This document shows positions 1 to 53,963 of a stretch of 53,963 bases of DNA, piece after piece. A program made the position numbers and the translations under genes. The stretch lies in the IMG/VR virus record IMGVR_UViG_3300020043_002749, positions 1 to 53,963 of that record; one strand, given 5' to 3'. This DNA is from a virus. Taxonomy: Duplodnaviria; Caudoviricetes. The notes below the pieces were generated by a model. It saw only the letters and a program-made list of their open reading frames with translations. It was not told the origin of the DNA and searched no databases. The number at the start of each line of letters is the position of its first letter. The first letter of the stretch is position 1.

Positions 1-1
1 C

Positions 2-1354
2 AGTTGGAATGACACAGGTAAATATGAGCCTGTTGTAAAAACTGTCCCTACATTGTCTCACGTATCGATTTGGAATTTCTACCCAGACCCCGACGCAGCT
101 AATATGGATCAGGCAGAGTATGTTGTTGAACGACATAAGATGTCTAGACGAGACCTAAAAGACCTTAAAAAACGACCATATTTCCGTAAAGATGCTATTG
201 ATGATGCCCTTGATGCTGGAGCTGATTATCAGCGTGAGTATTGGGAATTTGTCATGGAGGATGAAAGCTCTGCCCCTGATGTAGAACGTTGGGAAGTTTT
301 GGAATATTGGGGCTACATGGAAGCTTCACTCCTTCGTGAAAAGGGGATTGATGTTTCCAAAGAGATTAAAGATGAAGACATGGTTAATGTCAACATCTGG
401 ACCTGTCAAAATGAAGTTCTTCGCCTAGTGATGAATCCCTTCCAACCGACACGTATTCCTTACTATGCTGCCCCATACGAAATGAACCCTTACAGCTTCT
501 TTGGTATTGGTGTTGCAGAAAATATGGAAGACACGCAAATCCTGATGAATGGATTTATGCGTATGGCTGTGGATAACGGTGCGTTGTCTGGGAACCTAGT
601 GTTTGAGATTGATGAGACAAACCTAGTTCCGGGTCAAGACCTTTCGATCTATCCGGGGAAAGTGTTTCGTCGTCAAGCTGGTGCTCCGGGACAAGCTTTG
701 TTTGGTACACAGTTCCCTAACGTATCTCAACAAAACCTTATGATGTTTGATAAGGCTCGTGTCCTCGCTGACGAGAGCACTGGTCTCCCTTCATATTCGT
801 ATGGACAGACAGGTATTCAAGGGGTTGGTAGAACTGCCTCTGGCATCTCTATGTTAATGAACGCAGCTAACGGTTCCATTAGAACTGTTGTTAAAAACTT
901 GGATGATTACCTCCTTGCTCCTCTTGGTAAAGCTTTCTTTGCATTCAACATGCAATTTGACTTTGACCCTGAAATCAAAGGTGATCTAGAGGTCTCTGCT
1001 CGTGGTACGGAAAGTTTGATGGCTGGTGAAGTCAGAAGCCAACGTTTGATGCAGTTCCTTGGTGTTGTATCTAATCCCATCCTCGCTCCGTTTGCAAAAC
1101 TCGATATCATTGTCCGTGAGATTGCTAAATCTCTTGATCTTGATGAGGATAAAGTTACCAACTCTCTAGCAGATGCAGCTATTCAGGCTGAAATGATTAA
1201 AGGTATGATGCCCCCTACTGGACCCCAACAGGCTATGCCGGGTGCTCCTCCGGGAGTTCAGGCAACTGATACAACAGGTTCAGGTGGTGGTCAAATGGGT
1301 ACAGGGTCTGTTCCTGCTCCGGGGACCACTGGTTTCTCTGCTAATAATGGATAA
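2..1354 (+). CDS. Portal (head-tail connector) protein, 5'-truncated by the window edge
   Basis: Frame is open from position 2. Podovirus portal-like motifs (WNFYPDP, YEMNPYSFFGIGVAE, RMAVDN, GRTASGISMLM) and a Pro/Gly-rich tail. First gene of the head module. Confidence 0.9.
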   Translation, partial: SWNDTGKYEPVVKTVPTLSHVSIWNFYPDPDAANMDQAEYVVERHKMSRRDLKDLKKRPYFRKDAIDDALDAGADYQREYWEFVMEDESSAPDVERWEVLEYWGYMEASLLREKGIDVSKEIKDEDMVNVNIWTCQNEVLRLVMNPFQPTRIPYYAAPYEMNPYSFFGIGVAENMEDTQILMNGFMRMAVDNGALSGNLVFEIDETNLVPGQDLSIYPGKVFRRQAGAPGQALFGTQFPNVSQQNLMMFDKARVLADESTGLPSYSYGQTGIQGVGRTASGISMLMNAANGSIRTVVKNLDDYLLAPLGKAFFAFNMQFDFDPEIKGDLEVSARGTESLMAGEVRSQRLMQFLGVVSNPILAPFAKLDIIVREIAKSLDLDEDKVTNSLADAAIQAEMIKGMMPPTGPQQAMPGAPPGVQATDTTGSGGGQMGTGSVPAPGTTGFSANNG

Positions 1355-1356
1355 TT

Positions 1357-1911
1357 ATGAAGACCTGCTGCGATTGCAAACAACGCCTTACATACGAGTT
1401 CTTTAGTAAAAGATCAAAAAACCCTGATGGATATGAATTACGTTGTAAGACTTGCCGAAAAACTTTTAGGGAAAAATATAAAGATAAGGCACGAGAAACC
1501 TACTCTCGGTGGTATCAAGATAATAGAGAGCGTAAGGCTAACTATCAAGCAATAAGAAATCCGCTCATCCCCGAAAAACGTAAGATGTATCGTCAAACCT
1601 ATCGAGCTAAATATCTCACTACAGTTAGACTACGGGAGAGCTTGAAGAATACTGCTAGAAGAACTCGGATACCAAAGTGGTTGTCTAAAAAACAATGGCA
1701 AGATATCCAATATTTTTACTCATTACGGGATGAAGCGCAGATGTTAACTGGAGATAAATATCACGTTGACCATATTGTGCCCCTACAAGGTGAAAATGTT
1801 TGTGGTCTGCATGTTCCTTGGAATTTACAGGTACTCCCAGCAGATATTAATCTGGCGAAAAATAATTCTTTTTGCGGAACTCCGGGATTTAGTGCTAATG
1901 GAACAACTTAA
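1357..1911 (+). CDS. Free-standing HNH homing endonuclease
   Basis: N-terminal CxxC...CKTC zinc motif; C-terminal YHVDHIVPLQGENVCGLHVPWNLQVL...NLAKNN HNH motif. Confidence 0.9.
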   Translation: MKTCCDCKQRLTYEFFSKRSKNPDGYELRCKTCRKTFREKYKDKARETYSRWYQDNRERKANYQAIRNPLIPEKRKMYRQTYRAKYLTTVRLRESLKNTARRTRIPKWLSKKQWQDIQYFYSLRDEAQMLTGDKYHVDHIVPLQGENVCGLHVPWNLQVLPADINLAKNNSFCGTPGFSANGTT

Positions 1912-2098
1912 GAAGTTTGTTAATAGTTACGACATTTATCAAGCCTTTCTGGCTTATATCGAAGACAAGATTAAATCTGAACAAAAGAACTTAGAGCAAG
2001 CGGTTAAGATTGAGGATGTGTATCGTCTACAAGGACGTATCATTGCCCTTCGCCGCTTGCTTAACATTCGTGATGAAGTAAACATGGATAAACGATAA
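1898..2098 (+). CDS. Small coiled-coil protein downstream of the portal (MEQLKKFVNS...)
   Basis: ATG at 1898 overlaps the HNH end. The YRLQGRIIALRRL motif is typical of the small post-portal gene in podoviruses. TAATG coupling to the next gene. Confidence 0.7.
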   Translation: MEQLKKFVNSYDIYQAFLAYIEDKIKSEQKNLEQAVKIEDVYRLQGRIIALRRLLNIRDEVNMDKR

Positions 2099-5000
2099 TG
2101 GCTGATACATGGCTCACACCAGATAAAAAAGAAGGTCTTCTGAAGTATATCGAAGAGGGCGCTAACGAAGAAGATTTGTTAGCTGCTGGCTATACCAAAG
2201 ATAACCTGACTGAGGTGGGCTGGTATCAACCTACTGAGTGGGAAGCTGGCCCACATCACCCCGAAGCTCAGATATTTGAAACAGTTGACACCTATACCCC
2301 CACACGAAGAGAAAACCTTCGTGGTAATGTAGAAGGTCTATTGACTAAGTTTGGTGCTCCCGAAGGGGCTGCATACGATATTGCTACAGACTTAGTTGGA
2401 ACCGAAAATGACGTAGGTCTTGCAGATTTTAGCCCACTTGGTCTAGTCTTTGGTGCTCAAGAGGGCAAACGTCAGATTGAACGTGGCATTAACGCCGGAG
2501 ATAAATCTGACATTGCTCTTGGGGCTTTAAATCTGGGACTAAGTGCCGCAGAAGCCATTCCCGGAGTTGGAGCATTAGCTAAAGGTGTTGGTAAGCTCGC
2601 TAATAAAGCGGTTAAGAACTACGACCCCACCGTTATCAGTGCTATGGGTGCTTCACACAAAGTGCCTTCGTACACGGTAAAAGACCCCTTTGAGCAAGAC
2701 CCTTTTGAGAGCTTTATTGACAATTTTTCGTTTAGAGACCCTCTTGTAGAGGTGTTTAATGAAATGGAAATCCCAGAAAAAGGCTTAAAGGGTTCTCAAC
2801 TTATTAAAGAACTCCAAGATAATCCAACTGTAAGAAACTCTCAAATTAAGTCTCAACGGATTAACGATTTAATTGACCCTCAAAAACGTTACACCAAGGA
2901 AGAAATTGGGCAAATTTTGTCCTCTTCGGCCTATGACGTAAGAGCTTATGATGCCCGTCGTTATGAATCCTACCAACGGCAGTTTGACTTGGTGGATAAA
3001 GAGGTTCCCGGAGGTTACACTGAGTACTCTATTGAAGCCTCTAATACTACGGCAGATCAGCCGAAATTTAAGGCCAATAACCAGCATTACCAATCAGACA
3101 CATTAGCTCACGTAAGGTTAAGTGAACGAGCTGGTAAAGATGGAAACTACATCTTAGTTGAAGAGCTACAGTCTGACCTACTACAACATGGGTTTATAAA
3201 ACCTGCGGGCAGTTGGGATGATGCAAAAAAAGAGTATTTAAAACAAATCTCTGATCCAACTCGTGCTCACATTGCAAGTCGTATTAACGAAAAAGACTTG
3301 AAGGTTTATACTACTACACTTCAAGACTTAGACGAACAAACCCTTAAAGATTACTATGGTACAACAGATGTAGGCGCTATATCTAATGATCTAGTCGGTA
3401 TTGTTAACACTATCGCTAAGAGGGCTGGATTAGACCCGTCTAAAGCTGGGATTAACCAAGAGATTGCTGATGTAGTTTTTGAGTTGTCTGAGGTTATCCC
3501 ACCCGGACTTGGGAACCTTACAACCCCACCTGTTGCAAAAACAGAAGAGACCGTAAGGCTTGGGCTTCAGACAGCAATGGCACATGCTAACAAGAAAGGG
3601 CTGACTAAAGTTGTTATCCCATCTATTAAAAAAATTGTAGAAAAGCGTTTTTCAAGCCAAAGTGAAATTGAAAAAGCTATGGACCCTAAAAGTGGGTTTT
3701 ACGCCACGTACGTATCTGGGGTTAACAAGGTTTTACGTGACCTACAAAAGGAATTTGGTGACGACATCCAAGTTAAATCTGTTGGTCTTGAGTATGACCC
3801 TACTAAAAAAGAACATGACTTTGGTGTTCTTGAGGATGACCTAATAGACGAAGACGCAGCTCTACCAGATTTAGCTCCACCAACGCCTGTTAGTCCAGAG
3901 GCTATGGTCTTCAACCCTGTATTCAGGGAGGCTATCAGTGAGAATTTTGCAGCCGCTGGAATTACGGGCAGAACCAGTTTTGGTAGAAGGAGTTTTGGCG
4001 AGATTAACTCTTTAGCCGAAAAAGTTATTAATAGGGGAGACTCTAGCCTTCGAGAAGTGCTTGGGGATGAGGGATATGCAAGGTTTTACGCTTTTAGGTC
4101 AGCTATAAACTCTGTGTACCCGAATGTCAGAATCTTTACTGCTTTTGAGGACATGGCGAATAGTGGGTCGAGTTTTATAGAGGCGCTATTTAAACAAATC
4201 CCTCAAAAAACTAAAACTGCCCCTAAAATAAAAACTGAGCAAGGTATTGAGATTGACTTTTCCAAGCTTGCTGAGAAAGGTTACGACCTAACAAAACCTA
4301 AATTTGCCGAAGGAGGCGCTGTGACAAACGTTGACCCCGTTAGTGGTAACGAAATTCCTCCGGGAAGTTTACCTCAAGAAGTCAGAGATGATGTAGATGC
4401 AAAGCTTAGTGAAGGTGAGTATGTCCTTCCTGCTGATGTTGTTCGTTACTTTGGACTTGACTATATCGAGAAGCTTGTTAATAAAGCTAAACAAGGTATG
4501 GAAGAGTTTCAATCTAACGGCAGAATTGGAGGAAAGACTGACGAAGACCTTCCTTTCTCTCCTGAAGAGTTGCAAGCACATGAAGCAGAGATGGCCTCTG
4601 GGCCGCCTCAGATGGCCGTAGGAGGCCTTGTCCCTTCCGCAGGTGGCATCACCGATGAAACTACTAAACCTCCTGTAGACCCTGTTACAGGGCTTCCTTG
4701 GTGGCTTCTTCAACAGAAGCAACAAGAGCAGCAAGAGGTTAAGGCTCCGGCAGTTAGAACACAATCTGATCGTGAGACGGCTAGACTGGCTGAAGAACCC
4801 AAAGGTTTGGCAGGTAGTGTAGACAAGTGGTCCACGAAAGATTTCATCACTTATGCAAATACTAGGGGAGACACTGCCAATCGTATCATCGAAACTGGTA
4901 TTGCCTCTATTATCCCTCTTGGTGGGTTGGCTCTTAAAGCTAGGTACAAATACTTAGACAAGAATGTTCCCACTCAATTGGATAGCATGATTGCATCTGG

Positions 5001-5319
5001 TAAGGACGCAGCAGGAAACCCAATCTCCGCTGCTGAACTTGCAGAGCTAAAAGCCGCAAAAGAAAAACTGGCTTCTTCTGGTAGTTATACTCCCGGAGTA
5101 AAAGGTGCTGGCGCAGGATTGGGGGGTATTTTTAAGGGTGGCCTTGGCAACCTCTTCGGAGGTAACAAAGCAAAAACAACTCCTGCAACAACTCCTAGTA
5201 AACCTGCTGCTACGGCATCCACAAGTAAACCAGCTAGTACACCAACAAAAATAGCTTCTCCCCCCTCCCAAGCAGCAAGAGCTGGATTTGGAAAAGGTGG
5301 ATTAATCACACGTCGTTAA
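2098..5319 (+). CDS. Large putative virion-associated/ejected protein (1073 aa)
   Basis: Lies between portal and scaffold. Contains HVRLSER...VEELQSD and DPVSGNEIPPG...LSEGEYVLPADVVRYFG segments and repeated [FM]xxGG[ALS] motifs. Confidence 0.65.
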   Translation: MADTWLTPDKKEGLLKYIEEGANEEDLLAAGYTKDNLTEVGWYQPTEWEAGPHHPEAQIFETVDTYTPTRRENLRGNVEGLLTKFGAPEGAAYDIATDLVGTENDVGLADFSPLGLVFGAQEGKRQIERGINAGDKSDIALGALNLGLSAAEAIPGVGALAKGVGKLANKAVKNYDPTVISAMGASHKVPSYTVKDPFEQDPFESFIDNFSFRDPLVEVFNEMEIPEKGLKGSQLIKELQDNPTVRNSQIKSQRINDLIDPQKRYTKEEIGQILSSSAYDVRAYDARRYESYQRQFDLVDKEVPGGYTEYSIEASNTTADQPKFKANNQHYQSDTLAHVRLSERAGKDGNYILVEELQSDLLQHGFIKPAGSWDDAKKEYLKQISDPTRAHIASRINEKDLKVYTTTLQDLDEQTLKDYYGTTDVGAISNDLVGIVNTIAKRAGLDPSKAGINQEIADVVFELSEVIPPGLGNLTTPPVAKTEETVRLGLQTAMAHANKKGLTKVVIPSIKKIVEKRFSSQSEIEKAMDPKSGFYATYVSGVNKVLRDLQKEFGDDIQVKSVGLEYDPTKKEHDFGVLEDDLIDEDAALPDLAPPTPVSPEAMVFNPVFREAISENFAAAGITGRTSFGRRSFGEINSLAEKVINRGDSSLREVLGDEGYARFYAFRSAINSVYPNVRIFTAFEDMANSGSSFIEALFKQIPQKTKTAPKIKTEQGIEIDFSKLAEKGYDLTKPKFAEGGAVTNVDPVSGNEIPPGSLPQEVRDDVDAKLSEGEYVLPADVVRYFGLDYIEKLVNKAKQGMEEFQSNGRIGGKTDEDLPFSPEELQAHEAEMASGPPQMAVGGLVPSAGGITDETTKPPVDPVTGLPWWLLQQKQQEQQEVKAPAVRTQSDRETARLAEEPKGLAGSVDKWSTKDFITYANTRGDTANRIIETGIASIIPLGGLALKARYKYLDKNVPTQLDSMIASGKDAAGNPISAAELAELKAAKEKLASSGSYTPGVKGAGAGLGGIFKGGLGNLFGGNKAKTTPATTPSKPAATASTSKPASTPTKIASPPSQAARAGFGKGGLITRR

Positions 5320-5362
5320 CATTTATGGCCCCCTGCCAAAGAGCAGCCCCAGAGGAAACCTT

Positions 5363-6142
5363 ATGACACATATCCCTCCCCGTTCTGTTAGTCGCCTTGA
5401 GCAAGAGCTTGAAGAGCTAGAAAAGGAACATATGACTGCCTCCCAAAAAGAGGAGGAAGTTGAAGAAGAGGAAGAAGAGGAGATCGTTGAAGACACTCCT
5501 GTATCAAAAGAAGAGGAAACGTGGAAGAAACGCCACGGTGATCTTCGTAGATTGCTACAGAAGAAAGAAGAAGAGTATAAAGCTCAAATTAAGTCTTTAG
5601 AACGATCTAAAACCACTTCTGACCTTCCCTCTGTAGAAGAGGCAGAACAGTGGGCAAAAGAAAATCCCAAAGCAGCGGCAATTATCCGCGCCTTGGCTAA
5701 CGAACAAGTCTCCCCTAATAACGAAGAGGTTTTGGCCATTCGTAATGAGTTGGAGATGAGTAAACAAAAACTCCGTATCGAAAAGGTCCACCCGGACTTT
5801 GAAGAGATTACGGATAGTGACGAGTTTCACGATTGGGCGAACGAACAGACCCAATCTGTGCAAAAACTTATTTTTAATGGTGATGCCGAAGATGCTATCT
5901 GGGCTGTCAGCTTGTTTAAGAAAGAGAAAAAAGCAGGCAAGACTAACCCAAGCAAAGAAGCAGCTAAAACCATTTCTAATAAGGTGTCCTCTGCACCAAC
6001 AGACACAAGCGGTAAAAAACGCTTTACAGAGTCTCAGGTGCAGAAAATGTCGCTCGCAGAGTATGAAGTGAATGAAGCAGCAATCCTTGAATCTCAACGG
6101 TCTGGTTCATTCGTTTACGACCTCTCTGGTGCGGCTCGTTAA
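5363..6142 (+). CDS. Capsid scaffolding protein
   Basis: Acidic coiled-coil protein (EETWKKRHGDLRR, HPDF...EFHDW, YDLSGAAR) immediately upstream of the major capsid gene. Confidence 0.8.
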   Translation: MTHIPPRSVSRLEQELEELEKEHMTASQKEEEVEEEEEEEIVEDTPVSKEEETWKKRHGDLRRLLQKKEEEYKAQIKSLERSKTTSDLPSVEEAEQWAKENPKAAAIIRALANEQVSPNNEEVLAIRNELEMSKQKLRIEKVHPDFEEITDSDEFHDWANEQTQSVQKLIFNGDAEDAIWAVSLFKKEKKAGKTNPSKEAAKTISNKVSSAPTDTSGKKRFTESQVQKMSLAEYEVNEAAILESQRSGSFVYDLSGAAR

Positions 6143-6334
6143 TTTAGCCGATAGGGATTGCAACCCCCTTCCTACCTAAATTAACACTAAAACACAAAAG
6201 ATTACCCGATCAAGTAGGAGCCGAAGGTATGGGCACATACACTTCCCCCCTCTAAAAGAGAGGCCCTTGTGTGTTGGTGGTCGTTAAACTAACCGAGGGA
6301 TTTTCCCTCTTCCATCAACAAAAGGATTATAATT
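6143..6334 (+). promoter_or_regulatory. Structured 5' leader of the major capsid gene
   Basis: 192-nt intergenic region with stems at 6223-6245, 6249-6263 and 6295-6309, followed by RBS AAAGGA at 6321-6326. Confidence 0.5.
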
Positions 6335-7402
6335 ATGGCTTTTCGTTCCGCTGCTGGTCATGGCAGCCTTCCTAATGGCGTCTTTTCGCCGATCATCTAC
6401 TCCAAGAAAGCCCAGTTGGCTTTCCGTCGTGCTTCGGTTTGCCAAGCAATCACTAACACTGAATACTTCGGTGAGATTGCTTCGTTCGGTGACTCGGTAA
6501 AGGTCATCAAAGAGCCGGATATCCAAATCCGTTCGTACTCGCGCGGTAAACTGATTGTTCCGCAAGACCTCGTTGACGAAGACTTCACGCTGATCATCGA
6601 TCAAGCTAACGAGTTTGCGTTCCAACTTGAAGATGTTGAACAAGCTCACTCGCATATCAACTGGATGGGTCTGGCAACAGATCGTGCAGGTTTCCGCCTG
6701 AAAGACCAGTTTGACGCCGAGGTTCTTGGCTACATTGGTGGCTATAAGCAGTCGGCCATTGGTTCGCCTGCTGATACGGCTCGTGTTGCTGCCGATATCC
6801 CCGGCACTAAGGCTGTTTCGACCGCAGGTGCTGACGAACTTCTGACCTCGAACAAACTGATCAAAGGTTCGTTCTTGGCTTCGGGTGGTGACAACTCTGT
6901 TCCGGTCGCTCCGCGCTTCCCCGGCCAACAGACTAAGCCGACTGATCTGGTCTCTCCGCTGACCATTCTGGCCCGTATGGCACGTAATCTGGACCTCCAG
7001 AACGTTGACCAAGCTGGCCGTTGGGTGGTTATTGACCCGGTGTTCGCTGAGATGCTGAAAGACGAAGACAGCCGTCTGTTCAACGCTGACTACTCTGAAA
7101 AGGGTGGCTTGCGTAATGGTCAGATTGGTCGCCAAATCCACGGCTTTAATATCCACATGTCGAACTCGCTTCCTCGTGTTGGTACTGGCCCGTCCACGAC
7201 TGGTACTACCAGCCAAAACACCAACTACGGCCTCTTGATTGCTGGTCATAGCTCTGCGGTGGCTTCGGCAGAAAACATCACAAAAACCGAGAACTTCCGT
7301 TCGCAGGAAGCTTTCGCTGATGTGGTTCGCGGTATGCACGTCTATGGTCGTAAGATTCTGCGTCCTGAAGCAATCGTAACCGTTAAATATAACGTTGCAT
7401 AA
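6335..7402 (+). CDS. Major capsid protein (HK97 fold, P22-coat-like)
   Basis: LPNGVFSPIIYSKK, YFGEIASFGDSVKVIKEP and FADVVRGMHVYGRKILRPEA motifs; strongly biased codon usage; follows the scaffold gene. Confidence 0.92.
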   Translation: MAFRSAAGHGSLPNGVFSPIIYSKKAQLAFRRASVCQAITNTEYFGEIASFGDSVKVIKEPDIQIRSYSRGKLIVPQDLVDEDFTLIIDQANEFAFQLEDVEQAHSHINWMGLATDRAGFRLKDQFDAEVLGYIGGYKQSAIGSPADTARVAADIPGTKAVSTAGADELLTSNKLIKGSFLASGGDNSVPVAPRFPGQQTKPTDLVSPLTILARMARNLDLQNVDQAGRWVVIDPVFAEMLKDEDSRLFNADYSEKGGLRNGQIGRQIHGFNIHMSNSLPRVGTGPSTTGTTSQNTNYGLLIAGHSSAVASAENITKTENFRSQEAFADVVRGMHVYGRKILRPEAIVTVKYNVA

Positions 7403-7410
7403 TGATTAGC

Positions 7411-7437
7411 GGGGAGGAATAATCCTCCCCTCTTTTT
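7411..7437 (+). terminator. Intrinsic terminator/attenuator after the capsid gene
   Basis: GGGGAGGA-ataa-TCCTCCCC stem followed by TCTTTTT. Confidence 0.7.
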
Positions 7438-7455
7438 CCTGAAAGGATACAGAAT

Positions 7456-7914
7456 ATGGCTACTCTTAATAGCGCATTGCGTAACACTTCTGGTGTGTTC
7501 GATGGCGGGCAGAAAAAGTTTGCTCGTGCCGTAGAATTTACCTTTAACTTCTCGGCAGACGCCACTATGGGCACTGCTACGGATGTTATTAACCTTGCTA
7601 CCTTCCCCGGCGGTACTGTTGTACTGGCTGTTGATGTGGAACAAGTAACTGTTGGTACTGGAACTGGTACGGTCGTTGGCCGTGTTGGCACAACCACTGC
7701 AACAGCTACTCTGGCCTCTACGGATGCAGTTGGCACCCGTCCTGCTACGGTCCCTGCTGCCCTTCCGTTGGTTGTGCCGCAGGCTGGTGCCGAACTGAAC
7801 CTGCTTGGTGCTACGGCTACCCGGCTTGATGGTAAAGTCAAGGTCACCGCGATTATCCTCGAAGCCAACACTCTCCCGGTTGTTGCCGGTATTGTTGCAC
7901 GAGACGTAATCTAA
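7456..7914 (+). CDS. Putative capsid decoration/cement protein
   Basis: 152 aa, beta-rich Thr/Ala/Val composition, capsid-like codon bias, strong RBS (AAAGGA), directly after the major capsid gene. Confidence 0.6.
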   Translation: MATLNSALRNTSGVFDGGQKKFARAVEFTFNFSADATMGTATDVINLATFPGGTVVLAVDVEQVTVGTGTGTVVGRVGTTTATATLASTDAVGTRPATVPAALPLVVPQAGAELNLLGATATRLDGKVKVTAIILEANTLPVVAGIVARDVI

Positions 7915-7921
7915 TATCTTT

Positions 7922-7966
7922 GGAGAGGGGGAGAGGGAAGAAATTTTCTCCTCTCCTCTCCTTTTT
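7922..7966 (+). terminator. Intrinsic terminator
   Basis: Purine/pyrimidine stem GGAGAGG...CCTCTCC followed by TTTTT. Confidence 0.65.
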
Positions 7967-7984
7967 CATATGTGAGGGTTGGCA

Positions 7985-8665
7985 ATGAATTTTCTCTCTT
8001 TGGTTAATGATGTTAACCAACGTCTTAACGAGGTACCGTTAACCTCAGCTAATTTTTCTGGCGCAACTGGTTACTATGCCGATGTTAAGAGTTATGTCAA
8101 CTCCGCCATCAACAGAATTAATCGTGAAGAGTTTGAGTGGCCTTTTAACCACATGACCAAAACTCAAACCTTGGTCGTAGACCAAATTAAATACCCCTTT
8201 GAGAGCGATGCTAAGAGTGTAGCTTTTGATACCTTTCGTCTTAAAGGGGACGAGACATTAAATGTAACTTCTCGACCACTCAAAATTATCGACTACGAAG
8301 AGGTCTTGCAGAAGTACACAGATTACGAATTTAACCCTTCTGACTACGCTGATAAACCCCAAATGGTCTTTCGTAGCAGAAACGCGAGTTTTGGTATCAT
8401 CCCTCCGGCAGATCAAACTTATGACGTAGTGTACGAGTATTATAAACTCCCTACAGACTTAGTTAACTGGGACGACGTGCCCACAGTGCCGGAAAACTTT
8501 AAGTGGATTGTCTTAGAAGGTGCTATGTACTACGCATACCTGTTTCGTGGTGGCATAGAAGAGGCAACTGCGTCAAATCAGTTGTTTCAATCTGGCATCA
8601 AAGATATGCGTAAAATCTACATTAACCGAACAGAATATGCTCGTTCAACTGTAATTAGATCGTAG
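7985..8665 (+). CDS. Head-tail adaptor (tail tubular protein A-like)
   Basis: N-terminal FLSLVNDVNQRLNE, WPF motif, YEYY...DVPTVPE and a C-terminal helix; position after the head genes. Confidence 0.75.
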   Translation: MNFLSLVNDVNQRLNEVPLTSANFSGATGYYADVKSYVNSAINRINREEFEWPFNHMTKTQTLVVDQIKYPFESDAKSVAFDTFRLKGDETLNVTSRPLKIIDYEEVLQKYTDYEFNPSDYADKPQMVFRSRNASFGIIPPADQTYDVVYEYYKLPTDLVNWDDVPTVPENFKWIVLEGAMYYAYLFRGGIEEATASNQLFQSGIKDMRKIYINRTEYARSTVIRS

Positions 8666-8672
8666 GTGAATT

Positions 8673-10190
8673 ATGGCAACACGTTGGGATACATTCCCCG
8701 TAAAATTTGAGGGAGGTCTAACTACCAACGTTGGTCGTATCGAGCAGGGGATACAGTTTCCGGGTAGTGCCACCATCCTACAGAATTTTGAAGCTGATAT
8801 TCAGGGGGGTTATACACGTATCCTTGGCTATCAAAAATACTCCTCCACTGCGGTTACTGGCTCTGGACAAATCTTTGGGGTTATCTCGTTAAGTGCTTCA
8901 GAGGTTTTAGCTGTTAGAGACGGTAAGTTTCTATACTCCTCTGGAACCACTTGGACAGATAAACTGACACTAACTAGTCCAACAATTGTAAGAATTGACG
9001 AGGATGTGTTCAACTTTAATGGGACACGTAAGACAGTGGTAGTGGATGGGGTAAATGACCCTGCGTTCTTTGACCACACTGCTAAAACGATGGCCTATGC
9101 TACTGCTCCTCCCTCTGACATTTCCGCTGCACAACGGGTTAGGGTTTTTAAAAATCACATCTTCTTCGCCAAAGGCACCAAGCTAAGTTTCACCGCTCCC
9201 TACGCAGAAAATGACTTTACTGCTGCGTCTGGGGCAGGGGTTATTAATATCGGAGATACGATTACTGGTTTGGTCGTATTTAGAGAGCAGCTTATTGTTT
9301 TCTGTGCAAATGCTATTTACCGTATTACTGGTAGCAGCATCAGTGACTTTACCCTAAACCCTATTACACTTAATACTGGGTGTTTGCATGGGGATTCTGT
9401 ACAGGAAGTCGGGGGTGACATCATGTACCTTGGGCCTGATGGGGTTCGGTACTTGAGCGCAACAGAACGTATGGAAGACTTTGGTCTTTCTCGTGCATCC
9501 GCTAAAATCCAAAAAGACGTTATAGACACTCTTGGTTCTGGCACTAGATTTTCTTCTATAACACTTGCTAGTAAAAACCAATATAGACTGTACACCTACG
9601 TGAGCAACGTAGTGAGAGAAAACTCGAATGGTTTTATTGGAGTAAAATTCTCTGATCAGACTTCTGAGAACATTTCTTGGTCTTTGTCAAAGGGGGTTAA
9701 GGTATATGATGCCAGTAAGTACCAAGACAGTAATGGTGAGTATATCGTATTCTGTTCTGATACTGGGTATGTTTATCGCCTAGAGAGTGGTAACTCTTTT
9801 GACGGTGAAGATATTGAGGCTATCTTTGAAACCCCATACATGCCTGTTACGGACCCCAAGAAAAGAAAAACTTTTTATAAGCACACCTTGTATGCCAAAC
9901 CTCAAGGTGTGATGGATGTTATGTGTACACTTAAGTTTGACTATGCTCAAGTGGGTAGTAGCCAATCTCCCACCTTCTCTATTTCTGGAGAAAGTGGTGT
10001 AGCGACATATGGAAGTTCTTCTGCTGTGTACGGTACCTCTGTCTATGGGGTGATTGGACAAGAACAGTATTACAATAATACGGTAGGTAGTGGGTTTGTC
10101 GTTGCCCTCCGCTACAGATCAAAATCTCAATCTTCTGTGTATAACATCAACTTTGCTGTGTTAGAGTTCAGAGAAAACGAAAGAAGGTAA
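8673..10190 (+). CDS. Tail nozzle (tail tubular protein B-like, beta-propeller)
   Basis: GGL...NFE...GGY start; ITGLVVFREQLIVF and GCLHGDSVQEVGGDIMYLGPDGVR propeller-type repeats. Confidence 0.75.
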   Translation: MATRWDTFPVKFEGGLTTNVGRIEQGIQFPGSATILQNFEADIQGGYTRILGYQKYSSTAVTGSGQIFGVISLSASEVLAVRDGKFLYSSGTTWTDKLTLTSPTIVRIDEDVFNFNGTRKTVVVDGVNDPAFFDHTAKTMAYATAPPSDISAAQRVRVFKNHIFFAKGTKLSFTAPYAENDFTAASGAGVINIGDTITGLVVFREQLIVFCANAIYRITGSSISDFTLNPITLNTGCLHGDSVQEVGGDIMYLGPDGVRYLSATERMEDFGLSRASAKIQKDVIDTLGSGTRFSSITLASKNQYRLYTYVSNVVRENSNGFIGVKFSDQTSENISWSLSKGVKVYDASKYQDSNGEYIVFCSDTGYVYRLESGNSFDGEDIEAIFETPYMPVTDPKKRKTFYKHTLYAKPQGVMDVMCTLKFDYAQVGSSQSPTFSISGESGVATYGSSSAVYGTSVYGVIGQEQYYNNTVGSGFVVALRYRSKSQSSVYNINFAVLEFRENERR

Positions 10191-10191
10191 T

Positions 10192-11664
10192 ATGTCAGGT
10201 TATACAAGAACAGATGTCACAGATCAGATTTCTAATGGAAACACGATTAACGCCACCCCTCTGGACAATGAATATGATGCAGTACAATCTGCTTTTGCAG
10301 CAGTTGGTGGGCACAAGCATGATGGGTCTGTGGGAGAAGGTGCACCCATTGTCGTAGTGGGTCCAGCCCAAGATATCGTAGTCACTACTAACAGTGTCAC
10401 ACCAAAAACAGATAACACTGTTGATTTAGGAAGTGCTACATACGAGTTTAAAGACTTGTACATTGATGGTGTAGCTAATATTGACAGTCTTGTTGCAGAC
10501 ACAGCAGATATTAATGCAGGTACGATTGATGCCACTGTGATTGGTGGAACAACTCCTGCCGCTGTCTCCGCTACGACAATCAATGCAAGTGGTACGATTA
10601 CAGGTAGTCTTACGGGTAATGTTACGGGCAACGTAACAGGGAATGTTGTTGGTAATGTCACTTCTTCTGGGACTTCTACATTCACTACTGCTGATATTAA
10701 TGGGGGCACTATTGATGGTACCGCTATTGGGGGCACAGTAGCTTCCACAGCAAGTGTTACGAACTTCTCGGTATCAGGTACGATCACACTAAGTGGTACA
10801 GCCCTAACCCCCACAGCAGCTCAATACAATTTCTTGACTGGGGTAACCTCTGGCATTCAAGCACAGCTTGACGCTAAACAAGCAACTATCACAGGAGCAG
10901 CTACAACTATTGCTACCTCTGACCTGACAGTTAGTCGTGCACTGACTTCAAGTGGCACTGGTAAAGTAGAAGTTAGCTCCGTAACAGCCACTGAATTGGG
11001 GTATTTGTCTGGCATCACTTCGTCTGCACAAACACAATTGAATGCCAAACAAGCAACTATTACAGGTGGTGCAACAACTATTGTATCGTCTAACTTAACT
11101 GCTTCTAGGGCGCTGACTTCAGACGCATCTGGTAAAGTTGCTGTTAGTTCTGTTACATCTACCGAACTTGGTTATGTAAGTGGGGTGACGAGTGCCCTAC
11201 AAACTCAGTTGGGCCTTAAAGCCCCATTAGCGTCACCAACGCTAACTGGTACTCCAATTGCCCCTACAGCTACAGCGGGAACTAACACAACTCAAATCGC
11301 CACAACAGCTTTTGTCACCGCTGCCCTACCTTTTGCGGCATCTTACACCAGCTCCCAAACAACACTGGCACTTAATACTCTGTACACATTCACACATAGC
11401 CTTGGTGGGCTGCCTACGTTAGTCCAAGCGTACTATGTGTGTAAAGTAGCTATTGATGGTTATGCTATTGGGGACTACATACCCGTTCTGCATGGAACAG
11501 AGAATTACAACAATAACGTCGGACCAGCTATTGTGATAAATACAACTCAAATAAAGTTTAGAACCCCCTCTGACGCACTGATGCGCTCTATTGGTATCGA
11601 CGGCTCTACTAGAACGCAGTATTCGCCAACTAACTTCGATCTAGTGGTGAGAGCGTGGCGTTAA
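10192..11664 (+). CDS. Tail fibre protein
   Basis: N-terminal anchor (GYTR...GHKHDG..GEG), GNVT repeats, ELGYxSGxTS repeats, APLASPTLTGTPIAPT motif and a C-terminal tip domain. Confidence 0.85.
   Translation: MSGYTRTDVTDQISNGNTINATPLDNEYDAVQSAFAAVGGHKHDGSVGEGAPIVVVGPAQDIVVTTNSVTPKTDNTVDLGSATYEFKDLYIDGVANIDSLVADTADINAGTIDATVIGGTTPAAVSATTINASGTITGSLTGNVTGNVTGNVVGNVTSSGTSTFTTADINGGTIDGTAIGGTVASTASVTNFSVSGTITLSGTALTPTAAQYNFLTGVTSGIQAQLDAKQATITGAATTIATSDLTVSRALTSSGTGKVEVSSVTATELGYLSGITSSAQTQLNAKQATITGGATTIVSSNLTASRALTSDASGKVAVSSVTSTELGYVSGVTSALQTQLGLKAPLASPTLTGTPIAPTATAGTNTTQIATTAFVTAALPFAASYTSSQTTLALNTLYTFTHSLGGLPTLVQAYYVCKVAIDGYAIGDYIPVLHGTENYNNNVGPAIVINTTQIKFRTPSDALMRSIGIDGSTRTQYSPTNFDLVVRAWR
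10828..11211 (+). repeat. 171-bp (57-aa) tandem repeat in the tail fibre, ~2.3 copies
   Basis: The QxQL unit recurs at 10858, 11029 and 11200; AKQATITGxATTI...SRALTS..GKV.VSSVT.TELGY.SG.TS is repeated. Confidence 0.85.
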
Positions 11665-11888
11665 TGGAACTAATTGAATTTATCCTTAAATGGTTGGGTG
11701 TCCCTCTGGCAGGTTTTGGTTGGCACATCTACAGCAAACAACAAGAACATCACACAAGTTTAGAAGTGCTTAAGACCCAAATAAGGGCAGATAAGGATTC
11801 CCATGAACGAGAAAATAGCGAAATGCGTGAGAGCCTTCGTGCAATTTTTGGTAAACTTGATAGCATCGAAACCGCCCTCCGTAAATAA
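11664..11888 (+). CDS. Small membrane protein, holin/antiholin-like
   Basis: One N-terminal TM segment (FILKWLGVPLAGFGWHIY) plus a coiled coil; precedes and overlaps the endolysin. Confidence 0.55.
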   Translation: MELIEFILKWLGVPLAGFGWHIYSKQQEHHTSLEVLKTQIRADKDSHERENSEMRESLRAIFGKLDSIETALRK

Positions 11889-12441
11889 CGATAAGTTTTT
11901 TGCTGGTGTTGCCAAGCTTTTCCCAAAACTATCTGTAAAACAAAAAGAGGGGACAGAGGTGTTGCTTAAAGCAACCCTCCATCTCCCTCTTGCACAAAGA
12001 GCTTACCTCTTAGCAACAGCCTACCATGAGACGGCTACAACAATGCAGCCCATCCACGAATATGGTGGTGTGAAATATTTTGATAAGTACGATACAGGCA
12101 AACTTGCCGCTAACCTTGGTAACACTCCTGAGAAGGATGGTGATGGCTATCTCTATCGTGGTCGTGGGTACGTACAGTTAACTGGTAAGGCTAACTACAC
12201 TAAAGCTTCTAAGAAGTTGGGGGTTGACTTTATTAAGTCCCCCGACTTGGCTATCAACCCTAAACATGCTGCTGACATCCTTGTGATGGGTTGTACAGAG
12301 GGTTGGTTCACAGGTAAGAAGCTAAGTGGGTATATTAACGATAAGGTAACAGATTATCGTAATGCTAGACGTGTTGTTAATGGTGTAGATGATGCTGATC
12401 TTATCGCATCTTACGCTAAAGTGTTTCAACAAGCATTATAA
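11803..12441 (+). CDS. Endolysin, glycoside hydrolase family 19 (chitinase-like)
   Basis: YLLATAYHET, YRGRGYVQLTGKANY and ARRVVNG motifs; AAGGA RBS before ATG 11803. Confidence 0.88.
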   Translation: MNEKIAKCVRAFVQFLVNLIASKPPSVNNDKFFAGVAKLFPKLSVKQKEGTEVLLKATLHLPLAQRAYLLATAYHETATTMQPIHEYGGVKYFDKYDTGKLAANLGNTPEKDGDGYLYRGRGYVQLTGKANYTKASKKLGVDFIKSPDLAINPKHAADILVMGCTEGWFTGKKLSGYINDKVTDYRNARRVVNGVDDADLIASYAKVFQQAL

Positions 12442-12469
12442 GATATATTATAATATTAAGGGTGGGGAA

Positions 12470-12541
12470 TAATTTTTAAACCCCTAGTTATATATAGTCA
12501 GTTTTGACCCCTTGTCAAGGGGCTACAAAAAATAAATATTT
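12470..12541 (-). promoter_or_regulatory. 72-bp promoter-like element, copy 1
   Basis: Minus strand reads AT-rich tract, CTTGACA, spacer, CTATATATAAC. 60/72 identical to 45027-45098 in inverted orientation. Confidence 0.7.
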
Positions 12542-12552
12542 AGGAGGCTAGT

Positions 12553-12762
12553 ATGGCCGAACTTAAAACACAACCTACAAAACTCCCCACCCGTAAGATT
12601 TTGGCTGTTATCTTTTCTGGTGCAATCCTTGGGGCAGCCCAGAGCGCCCTATCATTGTTTTGGCCTGATCATCCTTTTGCCCCATTTATGCAAGATGTAG
12701 ATATCTGGCTTCAAGGGATTATCATGGTCATGGCAGGCTACTTTACGAAAGAGCGTGTGTAA
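12553..12762 (+). CDS. Putative holin
   Basis: 69 aa with two TM segments and a YFTKER C-terminus; AGGAGG RBS; inside the lysis cassette. Confidence 0.6.
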   Translation: MAELKTQPTKLPTRKILAVIFSGAILGAAQSALSLFWPDHPFAPFMQDVDIWLQGIIMVMAGYFTKERV

Positions 12763-12763
12763 T

Positions 12764-13042
12764 ATGCTACAAATGGTCATAGACTACCTACTACCTTTTA
12801 AAGGCCTCATAGGAGGGGCTGTAGCGGGCCTAGTGGGCTTTCTAACACTTATCTGGTATGGTGGTAGCAAAAAACGTGAAGGGGCCTTAGAGGCCGCTAC
12901 AGACGCTCTGGTGAGAGATACGAAAAAAGTGGAGAAAGCTCGTGAAGCTGCTTATGAAGAAAAAAGAGATGTTAGCGGGGTTTCTGATAGCAATCTTGTT
13001 GACCGCCTGCGCCGCAGGGGTGACGATTGGGGCAGCTTGTAG
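12764..13042 (+). CDS. Inner-membrane spanin (Rz-like)
   Basis: N-terminal TM segment followed by a charged helical domain; overlapped at the 3' end by a lipoprotein ORF. Confidence 0.65.
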   Translation: MLQMVIDYLLPFKGLIGGAVAGLVGFLTLIWYGGSKKREGALEAATDALVRDTKKVEKAREAAYEEKRDVSGVSDSNLVDRLRRRGDDWGSL

Positions 13043-13160
13043 TGTTTACCAAGAGGCTCGTGTTGACATGCCAGACCCCACTGGTGCAACAAGACAATTT
13101 TTAGAGTGGTTCAATCTTCTCGATGTTCGTATGCTAGAAGTTTGTAAGAGAGGCTCGTAA
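12954..13160 (+). CDS. Outer-membrane spanin (Rz1-like lipoprotein)
   Basis: MKKKEMLAGFLIAILLTA-C lipobox; overlaps the Rz-like gene in another frame. Confidence 0.7.
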   Translation: MKKKEMLAGFLIAILLTACAAGVTIGAACSVYQEARVDMPDPTGATRQFLEWFNLLDVRMLEVCKRGS

Positions 13161-14698
13161 TGGCAAAACAGTTTAGCGGGTTTACCCAACAACAAACAGA
13201 AACACTAGCTAGAAAAATGGGCTTTAAAGGGCCTATGGACCAATTCACAAACTACCTTCGTTCAGACCCGGCGAGTTTTTCTAAGTTTCAGGCCTACGAA
13301 AGTAAGGCCAAACAGATGGTTGAGAGTGCGGCTGAGAAGCGAGGATTTGCTGGTGGTGGGTCCGTGATCGAAACCCCCCTCCCCACTCCTACAACGCCCA
13401 ATACCACACCTGCACAGATGGGGAATATCGCCACCACTGAGACGGACAAAAAGGGCAAGACGACTACAACCAATAATCCGTTTGTAGCCCCCAATCCAAA
13501 CTCTCCCGCAGGTCTTATGACCTCGGATATGGTAACAAACCCAGAGAACTATACTACCCCTGTTACCACCACACCTATGACCGTTTCTCAGAACGAAATG
13601 GTAGATCAAACAAGTGGACAGGTTGGTAGTAACGCTGACGTAGTTGCGACTACATCTGGCACTACTCAACAGGCTGCAACCCCCACTGGGTTAGTTGCAC
13701 CACAAGTTACAACTTCTACTTCAACCCCCGCTGTTTCTGCTGCTACTCAGGGCATGTCTTCTGTACAAGGTACAGTTAGTTCTCAAGCTCAAGTTGAGGC
13801 AGCCACTGCTCTTCCTTCGTCTGATGCCACCGTACAAGGTCAGATTACCAAGCTGATGGCTCAGTTTGAGGGGGGAGCTACCCCTGTCTGGGCTGCTGGT
13901 GCCATTCGTAACGCTAACGCCATTATGGCACAGCGTGGACTTGGTGCTTCATCTATGGCTGGTGGCGCTGTCACCCAAGCTGCAATGGAAAGTGCAATTG
14001 AGATTGCTGCAAGAGATGCAGCTACATTCTCTCAATTTGAGCTAACAAATCTAAATAACAGACAACAAGCTCGTCTACAAAACGCACAAGCCTTCTTGTC
14101 TGTAGATATGGCCAATCTGGATTCTGCAAACCAGATGAATATCTTTAAAAGCCAATCTATTATCCAAGGTTTGTTTACCGATCAAGCCGCAGAAAATGCA
14201 ACCAAGCAGTTTAATGCCTCTAGTCAAGCGCAAACAGATCAATTCTTTTCTAGCCTTAAGTCTCAAGTTGACCAGTTCAATATTGCCCAAAAGAACGCAA
14301 TGTCTCAGTTTGACGTAGAGCAAACAAACACCATTGCCACCTTTAATCGTCAAATGAACGACGCTAGAGACCAGTTTAATGCAGCTAATAGACTTATCGT
14401 AGATCAATCTAATGCTACATGGCGTCGTTCTGTTACTACAGCTAACAACGAAAATGCAAATGAAGCTAACAGAATTAATGCCCAAGCTGCAACAGGTATG
14501 ACTACAGCAGCCTATAATAACCTGATGCAACGTGAAAGAGACTATTATGCTTTCGCATACGAAGCAGCGGAAAATGCTAAATCTCGTGCACAAGAAATTG
14601 TTCTTCAAAAGATGGGGGCTAAAGCCGCTAGTCAAGCTGCTATGGGTGAAGCTTTGGGAAGTCTGGCTGGCTCTCTCCTTGATAACATCTTTAGCTAA
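13160..14698 (+). CDS. Internal virion (ejection) protein
   Basis: Ala/Gln/Asn-rich helical repeats (QFN motifs) and RGLGASSMAG; typical of podovirus core proteins. Confidence 0.7.
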   Translation: MAKQFSGFTQQQTETLARKMGFKGPMDQFTNYLRSDPASFSKFQAYESKAKQMVESAAEKRGFAGGGSVIETPLPTPTTPNTTPAQMGNIATTETDKKGKTTTTNNPFVAPNPNSPAGLMTSDMVTNPENYTTPVTTTPMTVSQNEMVDQTSGQVGSNADVVATTSGTTQQAATPTGLVAPQVTTSTSTPAVSAATQGMSSVQGTVSSQAQVEAATALPSSDATVQGQITKLMAQFEGGATPVWAAGAIRNANAIMAQRGLGASSMAGGAVTQAAMESAIEIAARDAATFSQFELTNLNNRQQARLQNAQAFLSVDMANLDSANQMNIFKSQSIIQGLFTDQAAENATKQFNASSQAQTDQFFSSLKSQVDQFNIAQKNAMSQFDVEQTNTIATFNRQMNDARDQFNAANRLIVDQSNATWRRSVTTANNENANEANRINAQAATGMTTAAYNNLMQRERDYYAFAYEAAENAKSRAQEIVLQKMGAKAASQAAMGEALGSLAGSLLDNIFS

Positions 14699-14709
14699 TA
14701 GGGGATGAA

Positions 14710-15567
14710 ATGAATTACTTTGAGACACTAGAGAAACTGCGTAGAGAGGTGTTCTCGGAGCCTTCTCCCAAACCTAAAGAAAAGCCCACAGGCTTTATTC
14801 CTGTCCGACAATTGGTGCAGACTGAAGACTCAAGAGATATTGCAGACAGGCCGAGAGAGTGGTTGAAGCAAATTAAGCAAGCTTCTGACGAGATTAAAAA
14901 GACTGCCCCTAGTGGTGGATTTGCATCTGGTTTTGTTAAGACTGCCTCTCAAGCCTTTGATAAGGATAAGCCTGTAGGAGAAAAACCACAACTGTCTGAT
15001 AGACGTGGGGACACCCCATCTAAGTATTCCCCTGATAGACAACTTACCCCCGCTGGTAAGACTACAGACCTAAAAGGTAAAGAAGCTTTTATCGAAGCTA
15101 TTTACCCTATGGCAATTGAGGTGGGAAAGAAAACTGGTGTTGACCCCCGTATTATTGTAGCTCAGGCTGCGCTAGAAACAGGGTGGGGAGAGTCTGCACC
15201 TAACAACAACTACTTTGGGATTAAGTCTCACGGTAAAGCAGGCGGAGCCACAATGTCCACTAAAGAAGTTATCAACGGTAAAGAGGTTACAGTTGATGCG
15301 TCTTTTAGACAATTTGATTCCCCCGCTGACAGTGTAGTTGGTTATGGGGAGTTTCTTTTAGAGAACCCCAGATATAAAAGCATGTTGGAAGCCACTACTT
15401 TAGAGGAACAAGTGAGAGCACTTGGCCGCTCTGGGTATGCTACAGACCCCAACTACGCAGATAAAATCTATTCTATCGCAACGGGCCTACCACCCTTATC
15501 TAACGAAGGTGGGATATCTTTCTTACAACCTAAACGTAACCCTTTAATTAAGAGACGGGGTAAATAA
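14710..15567 (+). CDS. Virion-associated peptidoglycan hydrolase (GH73/FlgJ-like glucosaminidase)
   Basis: IIVAQAALETGWG, NNYFGIK, FRQFDS and GYATDPNYA motifs. Confidence 0.88.
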   Translation: MNYFETLEKLRREVFSEPSPKPKEKPTGFIPVRQLVQTEDSRDIADRPREWLKQIKQASDEIKKTAPSGGFASGFVKTASQAFDKDKPVGEKPQLSDRRGDTPSKYSPDRQLTPAGKTTDLKGKEAFIEAIYPMAIEVGKKTGVDPRIIVAQAALETGWGESAPNNNYFGIKSHGKAGGATMSTKEVINGKEVTVDASFRQFDSPADSVVGYGEFLLENPRYKSMLEATTLEEQVRALGRSGYATDPNYADKIYSIATGLPPLSNEGGISFLQPKRNPLIKRRGK

Positions 15568-16079
15568 TGAACCTCAGAGCAGCAATTCCCGGCATGTCCT
15601 TGACGAAAGAGCCGGGTAATTCCCCTTGGGAACAGCCCCCACTCCACTCTACTCCAGAAGAAGCATTGGGGTTTTATTTTCAAAAGCTTGAAAACGAAGA
15701 TATCCTAGACGATATTCTTTTCACATTGGAACAGGGGTTCCCTCTAGAAACTCTTGTAGACTCTATGACATCTGTTGGTGTTATGGAGGGGTACCACACG
15801 GTTGATGTCAAAGTTCTGGTCTCTCCTATCATTCACGAACATCTTCGTATTCTAGCGGAGACCGTTGGAATTGAGATTGTAGAGCAAGCTGGCCCCTCTA
15901 AAGAGGATCGTATGAAGGAAAAGGACAAGAAACGAATTGGCATTCTCCTTCAAAAAGCTCTTGAAGGTCCGGTTGAAATCACTCCCGAAGTCCAAGAAGA
16001 GGCCTCTGAAGCTTTGGAAGAAGCGGGGGAGGGAGAGGAAAGTATGGCTCCTACCCCACTAATTAAGCGGAGGGTTTAA
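15567..16079 (+). CDS. Putative internal virion protein
   Basis: IPGMSLT.EPGNSPWEQPP motif; acidic; in the core-protein module. Confidence 0.6.
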   Translation: MNLRAAIPGMSLTKEPGNSPWEQPPLHSTPEEALGFYFQKLENEDILDDILFTLEQGFPLETLVDSMTSVGVMEGYHTVDVKVLVSPIIHEHLRILAETVGIEIVEQAGPSKEDRMKEKDKKRIGILLQKALEGPVEITPEVQEEASEALEEAGEGEESMAPTPLIKRRV

Positions 16080-17239
16080 TGTCAAGTTTTGCTACAGGTT
16101 TTGCTACAGGTTTTTTTAATAAGCTTGCAGGCAACATAGACCAACGAAGTGCAGATGCACGAGAGTATTTCAACAAGCAAGTTGAGGTGGCTAGAACTGT
16201 TGGGTTGGAAAATAGACAACGCTCCAGAGCTGCTGCTGATGAAAGCATTAGCATTGCTAAACGTCTTCAAGAGATGGGTGTTCCAAAGGACATTATTATG
16301 GCGCAAGCCAGTATGAACCCAGCAGGACTAGGGGATTTTTTTAGTCAGGTGGAAAAGCTTCGTCTAGAAGCTAACGTCCCAGTTGATGAAGACTTCTTTA
16401 GAAGTGTATATAAACTCAGTGGTTCCTTTAAGGCCCCAGATGAGGACTTTACTACATTCTTCACTCGTATGTATGAACCCATTGTTACAGCAGCCACTAC
16501 AGACCCAGAAGGTTTTAAACAAGACAAAGAGGGGTCTATTTTTGCCGCTGCCTTTGGGCTTAATGCAATGGACAAAGCTCGTCGTAAGCTTGCTACCACA
16601 GAAGTGGCTCCCGGCCTGACAGCCGAACAAGCCATTGCTATGGGGGATACACCTAAACCTAATGTGTCTGGAGAAGCTTTTGTCACTGTAGACCCCGTGG
16701 CTTTGAAAAGAGCTGCTGGTAATTCCACTCTAACCCCCACCGTAATGGCGCAGGTGAGAGTGGAATTTGAGTCAATCTTGGATACAACCGCTACAGGACT
16801 GGCTAGTGACTACGATCTTGAAGACCCCACACAAGCCCAAGATTTAAACACAGCCGCCACTAAGCTCGCGTATGAGAAGATGGTTGAACTCTATGCTGGT
16901 AATGAAGACTACCTTTCCTATATTCGTCAAAGATACGATCTGGACGAAGAAGGCAATACCATTGAGACAACTACACCTGCACCAGAGGCCACAGGAGAGC
17001 CTGTAGAAGCCCCTGTAGTGACTGTCCCTACCGAGGGTAGCCAAGAGCGTGTAGAGGCCCCTGTGGCCCCTCCTACGGCCTCTACGGACGTGCTTGATAT
17101 GCAAGAGATTGCACGTATGGAAGCCTTCGGAGCACAAGATGTTACAAACAATGGTGATGGCACTGTTACGTACACAACACCAGATGGACAAACTGTCACA
17201 TCTTCTGTCGAAGAACTTAGAAAATATATGTCTAATTAA
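16079..17239 (+). CDS. Putative internal virion protein
   Basis: FATGFATGF N-terminus; translationally coupled within the core module. Confidence 0.55.
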   Translation: MSSFATGFATGFFNKLAGNIDQRSADAREYFNKQVEVARTVGLENRQRSRAAADESISIAKRLQEMGVPKDIIMAQASMNPAGLGDFFSQVEKLRLEANVPVDEDFFRSVYKLSGSFKAPDEDFTTFFTRMYEPIVTAATTDPEGFKQDKEGSIFAAAFGLNAMDKARRKLATTEVAPGLTAEQAIAMGDTPKPNVSGEAFVTVDPVALKRAAGNSTLTPTVMAQVRVEFESILDTTATGLASDYDLEDPTQAQDLNTAATKLAYEKMVELYAGNEDYLSYIRQRYDLDEEGNTIETTTPAPEATGEPVEAPVVTVPTEGSQERVEAPVAPPTASTDVLDMQEIARMEAFGAQDVTNNGDGTVTYTTPDGQTVTSSVEELRKYMSN

Positions 17240-17250
17240 GGAGAATAAAA

Positions 17251-20200
17251 TTGGAGCTAACTGACCCCGCTGTAGCATTTGGTAAAAAATCTGTAGCTCC
17301 AGTTTTACCCCCTCAGAAACCCATCACAACTAAACTCACTAATCCGGCTGATGTGTTGAAGAAGCCCCAAGCCTTTGGTGGGTTGACGAAAGAAGATGTT
17401 CTGGCTACTCCAGAAGACATGTCTGCTCTTCGTGATATGATGGTGGCCTCTAAAGACACTTATTATCAAACAGCCCCTGATGAGGAAGTGTATGATGACT
17501 TTATGTCTCACATGCGTTGGATGAATACCAACGAAGTGTATACAGCTAAAGAGGCTATTGACGTGTATGCTGCCGATGATAAGACAAAGGCAGCTTATGG
17601 CAAGGCTTATGAGGTGTACGACAAAGTTGGAAGTATTTTCGCTAATGGCGGGGACGCTGGGGACAAGGCTGGTGCTATGGGAGATTACGCAAAAGCCATC
17701 TTTTTTGCACCGTCTACATGGGCTGGCTTCCTTGTGGGGAGAGCTGCATCATCTATTGCCACTAAGTCGTCTGTACAAGCCATCAAGGAATCTGTTGTTG
17801 TAGCTGGTAAAGAGGCTGCTAAAAAGGGTGCCTCTAAGACTGCTCAACGACAAGTCAAACGAGAGGTAGCACTAGCTGCTGTTAAAGTCAATGCTAAAAT
17901 TGCAACGGCTTCGGCCCTAGCAATCGAGGCCCCTCTTGCTTTTGCACAAGATGCTCTTTATCAAGATGTAATGATGGAGACTGGTGCTCAAGAGGAGTTT
18001 AGCTACATGCAATCAGCTATGTCCACCATCCTTGGTGGGGCTGGTGCTGCTACCTCTTGGTTGTCTGCTTCTACATTTAAAGGGGCTACAGGTCTTGCTG
18101 ACGCAGACGTGAAGATTAAGGCTGGTTTGAAAGAGCGAGCTAAGAAATCTCGTAAACGTGTTGCAGAAGATGTTAAGGCTGCTATTAAAGCTGTTAACAC
18201 CGATTGGATTAAGTTGGTAGAAGAGGGGAGGGGTCTGCAAGAAAACCAAGCTCTTCGTGATGCAGTGGTGAATTGGTTCACTGACTACAAGACGGACAAC
18301 GGTTTTATCTCCATTTTGCAGAGAAATGGTGCAGAACTCAATGTAGAGACTGCTGGGGGCTTTGCTAAAAGCCTCGCTAGTTTTGCTCGTGGTCTTGATG
18401 ACGATATGCGAGCTGGTATCAATGAGGCTTTTAGGCCCCTTGGTATTACGTTTGATCAGGTAGTCAATACTTTTGCTTCCACCGTTAACGAAGCTGGTTA
18501 TCAGAACCAAGCTTTGTCGTCAGCATCTAAATTCTGGGATAACTATAAAGGCATTACAGTCTCTAATCGTAAAGCTGCTGAAGGTGTTGTAGCTTCTGCC
18601 GCCGATGATGTTGAAGTTCTTCCTCAAGATGCACAAACTCTTGGTTATATTCAATCTGTTTGGAAACGTATGTTGGTGTCTCACCCCGGCACCACCACAC
18701 TAAACGTCAAAGGTTGGTTGTTCTCTATGTCTGGTAGAACATTGGCTGAGGCTGTTCAGATGTCTGCCCTTTATGGGGCTGGTGGTGTTAAGGCCCTTAT
18801 GGGTAGCACCACAGCTAATGTCACCCTTGGCCAAGCCAGTGCTCTTATGAAGAACATGGCCTATATGACGAAGATGGCTGTTGATCCGTTTACCACTGTT
18901 GAGGGTTTCTACAAGCTGCTTGAAAATGCACCTAAGAAAATCCAACGTGAGGTAGCCCAACAGTTCTTCCAAGGGGTTGACAACCGAGGTGCTGCTGCCT
19001 TTGGCCTGAACGAGAAAAGCTTTGCTGTGAGAAATACAGAGCGTCTGACGGAAATGGCACAACGCATTTCGTTTGTTAACGCGCAAGATGTTCTTACTAA
19101 GTCTTTCTCTGGAATTAAAGAACTCGACAAACAATCTCGTCTTGCTCATGGCATTGGCATTGATGACCTCCTTAACGACGGGCGTGCTCACGAAATCACA
19201 GATGAGATGTGGCAGAAAGCTGTTAATGCTCTTCAAGAAGATACGTTCTCTGTTGACTTTCGTGGGAGTAAAAGTCCTCTTGGTAAGCTTGCTCGTATTT
19301 CACAAGAGGTCTCCACAATTCCGGGTATTGGTTTTTTCTACCCGTTTGGCCAATTCGTAAACAGTATTATGGCCTTTAGTGTTAGGTACAGCCCCATTGG
19401 ATTTATCCCTCTCGCGGGGAAACTTAAAAAAGCTGGACTTAAGAGTTTTGATATGGATATGGGCACTAGGACCGCACAAGCTATTGTTGGTACTACAGCT
19501 ATTGCTATGGCTGCCCACAGAGAACGTGAGAAACAAGCTCAAGGGTTGCAATGGAACGAAGAACGTGATGAAACTGGTTCTGTCTATAAGGTAGATAACA
19601 TGTTTCCGTGGGGGCTGTATAACCTCGCTGGTCGTATTTGGAATCACTGGTCCGATGGTGAGGGCATGAATAAAGACCTCATGGTTGCTGCTGCTCAACA
19701 GCTTTCGTTTCCTGCTGCTATTGCTGAGGCGGGAAACCCACAACCTATTGGTGATCTTGTTAAGTATATGACAGACGAAACCAACCCCGAAGATGATAGG
19801 AATGCCTTCTTTGACCTTATTGGGTATGCTGTGGAGTCTGTTTCAGGTATCGCTGCTGGTTTCACTCGTCCTCTTGACCCAATTAACAAAATCGTGGGAG
19901 AGCTTGAAGATGTACAAGGCAGAACCTCTAACGTGTCAATTGACCGTAAGCAAGCTGAGGGTGTAGATGTTACAATTCAAAATCTCACTCGTTACACCAA
20001 CACCTTGTTCAACTTCCTTTTGGGGGAAGAACAAGAGGATGGTCGCCTATTGTATGGAGAGCCTAAGTATTCTGCTACGCAGAAAGGCCCTGTGAGGAAC
20101 GCTAACACAGGTGCTAGTGTCTTTGGTGCTCAGTACGTACAACGCAGAACACCTATCGATATCCTGTTAGGTATGGTGGATAAGGCTCCGTTTAAAGCTG

Positions 20201-20592
20201 ATAGCTTCACCTCTGGTAACCCTGAGTATGACAGCTTTATGAACCAATCTGTTAATCCTATCTTGGAAAGACGGGCTGTAGACATGCTCAATAACCCCCG
20301 GTTCAAAGCTTTGAGCTTAGGGCAAAAGATAGCCCGTGTAGAAGAGATGCTTGCGGCTGCAAGAGAGGAGGTGTTAGATGCTTTGGAGGGAGGAACTGTT
20401 GGCGGAACCAATGAGGTTCTGTTAAGAGAGAGAATGAAACTTCTCACTAAATCTCGTCCAGATATTATCAGTGCCAAGAAAGAACTTGGTATCACTACGC
20501 CAAACAATAAACTCAACCTCACTCAGATTAATCTGATTAACCAACACTTGAAGGTTATGAAGGAGATTTTTAAGGACGAGTTTGACTTCTAG
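17251..20592 (+). CDS. Large internal virion/ejection protein (1113 aa)
   Basis: TTG start after AAGGAG; large Ala-rich helical protein; last gene of the structural arm. Confidence 0.65.
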   Translation: MELTDPAVAFGKKSVAPVLPPQKPITTKLTNPADVLKKPQAFGGLTKEDVLATPEDMSALRDMMVASKDTYYQTAPDEEVYDDFMSHMRWMNTNEVYTAKEAIDVYAADDKTKAAYGKAYEVYDKVGSIFANGGDAGDKAGAMGDYAKAIFFAPSTWAGFLVGRAASSIATKSSVQAIKESVVVAGKEAAKKGASKTAQRQVKREVALAAVKVNAKIATASALAIEAPLAFAQDALYQDVMMETGAQEEFSYMQSAMSTILGGAGAATSWLSASTFKGATGLADADVKIKAGLKERAKKSRKRVAEDVKAAIKAVNTDWIKLVEEGRGLQENQALRDAVVNWFTDYKTDNGFISILQRNGAELNVETAGGFAKSLASFARGLDDDMRAGINEAFRPLGITFDQVVNTFASTVNEAGYQNQALSSASKFWDNYKGITVSNRKAAEGVVASAADDVEVLPQDAQTLGYIQSVWKRMLVSHPGTTTLNVKGWLFSMSGRTLAEAVQMSALYGAGGVKALMGSTTANVTLGQASALMKNMAYMTKMAVDPFTTVEGFYKLLENAPKKIQREVAQQFFQGVDNRGAAAFGLNEKSFAVRNTERLTEMAQRISFVNAQDVLTKSFSGIKELDKQSRLAHGIGIDDLLNDGRAHEITDEMWQKAVNALQEDTFSVDFRGSKSPLGKLARISQEVSTIPGIGFFYPFGQFVNSIMAFSVRYSPIGFIPLAGKLKKAGLKSFDMDMGTRTAQAIVGTTAIAMAAHREREKQAQGLQWNEERDETGSVYKVDNMFPWGLYNLAGRIWNHWSDGEGMNKDLMVAAAQQLSFPAAIAEAGNPQPIGDLVKYMTDETNPEDDRNAFFDLIGYAVESVSGIAAGFTRPLDPINKIVGELEDVQGRTSNVSIDRKQAEGVDVTIQNLTRYTNTLFNFLLGEEQEDGRLLYGEPKYSATQKGPVRNANTGASVFGAQYVQRRTPIDILLGMVDKAPFKADSFTSGNPEYDSFMNQSVNPILERRAVDMLNNPRFKALSLGQKIARVEEMLAAAREEVLDALEGGTVGGTNEVLLRERMKLLTKSRPDIISAKKELGITTPNNKLNLTQINLINQHLKVMKEIFKDEFDF

Positions 20593-20600
20593 AAATGATT

Positions 20601-20646
20601 AAGCCCGGCTCAACCTCGATTGGTTGGCCGGGCCTTTTTTATTTTT
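20601..20646. terminator. Terminator between the convergent genome arms
   Basis: GCCCGGCTCAACC-tcgatt-GGTTGGCCGGGC stem with a T-tract on the + strand, between convergent stop codons. Confidence 0.8.
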
Positions 20647-21346
20647 ACAGGTTTTCTTCGTAGAAGGCTGTGAGCCACTGTTTACAAATGTCACTACGAA
20701 CAACATCATCAAGACCAAACTCTACGACAGAGGCACTGATGTTATACTTCTTAGCCAGATAGATGGCTTTAGACAAACCAGATTGTTCTTTAATATCACT
20801 CTGTCTAATGTCACCGTTCATAACCAACTTGCAGCCTTCACCAATACGAGTGACAAGCATCTTAAATTGGGCCACGTCTAGGTTCTGGCACTCATCGGCT
20901 AGGATGAAGGCATCTTTGTACGAAGAGCCTCTCATGTATTCAAGTGGTGCCATTTGGATGTTACCACTTTTAATCCCCGTCTCTACAACACCTTTACCAA
21001 GCTGTTCTTCTAGGACAGAGAGAACAGGACTAAGCCAAGGACCAAACTTTTCTCCAAGATCACCGGGCAGAGCACCCAGAGATTTACCTACAGAGACAGC
21101 AGGACGAGTGATGATAATCTTCTTAATAGCTCTGGTGGCGTATAAGTTGGCAGCTACAGTGGCAGCTACAAACGTCTTGCCTGTGCCAGAGGGGCCAAGA
21201 ACAATGATCTGATCGTAATTCATCAAAGAGTCGATGTAAAGTTCTTGGTTATCGTTGAGAGGCGTGAGGCTGATCGTTCGACCAGCCCCCTCCTCCCCCG
21301 CATTCTTGTAACGAGAAATACGCTTGCCTTTAGGCTTTTCTAGCAT
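20645..21346 (-). CDS. phoH: PhoH-like ATPase
   Basis: GPSGTGKT Walker A, ITRP, LGALPG, YMRG, DECQN and GDIRQSD motifs. Confidence 0.92.
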   Translation of the reverse strand: MLEKPKGKRISRYKNAGEEGAGRTISLTPLNDNQELYIDSLMNYDQIIVLGPSGTGKTFVAATVAANLYATRAIKKIIITRPAVSVGKSLGALPGDLGEKFGPWLSPVLSVLEEQLGKGVVETGIKSGNIQMAPLEYMRGSSYKDAFILADECQNLDVAQFKMLVTRIGEGCKLVMNGDIRQSDIKEQSGLSKAIYLAKKYNISASVVEFGLDDVVRSDICKQWLTAFYEENL

Positions 21347-21497
21347 CTTGTTTTCCACTTGGGGTGAGATTAAAACCTATTTTAATAGTCTTTCGTACTA
21401 GATAAGGCTCGCCACTGGAGGTTAATACCAGTAACTGCCTTTCTGGAGGGTCTTCATAAACTGTGATAGTTTGCAGGGGAAAATCCTCCTCCCACAT
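21330..21497 (-). CDS. Hypothetical protein, 55 aa (MWEEDFPLQT...), not in the ORF track
   Basis: Translated by hand; TAATG-coupled to the RNR stop; fills the RNR-PhoH gap. Confidence 0.55.
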   Translation of the reverse strand: MWEEDFPLQTITVYEDPPERQLLVLTSSGEPYLVRKTIKIGFNLTPSGKQDARKA

Positions 21498-23980
21498 TAT
21501 TCACAGGTCCGAAGTCCAGTTGCAGGGTCGAAGTAACATGCTCCACCCTCTTTCTCGTCAACAAAAGATGTATCAACCTCTTCTGCGACAGGTTCAGCCA
21601 CGTCTTCTACAGCAGCAGCGTTAAGGATACCATAACGTTTACCGGAGGCACGGAAGGTTGTACAACCAGATGCTCCGCCGAGATAAGCTTGCATGTATAC
21701 ATTTTTGAACTCATCCCACGTAACATCGTCTCCAACATTGCAGGTTTTGGAGCAAGCAGAATCTACATACTTACTAGCAAGGTTAAGGACTGCTACGTGA
21801 TCAAGCACAGGAGTTTGATCCGCCGTTTGGCCCGCCACACTGTACACACGATAAGCGTAATCTTCTACACGCTCTACAATAGGACCATCAAAGGTTTGGA
21901 TGGTACGGTCATAATAGTGAGAGAAGACAGGTTCAATACCAGAGCTTACATTATCAGCAGAGAGACTAATAGTGCCAGTAGGAGCGATGGAAAGCAAATG
22001 ACTATTGCGAATACCAAATTGTCTAATGTAGTCGCGGATAGCCTCTGGAAGAGTTTGTGCAAATCCAGATTTAAGATACTCTTCAGCATTGAATAGAGGA
22101 AACGGGCCTTTCTCAATAGCAAGCTCCACAGATGTGGTATATACAGTGTTACGAAGGAAGGTCATCACCCCTTCAAGCCAACGCAAGAACTCTTTAGAGC
22201 CGTACTTATGACCAAGGATTTCGCCAGCATTAGCTACACCAGTGAGGCCCAAACCCATCCGACGTTTATTTTTAGCCTCAATCTCTTGAGCTTTAAGTGG
22301 GTAAACAGTTTTGTCGATAACATTGTCCATTGCACGAACGATGACTTTTAGATCATCAAACATTTGTGCGTACTCTAACACAAAATCTCCAGTGTAAATG
22401 TCACGAGAGACATACTTAGGTAGGTTAAGAGAACCTAGTAGACAAGCTCCATACGGGGGCAAAGGTTGTTCGCCGCAGTTATGTACTACAATAAAATCAG
22501 CGATAAAATTATGAGTGTCCTCAACAGACATATCGTAAACATCTGCCAACGGGCCTTCTACAACTGAGACGACGCAAGCGCCCTTTTGATTTTTTAGGTT
22601 TGATCGTAGTTCTTTTGGCATTGGTACAATAGGTTTCTTATAACCGGAATTTTTTGTTGCCCACTTACCATCTATACCTTTCACTTGATGGTCATTTGCA
22701 CATTCAAAACGTGTTAGGGCCGAGTGTTCTGAATGTGATAAGTTACACAAATTACTCGCAACATTATTATAGGTATTTCCATCTAGATGGTGGATATCTT
22801 CATCTTCAGGAATAGTCCCATACATACCCTCAAACATAAAACGATGTTCCATCCGATACGCACGGTTGTGTTCTGTAGAGAGTTTAATACCCGAATAGGC
22901 TACACCACGTTTTGCTCGACAAAGGTGAACAAGTAAGTCCCCTTTTGTCAATTCATCAGCCCTAGTCCAACCTCTCCCCCGCACATAAATCTTATGATCT
23001 GGGGTGCAAGTTACTTGTTTACCGCTACCAACAGTGACGATAACAGTTCTTGTATTCGTTTTTGATTTCCAAGATGCACTTGCTTGTTTAACACCCAAAG
23101 AACCATCAGGCAACATAGTATAAACTTTTGTTGGTGATGTGATATCTTTAATTTTTCGACGACCCTCAACAGTTTCTACAATTGTATCCCCATGCAAACA
23201 AGGATTCGTAGCTCCAATCGTTTCACAGTAATGAAGGTTGTTCTTCTTATTGATTGTGTCAATAAACAACACACCCGGCTCTGCCCAATCCCATGTCGAA
23301 CGCAGAATCTTATTCCACAGGGCTACAGCACTAACTTGTTTATAGACAACCCCATCAAACTTAAGGTCAAACATCTTATTGTCAATGACCGCATCCATAA
23401 ACTCATCAGTGATGCCAACAGAGATGTTAAACTGTGTCAAACGATTGCTATTATTCTTGACCTCAATGAACTCCTCAATGTCAGGGTGGTCAACACGAAG
23501 AACGCCCATTTGAGCGCCACGGCGGTGACCAGCAGAAGCAATCGTCTTACAGATCGCATCAAAGATGTCCATGAAGGCAATGGGACCACTAGAACGTGTG
23601 TCAAGGCTCTTAATAAGAGCACCACGTGGTCTCAACGTAGAGAAGTCGTACCCGATACCACCGCCAAGACGCATAGTCTCAGCGGCCTCTTTTGCGGCCT
23701 CCATGATGCTGTCCATACTGTCATTAATGTCACGACTGACGAAACAGTTGAAAGCGGTGACGACACGAGGACTGCCAATAGCGGATTGGACACGTCCAGC
23801 AGGCAAGAACCGCATATTTAGGAGAAGGTCTTTGAACTTAAGGTAGTGTTCTTCGTTATCTTTAAGAGTGTCTGCCACACGGATCATAGCTTCACGAAAG
23901 CTTTCCCCCTTGGCACGGTATTTCATAGCGTGAATTTCATCGGAGATTCGAAGTATAGGCCCGTATTTTTTCTCTGTCAA
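21497..23980 (-). CDS. nrdJ: Ribonucleotide reductase, class II (adenosylcobalamin-dependent), intein-containing
   Basis: FLPAGR, AFNCFV, GGGIG, RRGAQM, NP-[intein]-CGEQ, CLLGSLNL and SIAPTGTIS motifs; no beta subunit gene in the window. Confidence 0.88.
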   Translation of the reverse strand: MTEKKYGPILRISDEIHAMKYRAKGESFREAMIRVADTLKDNEEHYLKFKDLLLNMRFLPAGRVQSAIGSPRVVTAFNCFVSRDINDSMDSIMEAAKEAAETMRLGGGIGYDFSTLRPRGALIKSLDTRSSGPIAFMDIFDAICKTIASAGHRRGAQMGVLRVDHPDIEEFIEVKNNSNRLTQFNISVGITDEFMDAVIDNKMFDLKFDGVVYKQVSAVALWNKILRSTWDWAEPGVLFIDTINKKNNLHYCETIGATNPCLHGDTIVETVEGRRKIKDITSPTKVYTMLPDGSLGVKQASASWKSKTNTRTVIVTVGSGKQVTCTPDHKIYVRGRGWTRADELTKGDLLVHLCRAKRGVAYSGIKLSTEHNRAYRMEHRFMFEGMYGTIPEDEDIHHLDGNTYNNVASNLCNLSHSEHSALTRFECANDHQVKGIDGKWATKNSGYKKPIVPMPKELRSNLKNQKGACVVSVVEGPLADVYDMSVEDTHNFIADFIVVHNCGEQPLPPYGACLLGSLNLPKYVSRDIYTGDFVLEYAQMFDDLKVIVRAMDNVIDKTVYPLKAQEIEAKNKRRMGLGLTGVANAGEILGHKYGSKEFLRWLEGVMTFLRNTVYTTSVELAIEKGPFPLFNAEEYLKSGFAQTLPEAIRDYIRQFGIRNSHLLSIAPTGTISLSADNVSSGIEPVFSHYYDRTIQTFDGPIVERVEDYAYRVYSVAGQTADQTPVLDHVAVLNLASKYVDSACSKTCNVGDDVTWDEFKNVYMQAYLGGASGCTTFRASGKRYGILNAAAVEDVAEPVAEEVDTSFVDEKEGGACYFDPATGLRTCE
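22478..23200 (-). mobile_element. Intein (241 aa) with internal HNH endonuclease, inserted in the RNR NP/CGEQ motif
   Basis: Starts CLHGDT, has block B TPDHKI, ends VYDMSV..THNF...VVHN before Cys+1. Internal EHR...IHHLDGNTYNN..SNL HNH motif. Confidence 0.92.
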
Positions 23981-24186
23981 TTAAAAATCTCCTTTAGGAT
24001 ATAGTAAAGCTTACCGGGTTCTCGTAGTACCATCTCAAACCTCATGTCTCGGAGGCTCGTGTACTGAGCACCCTCTGGGTTTTTAAAAGCTTGGTTTAAG
24101 GCCTTCCTCGCTTTTGCACAGTTGACCTCGTAGATGGTTCTGTACAAATTCCCTTCGTACTCGTATGCAGAGACTTGTTTCATCAT
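23977..24186 (-). CDS. Hypothetical protein
   Basis: Overlap-coupled ORF in the operon. Confidence 0.55.
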   Translation of the reverse strand: MMKQVSAYEYEGNLYRTIYEVNCAKARKALNQAFKNPEGAQYTSLRDMRFEMVLREPGKLYYILKEIFN

Positions 24187-24626
24187 ACAACGCCTTCACT
24201 TGTGGTATAATAGCTATCTAGCAAGCTCTCCATATCTGGTGGGACATAGTTTGGCCCTTTCAAGACTTTCCCATCCTCACGATAGATAGGTTTGCCTTTG
24301 TCATCCAATTTACTCATATTGCTTTTGTGTACACGGTTAAAGGCCTGCTCTAGTGGAAGACCGAGTGTGACAGCAAACCCTGACAGTACGTATTGTACAT
24401 CTGCCATTTCTTTGAGCATACGGGCCTTGATCTTATCTGGGATACCCGCCTTAAAGTTGCTCTCTGCCATAGCGTAAGCAACTTCTTCACCAAGCTCCTT
24501 AACTTCCTCGATCAACAGATTATAACGAAACTCCAACAACTTTTCATCTGGCTGTCTAACATCTACAGCTTGCCCCACAGCTTTGTGGAAAATTCCCACA
24601 GTGTCTTCTCTATTCAAATTCTTCAC
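24183..24626 (-). CDS. MazG-like/PRA-PH family nucleotide pyrophosphohydrolase
   Basis: LLIEEVKEL, KEMADVQYV, VHKSNMSK and REDGKVLKGPNY motifs. Confidence 0.85.
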   Translation of the reverse strand: MKNLNREDTVGIFHKAVGQAVDVRQPDEKLLEFRYNLLIEEVKELGEEVAYAMAESNFKAGIPDKIKARMLKEMADVQYVLSGFAVTLGLPLEQAFNRVHKSNMSKLDDKGKPIYREDGKVLKGPNYVPPDMESLLDSYYTTSEGVV

Positions 24627-24847
24627 TCCAAATCTCCAGAAAGCAGAGAGCGGATAAACTCTTGCAACTGATAAATATCAAAGACCATATCTCGTCGTTC
24701 TTTAGAAGAACACCCAACAGATACAGTTCCATCCTTATGTTCTACGAGAAACGTAGCCCTTACAGCGTCGGCTTTAAGGTTGTCGATAAAGGTCATGTAC
24801 TCTTCGTCGTCATCGTCCAAACTGTTCAAACTTACAACATTAGTCAA
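24623..24847 (-). CDS. Hypothetical protein
   Basis: Coupled ORF, starts NVVSL. Confidence 0.5.
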   Translation of the reverse strand: MTNVVSLNSLDDDDEEYMTFIDNLKADAVRATFLVEHKDGTVSVGCSSKERRDMVFDIYQLQEFIRSLLSGDLE

Positions 24848-25377
24848 ATCGGTCTCCCATAAAATTGTGTTCTTTGTTTATTATCTTTGTCGAAGAAATA
24901 CCATGCGTAGTTTTCTACACCACCTGTCTTACTGTCTTCAATCCACTTAACTCGTCCAATGGATACAATCTTCGTGCAGACATTTAGGTATTTAGAAAAC
25001 CTAATGTTGTGCATAAAATCCGCTGGCAAAAGTAGGACAGTTGGTTTTAAACTAACCCATTTGTCCATAAGCGGTGATAGGACACTCCATGTAAAAGGTG
25101 GATTGGTAATGATGCAATCACAAAACTGAAGCTCTTCCTCAGTTAAGTCAAGCCCATTACCAACTTCAATGCCATCAGCTTGTGGCTCAATATCCTTGGA
25201 CACAAAAGCTGTAGCTTGAAATAGGGTGTCTAGGTGTTCAATAAGAGCACCATTACCAGCACAAGGTTCAGCGTACCAGAAGTGACTAGGTAGGTGCCCC
25301 ACAAGAGGCATTACAGCTTTTTTGGGGGTGGGATAGAAGTCACGAGGTCTTTTTTCGTAATTAGATGTTTTACCCAT
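24844..25377 (-). CDS. Orphan DNA amino-methyltransferase (N6-A/N4-C type)
   Basis: DFYPTP, EPCAGNG SAM-binding motif and ITNPPF catalytic motif. Confidence 0.8.
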   Translation of the reverse strand: MGKTSNYEKRPRDFYPTPKKAVMPLVGHLPSHFWYAEPCAGNGALIEHLDTLFQATAFVSKDIEPQADGIEVGNGLDLTEEELQFCDCIITNPPFTWSVLSPLMDKWVSLKPTVLLLPADFMHNIRFSKYLNVCTKIVSIGRVKWIEDSKTGGVENYAWYFFDKDNKQRTQFYGRPI

Positions 25378-26026
25378 CAGCCCTCCCCAAGACAACTGGA
25401 AATGCAGGAATCAAAACTTCTCTGATCTTACGTGCCAACACAACATGCTCCCACTGAGTTACACCTTCATCATCTCTAACTTCTAGGTAATGGAGCCAGC
25501 TACGAAGGGTGCCATTTACATATAACTTGCTCATAGTAAGCCCTTCAGGAAGAAAAACCCTTGCACACTCTTTGGCAATTTGATGGGAACGGGCGTTTTG
25601 ATAGATGGGTCTAATTACATCAAGAAGGTAGTCCACTTCGTGCTGCATGGTCTCTTTGTCATACTCAGACAAGTCATCCACACTGTTCTGCCTATTTTTA
25701 TCATCCTGTCGTCTAAACTCACGATCAGTGAACTCGATCTCATCGCTATATCGTTGACTAAACTCTTGAAACGAAAAACTGCGATGACGTAACAATTGTC
25801 TGGTAATATCTCGTGGGGCCTCCACCTCAACTACAGCATTAGCCATCTCAAAGATGGAGTAGTGTTTATTACGAATACAGTAGTCTAGAAGAGTGCCAAG
25901 TTCCTTATCTTGGTGTTGAGGGTTACTAACACGGGCACAATATGCAACGAGACCCTCCGGCCCCGTTGCTCGCAGTTCAATAGTGGGTTGGGTAATCCCA
26001 ACTAACTTAGCCGTGATCTTGGTCAA
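25370..26026 (-). CDS. thyX: Flavin-dependent thymidylate synthase
   Basis: RHRSFSFQEFSQRY signature; ARVS, KECARVFLP and NGTLRSW motifs. Confidence 0.93.
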   Translation of the reverse strand: MTKITAKLVGITQPTIELRATGPEGLVAYCARVSNPQHQDKELGTLLDYCIRNKHYSIFEMANAVVEVEAPRDITRQLLRHRSFSFQEFSQRYSDEIEFTDREFRRQDDKNRQNSVDDLSEYDKETMQHEVDYLLDVIRPIYQNARSHQIAKECARVFLPEGLTMSKLYVNGTLRSWLHYLEVRDDEGVTQWEHVVLARKIREVLIPAFPVVLGRADG

Positions 26027-26171
26027 CTAACACTACCTCCGCTTCCATCTTAAGTCTTGCGATAACATCATCAACCAAGGCTTTATTTTCGTCTGAACGG
26101 TCTTTGGAGAAACGGGCCATAATTCCGTTGTACTCCCTGACCGTTTCGTTCAATTTTTTTAGTTTTTTCAT
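26007..26171 (-). CDS. Hypothetical protein
   Basis: Short helical ORF overlapping the thyX start. Confidence 0.4.
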   Translation of the reverse strand: MKKLKKLNETVREYNGIMARFSKDRSDENKALVDDVIARLKMEAEVVLVDQDHG

Positions 26172-26229
26172 TCTCTCACCGCTGCAAATACGAGGATAAC
26201 ACAAAGGGTAACAAGTACAAACTCAAACA

Positions 26230-27003
26230 TTAGGTCGCTTGATTTGCAATCAGATTTTCGTTTTTAGCTAGAAGACTATATCTTCCTCTGCCCCAACCAC
26301 CACAATCATTACACTGATAACGATGGTATTTGCCGACAGAAGTGTAGGCGTAGCCACGCCATTGAACATGGATACCACCACACTTAGGGCACACAGGCTC
26401 TTCTTTGTTTTCAGCGTACACAGCTAAGTTAGGGTGCTTAGTGTCATAGGGACGAAGTTTAATGTAGAGTTCTTCTAGAGCGAGAACATCGATGATATTG
26501 TACTCTCGCATTTCAGACCATGCCTCTTCGTTTCCACGAAGACACTCAAGCCACAACTCAAATCCGGGAAACTTCTTATGCCCGCCCTTCTTTGTTTTAC
26601 ACCCCATAACCGTGGTCAGATACTCTAGGGAGTTGGAAGGGAATGCAAATTCACGTTTGGCAATCAGTAGGGTATCGATCACCTTAACAGGTGATGGGGG
26701 CTTAATGCCGTGTACAACTGCCCTAGCTCGAATTTGCTTCATATCAAATCGCTCACCATTATGTGCGATAATCATATCAGCTTCATCTAGCAGATGACAC
26801 ATTTTCTCTACGATAAGGCGATCATTGTCCTTTCTGTTCTCTTCGTAGAAAATCTCATCACCACCAAGCCATTTAGCGGAGAAAGACATAATGTGCCCAT
26901 GCTCCTTGACCTGTTTAGCAGAGATGTTCTCTTTGAAGAAGCGCCACACATACGCGATTTTTGGTGCAGTTTCAATATCTAGAACGAGGATTTTAACACT
27001 CAA
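26230..27003 (-). CDS. DEDD/RNase H-like 3'-5' exonuclease with C-terminal Zn ribbon
   Basis: LDIET, AHNGERFD, IDTL and YNIIDV motifs; CPKCG...CNDCG. Confidence 0.85.
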   Translation of the reverse strand: MSVKILVLDIETAPKIAYVWRFFKENISAKQVKEHGHIMSFSAKWLGGDEIFYEENRKDNDRLIVEKMCHLLDEADMIIAHNGERFDMKQIRARAVVHGIKPPSPVKVIDTLLIAKREFAFPSNSLEYLTTVMGCKTKKGGHKKFPGFELWLECLRGNEEAWSEMREYNIIDVLALEELYIKLRPYDTKHPNLAVYAENKEEPVCPKCGGIHVQWRGYAYTSVGKYHRYQCNDCGGWGRGRYSLLAKNENLIANQAT

Positions 27004-27020
27004 TGCACATACTCCGGGAA

Positions 27021-27440
27021 TTATACGCGATCATCTTTGCCTACCTCTCTTTGTTCATATGCCAAAAGAAAGGCAATGCAACAAGCTGCGTGTTCTAGGT
27101 GAGAGAAGCCTGTCTCAGGGTCTTTGTCCTCACCTTTCCACCATGCCCAAGAGTGACGTTGTAGGGCAGAGAAAACCCTGCTCCAATCCATACCTTTTTC
27201 CCAATTACGGGGGGCGTATTTTTTGGCACCAAACTGCAAGACTTTGGCGACAGACTCCATCAACTCAGGGGGAATTAGGTCGTATGGCAATTTGTCTTGA
27301 TCGTGCTTAACCCCAAAGACAGACGCTGTTGGCAATTGAGAGATAACGGCGTTTGCCTTCTCTACTGCTTTTTCTATACCTAGTTTGGGAAGATAGTACG
27401 TAGTTTTTCCAGACTCAAGGTCTCCGGGAAACAAACTCAT
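27021..27440 (-). CDS. dATP/dGTP diphosphohydrolase-like protein (DUF5664 type)
   Basis: KHDQDKLPYDLIP, FGAKKY..RNWEKG and DPETGFSHLEHA motifs. Confidence 0.8.
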   Translation of the reverse strand: MSLFPGDLESGKTTYYLPKLGIEKAVEKANAVISQLPTASVFGVKHDQDKLPYDLIPPELMESVAKVLQFGAKKYAPRNWEKGMDWSRVFSALQRHSWAWWKGEDKDPETGFSHLEHAACCIAFLLAYEQREVGKDDRV

Positions 27441-27700
27441 ACTCGGCTCTCTTCTTTGAAGGGTTCATCAACAAAGTCAATACCTTTGGTGACGAGAGCT
27501 TGAACCACCTTAACCCCCTTCTTCTTGACCAAAGCAGTCATCTGAGCAACCTCTAGGCGCTCCTCTTTGGTAAGAGATTGGGCATACTCTTCTGCTACAC
27601 CACGGCCCTGATCTTCGTACAGGTTGTGAAACATAACTGCACGGTTGTAGATACGGAGTGGACGGTGAGCAATGTCGTTGAACGTGTTAAATTTGTTCAT
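27437..27700 (-). CDS. Hypothetical protein
   Basis: Coupled ORF (FNDI...NRAV). Confidence 0.6.
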   Translation of the reverse strand: MNKFNTFNDIAHRPLRIYNRAVMFHNLYEDQGRGVAEEYAQSLTKEERLEVAQMTALVKKKGVKVVQALVTKGIDFVDEPFKEESRV

Positions 27701-28112
27701 CAGTTGATCCTTTTTTATTATCTCTAGCTTCTTTGGCTAGGTTGCGCTCTTCGGCGCTCTTCTTATTGTGGCAGTGGTAGCAAATAGCTTGTAGGTTTAC
27801 TTCTTCACAGTAGAGACCGTTAACAAAGTCGTCCCACCCAGTAAAACCAGTGGTGGGATCAACTACAGGATTAACGTGATCTACTAAAATATTCTTTCGT
27901 CGTTTTCCATCAATAACAATGGAGGCTGGAACATGTTGTTCACAGACGTTACAAAGATAAACACCTCTCCCTACACGAGATTTCTTTAGTGTTTCTGAGA
28001 TGGGCTTCCACCATCTAGAGGCCCTACGTAAATGTCCTTTTACGAAGGTGATAAACATCGCATCTGTCATCGTCCCTGATGCTCTGGTTCGTTCTTTAAG
28101 TTGCTTAGCCAA
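27687..28112 (-). CDS. HNH-type endonuclease (possibly a resolvase)
   Basis: CNVC, VDHVNPV and NLQAICYHCHNKKS motifs. Confidence 0.75.
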   Translation of the reverse strand: MAKQLKERTRASGTMTDAMFITFVKGHLRRASRWWKPISETLKKSRVGRGVYLCNVCEQHVPASIVIDGKRRKNILVDHVNPVVDPTTGFTGWDDFVNGLYCEEVNLQAICYHCHNKKSAEERNLAKEARDNKKGSTDEQI

Positions 28113-28446
28113 TGACGATCACACTTACTCCCCTCTTTTTAGCTAAATTCACCATATTGGCAGTGCCCTTTCCACCGGGAAAGGCTACAACGAGGTCAGG
28201 GTTCAGGGTTAGCATGTACGCGTTCCTAATCATACCAGCAGATTTTCCGTACAAATCCCACTTGGCGGGACAATAAGTCACATCAATTCCACGTGAGTTG
28301 GCCCAATCTCCAGCTAGGGTGTCAGCCCCACGTGCCCCACCGTGTACTAAGTTGGTGATTGTATTCTCCTCGTGTATATTATTTAAGGTCTCCTCCACTA
28401 GGTTTGCGTCATTGAAGTCCCTCCCACCACATACTAAAACTCTCAT
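28105..28446 (-). CDS. YspA/SLOG-family (DUF2493-like) protein
   Basis: VLVCGGRDF, HGGARGAD, AGMIRN and AFPGGKGT motifs. Confidence 0.85.
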   Translation of the reverse strand: MRVLVCGGRDFNDANLVEETLNNIHEENTITNLVHGGARGADTLAGDWANSRGIDVTYCPAKWDLYGKSAGMIRNAYMLTLNPDLVVAFPGGKGTANMVNLAKKRGVSVIVIG

Positions 28447-28634
28447 TACCAATCCCACCAAGACCTGTTTGACCGACGGTAGTGTGCCCTTTTGGAGTTT
28501 TCCGCTGCTACCATAAGAGCCACTAAGAGTGCTTCTTTCTTCATTTGCAGCTCCAACTTCTTCTTTTCAAGCACAAGCATCTCACGCTCAAATTCAGTCA
28601 TTGGTTTTAGCTTGTCTTTTGAGGGGGTCTCCAT
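28446..28634 (-). CDS. Hypothetical protein
   Basis: Coupled coiled-coil ORF. Confidence 0.45.
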   Translation of the reverse strand: METPSKDKLKPMTEFEREMLVLEKKKLELQMKKEALLVALMVAAENSKRAHYRRSNRSWWDW

Positions 28635-29491
28635 TGAACCTTTTCTCCTTTATCGTCAATTTCTCTAATCATCCACAACAAAGATGCCTGTTCTCTAAAC
28701 TTCTCCTTCCAGTCATCTCCCCAGAACTTTACATACACTTCTGCTACAAGTTCATAACACTCACGAATGGAGGTGGCGTCTTTAAGGAGATTGTAGGCAA
28801 ATGCTGGACCTCTCCCCTTAATGCCACCAATATTGTCTACAGCATCTCCTACAAGGAGCTGGTAATAGAAAAACTTCTGTCCTACGCCAAACACCTTCTT
28901 CTTATCTTTCATTTCCAACCACCCTAAATCATCGACGATGATAGGACCAACTGAAGCTTGCTTGCCACACTCCCAACTATAGTGGGCTCCGGGGCATTGT
29001 CTCACATCTTTATCTCTTGAGCAGATGATGGTTTGCTCACCGTTTTTATAAGCGGAGTATTGCATAATAACCATCGCGTCATCTGCCTCTAGGCCCTGTT
29101 CGTTAACATGAACATCATAGCTGGAGAGAACATAATGGAGGAGGTTGTAAAAGTGGAAGGGCTTAATGCTGGATCGTCCACCTTTGTAGTCTTTTTCTTT
29201 CGCAGCTTCGACACGAAAGTTCTCAACATACTCTTTAGGCTCTTCACCTTTGAGTTTCCTTTCTTTGTTTTTTGCTTTGTTCACACGTTTCGTATTTGTG
29301 ATGAACAATAGCGGGGGCTGTGTTGCCTGAACCTCATCACAGATTAGTTTAATCTTGGCGTCGAATAGGTCTTGACAAAACTCCCAAGAAGAGGGGACGA
29401 TGATTTTCTCCCCCTCCTCATTCAGTTCGCTTTTCTCTGATGAAAACCCCACTTCGTAGAGAAGCACATCAGCGTCAATGAGTGGTTTCAT
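28607..29491 (-). CDS. 5'-3' exonuclease (T7 gp6/RNase H-like)
   Basis: LIDAD, YKGGR, LEADD, SRDKD and GDAVDNIGG..GRG motifs. Confidence 0.88.
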   Translation of the reverse strand: MKPLIDADVLLYEVGFSSEKSELNEEGEKIIVPSSWEFCQDLFDAKIKLICDEVQATQPPLLFITNTKRVNKAKNKERKLKGEEPKEYVENFRVEAAKEKDYKGGRSSIKPFHFYNLLHYVLSSYDVHVNEQGLEADDAMVIMQYSAYKNGEQTIICSRDKDVRQCPGAHYSWECGKQASVGPIIVDDLGWLEMKDKKKVFGVGQKFFYYQLLVGDAVDNIGGIKGRGPAFAYNLLKDATSIRECYELVAEVYVKFWGDDWKEKFREQASLLWMIREIDDKGEKVQWRPPQKTS

Positions 29492-30144
29492 TGCTGAAGT
29501 CCCTTCCAAGCTGTGACAGTTAGAATGTTAATAGGTCCACCAACCTCCCCTTTATCAAACTCTGCTATGTACAAGATATTATTGAACCAAGCGTTAGTGT
29601 CTAGATTACACCGATGTTTCCCAACAAAAGGGACTTTCTGTGGAGTGTGACCGTGTACAACATACCTCCCGTAAACAGGGTAATCATCCCCAGCATTAAA
29701 ACGAACCCACTGAGTTGTGTCTGGATGCTGACGCTCTAGGGGTTGCTTTTCACTCACGGCAGCATGGACAAAAATACGGTGTTCATCCCAAACATAACGA
29801 GGAAGTTCACTGATCCATTTTTTGTAGGGTTCAAAATCATCCTCCCCTGCAAAAGACTTTAGAGTTTCCTTACCACCATTACTAAGCCACATGCTGTAGG
29901 CATGTGTACTATGAAAGGACTCCAACATCATATCTTCGTGATTACCACGTATAATTGTCCATTTCCACCCGTCTGGGGGTCCAAACATTAGACGATCCAT
30001 CACCCCCTTACTATCTTCTCCTCGGTCAATGTAATCTCCAGTGAAGATAATCTCTCCACTATTGTCTCTCGCCTCGATAACCTCCAATGCCCGATTAAGC
30101 AATTTGAGGTTACCGTGGATATCTGGAATAACAAATTGCTTCAT
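29488..30144 (-). CDS. Metallophosphoesterase (NinI-like Ser/Thr phosphatase family)
   Basis: DIHG, GDYIDRG, RGNHE, FVHA, VHGHTP and LDT motifs. Confidence 0.9.
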   Translation of the reverse strand: MKQFVIPDIHGNLKLLNRALEVIEARDNSGEIIFTGDYIDRGEDSKGVMDRLMFGPPDGWKWTIIRGNHEDMMLESFHSTHAYSMWLSNGGKETLKSFAGEDDFEPYKKWISELPRYVWDEHRIFVHAAVSEKQPLERQHPDTTQWVRFNAGDDYPVYGRYVVHGHTPQKVPFVGKHRCNLDTNAWFNNILYIAEFDKGEVGGPINILTVTAWKGLQQ

Positions 30145-30156
30145 GGGCCTACCTAG

Positions 30157-30867
30157 TTACCAGTTTTCGTCATCAGTGTCAGTGCCCTCATCCACTTCCT
30201 GAGAGGCTGCTACAGAGGCTTTAGCTTTCTGGGCTACCTTCTTACCCGAACCCCCCAACATAGCCTCTAGCGGGCTTCCCTCGAAGTCTACGGCGCTCTT
30301 CATAATATCTTGAATCCATTCCGGGAGATTGTCCCAACCTTCTTTAGTGGGTTCATAGAAATCGAAGACAAAACCGGGGTTCTTCAGGTCAGGTGCCTTG
30401 CTGGCCTCTTTAGGTCGCATGGATGACACAGATGCAATTTTCTCGTAGATACGATCAACACCGGGACGCTTATCAACTTCTTGAACAACCGTCACCATAC
30501 AGGGGGTGCCAATCAACTCGGCCCAATCACCATCCGCTTTGCTTTCCGGGTCAAGAGCATAATAACGTTTAGTGCTCTTAGCCAAATCTGCTTTCAACGA
30601 AAGGAAGGGAAGTTGTTCAGACAACCAACGAGGTTTGTCCTCAATGTCATTACCCTCTTCATCTTTCATAAACTCATCAAGCATTTCGTAGGTGAGACGG
30701 GCTTGAAGACGGGGGGCACGCTCTTCTCCTTTGTAGGGACGTTCCTTTTGTACGCCAAGCAGAACCACTTGTACAAGACGAGCTGGGTACGACCCTGCAT
30801 CAAGTGGGTCAGGACGCTTCTTATTGTCAGAAGCTGTGGACTTAATTTTCTTTGCGTTTAGGCTCAT
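30157..30867 (-). CDS. Putative single-stranded DNA-binding/replication protein
   Basis: YPARLVQVV.LG, LIGTPCMVTV and LPEWIQ motifs; acidic tail ending in an aromatic residue (DDENW); near the DNA polymerase. Confidence 0.65.
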   Translation of the reverse strand: MSLNAKKIKSTASDNKKRPDPLDAGSYPARLVQVVLLGVQKERPYKGEERAPRLQARLTYEMLDEFMKDEEGNDIEDKPRWLSEQLPFLSLKADLAKSTKRYYALDPESKADGDWAELIGTPCMVTVVQEVDKRPGVDRIYEKIASVSSMRPKEASKAPDLKNPGFVFDFYEPTKEGWDNLPEWIQDIMKSAVDFEGSPLEAMLGGSGKKVAQKAKASVAASQEVDEGTDTDDENW

Positions 30868-30876
30868 AGGTTTTCC

Positions 30877-31200
30877 TTATTTATTTGCGAATGCTTCAAG
30901 AGCGTCAAGGGTTGCTTGATTGAGATCGGATAGCATAACCTTATCCATAAGGCTTTTGGCCTCATCACGGATTTCTTTTTGCAGGGCATAGTACTCTTTG
31001 TACAACACTTCCTGTTTTGGGAACGAAAGAGTATAATGCCCGTACATATCCTTAACTACTTCGTACTGGTTAGTTGAGACTAACTCATCTAACTCTGCAT
31101 TGGTCAGACGGTAACTCTTATTTGCGTCTAATTTTCTGAGCTTGTCACTAGAAATTTGACTAATACGGTCTTTTAGGTATTTCTGTTGTGCTGGGGTCAT
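30877..31200 (-). CDS. Hypothetical protein
   Basis: Coupled to the polymerase stop codon. Confidence 0.55.
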   Translation of the reverse strand: MTPAQQKYLKDRISQISSDKLRKLDANKSYRLTNAELDELVSTNQYEVVKDMYGHYTLSFPKQEVLYKEYYALQKEIRDEAKSLMDKVMLSDLNQATLDALEAFANK

Positions 31201-33080
31201 CAATGAATTTCCGAATATCTGTTGCCATAGTGTGTATCAACGGCAAGGGTTACGTTTAGTTTTAGTTTAGCGTTTACAGCGTCAATAGCCTCTTGCTGTA
31301 GAGCTTTTAGTTTGTCAGCAAAACCTTTTTTGACCTCGCTGATAGACTCGTCATGGAATTGGGCCGTTAGTTGAGGACGACGTTTACGACACTCTCTAAT
31401 CCAACTGTCAAAACAATAAACACCAGTTCCTTGGTTCAGGGTGGAGAACCGATCTTTCTCATTACGAAGTGAATACCAGAATTTACTAACTGGGTTGAAC
31501 AGCCACATCTGACCATTCACTTTTTTCACTTTGCAATCTTCTGCCACTTTCTTGACAGACCAGTTACGTTCCCAATACTTCTCTAACATGCCCTTAGCTT
31601 TGGCGACAGTACACTTAAGTTCTCTAGCAAGCTTTACAGCACCAACACCATAAACGGAGCTATAATTGACAACCTTGTAAGATTTACGAAGACCAGTGAC
31701 CATTTTAATTACGGCGTTGATATTGTCGCCATTATCTGTCGCATCCTTGTAGGTTTTGAAGATGACAACATCCTCTTTATCCACAGCCCCCGCATTAATT
31801 GCAAGGTCAAGGTGGGGATCAAAGTTAGGGTCAGACATCTCGTTAACGTAATCTGGATCGTAGAAGTACATGTAGTGACGCTTAGTGGTGTCTTCCAAGC
31901 TAACCATGTCTGTGCCAACAAGCTCATAGCCGTCACGAGCAATCAGACAACCTCTGACCTCTTCGCCATAAGGCTTGTTAACTCCGGGGAGGTTGACAAT
32001 TTCAGTGTGCTTAAACCGAAGGGTGTTGGTAAATCCTTGCACCCTTGCCTTTAAGAACCCATCTGCATCAACGTTCTCTAGGAATCCTTTGAGGATACCA
32101 AGTCGGTGTTTAACAATGGATAGCCCCTCCAGTTCTTTAATCGCTGGCTCTTTCTCTGCAAGTTCAAGAACGCTAGGACAAATATCAGGGGAATTAGGAA
32201 GTTTAATCTGAGGGATTTTTCTCTCTGTGCCATCATCTTCCTTAATGAATTTGAATGTAATTGGTTCCCAACCTAATGAGAACAACCAATCTTTGATTTG
32301 TTCTGGACTATTTGGATTAGGTTCCTCTTCTTTCGTGATTATATATATAGGTATTGAATGAGTCTTTGTCAAGCCCTGTTCAAATAAATATTTTTGCCAT
32401 TTAGCCCCCTCTACAGACAGTGTGCCATCCTTCTTATAGGGTTTTGCTGGTGGGGCTTTTAATGTTTTCTTCTGCACCATTGGCATTACAGCTTTTAGTG
32501 CATCAAGTCTTGGGGCTTGTTCTTTCTCAAGCTTGTCATATGCAGCTTGACACCAAGGAATGTCCAGCTTCCAACGGCTTCGCTCTTGCTCTCTCGCGCA
32601 GTCCATCTTAAACATGAGGTAGTTAACGATTGGTAGATTTTCTACATCATCCGTCCCATACAAGAGGGCTAGATAAGTTTTCATCTTCTCCCAAAGAAGA
32701 ATATTGATACGAACGTCCTCTTGGCATCTGTGTACATACTCCTCTAATGTTTGGTTTTCCCAATCTTCGATCTTAGGTTTTTCAACCCCAAGTTCTCGTC
32801 CCCACCAGTCAAGTCCGTGCATCTTACGTTCTGGGTAGAGATACCATGATAAAGCTAGTGTGTCAATTACCTTAGCCTTAACTTTTGCTTTGAGGACACG
32901 CTCTAAGTTGGGGATGTCCCACAACACGATGTTGTGTCCCACTAATAGCGTTTGATTTTCCAACCAATCCTTCATGGAAAGTTGATTGGTGATTGAGGAA
33001 GGTGAATCCTCTGTTTGATACGAGAGGACGTGGAACTTGGTTGGGGTTAGGCTGTCCGCCTCGCAATCAAATACTGGCAA
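31200..33080 (-). CDS. DNA polymerase, family A, with 3'-5' exonuclease
   Basis: Exonuclease motifs FDCE, GHN...D and CQEDV; motif A DMVSLED, motif B RKSYKVVNYSSVYG, motif C QFHDE. Confidence 0.93.
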   Translation of the reverse strand: MPVFDCEADSLTPTKFHVLSYQTEDSPSSITNQLSMKDWLENQTLLVGHNIVLWDIPNLERVLKAKVKAKVIDTLALSWYLYPERKMHGLDWWGRELGVEKPKIEDWENQTLEEYVHRCQEDVRINILLWEKMKTYLALLYGTDDVENLPIVNYLMFKMDCAREQERSRWKLDIPWCQAAYDKLEKEQAPRLDALKAVMPMVQKKTLKAPPAKPYKKDGTLSVEGAKWQKYLFEQGLTKTHSIPIYIITKEEEPNPNSPEQIKDWLFSLGWEPITFKFIKEDDGTERKIPQIKLPNSPDICPSVLELAEKEPAIKELEGLSIVKHRLGILKGFLENVDADGFLKARVQGFTNTLRFKHTEIVNLPGVNKPYGEEVRGCLIARDGYELVGTDMVSLEDTTKRHYMYFYDPDYVNEMSDPNFDPHLDLAINAGAVDKEDVVIFKTYKDATDNGDNINAVIKMVTGLRKSYKVVNYSSVYGVGAVKLARELKCTVAKAKGMLEKYWERNWSVKKVAEDCKVKKVNGQMWLFNPVSKFWYSLRNEKDRFSTLNQGTGVYCFDSWIRECRKRRPQLTAQFHDESISEVKKGFADKLKALQQEAIDAVNAKLKLNVTLAVDTHYGNRYSEIH

Positions 33081-33100
33081 TTATTTTTCCTTTCTGACTT

Positions 33101-33280
33101 TTACCAATCCACCCAATCGGGCCAGAAAATCTCTTCCCCGTTTTTTAAGTAGAAAGGCTCTGATCCGTTAATATCTTTTGTGGATATCTCACCATCAGGG
33201 GTCCAGACCAGACAACTTCCATCAGGAAGGTCGTCTACAAATAGACAGATTGTCTTATTCCCATCACTCGTCGATCTCAT
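33101..33280 (-). CDS. Hypothetical protein, 59 aa (MRSTSDGNK...), not in the ORF track
   Basis: Translated by hand; GGAGG RBS upstream. Confidence 0.5.
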   Translation of the reverse strand: MRSTSDGNKTICLFVDDLPDGSCLVWTPDGEISTKDINGSEPFYLKNGEEIFWPDWVDW

Positions 33281-33369
33281 CTTACTTTGACCTCCCCACC
33301 CTTAGTAAGAAAAATCATTTGTGGGCGTAGTAGGTGTTTTCGTTCATACCAGTCAACTGAATCACTCAT

Positions 33370-33558
33370 TTATACCTTCTCCCTCATAAGTTGGTAAACA
33401 TCAACCTCTCGTGCGATCTCTAAGATTGTCAGGTCGTCATAACTTCTGTGGAAACGGTCTGAATTTACACTAATCCAATTTTTTACTTCATCCAAAGATG
33501 TAAAATACTCATGGTCTTCTCCTTCGTAGGGGACGTACCAACTAACTCGGTAGCTCAT
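33370..33558 (-). CDS. Hypothetical protein
   Basis: TAATG-coupled ORF. Confidence 0.5.
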   Translation of the reverse strand: MSYRVSWYVPYEGEDHEYFTSLDEVKNWISVNSDRFHRSYDDLTILEIAREVDVYQLMREKV

Positions 33559-33761
33559 TAAAAGTTCTCCGGGCAATGGCAGACAATTTTACCATCTTCG
33601 TACACAATCTCGGTAGCAAATAGGGGCCAACTCGGGCCATCAACCACTTCTAATTTAAAATAAGGGTGATCAAGATCAGTCCACATCTCAGCAGAAATCA
33701 ACTCGTACTCCGTATCTGGATAGTACCCATGACGGTAAGTAATTGGGAAAGTCTTCATCAT
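33558..33761 (-). CDS. Hypothetical protein
   Basis: ORF with RBS in a small-gene run. Confidence 0.5.
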   Translation of the reverse strand: MMKTFPITYRHGYYPDTEYELISAEMWTDLDHPYFKLEVVDGPSWPLFATEIVYEDGKIVCHCPENF

Positions 33762-33771
33762 ACTATCCCCT

Positions 33772-33939
33772 TTAATTTTCTGTGAAAACTAGGTTAAGTT
33801 CCACAAAATTCTCTCCGCCACCTAAACGGGTGCAGTCTATCTCCGTAATATCAGGCCAATTCCCCATGTGATACGTGACCAAGCACGCATCAGGGGGCAT
33901 GGTGAGAAGGATATCAATTAAGTCCTTAACAGTCTTCAT
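33772..33939 (-). CDS. Hypothetical protein (MKTVKDLI..L...P.D type)
   Basis: Common small phage protein N-terminus. Confidence 0.5.
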   Translation of the reverse strand: MKTVKDLIDILLTMPPDACLVTYHMGNWPDITEIDCTRLGGGENFVELNLVFTEN

Positions 33940-33940
33940 T

Positions 33941-34300
33941 TTACACCTTAACCTTACCAACTTTTTCTAGACGATCTACAACGGAAGCTTCGTAGAAAGA
34001 GATACCGAGTTTGGCTGCTAATTTTACCAAACGTTTTTGGTCTCTCTCTAAAGACTTCTCTGCTTCTGTTTTCTCTCGTAGACCGTTGATTTCAATTTCT
34101 ACACATCCGGGGTATTCTTCATAGGGTGCAATAGTAGAATTAAACGTCACCCAAATATCCTTATATCCACTACTTTTGGCATCTTCAAACTTGTCTGAGA
34201 TTTCATGGAATAGAACACTTAATTTTGTTTGGTCATACCTCTCATAGTTATCCACCACAATTGGTAGGCCTATCTGCTCTTCTACTAGATTGTCTTTCAT
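33941..34300 (-). CDS. Hypothetical protein
   Basis: 119-aa ORF in the operon. Confidence 0.55.
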   Translation of the reverse strand: MKDNLVEEQIGLPIVVDNYERYDQTKLSVLFHEISDKFEDAKSSGYKDIWVTFNSTIAPYEEYPGCVEIEINGLREKTEAEKSLERDQKRLVKLAAKLGISFYEASVVDRLEKVGKVKV

Positions 34301-34304
34301 TTCA

Positions 34305-34535
34305 CTATCCTGCGTTAAAAGAGGCTAAAATAACACCGCTGATTGCCCGATCCGTGGCTCCGAGGTACTGCACGGTTAAGTTTTTGGGGGCGTCCCAGTC
34401 AACACCTGTTCCGTCATACCTACTGTGGCAAGGGTGAATGTTACGAGCTTGCTCTTCTGTCTCAGCAGCTACCACAGCCGAATCGTATTCGTCGTAACCA
34501 ATTCTATCCTTGCGAGAAATCTTCCACAGTTTCAT
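34305..34535 (-). CDS. Conserved phage hypothetical protein
   Basis: YDEYDSAVVAAETEEQAR.IHP...VILASFNAG is a recurrent phage motif. Confidence 0.65.
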   Translation of the reverse strand: MKLWKISRKDRIGYDEYDSAVVAAETEEQARNIHPCHSRYDGTGVDWDAPKNLTVQYLGATDRAISGVILASFNAG

Positions 34536-34699
34536 TTTAAGCTGTCCCACCAATCTGTGTCATAATTTGCTTTGATGAACTCATATAGCTCTCTCACTGT
34601 AGGCTCGTCTAGGTCTACAATGTCCACGCTATTGTATTCTGGGTCTTTTTCTGTAACTACCAAAATTTCGTTAGCTGTTTTGTACCAACTGACTGTCAT
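34532..34699 (-). CDS. Hypothetical protein
   Basis: ATG 34699 with AGGAG RBS, overlapping the sigma gene end. Confidence 0.5.
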   Translation of the reverse strand: MTVSWYKTANEILVVTEKDPEYNSVDIVDLDEPTVRELYEFIKANYDTDWWDSLK

Positions 34700-35144
34700 T
34701 GTAACCACTCCTAAATCTTTGCACAATCTTTCGTGCATTACCAATATTAACACCTGTGAGGCTTGAGGTCTCTTCTAACGAGTAACCAAGGACTAAGTGA
34801 GACAATAGCACCTTACGATGCAACTTATTATCCACTTCCATAAGGATGTCTCGTAGCTCAGTGTCTTCGTAATAAGCGAAATCCTCTGAGTCTAGGTAAT
34901 CCACAATGTCTACTGTGAAAGGAGTACGCTTCAAAGATCGTTTATAATTCCACATCACTGAAAACAGGATGGAGTTAAACCAGCTTTTTAGCGCACCCTT
35001 GTTGCGGTCATACTGAGGAAACTTGTCCAGAGCTTTTGTAAAAGCTTCCTGAACCAGATCTTCTGCAATGTCATAGGTTCCAACATAGCGGTAGATTTTG
35101 TAGATGAAACCCTTTCGGTCTTTGTATAGATTTTCTAAGGTCAT
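34671..35144 (-). CDS. ECF-like RNA polymerase sigma factor
   Basis: Region 2 AEDLVQEAF...KSW; region 4 HTH GYSLEETSSLTGVNIGNAR. Confidence 0.85.
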   Translation of the reverse strand: MTLENLYKDRKGFIYKIYRYVGTYDIAEDLVQEAFTKALDKFPQYDRNKGALKSWFNSILFSVMWNYKRSLKRTPFTVDIVDYLDSEDFAYYEDTELRDILMEVDNKLHRKVLLSHLVLGYSLEETSSLTGVNIGNARKIVQRFRSGYNDSQLVQNS

Positions 35145-36844
35145 ACCTCTACAAACCTTCCTGTTTGTTTGTTATAGAACAACTGGTATTTACCAGAACT
35201 ACCCCACATACGATCTTCAAGAACACGGATTTCTCGTGTATTTCTAATTTCCTCTGGCAGGTCTGGGTCTTTATTACCAAGCAAGGCCAACATTAAATGG
35301 GCTGAACGCTGCATAGCACGAGAACCAGCAAACTGAGCAGAATACACCGACCCACCCATCTCGTGAGAACAATTCCCCAAATCGACATATTGTTCTTTCT
35401 TGTAGTAACTTTGTCGTTTATCCTCTGCGATCTGACCCTCTGGTGCCTTAAGGTGACAGAAGATGAAAGCAGTGAATTGCATGTCTTGTGCCATAGCTGA
35501 AAGCTCTTGCGAAAAAGCTTGTAGCAATGTATTAGCCTCACCAGAGTTGACACCATTAGACAACGAAGTGATAGGGTCAATAAAAACAGCCTTAGACCCT
35601 TGTTCAGCAGCTTCGGTGATATCCTTCTTTAAGGTCTCCCAGCCCAAATATTGATAAAGATTAAGCATGAATAACTTATCTCGCATGATGCTACCTGCAT
35701 GTTCGTAAGCATCTGCGTCAAATTTAATCTCTGGGTCATGGAAGATTTTACCTGTAAGTTGGTTAGCCAAGAGTTTGTAGGTAACGTCATTCGGTTCCTC
35801 TGGACATGCCATAAACACTTTTGCACCATGAGCAGCCATAAAGTGTGCTCCCAAAGCATTTTTCATGGTGGTCTTGCCCATTTTAGTTGCTGCACCAAGA
35901 TAGATAGTTTCCCCAAGACGAATGCCACGAAGGTCTTTGTTCATACGTTCCCAAGGCCAAGACAATTCACCAAACTTAGCAGGCTCCTTGGCCTTTTCAT
36001 GGATGTCAGCAGCCGTAACGATACGAGTGTTCTTAGGGGCCTCTGCATGGTAGGCTAGGGCATTGTACGCAGCCTTGGCCTTCCCCTCTAGGAGGGCTTG
36101 GTTGGCGTCCTTAGTGGGCAGTTTTACGGCCTTGGCAGAGGGAATGGCAAGCATCCCCTTTTCTACAGCAATCTTACCTGCTGCATCATCATCAAAACAA
36201 AAAATCACTTCCTTGAAAAGGCGACGAATATCCTCTGCATGTTTAGTCAAGGTCTTTTTGGCGGATGCGCTACCATGAGGTAAAGATACAACAGCGGGAG
36301 TGTAATTGACATCCCCATACATTTCATAAAGACGGTCCACCGATGCCATATCTTCTGGACCTTCGGTGACGATAAGACGATAAGCCCCGCTAACCTTAGC
36401 ATTTTCCCAGTTAAGGAGATCACAATCTCGTGTATCACCAATGTTGAATGGTGGGCAAGATTTATCCAAAATCTTTACGTGATATCCAGACAACTTGCCA
36501 GCTTTAGTGACGGGCCAGTAAATAGCAGATGGAGTTTTACCATCTGTCTCCGACACAGCTACCTTAGCCTGAAATTTGGCGAGAGTGCCAGCACGAAGTT
36601 TACGTGTAGGAATGTCTAAGGTTTGATATCCATCAACCTCTGCAATCTCTGCTGCAATATCGGCAGCAGATTTTTCTTTTCTTTTTGGTAGGTCATCTAC
36701 CGTTCTTCCGTCTCCATAAGGGTCTTTGACGGGAATGTGGCAGGCAAAGCAAAATGCGTCAACTGTCCCATCTTCTTGTGCAAAGACCTTTAAGGCCTTT
36801 TTTGTACCGCAACTGTGCGGCAGTTCATCAATCTGGATTCCCAT
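35141..36844 (-). CDS. Primase-helicase (T7 gp4-like)
   Basis: N-terminal Zn site (HSC...CFAC), TOPRIM (VTEG.ED, FDDD, KDAN), Walker A AATKMGKT, FIDP and GSRAM motifs. Confidence 0.92.
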   Translation of the reverse strand: MGIQIDELPHSCGTKKALKVFAQEDGTVDAFCFACHIPVKDPYGDGRTVDDLPKRKEKSAADIAAEIAEVDGYQTLDIPTRKLRAGTLAKFQAKVAVSETDGKTPSAIYWPVTKAGKLSGYHVKILDKSCPPFNIGDTRDCDLLNWENAKVSGAYRLIVTEGPEDMASVDRLYEMYGDVNYTPAVVSLPHGSASAKKTLTKHAEDIRRLFKEVIFCFDDDAAGKIAVEKGMLAIPSAKAVKLPTKDANQALLEGKAKAAYNALAYHAEAPKNTRIVTAADIHEKAKEPAKFGELSWPWERMNKDLRGIRLGETIYLGAATKMGKTTMKNALGAHFMAAHGAKVFMACPEEPNDVTYKLLANQLTGKIFHDPEIKFDADAYEHAGSIMRDKLFMLNLYQYLGWETLKKDITEAAEQGSKAVFIDPITSLSNGVNSGEANTLLQAFSQELSAMAQDMQFTAFIFCHLKAPEGQIAEDKRQSYYKKEQYVDLGNCSHEMGGSVYSAQFAGSRAMQRSAHLMLALLGNKDPDLPEEIRNTREIRVLEDRMWGSSGKYQLFYNKQTGRFVEV

Positions 36845-36852
36845 CTCACTCC

Positions 36853-37146
36853 TTACATATAATCCTCAATATTACCTAGGTTAAGTGGACCTAGTTCACT
36901 TTCCCTTACGCAAGTTTCTTCATAAACTTCGTCTTCAACAACAGATTCAATATCAAAATCTACGTGAAAAACTGTGTACGGGTACATCGCTTGCGTGAGA
37001 GGGTTAACAGAATGAACCCTTACCACATCTCCGGGCTTAAACTGATCTATAAAATCTTCTGATCCTTTTGTTGCGACACTTCCGTCGGCATGTTTACACC
37101 CAAGGAACTGTAAAATTTGCCCTTTTTGCCATCTACGATCAATCAT
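36853..37146 (-). CDS. Small KOW/SH3-like protein with C-terminal IEDYM tag
   Basis: FKPGDVVRV motif; ends NIEDYM*. Confidence 0.65.
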   Translation of the reverse strand: MIDRRWQKGQILQFLGCKHADGSVATKGSEDFIDQFKPGDVVRVHSVNPLTQAMYPYTVFHVDFDIESVVEDEVYEETCVRESELGPLNLGNIEDYM

Positions 37147-37385
37147 GCCCAGTCTTCCAATCTCCCGTCTGGGATGTAAGGGTCAAAATAGGAAAGGTTG
37201 ACTCCTACCCGTGAGTTTTTGTTACTTTTTGTCTGGTAGTGAAGAAAACCACTACTCCCGAATCCATCTTTGTTCTCTTCGCACCAAACAGGTTGAGATA
37301 AGTCTAAAACACCATTAAAGTATCTGGAGTAGTCCTCCGCAGCTTTTCCGGCCTTAGTTGGATTAAAAACGTAAAGGGATTTCAT
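37143..37385 (-). CDS. Small protein with C-terminal LEDWA tag
   Basis: YVFNP...DLSQP motif; ends RLEDWA*. Confidence 0.65.
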   Translation of the reverse strand: MKSLYVFNPTKAGKAAEDYSRYFNGVLDLSQPVWCEENKDGFGSSGFLHYQTKSNKNSRVGVNLSYFDPYIPDGRLEDWA

Positions 37386-37642
37386 AGCCAATCCTCCAAA
37401 TTCGTTTTAAGAACAAAATCAATGGGGAGGAGGTCTTCTTTGTAGATTCTGTAACGGTGATAGCCCCGTCTTTTGTTTTTCACTGTGTCCCACAAATAAC
37501 ACACCAAGCTTTGATCCCCCCTGTCATATTGCACTTGATACACTCGATCTGTACCACCTTTTCGGCGGTGCATATCATAAGGCAGATTACCATAACGGGG
37601 TTGTGTCGGATGCAGCTTTACTAGGCTCCCTGCTGGGTACAT
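37382..37642 (-). CDS. Small KOW/SH3-like protein with C-terminal LEDWL tag
   Basis: YPAGSLVKL motif; ends NLEDWL*. Confidence 0.65.
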   Translation of the reverse strand: MYPAGSLVKLHPTQPRYGNLPYDMHRRKGGTDRVYQVQYDRGDQSLVCYLWDTVKNKRRGYHRYRIYKEDLLPIDFVLKTNLEDWL

Positions 37643-38022
37643 TATGCAAAATCCTCTAACTTAAGTTTGAGAAAGTCCAATGGTCTTGATAGACGATCAA
37701 ATACCTCCTCTAAGAAGATAACCTCTTCTCTGCCTACACCATAATCACCACACACCCTGTCGTAACTTAGCCCCCCTGTTTTCCTGTGATATAAGGCCGC
37801 AAAAGCGTACCGTTGGATTTCAACGCCACTTCGTTTTAATAGGGACGTAGCACCAGACCAATCCAATTTAATAGTATAGTTCTCTGGTTGTTCCACAAAA
37901 GAGGAGAAGAAAGAAATGGCATCTTTCCCGTTTACCATGTCAAAGAATACCCCGTGTTCTCCACTTTGGCAAGCATTCATAAAAGCACCGACAGCTTTGT
38001 TTTTAGCTGCTTCATCTAACAT
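37642..38022 (-). CDS. Helical protein with C-terminal LEDFA tag
   Basis: Paralogous to 44289-44678; ends KLEDFA*. Confidence 0.65.
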   Translation of the reverse strand: MLDEAAKNKAVGAFMNACQSGEHGVFFDMVNGKDAISFFSSFVEQPENYTIKLDWSGATSLLKRSGVEIQRYAFAALYHRKTGGLSYDRVCGDYGVGREEVIFLEEVFDRLSRPLDFLKLKLEDFA

Positions 38023-38264
38023 TACATGTAATCCTCAATTTTTTCGAAGGTGTTGGATACAAGTTCAATTTCATTGGCCCGAAAAGCGGAAAGCAACAGT
38101 TTTTCAAACAGACACCCCATTGGGTACCTGTGAGAGGGAGTTATAGACATCACCTTTCCAACCTCTCCAATATGTCTGTTCTCCCCTGCGTGATCTACCG
38201 AAAGACCTTCTGAGTCTTTTATTCCCAGAAATCTTACATAATCACCTACCTTAATATGGTTCAT
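38022..38264 (-). CDS. Small KOW/SH3-like protein with C-terminal IEDYM tag
   Basis: IKVGDYVRF motif; ends KIEDYM*. Confidence 0.65.
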   Translation of the reverse strand: MNHIKVGDYVRFLGIKDSEGLSVDHAGENRHIGEVGKVMSITPSHRYPMGCLFEKLLLSAFRANEIELVSNTFEKIEDYM

Positions 38265-38276
38265 ATGGCACCTTTG

Positions 38277-39122
38277 TCAAGATGAGAAGAGGTTTTTATT
38301 TTTGTTGAAGATGTTCAGGTCAACCACATTCCAATCACGAGAGTAGATGGCGTACTGGATATTTCTCACCCCAGTTCGAATTTTACTCTCAGTTGCATAT
38401 TGTCCAAAGACCTTGTAATGTGGACCAAGCAGATCACGAGCAAAAGCTTCAAAACCACGTTCACTTGCTTGTCCGAGAAGGTCTGTAGGGTTGGGGAGAG
38501 TTTTAGCAAACTCTTTTACATAGTTCAATGCCCCTGCCCAAGCTTTAATCTTGTCAAAATCTGTCGTAGATTCCAACGCACGAAACTCCACAGAGCCATA
38601 TTTGAACAAACTGGTAATGTTTAAGCTGGCATAACGAAGGTCTTCTGTGTCCAAAGTCTTAAGAGAGTTGGTCAGGATCATCTCCGTGATCATGTCAAGC
38701 GTATAACTTGCATCAGACATACGCAGACAGAAGTGATTCCCAGTACGGGTTTTGTCACAGAATGATAGGAACACTTCCTCCAATACAAAGTAGGCTGCGA
38801 TAAAGGTGACCAACTGCTTGGGGGTGAGGTCTTGCACGTTAACGTGTACGTGAACACCTGCACGGTAGGTGGGACGAACCTTGGTCTTAGAGTTTTTCAT
38901 AGCACCAGTGAGTTCGTTAAAAGCCTCTGTCAACTTATCCTCGTTAAGAGGTTGACGTAACACAAACTCCCCACTTTCCCCACGAAGAGAGGCGTCTCGC
39001 TCAAGACGCCAATGATTTGATACAGCCTCTGCGGGAGGCAAATTGTCTGCCTCAATTTCAATCTCAACTCCGAGGCTGCCCTCTTGCTTGCGGCAAGGGA
39101 TAAGGTCTGCGATTTTAGCCAT
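38277..39122 (-). CDS. Putative amidoligase (glutamine synthetase/GCS-like fold)
   Basis: GVEIEIE, DASL...EF, GVHVHV, RYASLN and SVEFR motifs. Confidence 0.85.
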   Translation of the reverse strand: MAKIADLIPCRKQEGSLGVEIEIEADNLPPAEAVSNHWRLERDASLRGESGEFVLRQPLNEDKLTEAFNELTGAMKNSKTKVRPTYRAGVHVHVNVQDLTPKQLVTFIAAYFVLEEVFLSFCDKTRTGNHFCLRMSDASYTLDMITEMILTNSLKTLDTEDLRYASLNITSLFKYGSVEFRALESTTDFDKIKAWAGALNYVKEFAKTLPNPTDLLGQASERGFEAFARDLLGPHYKVFGQYATESKIRTGVRNIQYAIYSRDWNVVDLNIFNKNKNLFSS

Positions 39123-39687
39123 TGTAATATCCTACAACTTCTGCAAGGTGCTGTTCAAGAAAGAATTTATCTGGGTTAAGGACCAGACGGCCTTCGATAA
39201 GTTTTCCCACCTCATACTTACGGTACACAAGAAGGGTTTCTTCCCCCCTGCTTGCCAAACCGAAGTCTCTTGAAAAAGCCATCGAACGGTTTTTTGTTTT
39301 CTTCAGGTAAGAGATGCAGTCTGCTAGGCTGGGGTAGTTATTCATAACGGTTTTGGTCAAACTGCGAAGACCAATATCCCTTTTGTCGGAGCCGTACACA
39401 ACAAGGCTGTTAAGTGAGAGACCTTGCTTCCAATCTTTACGCATAGGTTTGCGACAAGCAAAGACCATCTTTCCATTGTAGTTAACAAACCCCAACTTTA
39501 CAGGGGTTAAGTCAAGTTGAGAGAGGGGTAAGGTTTCTGTGACCTCTAAGGCCATGTCAGTACCAAAACAGACCATCACCTTACTTTCAACACTCACTTG
39601 ATCTACAATAAACGGGTGACCATCACTCTTTCTGATCAAAGTTCCTTCTAAACGTTTTTTGGCATATTCGAGATCATCGTCATACAT
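39115..39687 (-). CDS. Hypothetical protein of the amidoligase cluster
   Basis: LGFVN...R.P.RK.WKQGL motif; lies between the two ligase genes. Confidence 0.65.
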   Translation of the reverse strand: MYDDDLEYAKKRLEGTLIRKSDGHPFIVDQVSVESKVMVCFGTDMALEVTETLPLSQLDLTPVKLGFVNYNGKMVFACRKPMRKDWKQGLSLNSLVVYGSDKRDIGLRSLTKTVMNNYPSLADCISYLKKTKNRSMAFSRDFGLASRGEETLLVYRKYEVGKLIEGRLVLNPDKFFLEQHLAEVVGYYNG

Positions 39688-40529
39688 TATACTGCCTCAC
39701 GATAGTGCTTCGGAGATTTGATGTTGCCATAGTTGAAAGCAAAGATAGCCGCCGAGTTCCACTTTTCATCTGTTTTGGAGATGATGTCACGGGCGGTAAG
39801 ACCATAGAACTGAGTGTCACCAACATCGGGGTTATCAAAAGTGGCTTTGATAGCGTCCATCGTATTGAAATAGACCAGTTTACGGAGGTGAGGTTGGGTA
39901 ATCCACTTGTTGCTAAGGACTCGATACTCCATGCCGTACGGCTTGGGACGGAATGCACCAGCAGCACCGTACAAAGAACGACGACGGTCATCATTATCCC
40001 AAGCAAGGGAGGGGATGCCAAGGTAAACGTCAAGGGCTTTGGTCAGGGCACGACAAGCTTCGAGGTGCCCTTCGTTATTGATGTCAACCGCCTCTGTGGT
40101 CCAACCGATATGAACGTGACCGGATGCAGTACGGAAGGGAGTGTCTGCATTGGGGCGTGGGTTCGCCATTTTCGTGTAAGCATTGAAGTCGGGAGAGCAA
40201 CCAAGCTCACTCGCCTCTTTCGGCTGTGATTGGATATATTCCAAGCCAAAGTCAGCAACGGGTTCCACAAAGACCTCATAGCCGGGGATCATGCCCATAA
40301 TGCTGTCCATCACAGTGGTCATATTGTCTTCAAACTGAGTGTAGTCGTTGGCCGGATCGATGTTGAACTCCAAAGCCATGCCATCCACTTGTACAGCGCC
40401 TTTAGGCACTTTGAACGGGGCCTCTTTGGTGCCGGGGATAAGGCCATGTGCAGAATGCAACTTGCCAAACTTTTTGACGAAGAACTCCGGGTCAGCGCCA
40501 ATCTTGAACTCAATGCCGTTGATTTTCAT
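39687..40529 (-). CDS. phiEco32-like COOH-NH2 ligase type 2
   Basis: GADPEFF, QVDGMALEFN, GCSPDFNAY, SGHVHIG and RRSLYG.AG.FR.KPYGMEYRVLSN motifs. Confidence 0.88.
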   Translation of the reverse strand: MKINGIEFKIGADPEFFVKKFGKLHSAHGLIPGTKEAPFKVPKGAVQVDGMALEFNIDPANDYTQFEDNMTTVMDSIMGMIPGYEVFVEPVADFGLEYIQSQPKEASELGCSPDFNAYTKMANPRPNADTPFRTASGHVHIGWTTEAVDINNEGHLEACRALTKALDVYLGIPSLAWDNDDRRRSLYGAAGAFRPKPYGMEYRVLSNKWITQPHLRKLVYFNTMDAIKATFDNPDVGDTQFYGLTARDIISKTDEKWNSAAIFAFNYGNIKSPKHYREAV

Positions 40530-40538
40530 GTTGTATCC

Positions 40539-41918
40539 TTACGCGATTTTGGTTTTGTGGTTTTTGATCATGTCTTCTACATAAGAGATGTCTTTGCACT
40601 CTTTGCAAAAGAAGAAGTTTTGGTCCAGCCAAACAACTTCAGCTCGGTCTTCCCAAGTTGGAACAGTGTAGCAGCATTGGCAACCTTCCTCAGTGCGTTT
40701 CTCATAGGCGCTGCGAGTCAGATACACTGACTTATCGTGCCAAGGTGCGAAGTCACTGAGTTGCTCTTGCTTTCGGATTTGGAATCCTTTGTTGTCAAGA
40801 CGAACAACATCAACATCGTCCTTAAGTTTGATGAAGTTCATCTCTCCCCAGTTACACCAGAATTGTGTTGGGTCTTGAGTATTACGGAACACTTTGCGAG
40901 CAAAGAAGAACCCCTTCTCCCCCTCTTTGGTAAGACGCTCTTTTGCGGCTTTGTACATTGGAAGGGGGATAATCACCCTTACCGCAGCGCCAGAGGCTAG
41001 GTGACCAAAAGCAGCAGGAGCGTTAGGAATATCGTGAAACTCTGTCACGATTAGTTGTTCACCCGTGTTCTGATTAGGTTTTACAACAGGCTTATCTACC
41101 TTTGGTTTTTCGTCTCCCCAATCGTTTCTCCAATCGTCCCAATCTCTTTGATGGAAGAAGTTTGACCGGAAGTACGTAGGCTTTGCGACGAAAGGGGGCA
41201 CAGTGGTCTCCGTATGGTGGATTTCTCCTTTCTCATACAGTTCAAATGTGTAGAGGGTGTTAGGTTTGACCTCCACAATGTCGTTAGTCGCAAGACTATT
41301 ACGACCAGCCGCAATGACAAGCATCCAACTTTCTGATGCCCACATTATCCCCTTATTGTCTTTGGAGTAGACCAAGAACAGAGGTCTTTGTGAATTACGA
41401 ATGATGTGGAACTTTTTTGTTACTTTGTCCCACCAAGTTAAGGCCAACGCTCCATCAGCGTCTTTCCAAACCTCTTTGATGTCTTGAGTGTGGGAAAGGT
41501 GCGAATAGATGATTTGAGAGTCCACATCATAGTCATCGTAACCATGAAACTTTTTAATCGAGGACATGCTGACGGTACCATTGTGAGCACCTACAACATT
41601 ATCAAACTCAAAGGGGTGAGCATTCTCAACATTGATTTTACCTTGCGTGGCAAAGCGATTATGACCAATATAGAGATTGACATTCCTAAACGTCAACGAA
41701 CGACCACGAGTTGCTTTGTTGTGTTCGTAGAACAGCTCGGAGGCACCACCAACACTCTTAAACAACTCTACCTCTGGCTTATCCCCAAAGGCATTTGAGA
41801 TTGCTGCTACCCCTGTTGAGTCTTCTCCTCGGAGAACATCAAGGTACAGCATGTCGTGAAAAGCTTTCTTCAAGTTTTCAGTGACGGGATTTCCAAATAC
41901 GCCAACAAGTCCACACAA
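40539..41918 (-). CDS. Class II (Ntn) glutamine amidotransferase
   Basis: N-terminal (M)CGLVG, RGEDSTG, GHNRFAT, NAHPF, HNGT and VDS motifs; C-terminal Cys cluster. Confidence 0.9.
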   Translation of the reverse strand: MCGLVGVFGNPVTENLKKAFHDMLYLDVLRGEDSTGVAAISNAFGDKPEVELFKSVGGASELFYEHNKATRGRSLTFRNVNLYIGHNRFATQGKINVENAHPFEFDNVVGAHNGTVSMSSIKKFHGYDDYDVDSQIIYSHLSHTQDIKEVWKDADGALALTWWDKVTKKFHIIRNSQRPLFLVYSKDNKGIMWASESWMLVIAAGRNSLATNDIVEVKPNTLYTFELYEKGEIHHTETTVPPFVAKPTYFRSNFFHQRDWDDWRNDWGDEKPKVDKPVVKPNQNTGEQLIVTEFHDIPNAPAAFGHLASGAAVRVIIPLPMYKAAKERLTKEGEKGFFFARKVFRNTQDPTQFWCNWGEMNFIKLKDDVDVVRLDNKGFQIRKQEQLSDFAPWHDKSVYLTRSAYEKRTEEGCQCCYTVPTWEDRAEVVWLDQNFFFCKECKDISYVEDMIKNHKTKIA

Positions 41919-41929
41919 ATTAGCTCTCC

Positions 41930-42550
41930 TTACAGACCAAGAAAGGTTTCTAGATATTCAAAGTATTTGACACGACAGGGATGATCTACTCCACAATACT
42001 CTGGGTGGGGTTGATAGCACAGGCAGTCCGTAGCTGGGTAATAGAGGGCCTCTACGTCAGGGGTAATGCCACCTAGCTCCTGTGTCTCAAAGCCCTGCTT
42101 AACCTCAGCACAGGAAGCGGAGAGCAATAACATTGCCCCTTCTCCTGCAATCATCATTTGGTGATGGGTAGATGTGACCGCTACATCTTCCTGATTGATA
42201 TGGTCAAAAGCAGAATGAGTGCGACCAATAGCATGGTTTGTGACATGCTGCCACATACTCCCCTTGTTCATCACATTTAGGAACTGTGCCCCACGGCAAA
42301 TACCCGCCATAGGTACTTTGTTAGAGAATTGTAGGTAGATTGCTGCTTCTCGTGCATCACGAGCTGGGTTGGAGTGGGTAGCTGGATGCTTGCGCTCATT
42401 GTAATAGGAAGGGTCAACATCTTCTCCACCAGTAAACTGGATAAGATCAAAGCCAGTCTCAAGTGGATTATGTGTTACATCCCACCCCTCTTCGATGAAC
42501 ATACGCGCAATACCATAGTCCAACCCAACCACTAGGACTTTCTTACGCAT
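41930..42550 (-). CDS. Class I glutamine amidotransferase-like, PuuD/peptidase C26 gamma-glutamyl hydrolase
   Basis: TGGEDVDP..Y, RD..E, GICRGAQ, HHQ and QPHPE motifs. Confidence 0.88.
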   Translation of the reverse strand: MRKKVLVVGLDYGIARMFIEEGWDVTHNPLETGFDLIQFTGGEDVDPSYYNERKHPATHSNPARDAREAAIYLQFSNKVPMAGICRGAQFLNVMNKGSMWQHVTNHAIGRTHSAFDHINQEDVAVTSTHHQMMIAGEGAMLLLSASCAEVKQGFETQELGGITPDVEALYYPATDCLCYQPHPEYCGVDHPCRVKYFEYLETFLGL

Positions 42551-43409
42551 GGTGAATCCGTTCCAATGCTTGTTCCAGAACATTTTTGAAATCTTCTGGG
42601 GAGTTGATCGTATAACCCTTGACAGGGGCTTTCTCAAAGATATTGTAGTTCTTAGCAGCCGTGACTACTTTGGGCTGAATGCCACGCATCCAATCAGAAA
42701 AGGAGTCCTTGCTCCCCCCTTTAGACCACATAGCTGTCACAGAGTCCGTATAACCGGAGTTTTCCTTAAACGTCTCCTTCTTGAGGTTTTCTGGGGTGTT
42801 GTTCAGGAAATTGCGGTAGTAGGCTTCATTTGCATAGCTCAACTCGAATGGGCTGTGACCCGAAGATAGTCGTGCATACTGCAAGGGATAAAGCTTTTTA
42901 CCACTGCTGTGAGCCTTGTTATAAGAGGCCGAGAAGATATAGGCCTCTGCATGAGAGAATCCAAGACGAAGGATTTCTTCGTAAATCGGGAGGCGGGCGC
43001 AAACACTGTCTGTGTACTTCTCCGTAATGTTACGTGTTGCAATCAAAGCACTGGCGACAAAGTTAGCCGGGTATTCTGCACTGACCACCCAACCAAACTT
43101 CTTAATATCTTCCACATCTTTGGTGAGAAAGACAACAGCCCAAGGACTTTCGTTTGCCAACCAACGAATGTACTCGTCAGCAAAAGCTTGAGAGCTGAGA
43201 ATTGGCATAACCCATGATAGGATATACTTCACTTTGTAGGTCAGTTTTCCCTCCAACTGATATTTTTGCAAAGCTCCGTGGCAAGGCCCCCCACCAAGCA
43301 GACGGTAGAACCCACTGTCTTCAACCACTGCAATGTATGCGTTAGAGGAGCCTTTGTTAGTCTTGGCGTCCTTGGCAAATTGCGTTCTTACCTTCTCAAG
43401 TTCTTTCAT
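42543..43409 (-). CDS. Hypothetical protein of the ligase cluster (288 aa)
   Basis: ATG 43409 with AGGT RBS; aromatic-rich; no family recognised. Confidence 0.65.
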   Translation of the reverse strand: MKELEKVRTQFAKDAKTNKGSSNAYIAVVEDSGFYRLLGGGPCHGALQKYQLEGKLTYKVKYILSWVMPILSSQAFADEYIRWLANESPWAVVFLTKDVEDIKKFGWVVSAEYPANFVASALIATRNITEKYTDSVCARLPIYEEILRLGFSHAEAYIFSASYNKAHSSGKKLYPLQYARLSSGHSPFELSYANEAYYRNFLNNTPENLKKETFKENSGYTDSVTAMWSKGGSKDSFSDWMRGIQPKVVTAAKNYNIFEKAPVKGYTINSPEDFKNVLEQALERIHHA

Positions 43410-43416
43410 ATCGCAC

Positions 43417-44292
43417 CTATACGAGGATGGCTTCGTCGGACAAGGCCGGATGGATAAACTTCTTCCAACCGCCCAGATTTTCTGTAATACCAATCGTCTG
43501 TTTCCCGTGTTCAATCAGGTAGTCAAAACACTTAGCCATGCACTCCTGACGATAAGGAGAAGTTTGAGAGGGGGCAGAGTTGATTTCAAGGACGTAGGCA
43601 TTGCCCTCTGCGTCAACCATTACATCAACAGCCCCGAAGTCAAGTCCAGACAGCATAAAGGCTTCATAACTGATACGAACAGCTTTGAGGGGCCATTCGT
43701 CCCAACGAACATTGTCGAAGCGACCGCCACGGGCCACGTTCCATGCAACATCTTGGGGATTGCCCGGAGTTTTCTTGGCAATCCAACATACACGGCCTTG
43801 AACGAAGGTAACACGATACTCAGCCACCTTGGGAATGTATTCAGAGGCATACCAACCTTCACCACAACGTTGGATTGCTGCGTTTAGTTCCGCTACATTG
43901 TTGCACAGATAAACATGTTTACCTTGTGCATGGACGCGAGGACGCACAACAATCTTATCGTGGAAGAGAAGCAGTTCTTCTTGTGGAACATCTCCTTCTA
44001 GATAAGTCTTTGGACACAATGGACCCTTGCGGGGCGCGCCCTGATCTCCCCAAGTCTCCATCAACAAACTACGAAATCCAGCCTTATCGCCTACACGATG
44101 GATAGCCTCTGCCGTATTGACTACATTACGTGCGGGAACATTGCTAGTGGTCCCCCAACGAATGACAAGATCAACATCAGCGGGCATAGGCTGGTCATTA
44201 CGAACAACCAGATCAATCTTGTTAGAGAAAGCTGTGATTTCTTTACAGCTTGTACGGCCAAGTTTACGACGACGAAGCATTGCTACAGTCAT
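43417..44292 (-). CDS. ATP-grasp ligase (RimK-like)
   Basis: IRWG, DK, EYI...EYRV, WN...GG, GLDFGAVD and VLEINSAPS motifs. Confidence 0.9.
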   Translation of the reverse strand: MTVAMLRRRKLGRTSCKEITAFSNKIDLVVRNDQPMPADVDLVIRWGTTSNVPARNVVNTAEAIHRVGDKAGFRSLLMETWGDQGAPRKGPLCPKTYLEGDVPQEELLLFHDKIVVRPRVHAQGKHVYLCNNVAELNAAIQRCGEGWYASEYIPKVAEYRVTFVQGRVCWIAKKTPGNPQDVAWNVARGGRFDNVRWDEWPLKAVRISYEAFMLSGLDFGAVDVMVDAEGNAYVLEINSAPSQTSPYRQECMAKCFDYLIEHGKQTIGITENLGGWKKFIHPALSDEAILV

Positions 44293-44678
44293 TTGTAGTC
44301 CTCCAGTTTTTGTTTGGTGAAGTCGATTGGGTGGGCAAGACGATTAAACACTTGGTCAATGAAGTCTAGTTCTTCTTGCGTAACCTCTTCGAAAAACTCG
44401 AAATCCATGTCCATGTTAGGATTACCGCCAGCACGTTCATAAAAAGTTCCAAAGGCATCGTCAGAAAGATGGACTCCACCCTTTATAACCTGTTTAGCGG
44501 CTTTGCTCCAATTGAGGTGACTGTTGTACAACTCCGGGTATTTTGTTGCAGCTAAAAACAACTCAAATACACTTTTATACTTGTCTTGTGCATTAAAGAA
44601 TAGGTCGTTGTCTTCCTCCCAACCGTCGATGAAAGCCTTGACGGCCCTATTTACGGCGTCTTCTGTGAACTCTGTCAT
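44289..44678 (-). CDS. Helical protein with C-terminal LEDYK tag
   Basis: Ends VFNRLAHPIDFTKQKLEDYK*. Confidence 0.65.
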   Translation of the reverse strand: MTEFTEDAVNRAVKAFIDGWEEDNDLFFNAQDKYKSVFELFLAATKYPELYNSHLNWSKAAKQVIKGGVHLSDDAFGTFYERAGGNPNMDMDFEFFEEVTQEELDFIDQVFNRLAHPIDFTKQKLEDYK

Positions 44679-45013
44679 AGATAGTCCTCTAACTTTTGTG
44701 ACAAGCCCTCTTTAGCTAGGGTCATAAACACAGTTTGCAGAAATTGTTGTTTTTCACTGGCCTTGTCCATTTTGTCTCGATAATTTGCAAAATCTGACGA
44801 GGTTAGGAGTATTCCTAATCTCTCTAATTTGTCGCAAATGTGCGCCCACCAAAGAGAGTGAAAAATGCTAGGTGGTGAACTCAGTGCGGTTGAAAACACC
44901 TCTTGATAAGATTTGCACCTTTCTCTGGAGCTGTAAGAGTAGGCGCTACCATTTTTGGTCCACTCATTCTTAAAGAATGCCACTGTTAAGCTTACTTGTT
45001 TTGGTGTGTACAT
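44675..45013 (-). CDS. Helical protein with C-terminal LEDYL tag
   Basis: Ends FLQTVFMTLAKEGLSQKLEDYL*. Confidence 0.6.
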   Translation of the reverse strand: MYTPKQVSLTVAFFKNEWTKNGSAYSYSSRERCKSYQEVFSTALSSPPSIFHSLWWAHICDKLERLGILLTSSDFANYRDKMDKASEKQQFLQTVFMTLAKEGLSQKLEDYL

Positions 45014-45026
45014 CACAACCCCCAAA

Positions 45027-45098
45027 AAATATTTATTTTTTCAGACCCCTTGACAAGCCTTCGTTTTTGACTATATATAACTAGGGGTTTAAAAATTA
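45027..45098 (+). promoter_or_regulatory. 72-bp promoter-like element, copy 2
   Basis: AT-rich tract, TTGACA at 45050-45055 and TATATA at 45072-45077; inverted near-copy of 12470-12541. Confidence 0.7.
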
Positions 45099-45494
45099 CC
45101 TGTCCCAGTAATAATACTTATTATTGTTATAGTCTATGGTATTACATAGTGGTCTACCATTAACCCACTCATTCATCTCATAGATCATAACATCCTCTTC
45201 TCGTTGAAGAGCAGGAAGAAGGACACGAATGGTGTCGCGTTTGTACCAAACAGGATGACCTTCCAAACTGTCACAGGCACTAAGATGCTTATCATTGATC
45301 TCAAATACCTCCCCCATGATAGGAAGCATGGGAAACAACTCTTCGTCTTTCGTGAATGTTACAGCCTTCGGAAAGCCGCAGTTAAAGAGTGCATACTTTT
45401 TCTCCGTAAAAGCTTCCCCAAGGAAAGAGGCTCCACGCAGTAGTGCGTTATTACCATACCCAAGTTTAAGGGTGCCATATACCATAAGTTTCAT
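45096..45494 (-). CDS. Gamma-glutamyl cyclotransferase (AIG2-like)
   Basis: VYGTLK, GEVFE and D.LEGHP..YKR motifs. Confidence 0.88.
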   Translation of the reverse strand: MKLMVYGTLKLGYGNNALLRGASFLGEAFTEKKYALFNCGFPKAVTFTKDEELFPMLPIMGEVFEINDKHLSACDSLEGHPVWYKRDTIRVLLPALQREEDVMIYEMNEWVNGRPLCNTIDYNNNKYYYWDR

Positions 45495-45721
45495 GCGAAA
45501 TCCTCAAGAGTTTGGGTTGGGTCAATATATTGACAGAAGAGGGACAAGTCAGGGCCTGCCGCCATTTTTCCTTCTAAGTTGTCGTGACAAACTTCCCACC
45601 CATTAATGATAAAGACACTATCTAGTGGAAGTTTGTATCTACGACACCAAGACCTCCACCAATCATTGTAGTGTTGAGGCTTTCTTGTGACTAAAGTCCC
45701 ATTAGGAAAAGGTTGGCTCAT
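45491..45721 (-). CDS. Small KOW/SH3-like protein with C-terminal LEDFA tag
   Basis: FPNGTLVTRK motif; ends QTLEDFA*. Confidence 0.65.
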   Translation of the reverse strand: MSQPFPNGTLVTRKPQHYNDWWRSWCRRYKLPLDSVFIINGWEVCHDNLEGKMAAGPDLSLFCQYIDPTQTLEDFA

Positions 45722-45730
45722 GTGTTGTCC

Positions 45731-46012
45731 TCACACGTTAGGGGGAAGTGCAAAACTCTGGAAGTGTTCCCCATTAGCCTGAATGCAAGACAACCCTTGT
45801 GCATCAGTAGAGAGCAAAGTGAAAGTCCCCGTCTCTGGATTCACAAACACCTCCAATAGGATACCACCAACATCCATTCCCACGAATGCAAGAAACTCCT
45901 TGTAGTCGTTTTCAAGGTAGGAATAAACCTGTTCACTTGGCCCACAGTTAATGTTTTGGGCAACAGATGTGGTAGCAAAAAGGGAGAGGGCAATTGCGAC
46001 AAGAGCTTTCAT
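45731..46012 (-). CDS. Secreted protein with signal peptide
   Basis: MKALVAIALSLFATTSVA-Q signal; two Cys; EVFVN.ETGTFT...G.SC resembles small Rhodobacterales periplasmic proteins. Confidence 0.65.
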   Translation of the reverse strand: MKALVAIALSLFATTSVAQNINCGPSEQVYSYLENDYKEFLAFVGMDVGGILLEVFVNPETGTFTLLSTDAQGLSCIQANGEHFQSFALPPNV

Positions 46013-46021
46013 TTTATTCTC

Positions 46022-46288
46022 CTACATAAAGTCCTCTAAGGACTGGTTGATGTTTATAGGTTTGAAGCAGTGGGTAACGAGATGTTTGCTTTCTCCTGCA
46101 CGATACCCCGTGTCAAAGATAAGGTGGAGGGAATATTTATCAGGTCTTCCATAAAGAGGGGGTTCAAACTTGACAAACTTAGCGGGACGAGTTAGGTCAA
46201 TGCTATTAGCTCTGGCCCAATTAATGTGGGAATCGTAGTCTGCTTGATGGGTAACCCTACAAGATGGGTCGAAAATCCATTCTTCCAT
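46022..46288 (-). CDS. Small protein with C-terminal LEDFM tag
   Basis: WIFDP...DLTRP motif; ends QSLEDFM*. Confidence 0.65.
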   Translation of the reverse strand: MEEWIFDPSCRVTHQADYDSHINWARANSIDLTRPAKFVKFEPPLYGRPDKYSLHLIFDTGYRAGESKHLVTHCFKPININQSLEDFM

Positions 46289-46294
46289 ATTTCC

Positions 46295-46522
46295 TCACAC
46301 ATAATCGGAGAGGTTACCCTCTACAACACAAAGATCAAAGACCCCCCAATCTACAGAAGTTACCACATCTTCCATCATTTTTAGTCCTACGTTATTACCA
46401 CGACCAAAACCTTTTTCAAAAGGTTTATTTAGGTCTACTTTTCTGTCTTTTGCCCAACTCTCATACGCTTCCAAAAGGCTGAGTTTTGCTGCCTTACCTT
46501 TGTTGAACTTATAAAATTCCAT
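46295..46522 (-). CDS. Small protein with C-terminal LSDYV tag
   Basis: ATG 46522 after AGGTGG; YKFN...DLNKP motif; ends NLSDYV*. Confidence 0.65.
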   Translation of the reverse strand: MEFYKFNKGKAAKLSLLEAYESWAKDRKVDLNKPFEKGFGRGNNVGLKMMEDVVTSVDWGVFDLCVVEGNLSDYV

Positions 46523-46540
46523 TATCCACCTGTAAAAGAA

Positions 46541-46617
46541 TGGCCTGCCCGGAGGGACTCGAACCCCCAACATACGAGGTAGAAGCTCGTTGTTCTATCC
46601 AGTTGAACTACGGACAG
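46541..46617 (-). tRNA. tRNA-Arg (UCU)
   Basis: Cloverleaf with acceptor CTGTCCG/CGGGCAG, anticodon arm ACGAG-CTTCTAC-CTCGT, TTCGAGT T-loop, A20 and encoded CCA. Confidence 0.92.
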
Positions 46618-46626
46618 GTAATTAGG

Positions 46627-47034
46627 TTACATCAGGCCTGCTGCTTCAAGGGCCTTATAGGCGACAAGAACCTCTGGATAGCCAAAAGCTGCTACCCAAT
46701 AGAAGGGATTGAACAAGTCAAGAATCACTTCCACTACAAGTGGGACGGTGATAAGGGTCAGCACAACTCCGGCAAAACCACGAGGAAATCCTTGATTAGG
46801 GTCACTCCAGTCCTTACAGGATTTAGCCCATTTAATCCATATCTTCAAAAAAATGATTAATACCACTGAAATCACAGAGGCAAGGATAAGTTTCTGTGTG
46901 GCTTCCATTCGATACACGAACAAACCAAGCTCTACAGCATCAGGGCCGTATTCTTTCGTAGCATCCACTAGAGATTGTGTGACAGTGGCAAGAACAGAGG
47001 AAAGGCTTTTGTCCACAAGAGCCTCAGTGTTCAT
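46627..47034 (-). CDS. Membrane protein
   Basis: Two hydrophobic segments. Confidence 0.6.
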   Translation of the reverse strand: MNTEALVDKSLSSVLATVTQSLVDATKEYGPDAVELGLFVYRMEATQKLILASVISVVLIIFLKIWIKWAKSCKDWSDPNQGFPRGFAGVVLTLITVPLVVEVILDLFNPFYWVAAFGYPEVLVAYKALEAAGLM

Positions 47035-47143
47035 TTTTCTTCTCCTTCTTTTTCATAGCTGCAATAGCAATGTCTTCCCAATCGACAAAAGAACGTGTGA
47101 TAGGAACAACAGGAGGGGGAGGGGTAACGGGTGCAGAAATCAT
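47024..47143 (-). CDS. Small Pro-rich basic peptide (MISAPVTPPPP...)
   Basis: ATGA-coupled to the upstream stop, with GAGGA RBS. Confidence 0.4.
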   Translation of the reverse strand: MISAPVTPPPPVVPITRSFVDWEDIAIAAMKKKEKKNEH

Positions 47144-47358
47144 AAATAATCCTCTAAGTTGGTTGACAGTTCTTTGGGGCAGGGGGTTTGGAAAAAGGAT
47201 TGCCACCACCTCGCGGATGAGCCGGAAACTGCAATGTCCTCATCAAGATACACGTGCGTAATTTGAACGGGAGTTGATCCGACTTTATGCCAAAACGGGT
47301 GATCAAGGTGCTCCTTCTTTCTCACCACCCAATCCCCTACCTTGAATCTATGTGTCAT
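47140..47358 (-). CDS. Small KOW/SH3-like protein with C-terminal LEDYL tag
   Basis: FKVGDWVVRK motif; ends NLEDYL*. Confidence 0.7.
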   Translation of the reverse strand: MTHRFKVGDWVVRKKEHLDHPFWHKVGSTPVQITHVYLDEDIAVSGSSARWWQSFFQTPCPKELSTNLEDYL

Positions 47359-47579
47359 AGGTAGTCCTCCAGATTACCACTAATAGGTTGGCAAGGAAGG
47401 AATCTCGAACTCCAAAAAATTGCCTTGTCCCCAAGCTCGGCTAACGTCAGCGACCCGCCAAGAGGGCTAACACTTACAACCGTAAGTGGTTGATCCCCTC
47501 TAGAGAAGAACTCAGGCCAACCTGCACGAAAATCAGGGTGACGAATAACTAAGTCTCCCACCTTGAATTGATGTGGCAT
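47355..47579 (-). CDS. Small KOW/SH3-like protein with C-terminal LEDYL tag
   Basis: ATG 47579 after GGAGGAG; FKVGDLVIRH motif; ends NLEDYL*. Confidence 0.7.
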   Translation of the reverse strand: MPHQFKVGDLVIRHPDFRAGWPEFFSRGDQPLTVVSVSPLGGSLTLAELGDKAIFWSSRFLPCQPISGNLEDYL

Positions 47580-47600
47580 ATCTCCTCCACGAAAAAGAAT

Positions 47601-47677
47601 TGGTGCGGACGGTCGGACTTGAACCGACAGCTTAGGGAGTTTAAGTCCCCTGCGTTTACCTCTTTCGCCACGCCCGC
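47601..47677 (-). tRNA. tRNA-Leu (UAA), short variable loop
   Basis: Acceptor GCGGGCG/CGTCCGC, anticodon arm GGGGA-CTTAAAC-TCCCT, 5-nt variable region, TTCAAGT T-loop, A73 and CCA. Confidence 0.88.
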
Positions 47678-47769
47678 AAAAGAGGCCCATACAGAGCCCC
47701 TAATAGTTTTGGCTACCAGCGCCTATGAAAATGGCCAGAGGGGCTGTAAGGCCCCTCCTAGCCTCTCTG

Positions 47770-47982
47770 TTACAGCTTTCCTTCTGTGTAGATGATTAGT
47801 GTGATGCCAAGAAACACCAACACAATGCCAACGATAAGGTAGGGGACAGACAATGGGATGTTTGGAAAGGCTTTGAACATCCAATCAATAGCCAGACGTG
47901 ATAGGATCAAAAGCCCACATACAACAACAAGGAAAAGAATTGTGGAGAACAATCCGTAGGCTGCTGATGAAAGAAGGTTCAT
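47770..47982 (-). CDS. Small membrane protein (2 TM)
   Basis: Two long hydrophobic stretches. Confidence 0.55.
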   Translation of the reverse strand: MNLLSSAAYGLFSTILFLVVVCGLLILSRLAIDWMFKAFPNIPLSVPYLIVGIVLVFLGITLIIYTEGKL

Positions 47983-48191
47983 CCCCTCGCCCCCCGTAGG
48001 GAGATTTGGTCAATCTGCCCTTGGATGGTGTTAGCATCCCCACGGGCAGACACTTTCTGTTGGTGGAGAGAGGCACGATATTCACGGTTTTCAGCCGTTC
48101 GTGCCTGCTTACGTTTATTACGTTCCAAAGAACGCCCGATGTTCAAGGGGGAACGACCAGCTTTGGAAGCGGAAGGCCAATTGTAGTGCAT
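47979..48191 (-). CDS. Small basic protein
   Basis: ATG 48191 after AAGGAG; Arg/Lys-rich. Confidence 0.55.
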   Translation of the reverse strand: MHYNWPSASKAGRSPLNIGRSLERNKRKQARTAENREYRASLHQQKVSARGDANTIQGQIDQISLRGARG

Positions 48192-48287
48192 GTTATTCTC
48201 CTTAGAAACGAGGAAAGACGTGAAAGAGGGCTGTCCCAATGATCCACCCAAAGATGAACCATACAACAAAATCTGTTGCGAAGTCCA

Positions 48288-48587
48288 TTATTTACCTTTC
48301 TGATTTTGATGATAGGAAGGTTTGGCCGCTGCGATGGCGGCGCGGCTAGCTTTTTCTGCAAAACGCGGAAATTCGCGGTATGCCTGATCGCCTCGTGTGG
48401 AAATTGCCCGTGATCTGATATGCTCCAACGCCTCCACCAGCCGCGCAATCACGGCGTCGCGGGGGTCGGGCTGCGGGTCTATGGCGGGGATTGCGGTCAT
48501 ATCTTGTTCCAGACGCCACTCAATACCGTACGACACAAATGACTTAGCTACGGTTAGCGCATCCTCACGGCGGATCAGGTCAGTCAT
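48288..48587 (-). CDS. Hypothetical protein (MTDLIRREDAL...)
   Basis: AAGGAG RBS; common phage N-terminal motif. Confidence 0.55.
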   Translation of the reverse strand: MTDLIRREDALTVAKSFVSYGIEWRLEQDMTAIPAIDPQPDPRDAVIARLVEALEHIRSRAISTRGDQAYREFPRFAEKASRAAIAAAKPSYHQNQKGK

Positions 48588-48598
48588 TTGTGGCTCCT

Positions 48599-48766
48599 TT
48601 AGCACGATAAATCGCATGGTGCCGAGTGGCATGTTTTACATACCTCAGCCGAATAGTGGCATTGGTCATAGGCGACGCCATCAACCGTTTCTGCCCCGCA
48701 GTCAGGGCATTCACCGTTTGGCTTTTCGTCTTCGTCCCACTCAATAGACGCACAGCACATGGCCAT
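48599..48766 (-). CDS. Cys-rich 55-aa protein, not in the ORF track
   Basis: Hand translation MAMCCASIEWDEDEKPNGECPDCGAETVDGVAYDQCHYSAEVCKTCHSAPCDLSC; TGATG-coupled. Confidence 0.65.
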   Translation of the reverse strand: MAMCCASIEWDEDEKPNGECPDCGAETVDGVAYDQCHYSAEVCKTCHSAPCDLSC

Positions 48767-49314
48767 CACGCACCGCCTTTCTTGCTGGCGACGAGGATGG
48801 CAGTACCAACGAAGTCGCTGTAAACAACCTCTGTCAGCGTATCGCTGCCAAACTTGGCGCGAACCAACAGCTTATTTGCAATGATCACAGCCTGTTCCCA
48901 CACCCGCGCTTCCGCCTCCGCGATCAGTCGATCCAGCGCGGACCGCTGGTCTGCCGTGGCGAGGGCGCGGATATTGCGCTGCACATCCCATACTGCGGAC
49001 AGCATGGTATCTGCAAATTCTGGTGCATCCTCCACGCTGTCGATCATCCTCGCCGCCACTTCATACGCCGCAGCCGTGGCGGCATTGGCGCGGGTGAGGG
49101 CGGCTTCGAGAGCGGAAATCTTGCGCGCATGAAATTGAGCTCTACCGTCTGGCGTATGGTAATAGCATGTATCATCATACAGATCGCCGAGATGTTTGTT
49201 TTCGGCCTCAAGCTGTTCGATGCGAGCGTTGACTTCATCGCACAAACCAAAGTCAACATTTGCGTCAAGCAACCGCTTCACCAGATCAGCCGTACCTGCG
49301 GGGTGGGTGGTCAT
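48766..49314 (-). CDS. Hypothetical coiled-coil protein
   Basis: DLVKRL...ARIEQLEAE motif; GC-rich codons. Confidence 0.55.
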   Translation of the reverse strand: MTTHPAGTADLVKRLLDANVDFGLCDEVNARIEQLEAENKHLGDLYDDTCYYHTPDGRAQFHARKISALEAALTRANAATAAAYEVAARMIDSVEDAPEFADTMLSAVWDVQRNIRALATADQRSALDRLIAEAEARVWEQAVIIANKLLVRAKFGSDTLTEVVYSDFVGTAILVASKKGGA

Positions 49315-49472
49315 GGACGTCCTCCAGAAATTGCATAAAGCACGAACATCATAAACAAGAGATGATAGGTGGCCTTGTCGTATTGGTCATTATCTGCCGC
49401 TACAACGGCAACAAGACCCTCAACAACCGCCAAAACAACCCCAACAAGGACGAGAACAAATTCGATATTCAT
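49311..49472 (-). CDS. Small membrane protein, 53 aa, not in the ORF track
   Basis: MNIEFVLVLVGVVLAVV...; coupled at both ends. Confidence 0.5.
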   Translation of the reverse strand: MNIEFVLVLVGVVLAVVEGLVAVVAADNDQYDKATYHLLFMMFVLYAISGGRP

Positions 49473-49669
49473 TTAGGTTCCTCCATCATCCACTCAGGTT
49501 TTGCATCCACCCAAATGGTTTTGTGCTCTGTGTTTAGGAGGGGGCCTGTCCAACTGGTGACAAGACCTGACACCTCACACTGTAAGACTAGAACCTCTTT
49601 CCTGCGAAAGAGACTGCCAATTTTTTGCACCCTGTGCCTTGTTCGACCAGTTCGATGAAAGTATTTCAT
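49469..49669 (-). CDS. Hypothetical protein
   Basis: TGRTRHR...LVLQCE...WVDA pattern. Confidence 0.55.
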   Translation of the reverse strand: MKYFHRTGRTRHRVQKIGSLFRRKEVLVLQCEVSGLVTSWTGPLLNTEHKTIWVDAKPEWMMEEPK

Positions 49670-49881
49670 TTATCTGCCAGCCCACATTGCTGATACGCTA
49701 GGTTGTAAGCCTCTCCATGATCGGTGAGGTAAAACAGGAAGGGCCAAGATTTTCCCTTAGCCCCAAATTTATTCCAGATGTATTGTCCAAACCTCAATTC
49801 AGAACGAAGGCTTGAATCAGAGGACCAAAGCAGATAAGATTGCCTTAGTCCTTCGTATGTGATGTCAAGACGACGTTCCAT
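49666..49881 (-). CDS. Hypothetical protein
   Basis: LRFGQ motif. Confidence 0.55.
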   Translation of the reverse strand: MERRLDITYEGLRQSYLLWSSDSSLRSELRFGQYIWNKFGAKGKSWPFLFYLTDHGEAYNLAYQQCGLADK

Positions 49882-49954
49882 CACAAAGGCTCCAGATCAT
49901 CCATGTAGATGGCCCAAGCAATGACGAGAATGCAGATGATAAGGACGATGTAGT

Positions 49955-50323
49955 TCATTTCCCCACCTCAATCTTGATTTGCAGGCCTTCCGGTGAGGTG
50001 TAAATGCCAGGAACGTGCAGGCCGTCGCGGGTGGGGAAGGTGAATTTCAGTTCTCTGTCCGAAAAACCTCTACCGGACAAAATGTGAAATCCTATCGCCT
50101 TACTGGCAAACATCACCACCTCACCGATCACGGGCTTGGGCCGGACGCGGTAAACGATATTTTTAAACCACGTAGGGCAAAAAATTTCGGCTTTAGTGTC
50201 AAGCCGTTCAATCACCTCACCCCGATACGCGGCCAGCAGCAGCGCGCCCTTGGTGGCGTCGTCCAGTTCGTCGAATGGCTTGTCGATTTTCGTCAGGTCG
50301 TCAAAATGAAGTTTATTCACCAT
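49955..50323 (-). CDS. Hypothetical protein
   Basis: ATG 50323 after GGAGG; P.W....VYRVRP motif. Confidence 0.55.
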   Translation of the reverse strand: MVNKLHFDDLTKIDKPFDELDDATKGALLLAAYRGEVIERLDTKAEIFCPTWFKNIVYRVRPKPVIGEVVMFASKAIGFHILSGRGFSDRELKFTFPTRDGLHVPGIYTSPEGLQIKIEVGK

Positions 50324-50507
50324 AAACCTCCTCCAAGATTTCACGAAAAATTTTGAGTTGGGTGGGGTAGCGTTGCTTCATGTAGCTAACGACACGCTTG
50401 AAGGCCGCCAAGTCACGTTCCCAACCTTGTTGTTTGTGCCGTTCAAGCATCTGTTTAAACGATTCTGCCACCTCACATCCCCTCAAATTTTTCCCACTGA
50501 CGGTCAT
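50313..50507 (-). CDS. Hypothetical protein (start uncertain)
   Basis: Fills the gap between coupled ORFs. Confidence 0.4.
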   Translation of the reverse strand: MTVSGKNLRGCEVAESFKQMLERHKQQGWERDLAAFKRVVSYMKQRYPTQLKIFREILEEVYGE

Positions 50508-50673
50508 TCATACGAGAGGGAAGAGGCCAAAAATAGACGCAATCGTCCCCTTCATCCCCCACACCCACAAACCACGATTGCCGTTGAGAGGGGATGGTGC
50601 CAGATTCCTTATTCCGATAGCACTTCTCTTTGTAAGGGCAGGTGGTAGAGGGACACATTGTGATGTCAGGCAT
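50473..50673 (-). CDS. Small Cys-containing protein (MPDITMC...CP....CYR)
   Basis: Recurrent phage motif; GGAG RBS. Confidence 0.6.
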   Translation of the reverse strand: MPDITMCPSTTCPYKEKCYRNKESGTIPSQRQSWFVGVGDEGDDCVYFWPLPSRMNDRQWEKFEGM

Positions 50674-50722
50674 GGCTCCACGCTCCGATGATGATAGGAG
50701 GCGAAATAAAAAATTTCGCATT

Positions 50723-50755
50723 AAAAAGCCCGCCCCTCAATTAAGAAGGACGGGC
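50723..50755 (-). terminator. Intrinsic terminator of the early region
   Basis: Minus strand GCCCGTCCTTC-ttaatt-GAGGGGCGGGC-TTTTT. Confidence 0.75.
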
Positions 50756-50885
50756 GAAGTTGAAGTTCAAAATCGTGGGGGTTATTCTACACCCTGAGCG
50801 CGTTCTGGTCCACCGCATACACGGCCCCACGCCTTCTCTACCCCACACAGGGCCTGCTCCTTATCAGACAGTGATACCGTCTGAA

Positions 50886-51515
50886 TTAGAACTGAGGCTC
50901 AAACACCGTCACACCATTGACGACGCTTTTCGGCACCATGTTCACCGTTGCCGCCTTGTCAGCAGCAAGCAAGGCTTGTGCCTCCTTGATAATGTCAGCG
51001 ACAGAGAAGCCTTCGGCCTGACGCTCCTTCAAATACTTCTGGACATGCTTTGCCGCAGCCGTCTGTGCCGCAGCCGTCACAATCTTTTCCTTCTTGGGCA
51101 AATCAGGAATTACCTCGGACAACTTGGCAAGAAAATCCTTGTCGTCCCACGATTTGTTGTCAGCAATGGCCTTCTTGACCAACGAATAGGAATTGCTGCC
51201 CGACAGAGGGAAAGCCCCATCCCAACCCAAGGTGAAACGGCCCCCCGCTTTATGCTTTTTGTCAACGGCGAAGGTGATGTTGTTGCCGAAGGCAGCACGA
51301 ATGATCTTCTTAATCTTGGGGGCATTGTTCGACATGCCAGCACGGCTCACAAAGCGAGCCAAAGCGTCCCAATCCCGATCTTTGGACGCAGCCCGACGGA
51401 TGCACTCATCCAACAGGACAAGGCCCATCACACCATTGGCATGGCGATCATCAAAATAGTTGCCAATCCGGTCGAACAACTTTGCGACGGGGGCTTTCTT
51501 TTCAGCAGCAGACAT
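50886..51515 (-). CDS. Early protein, Ala/Lys-rich (209 aa)
   Basis: GAGG RBS, biased codon usage, followed by a terminator. Confidence 0.7.
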   Translation of the reverse strand: MSAAEKKAPVAKLFDRIGNYFDDRHANGVMGLVLLDECIRRAASKDRDWDALARFVSRAGMSNNAPKIKKIIRAAFGNNITFAVDKKHKAGGRFTLGWDGAFPLSGSNSYSLVKKAIADNKSWDDKDFLAKLSEVIPDLPKKEKIVTAAAQTAAAKHVQKYLKERQAEGFSVADIIKEAQALLAADKAATVNMVPKSVVNGVTVFEPQF

Positions 51516-52968
51516 ATTAAACCTCTTAAGGCCATACAGTGCGACATTGCACCAAAATATAGGCCCATCGATGATGATAGGTCTACATATTACTACAATG
51601 TTGTTAGGCAGTTTAACGACATGCCTAGGTCTTTCTTTAAACTAAATCTTGCATAACTATAAAGTAACGGCTGCCCGTTACCTTACGGCGAATCTCTTGA
51701 ACGCATTGGCTCACCTCTGTATAGGATTAACTGTGCGCGGCCTTTGGCCCATCATGGGGCATCTATCTAAAACCTCTCAGGAGGTAGGCAGTTGTCGCGG
51801 GATGCCTAGCCCCGATGGAACGCAGTTGTGTATCAGGTTTCATGATTAACACCTCGTTGTCACTTCAGACCAAGTTTGGCCTTGATCGCAGCGCCAAGCT
51901 GTTGCTTGGTGACATGATTCGCATCAGCCCCATCAATGGACATACCAAGGGCAGACAGACGAACAACAGATTTCATAGCTTTTCCTTTCGTTGATGTAAC
52001 ATTACACCTAGCAAGGCACCACGTTTAAGATGCCTTGTCCGTTGTAATGTATCTGCACCCCGTGACTCATCACGGCTACCAACCCCCTCTGTGCAGGGCA
52101 AATTTGTGACGGATTGCCAATCCGACTGTTCGGATCATGATTCCTCCATACGATAAATTACCAAGGCAGGCTCACGGATGATACACCTGTAGGTTTTGGT
52201 CTTGTTATCATAAGCCCATTGCCATTCAGTGACGGCAACACGCTTGCCCGAAGGCTTTTCCAAGAGGTATTGCATGATTAGGCCCCACGATGATGATAGG
52301 AAATATCTTCCCTTACGACATTAGAAAAGATATAGAAACGACAAAGCCTGCCTAATCCATGCGGATTAAACAGGTTGGCCCATCTTAGCAGGCTCTGTCG
52401 CTCTGTATATCTTTTCTGCATTGTCATAGCAATGAACGAAAGGCTACACCGCCCCAATCCCATTACCCCTACACAACGCAAGCCCATGCCCTACTAACCA
52501 CGCAATACGATTGCGCCCTTTGGTGGCATTAGCCATTGCCCATAAGTGACAATGCACTAAACCTATGGCGCTTCCCCTTTCGCATTGCGGCACATATCTA
52601 ATATCGCATAGGCGTATGTAAGCTGCACCTAAACTAGGACACTCCTTTACAGGGGATGCAATTCCCCCAACCTACAATGCAGCAAGACGCTAAGGCTTGC
52701 GATATGACATGCGGTAGCACAATGCTATCGGACACCATAAGGGACAGGGAATCTTACCTGTCCAGATAGCTACCCCCTAAAAACCATTGTGCCATATGTC
52801 CGATCTATGCCCACGCCAGCCGTTAAGCCAGCACGCGACAACACGCGACATGATAACACGGTCTTACCGCAAGGGGTAACGCTTTTCAATAGAACACAAG
52901 CCTAAGCTTGTGAGGCAAAGTTGCCTTCTAAGGCCGAACCTAAACGATTCGGCTAAAGGAGTCAACCT

Positions 52969-53370
52969 TTAACGGCGCTCAATAACGACAGACAAGGCAC
53001 TAGCCTTTGCCCGCTTGAAAGGGGAGTCCTTGCGCGGCTTATACCCACGCGCCACATAAGCTACACCATCACCACACAACAGCTTAGATGGATGATCATA
53101 TTCACCATCACGGCCTTGATACTTATCAGCCCCGTCTAGCTTGATTGCATTGGCAATCTTATCAGCACTAGACCGCACCTTGTTAGGCGCAGATGGTATT
53201 ACATCCTTGTCGTCATACGACAACGCAGGCTTTTCCTGCCCGATGCACAAGATGGTGCTACCCACGGGCTTCTTAGCCACCCACGGCTTAAGCGCCTCAA
53301 TCTTAGCCCGTTCAAGGCGCTTTGCGGCAATCTTAAGCCTAAGCTTATCCTTATTCGACAATGCTGGCAT
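52969..53370 (-). CDS. Basic early protein (MPALSNKD...)
   Basis: AAAGGG RBS; Lys/Arg-rich. Confidence 0.6.
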   Translation of the reverse strand: MPALSNKDKLRLKIAAKRLERAKIEALKPWVAKKPVGSTILCIGQEKPALSYDDKDVIPSAPNKVRSSADKIANAIKLDGADKYQGRDGEYDHPSKLLCGDGVAYVARGYKPRKDSPFKRAKASALSVVIERR

Positions 53371-53373
53371 TGT

Positions 53374-53616
53374 TTACCCTTTCCAACTCTCGCAAGGCTT
53401 AACCAGAGTGAAAGCGGGCTTTCCCGCCTTCTCACAATCAAGGCCAGCGAAGTGAGCCTGTCTTGCAAGCCCCATTGCGCTTGCCACGTCACCCGCCAAG
53501 CCCGCCTTACCTTGTTCACACAAAGCCCTAGCATATGCCTCAAAGGCATGGCCTAGCATATGGTAAGCCTCAACAATGGCTTGCAAGGATTCCTCCTTGT
53601 TCGAAAGTGCGGGCAT
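53374..53616 (-). CDS. Early protein (MPALSNKE...)
   Basis: TAATG-coupled to the upstream ORF. Confidence 0.55.
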   Translation of the reverse strand: MPALSNKEESLQAIVEAYHMLGHAFEAYARALCEQGKAGLAGDVASAMGLARQAHFAGLDCEKAGKPAFTLVKPCESWKG

Positions 53617-53795
53617 TACACTTCACCCCTTTGCAAGATGTTACCGTGACAATCCAAGACAATGTAATGTCCGCCACCTTGGATGACAAGGCTTTCGATC
53701 ATCATGTTAACTTCATACCTTGTCAGGCTAACGCGGACAAAATGCCCGACATGGGGAATATCCCAACCTAACAAGGACTCAATGTAAGTATACAT
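53616..53795 (-). CDS. First early ORF, 59 aa (MYTYIESLLG...), not in the ORF track
   Basis: Translated by hand; GGAAGGGG RBS; just downstream of the promoter. Confidence 0.5.
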   Translation of the reverse strand: MYTYIESLLGWDIPHVGHFVRVSLTRYEVNMMIESLVIQGGGHYIVLDCHGNILQRGEV

Positions 53796-53845
53796 TGCTT
53801 TCCCCTTCCAGTTTTTCGCACTAAGCGCATGTAATCTGTCTGACC

Positions 53846-53874
53846 TGTCTAAGGCGATTCGCTTGCCTTGTCAA
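53846..53874 (-). promoter_or_regulatory. Host sigma70-type early promoter
   Basis: TTGACA-N17-TAGACA on the minus strand, pointing into the early genes. The -10 lacks the last T, as is common in alphaproteobacteria. Confidence 0.65.
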
Positions 53875-53963
53875 TCCGCTTATTCCTTCCCTCAAGCTTG
53901 CGCCCTAGTCCAGAACGATAGAGACAAAACAAAACCCGCCTAGGGCCTTGCTACCTTCCCGCG

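What the first reader, a model, noticed from the sequence alone, without database searches (positions are those of the whole stretch)
36853..47579. Twelve small proteins from three families share a C-terminal LED[YFW]x tag and flank the peptide-ligase cluster
Seen: 12 ORFs end in [LI]-[ES]-D-[YFW]-x-stop. Array 1: IEDYM (36853), LEDWA (37143), LEDWL (37382), LEDFA (37642), IEDYM (38022). Array 2: LEDYK (44289), LEDYL (44675), LEDFA (45491), LEDFM (46022), LSDYV (46295), LEDYL (47140), LEDYL (47355). The tag is often preceded by P-[IL]-[DN]. The bodies fall into three dissimilar groups: KOW/SH3-like (FKVGD.V type), DL..P type, and helical. I saw no other gene in the window ending this way. The two arrays bracket the amidoligase/COOH-NH2 ligase/GATase/ATP-grasp genes, and the GGCT gene sits inside array 2. 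Caveat: the E-D codons (GAG GAY) double as the Shine-Dalgarno of the next gene in most cases. This does not explain everything: the aromatic residue uses five different codons, one copy uses GAA GAC and one TCC GAT, three copies have a separate RBS at or after the stop, and other coupled genes end differently (MMEEPK, RMEES, SGGRP). Established: RimK- and LysX-type ATP-grasp ligases act on acidic C-terminal tails. Inference: the tag is a shared recognition signal. It may mark diverse small adaptor/effector proteins as substrates of the ligase cluster, or dock them onto one hub protein. A DNA-level cassette-exchange boundary is a weaker alternative.
Basis: partly seen in the sequence, partly recalled or inferred. 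Interest (0 to 1): 0.9.

Follow-up and report, generated by a model that had tools for sequence, protein, structure and literature searches.

The report
Shared C-terminal tail on early phage proteins
A dozen unrelated small early proteins of this marine phage, and many relatives in metagenomes, end in the same short acidic-aromatic tail (L-E-D-Y/W-L/M), which looks like a common address label whose reader is still unknown.

Summary
Exactly 12 of 3648 stop-to-stop ORFs in this 53,963-bp phage contig end in [LI][ES]D[YFW]x, at the stated places, where about 0.009 would be expected by chance.

Four related IMG/VR phages carry 10-15 such tails each, on the coding strand only. Of the 113 short metagenomic relatives of the SH3-like body, 86 carry the tail.

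The tail is selected at the protein level. Leu uses six codons and Ser uses both codon families. Junctions with their own ribosome-binding site keep L-[DE]-[DE]-[YW]-[ML] while dropping GAGGA (3 of 20, against 32 of 42 overlapping junctions). The Shine-Dalgarno is therefore a codon choice laid onto the tail, not its cause.

The tails sit on at least two confirmed folds, an SH3-like barrel and an all-alpha body. In both models the tail is a low-confidence appendage.

The link to the ligase cluster is not supported. All eight cluster genes occur in tail-less relatives, and the ATP-grasp is 55-76% identical throughout. All tails lie transcriptionally upstream of the phage sigma gene.

Best reading: a shared docking or addressing peptide for early proteins, with an unidentified reader.

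The parts
47355..47579 (-). tailed small gene, SH3-like body, ends GNLEDYL; overlaps the next start (ATGA)
   Evidence: start set by tRNA-Leu at 47601-47677
47140..47358 (-). tailed small gene (72 aa), SH3-like barrel, ends STNLEDYL
   Evidence: homologues P0002 and P0003 keep the tail; AF2 model, tail pLDDT 57-61; fold hits KOW/Tudor/Mib and phage nucleotide-kinase N-domains
46295..46522 (-). tailed small gene, ends GNLSDYV (TCC GAT, no GAGGA); own RBS after the stop
   Evidence: start set by tRNA-Arg at 46541-46617
46022..46288 (-). tailed small gene (88 aa), ends QSLEDFM; own RBS after the stop
45491..45721 (-). tailed small gene (76 aa), SH3-like, ends QTLEDFA; overlaps the GGACT start
44675..45025 (-). 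tailed small gene (about 116 aa), ends QKLEDYL; start codon uncertain
44289..44678 (-). tailed all-alpha gene (129 aa), ends KQKLEDYK; overlaps the ATP-grasp start
   Evidence: 4 homologues keep KLEDY[KL]; AF2 tail 117-129 has pLDDT below 50
38022..38264 (-). tailed small gene (80 aa), ends EKIEDYM
   Evidence: weak SH3_15 hit, E 0.22
37642..38022 (-). tailed all-alpha gene (126 aa), paralogue of 44289-44678, ends LKLEDFA
37382..37642 (-). tailed small gene (86 aa), ends TNLEDWL
37143..37385 (-). tailed small gene (80 aa), ends GRLEDWA (GAA GAC)
36853..37146 (-). tailed small gene (97 aa), ends GNIEDYM; own RBS before the primase-helicase gene
38277..39122 (-). Amidoligase_2 gene (context, not shown to read the tail)
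   Evidence: E 5e-14
39115..39687 (-). conserved cluster gene of unknown function (190 aa, phrog_11055)
39687..40529 (-). phiEco32-like COOH-NH2 ligase gene
   Evidence: E 1.4e-9
40539..41918 (-). class-II glutamine amidotransferase gene with a long C-terminal extension
41930..42637 (-). Peptidase_C26 / class-I GATase-like gene (start uncertain)
   Evidence: E 1.7e-18
42543..43514 (-). conserved cluster gene of unknown function (likely start near residue 36)
43417..44292 (-). ATP-grasp ligase gene (RimK/TTL Pfam hits)
45096..45494 (-). gamma-glutamyl cyclotransferase (GGACT) gene inside array 2
   Evidence: E 1.2e-14
46541..46617 (-). tRNA-Arg(TCT) inside array 2
47601..47677 (-). tRNA-Leu(TAA) at the upstream end of array 2
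35141..36844 (-). primase-helicase gene directly downstream of array 1
34671..35144 (-). phage sigma factor gene; no tail lies transcriptionally downstream of it

Best explanation
The tail K/T-x-L-[ED]-[DE]-[YWF]-[LM]-COOH is a short linear motif under selection as a peptide. It is a flexible C-terminal appendage with one helical turn, attached to many unrelated small cytoplasmic proteins. These proteins are encoded in the operon segment upstream of the phage sigma gene, so they are presumably early, host-takeover proteins. I read the tail as a common docking or addressing peptide that brings this whole cohort to one reader. In this arrangement many clients compete for one hub, as clamp-binding tails do. 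Because the tail is kept across very divergent phages, I think a conserved host machine or a core phage protein is more likely than the adjacent ligase cluster. The two acidic codons are written as GAG GAN wherever the next gene overlaps the stop, so the same bases also serve as its Shine-Dalgarno. Shown: that the motif is real, where it occurs, that selection is on the peptide, that the bases are dual-coding, and that the tail is predicted to be disordered.
For: Chance is excluded: 12 ends observed against 0.009 expected.

The tail is conserved in four related phages. There are 62 tail-like ends in five genomes and 0 on the opposite strands of those loci. Two complete relatives carry 12 of 110 and 14 of 108 ORF calls with the tail, all in the same region.

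Selection acts on the peptide. Leu is coded by CTA 23, TTA 16, TTG 11, CTT 6, CTG 3 and CTC 1. Ser at position -6 uses both TCN and AGY. The last residue is Met in 34 of 62. GAGGA occurs in 32 of 42 overlapping junctions but only 3 of 20 separate ones (Fisher p 6.7e-6), and the peptide is kept in both. Nucleotide identity among tails is only 1-4 points above a synonymous-recoding null.

Coupling does not require the tail. Eleven overlapped junctions in the window with an internal SD end differently.

The tail is more conserved than the bodies. Homologues at 41-56% identity keep STNLEDY/W. Paralogues at 35% identity share the C-terminal block.

The tail is widespread. The profile search gave 377 hits; of the top 150, 113 are 100 aa or shorter, and 86 of those carry the tail.

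The bodies are diverse: 32 groups unlinked by BLAST, including an SH3-like barrel and an all-alpha body. In both models the tail has the lowest confidence and a short helix over LEDY.

A sister phage (G003) carries a different shared tail, KEE[DE]ML-like, on 6 coding-strand ORFs and 0 on the other strand.

None of the 38 tails in the three complete tailed genomes lies downstream of the sigma gene.
Against: No reader has been identified, and no binding, stability or modification data exist. No phage gene tracks the presence of the tail. The host is unknown, so host hubs could not be tested. Twelve clients competing for one site is unusual for a phage. The tail matches no known docking motif that I tested. 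Early timing is inferred from gene order only, because the promoter scan was at chance level. The tail statistics for the 86 metagenomic proteins use a pattern that itself restricts positions -5 to -2.
Confidence: 0.55

Rival explanations
1. The tails mark the proteins as substrates or carriers for the co-transcribed ligase cluster. The ATP-grasp, amidoligase or COOH-NH2 ligase would modify the C-terminus or the acidic side chains, as RimK does on S6, TTL on tubulin, or LysX on LysW.
For: In all five tailed genomes the arrays flank the cluster. The ATP-grasp has RimK and TTL Pfam hits. LysW carries a C-terminal EDWGE motif read by the ATP-grasp LysX (passages of PMC10433800), and E-D-W occurs in 16 of 62 tails. 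The sister phage with the variant acidic tail also has the cluster.
Against: All eight cluster genes occur in relatives without tails: L005, L010-L015 and RIO-1 (0 of 28 annotated CDS there). The ATP-grasp is 55-76% identical with many invariant residues across tailed and tail-less phages, which suggests one common substrate. Only 1 of 62 tails ends in Glu, 0 of 62 in EE or EDWGE, and 0 of 12 ATP-grasps carry GSWGR. Twelve diverse carriers for one pathway would be odd.
Confidence: 0.12
2. The tail is a shared C-terminal degron. A host or phage protease or adaptor recognises it, so that the early proteins are cleared once their synthesis stops.
For: The tail sits at the extreme C-terminus, ends in a hydrophobic residue and is predicted to be disordered. 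It is confined to genes upstream of the sigma gene. The two untailed small ORFs inside the arrays (45731-46012, 46627-47034) look secreted or membrane-bound by eye, so they would be out of reach of cytoplasmic proteases. That C-terminal degrons exist in bacteria is recalled, not tested here.
Against: 0 of 62 tails end in the ssrA-like AA. Acidic residues near the end stabilise proteins in E. coli studies (recalled). No protease is encoded near the arrays in the Pfam scans I ran.
Confidence: 0.15
3. The nascent heptapeptide acts in cis on the ribosome at the stop codon. It slows termination and so favours re-initiation at the overlapping or nearby start.
For: 42 of 62 tails sit on overlapping stop-start junctions, and most of the rest have a start within about 15 nt. 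The conserved stretch of about 7 residues is the length that lies near the peptidyl-transferase centre (recalled).
Against: Eleven overlapped junctions in the same operon lack the tail. At least one tail is followed by about 90 nt with no start (phage A, ending SLEEYL). The flavour of the tail differs between phages (TSLEEYM, KPLEDWM), which a conserved ribosome would not demand.
Confidence: 0.07
4. The tail is only a by-product of DNA-level constraints: either the Shine-Dalgarno and start context, or a recombination boundary for swapping gene cassettes.
For: GAGGA lies in the tail at 32 of 42 overlapping junctions. The content of the arrays is almost wholly different between related phages, while the flanking core genes are 50-85% identical.
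Against: 17 of 20 separate junctions keep the peptide without GAGGA. Leu and Ser switch between codon families. Nucleotide identity exceeds the synonymous-recoding null by only 1-4 points, with z from 0.8 to 3.2, and the mean identical run is 5-6 nt. SDs inside other genes fall in all three frames.
Confidence: 0.05

Closest known systems
Clamp-binding C-terminal motifs (bacterial beta-clamp QL[SD]LF; tails of T4 gp45 clients). Recalled, not taken from a call.
   Same: A short peptide, often at the extreme C-terminus, shared by many unrelated client proteins that compete for one hub.
   Different: 0 of 62 tails fit QL[SD]LF or QLxLx[LF]. The hub here is unknown. The phage encodes no clamp in the Pfam scans I ran.
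Acidic C-terminal tails of SSB (DDDIPF) and of T7 gp2.5 and gp4. Titles and abstracts of PMC10359462 and PMC10573954 were seen in listings; the details are recalled.
   Same: An acidic stretch followed by an aromatic or hydrophobic end with a free carboxylate, which mediates protein-protein docking. This phage's own gp2.5-like candidate (30157-30867) ends in DTDDENW.
   Different: In those systems one hub protein carries the tail and the clients carry the pockets. Here 12 or more clients carry the tail. 0 of 62 end in [IL]PF.
LysW/ArgW EDWGE tail, read by the ATP-grasp LysX/ArgX through its GSWGR motif (passages of PMC10433800)
   Same: An E-D-W tripeptide close to the C-terminus of a small protein, encoded next to an ATP-grasp ligase.
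   Different: LysW ends in the Glu that gets modified and has a zinc-finger body. Here 1 of 62 tails ends in Glu, the bodies are SH3-like or helical, and 0 of 12 ATP-grasps carry GSWGR.
RimK on ribosomal protein S6, and tubulin-tyrosine ligase on the EE(Y) end of tubulin. Recalled; supported here only by the Pfam hits.
   Same: ATP-grasp ligases that act on acidic protein C-termini.
   Different: 0 of 62 tails end in EE or in [ED][ED][YF]. The phage enzyme is equally conserved in tail-less phages.
C-terminal degrons (ssrA LAA) and the HbYX penultimate-Tyr motif of proteasome activators. Recalled.
   Same: Extreme C-terminal peptides whose last residues and carboxylate are read by a protease or ring complex. 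A penultimate Tyr occurs in 43 of 62 tails.
   Different: 0 of 62 end in AA. Only 1 of 62 has a hydrophobic residue before the Tyr.

Membership tests
Shine-Dalgarno / translational-coupling element | GGAGG-like bases 5-10 nt upstream of the next start codon | tested here: met
   GAGGA lies in the tail at 32 of 42 overlapping junctions. It is absent from 17 of 20 junctions that have their own RBS, and those still keep the peptide. The element is real but does not define the tail.
LysW-type amino-group carrier tail | C-terminal EDWGE ending in the modified Glu | tested here: not met
   0 of 62 tails are EDWGE and 1 of 62 ends in E.
LysW-type amino-group carrier tail | partner ATP-grasp carries the GSWGR recognition motif | tested here: not met
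   0 of 12 phage ATP-grasp sequences contain GSWGR or G.WG..
RimK / TTL substrates | C-terminus ends in Glu-Glu or in [ED][ED][YF] | tested here: not met
   0 of 62 for each pattern.
Beta-clamp-binding motif | QL[SD]LF or QLxLx[LF] | tested here: not met
   0 of 62 within the last 12 residues.
SSB-Ct-like tail | ends in [IL]-P-F | tested here: not met
   0 of 62.
ssrA-like ClpX degron | ends in Ala-Ala | tested here: not met
   0 of 62.
HbYX motif | hydrophobic residue, then Tyr, then any residue at the C-terminus | tested here: not met
   Penultimate Tyr in 43 of 62, but a hydrophobic residue before it in only 1 of 62.
PDZ class III ligand ([DE]-x-hydrophobic-COOH; the class definition is recalled) | pattern at the last three residues, plus a PDZ-domain reader | tested here: inconclusive
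   The pattern fits 54 of 62 tails. No PDZ or TPR family appeared in any Pfam scan of window proteins. The host could not be tested.
SH3-like / KOW / Tudor beta-barrel (body of one group of tailed proteins) | small five-stranded barrel fold | tested here: inconclusive
   AF2 core pLDDT is 77-90. The best PDB hits (Kin17 KOW, Mind bomb, Tudor, uL24) have TM 0.5-0.62 but E of 0.09 or worse. In BFVD the best hit has E 9e-4, and the hits include N-domains of phage nucleotide kinases. There was no Pfam hit.

The most novel reading that the evidence does not exclude
The tail is a phage-wide address label that hands the whole cohort of early effectors to a single enzyme or machine. The boldest version that the evidence does not exclude is that the co-transcribed amidoligase / COOH-NH2 ligase / ATP-grasp / GGACT set reversibly modifies the tails. 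That would be a phage counterpart of tubulin tyrosination, pupylation or LysW carriage, and it would switch a dozen effectors on or off together. The KEE[DE]ML tail of the sister phage and the basic KKRKIV tail on homologous bodies would then be alternative labels.
Probability: 0.12. Interest if true: 0.9.

Novelty: new variant of a known kind. Interest (0 to 1): 0.74.

Why it matters
Most early phage genes are small ORFans with no handle for study. Here one 5-7-residue peptide is shared by about 12-15 of them per genome, and by at least 86 protein clusters (50% identity) in metagenomes.

The locus is also a clean natural case of dual coding. The same bases serve as an acidic pair in a peptide motif and as the next gene's ribosome-binding site, and the codon choice switches with the type of junction.

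My full-text searches for the pentapeptides and for shared C-terminal motifs on phage early proteins found nothing relevant in print.

Tried and rejected
Complex prediction. I folded the ATP-grasp (alignment A2) with ATP, Mg and the 72-aa tailed protein (A1). The result was 'no answer' (score 0.00, mark 0.32), so it counts neither for nor against binding.

IMG/VR pattern scan. It returned 10 stretches. Multiple hits fell only in the four relatives already known. The 6 single hits look like chance.

Metagenome pattern scan. Of the 80 loci returned, 7 have one tail-like end and 0 have two or more, which is chance level. Tail arrays without a cluster could therefore not be sought from the tail side.

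The search for related loci with the SH3-like alignment. The smaller A3 matched 185 stretches, of which 0 were confirmed.

Family searches. Pfam and PHROGs found nothing for any of the 10 tailed proteins submitted to both (47140 and 47355 were scanned in PHROGs only).

ESM Atlas for the two unknown cluster genes gave only low-confidence neighbours.

The promoter scan was at chance level: 21 sites found against 22 expected.

Cluster look-up of 10 tailed relatives: all are metagenomic and unnamed.

Cultured phages show only weak matches of the body to N-domains of T7-like 'nucleotide kinases'. The ATP-grasp has only distant cultured relatives, such as RIO-1 and HP1.

Searching for a reader gene by presence and absence found none.

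Iyer et al. 2009 (PMC3268129) is not held. What I say about it rests on a citing passage in PMC10580990 and on recall. Supplements were not consulted.

Full report
WHAT THE WINDOW IS. The window is a whole 53,963-bp virus record. Its minus strand carries one long run of genes from about 50.7 kb down to 21.5 kb. In transcription order these are:
- small ORFs and two tRNAs (tRNA-Leu(TAA) at 47601-47677 and tRNA-Arg(TCT) at 46541-46617);
- a GGACT gene, an ATP-grasp, an unknown gene, Peptidase_C26, a class-II GATase, a COOH-NH2 ligase, an unknown gene and Amidoligase_2;
- more small ORFs;
- a primase-helicase, a sigma factor and PolA;
- a gp2.5-like candidate, FEN, a metallophosphatase, ThyX, a MazG-like gene, an RNR containing an intein, and PhoH.
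The same layout, with cluster, primase-helicase, sigma and PolA in that order, is annotated in Pseudoalteromonas phage RIO-1 of the Zobellviridae. The closest relatives are uncultured.

THE OBSERVATION. Exactly 12 of 3648 stop-to-stop ORFs end in [LI][ES]D[YFW]x. From the amino-acid composition of the 96 ORF calls, 0.009 such ends are expected (P = 4e-34). Twelve of the 15 occurrences of the four-residue core in predicted proteins are C-terminal.

CONSERVATION IN RELATIVES. I fetched loci around homologues of the amidoligase and the ATP-grasp. Four phages have 10-15 such ends each: contigs 3300021440_000021 (A), 3300020045_002701 (B), 3300005989_000005 (C) and 3300016664_000047 (D). None lies on the opposite strand of those loci. 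Each phage has its own flavour of tail: TSLEEYM in A, K[PS]LEDW[ML] in B, K[ES]L[ED][DE]Y[LM] in C. Paralogues that my first pattern missed carry near-variants (LEGYM, LDQYM, LERYM, LEQYL, LEYYL). In the two complete relatives the tails are confined to the same region: 12 of 110 ORF calls in A and 14 of 108 in C.

PEPTIDE OR NUCLEOTIDES? I examined 62 tail-like ends from the five genomes.
- Leu at position -5 uses six codons (CTA 23, TTA 16, TTG 11, CTT 6, CTG 3, CTC 1).
- Ser at position -6 uses both TCN and AGY.
- The aromatic residue is Tyr 43, Trp 16, Phe 3.
- The last residue is Met in 34 and Leu in 21.
- Where the next start overlaps the stop, the two acidic codons read GAGGA in 32 of 42 cases. 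Where the next gene has its own RBS after the stop, they read GAGGA in 3 of 20 (Fisher p = 6.7e-6). In those 20 they are written GAA GAT, GAC GAA, GAT GAC, TCA GAA and so on, and the peptide L-[DE]-[DE]-[YW]-[ML] is kept.
Within each genome, the nucleotide identity of the last seven codons exceeds a synonymous-recoding null by only 1-4 percentage points (z 0.8-3.2). In the window, 11 other overlapped junctions with an SD inside the upstream gene end in unrelated peptides, with the SD in other frames. So the peptide is what is selected, and the SD is laid onto it by codon choice. The SD need probably explains why E-D is preferred over D-D at coupled junctions.

BREADTH. Homologues of the 72-aa protein at 41-56% identity keep STNLEDY/W. 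Four homologues of the 129-aa helical protein keep KLEDY[KL]. Its 35%-identical paralogue in array 1 shares the block VF.RL..P.DF.K.KLED[FY]. A profile of the SH3-like group found 377 proteins (E at most 1e-3) among 1.84 billion representatives. I looked at the top 150.
- 113 are 100 aa or shorter, and 86 of those carry the tail.
- Most of the remaining 27 carry near-variants (FREEDYL, three ending YKEWL). Four carry a basic tail instead (KNKKRKIV and similar).
- Of the 37 longer proteins, which include repeats of the domain and fusions, one matches the pattern, which I take as chance.
Ten clusters that I looked up are all metagenomic and unnamed.

BODIES AND TAILS. With tails removed, BLAST leaves 32 unlinked groups, not counting two spurious ones. 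One group is an SH3-like barrel. Its AF2 core has pLDDT 77-90, and its neighbours are KOW, Tudor and Mind-bomb domains and the N-domains of phage nucleotide-kinase and SaV-like proteins. Another group is all-alpha (mean pLDDT 64). In both models the tail is the least confident part (57-61, and below 50) and forms one helical turn over LEDY. That is the usual appearance of a short linear motif on a flexible linker.

THE LIGASE LINK. All eight cluster genes occur in tailed and tail-less genomes alike. L005, L010-L015 and RIO-1 show no recurrent tail. The ATP-grasp is 55-76% identical with many invariant residues across all 12 phages. Known signatures of ATP-grasp substrate tails are absent. Only a 74-aa ORF is shared by the three complete tailed genomes and missing from the closest genome without this tail, G003. 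G003 does carry its own shared tail, [FY][FY]..[DE]E[DE]ML-like, on 6 coding-strand ORFs and 0 on the other strand, coded GAA GAA GAN. So lineage-specific acidic-hydrophobic tails are a wider habit of this phage group. In W, A, C and G003 every tail lies transcriptionally upstream of the sigma gene. Tails and cluster may therefore simply share the pre-sigma, presumably early, expression class. That timing is an inference.

VERDICT. The tail is a peptide-level signal shared by unrelated early proteins, with an embedded SD. I favour a common docking or addressing role (0.55). Lower odds go to a degron (0.15), a ligase substrate (0.12), a cis effect on termination and re-initiation (0.07) and a purely DNA-level origin (0.05). 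My full-text searches found nothing on this motif.

Noticed in passing
G003 (contig of L009): 27667-28427, 30044-30322, 36824-37697, minus strand: The closest phage without the LEDY tail has its own shared C-terminal tail on six small ORFs: FFDKEEDML, YYEKEEEML, FFETEEEMLR, WFYEKEEECL, YFDREEDLYE and YFTDDEEYFLKE. None occurs on the other strand, and the acidic codons are GAA GAA GAN.
   Followed up: partly
P0058, P0138, P0139, P0109: Homologues of the SH3-like body carry a basic tail (KNKKRKIV, KNSKKRIV, KRVKRRIV, SPKKKIG) in place of the acidic one. This suggests that tails can be swapped between bodies.
   Followed up: no
P0004, P0005, P0015, P0019, P0033: The same SH3-like domain occurs as tandem repeats in large proteins, with up to 18 matched stretches in 2448 aa. 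It is also fused upstream of a SaV-like or nucleotide-kinase-like domain. None of these proteins has the tail.
   Followed up: no
window 21497-23980 (-): The ribonucleotide reductase gene is interrupted by an intein that contains an HNH endonuclease (Pfam Intein_splicing and HNH_3).
   Followed up: no
window 24183-27440 (-): A group of nucleotide-metabolism genes lies here: MazG-like PRA-PH, a PHROG DNA methyltransferase-like ORF, ThyX, and a dATP/dGTP diphosphohydrolase N-domain protein (PF18909). Together they could point to non-canonical base metabolism. I did not look for PurZ.
   Followed up: no
window 30157-30867 (-): This 236-aa protein (phrog_862) sits where RIO-1 annotates an SSB. It ends in an acidic tail with a terminal Trp (DTDDENW), like the T7 gp2.5 type.
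   Followed up: no
window 46541-46617 and 47601-47677 (-): tRNA-Arg(TCT) and tRNA-Leu(TAA) lie inside array 2. TTA is the second commonest Leu codon of the tails (16 of 62).
   Followed up: no
window 45731-46012 and 46627-47034 (-): These are the only two small ORFs inside the arrays that lack the tail. By eye they look like a signal-peptide protein and a membrane protein. The first is conserved in A, C and G003.
   Followed up: no
window 48000-52000: This segment has a higher G+C content (0.50-0.52 against about 0.44), mixed gene orientation and almost no homologues in the related phages.
   Followed up: no
L039 (RIO-1) 7446-7733 and 13194-13448: Two RIO-1 proteins share a C-terminal block, IGIPSLEGK[VI]F. 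This may be another shared tail in a more distant relative.
   Followed up: no
window 28105-28461 and 20645-21358 (-): A YAcAr SLOG-family protein and a PhoH-like ATPase are encoded in the replication module.
   Followed up: no
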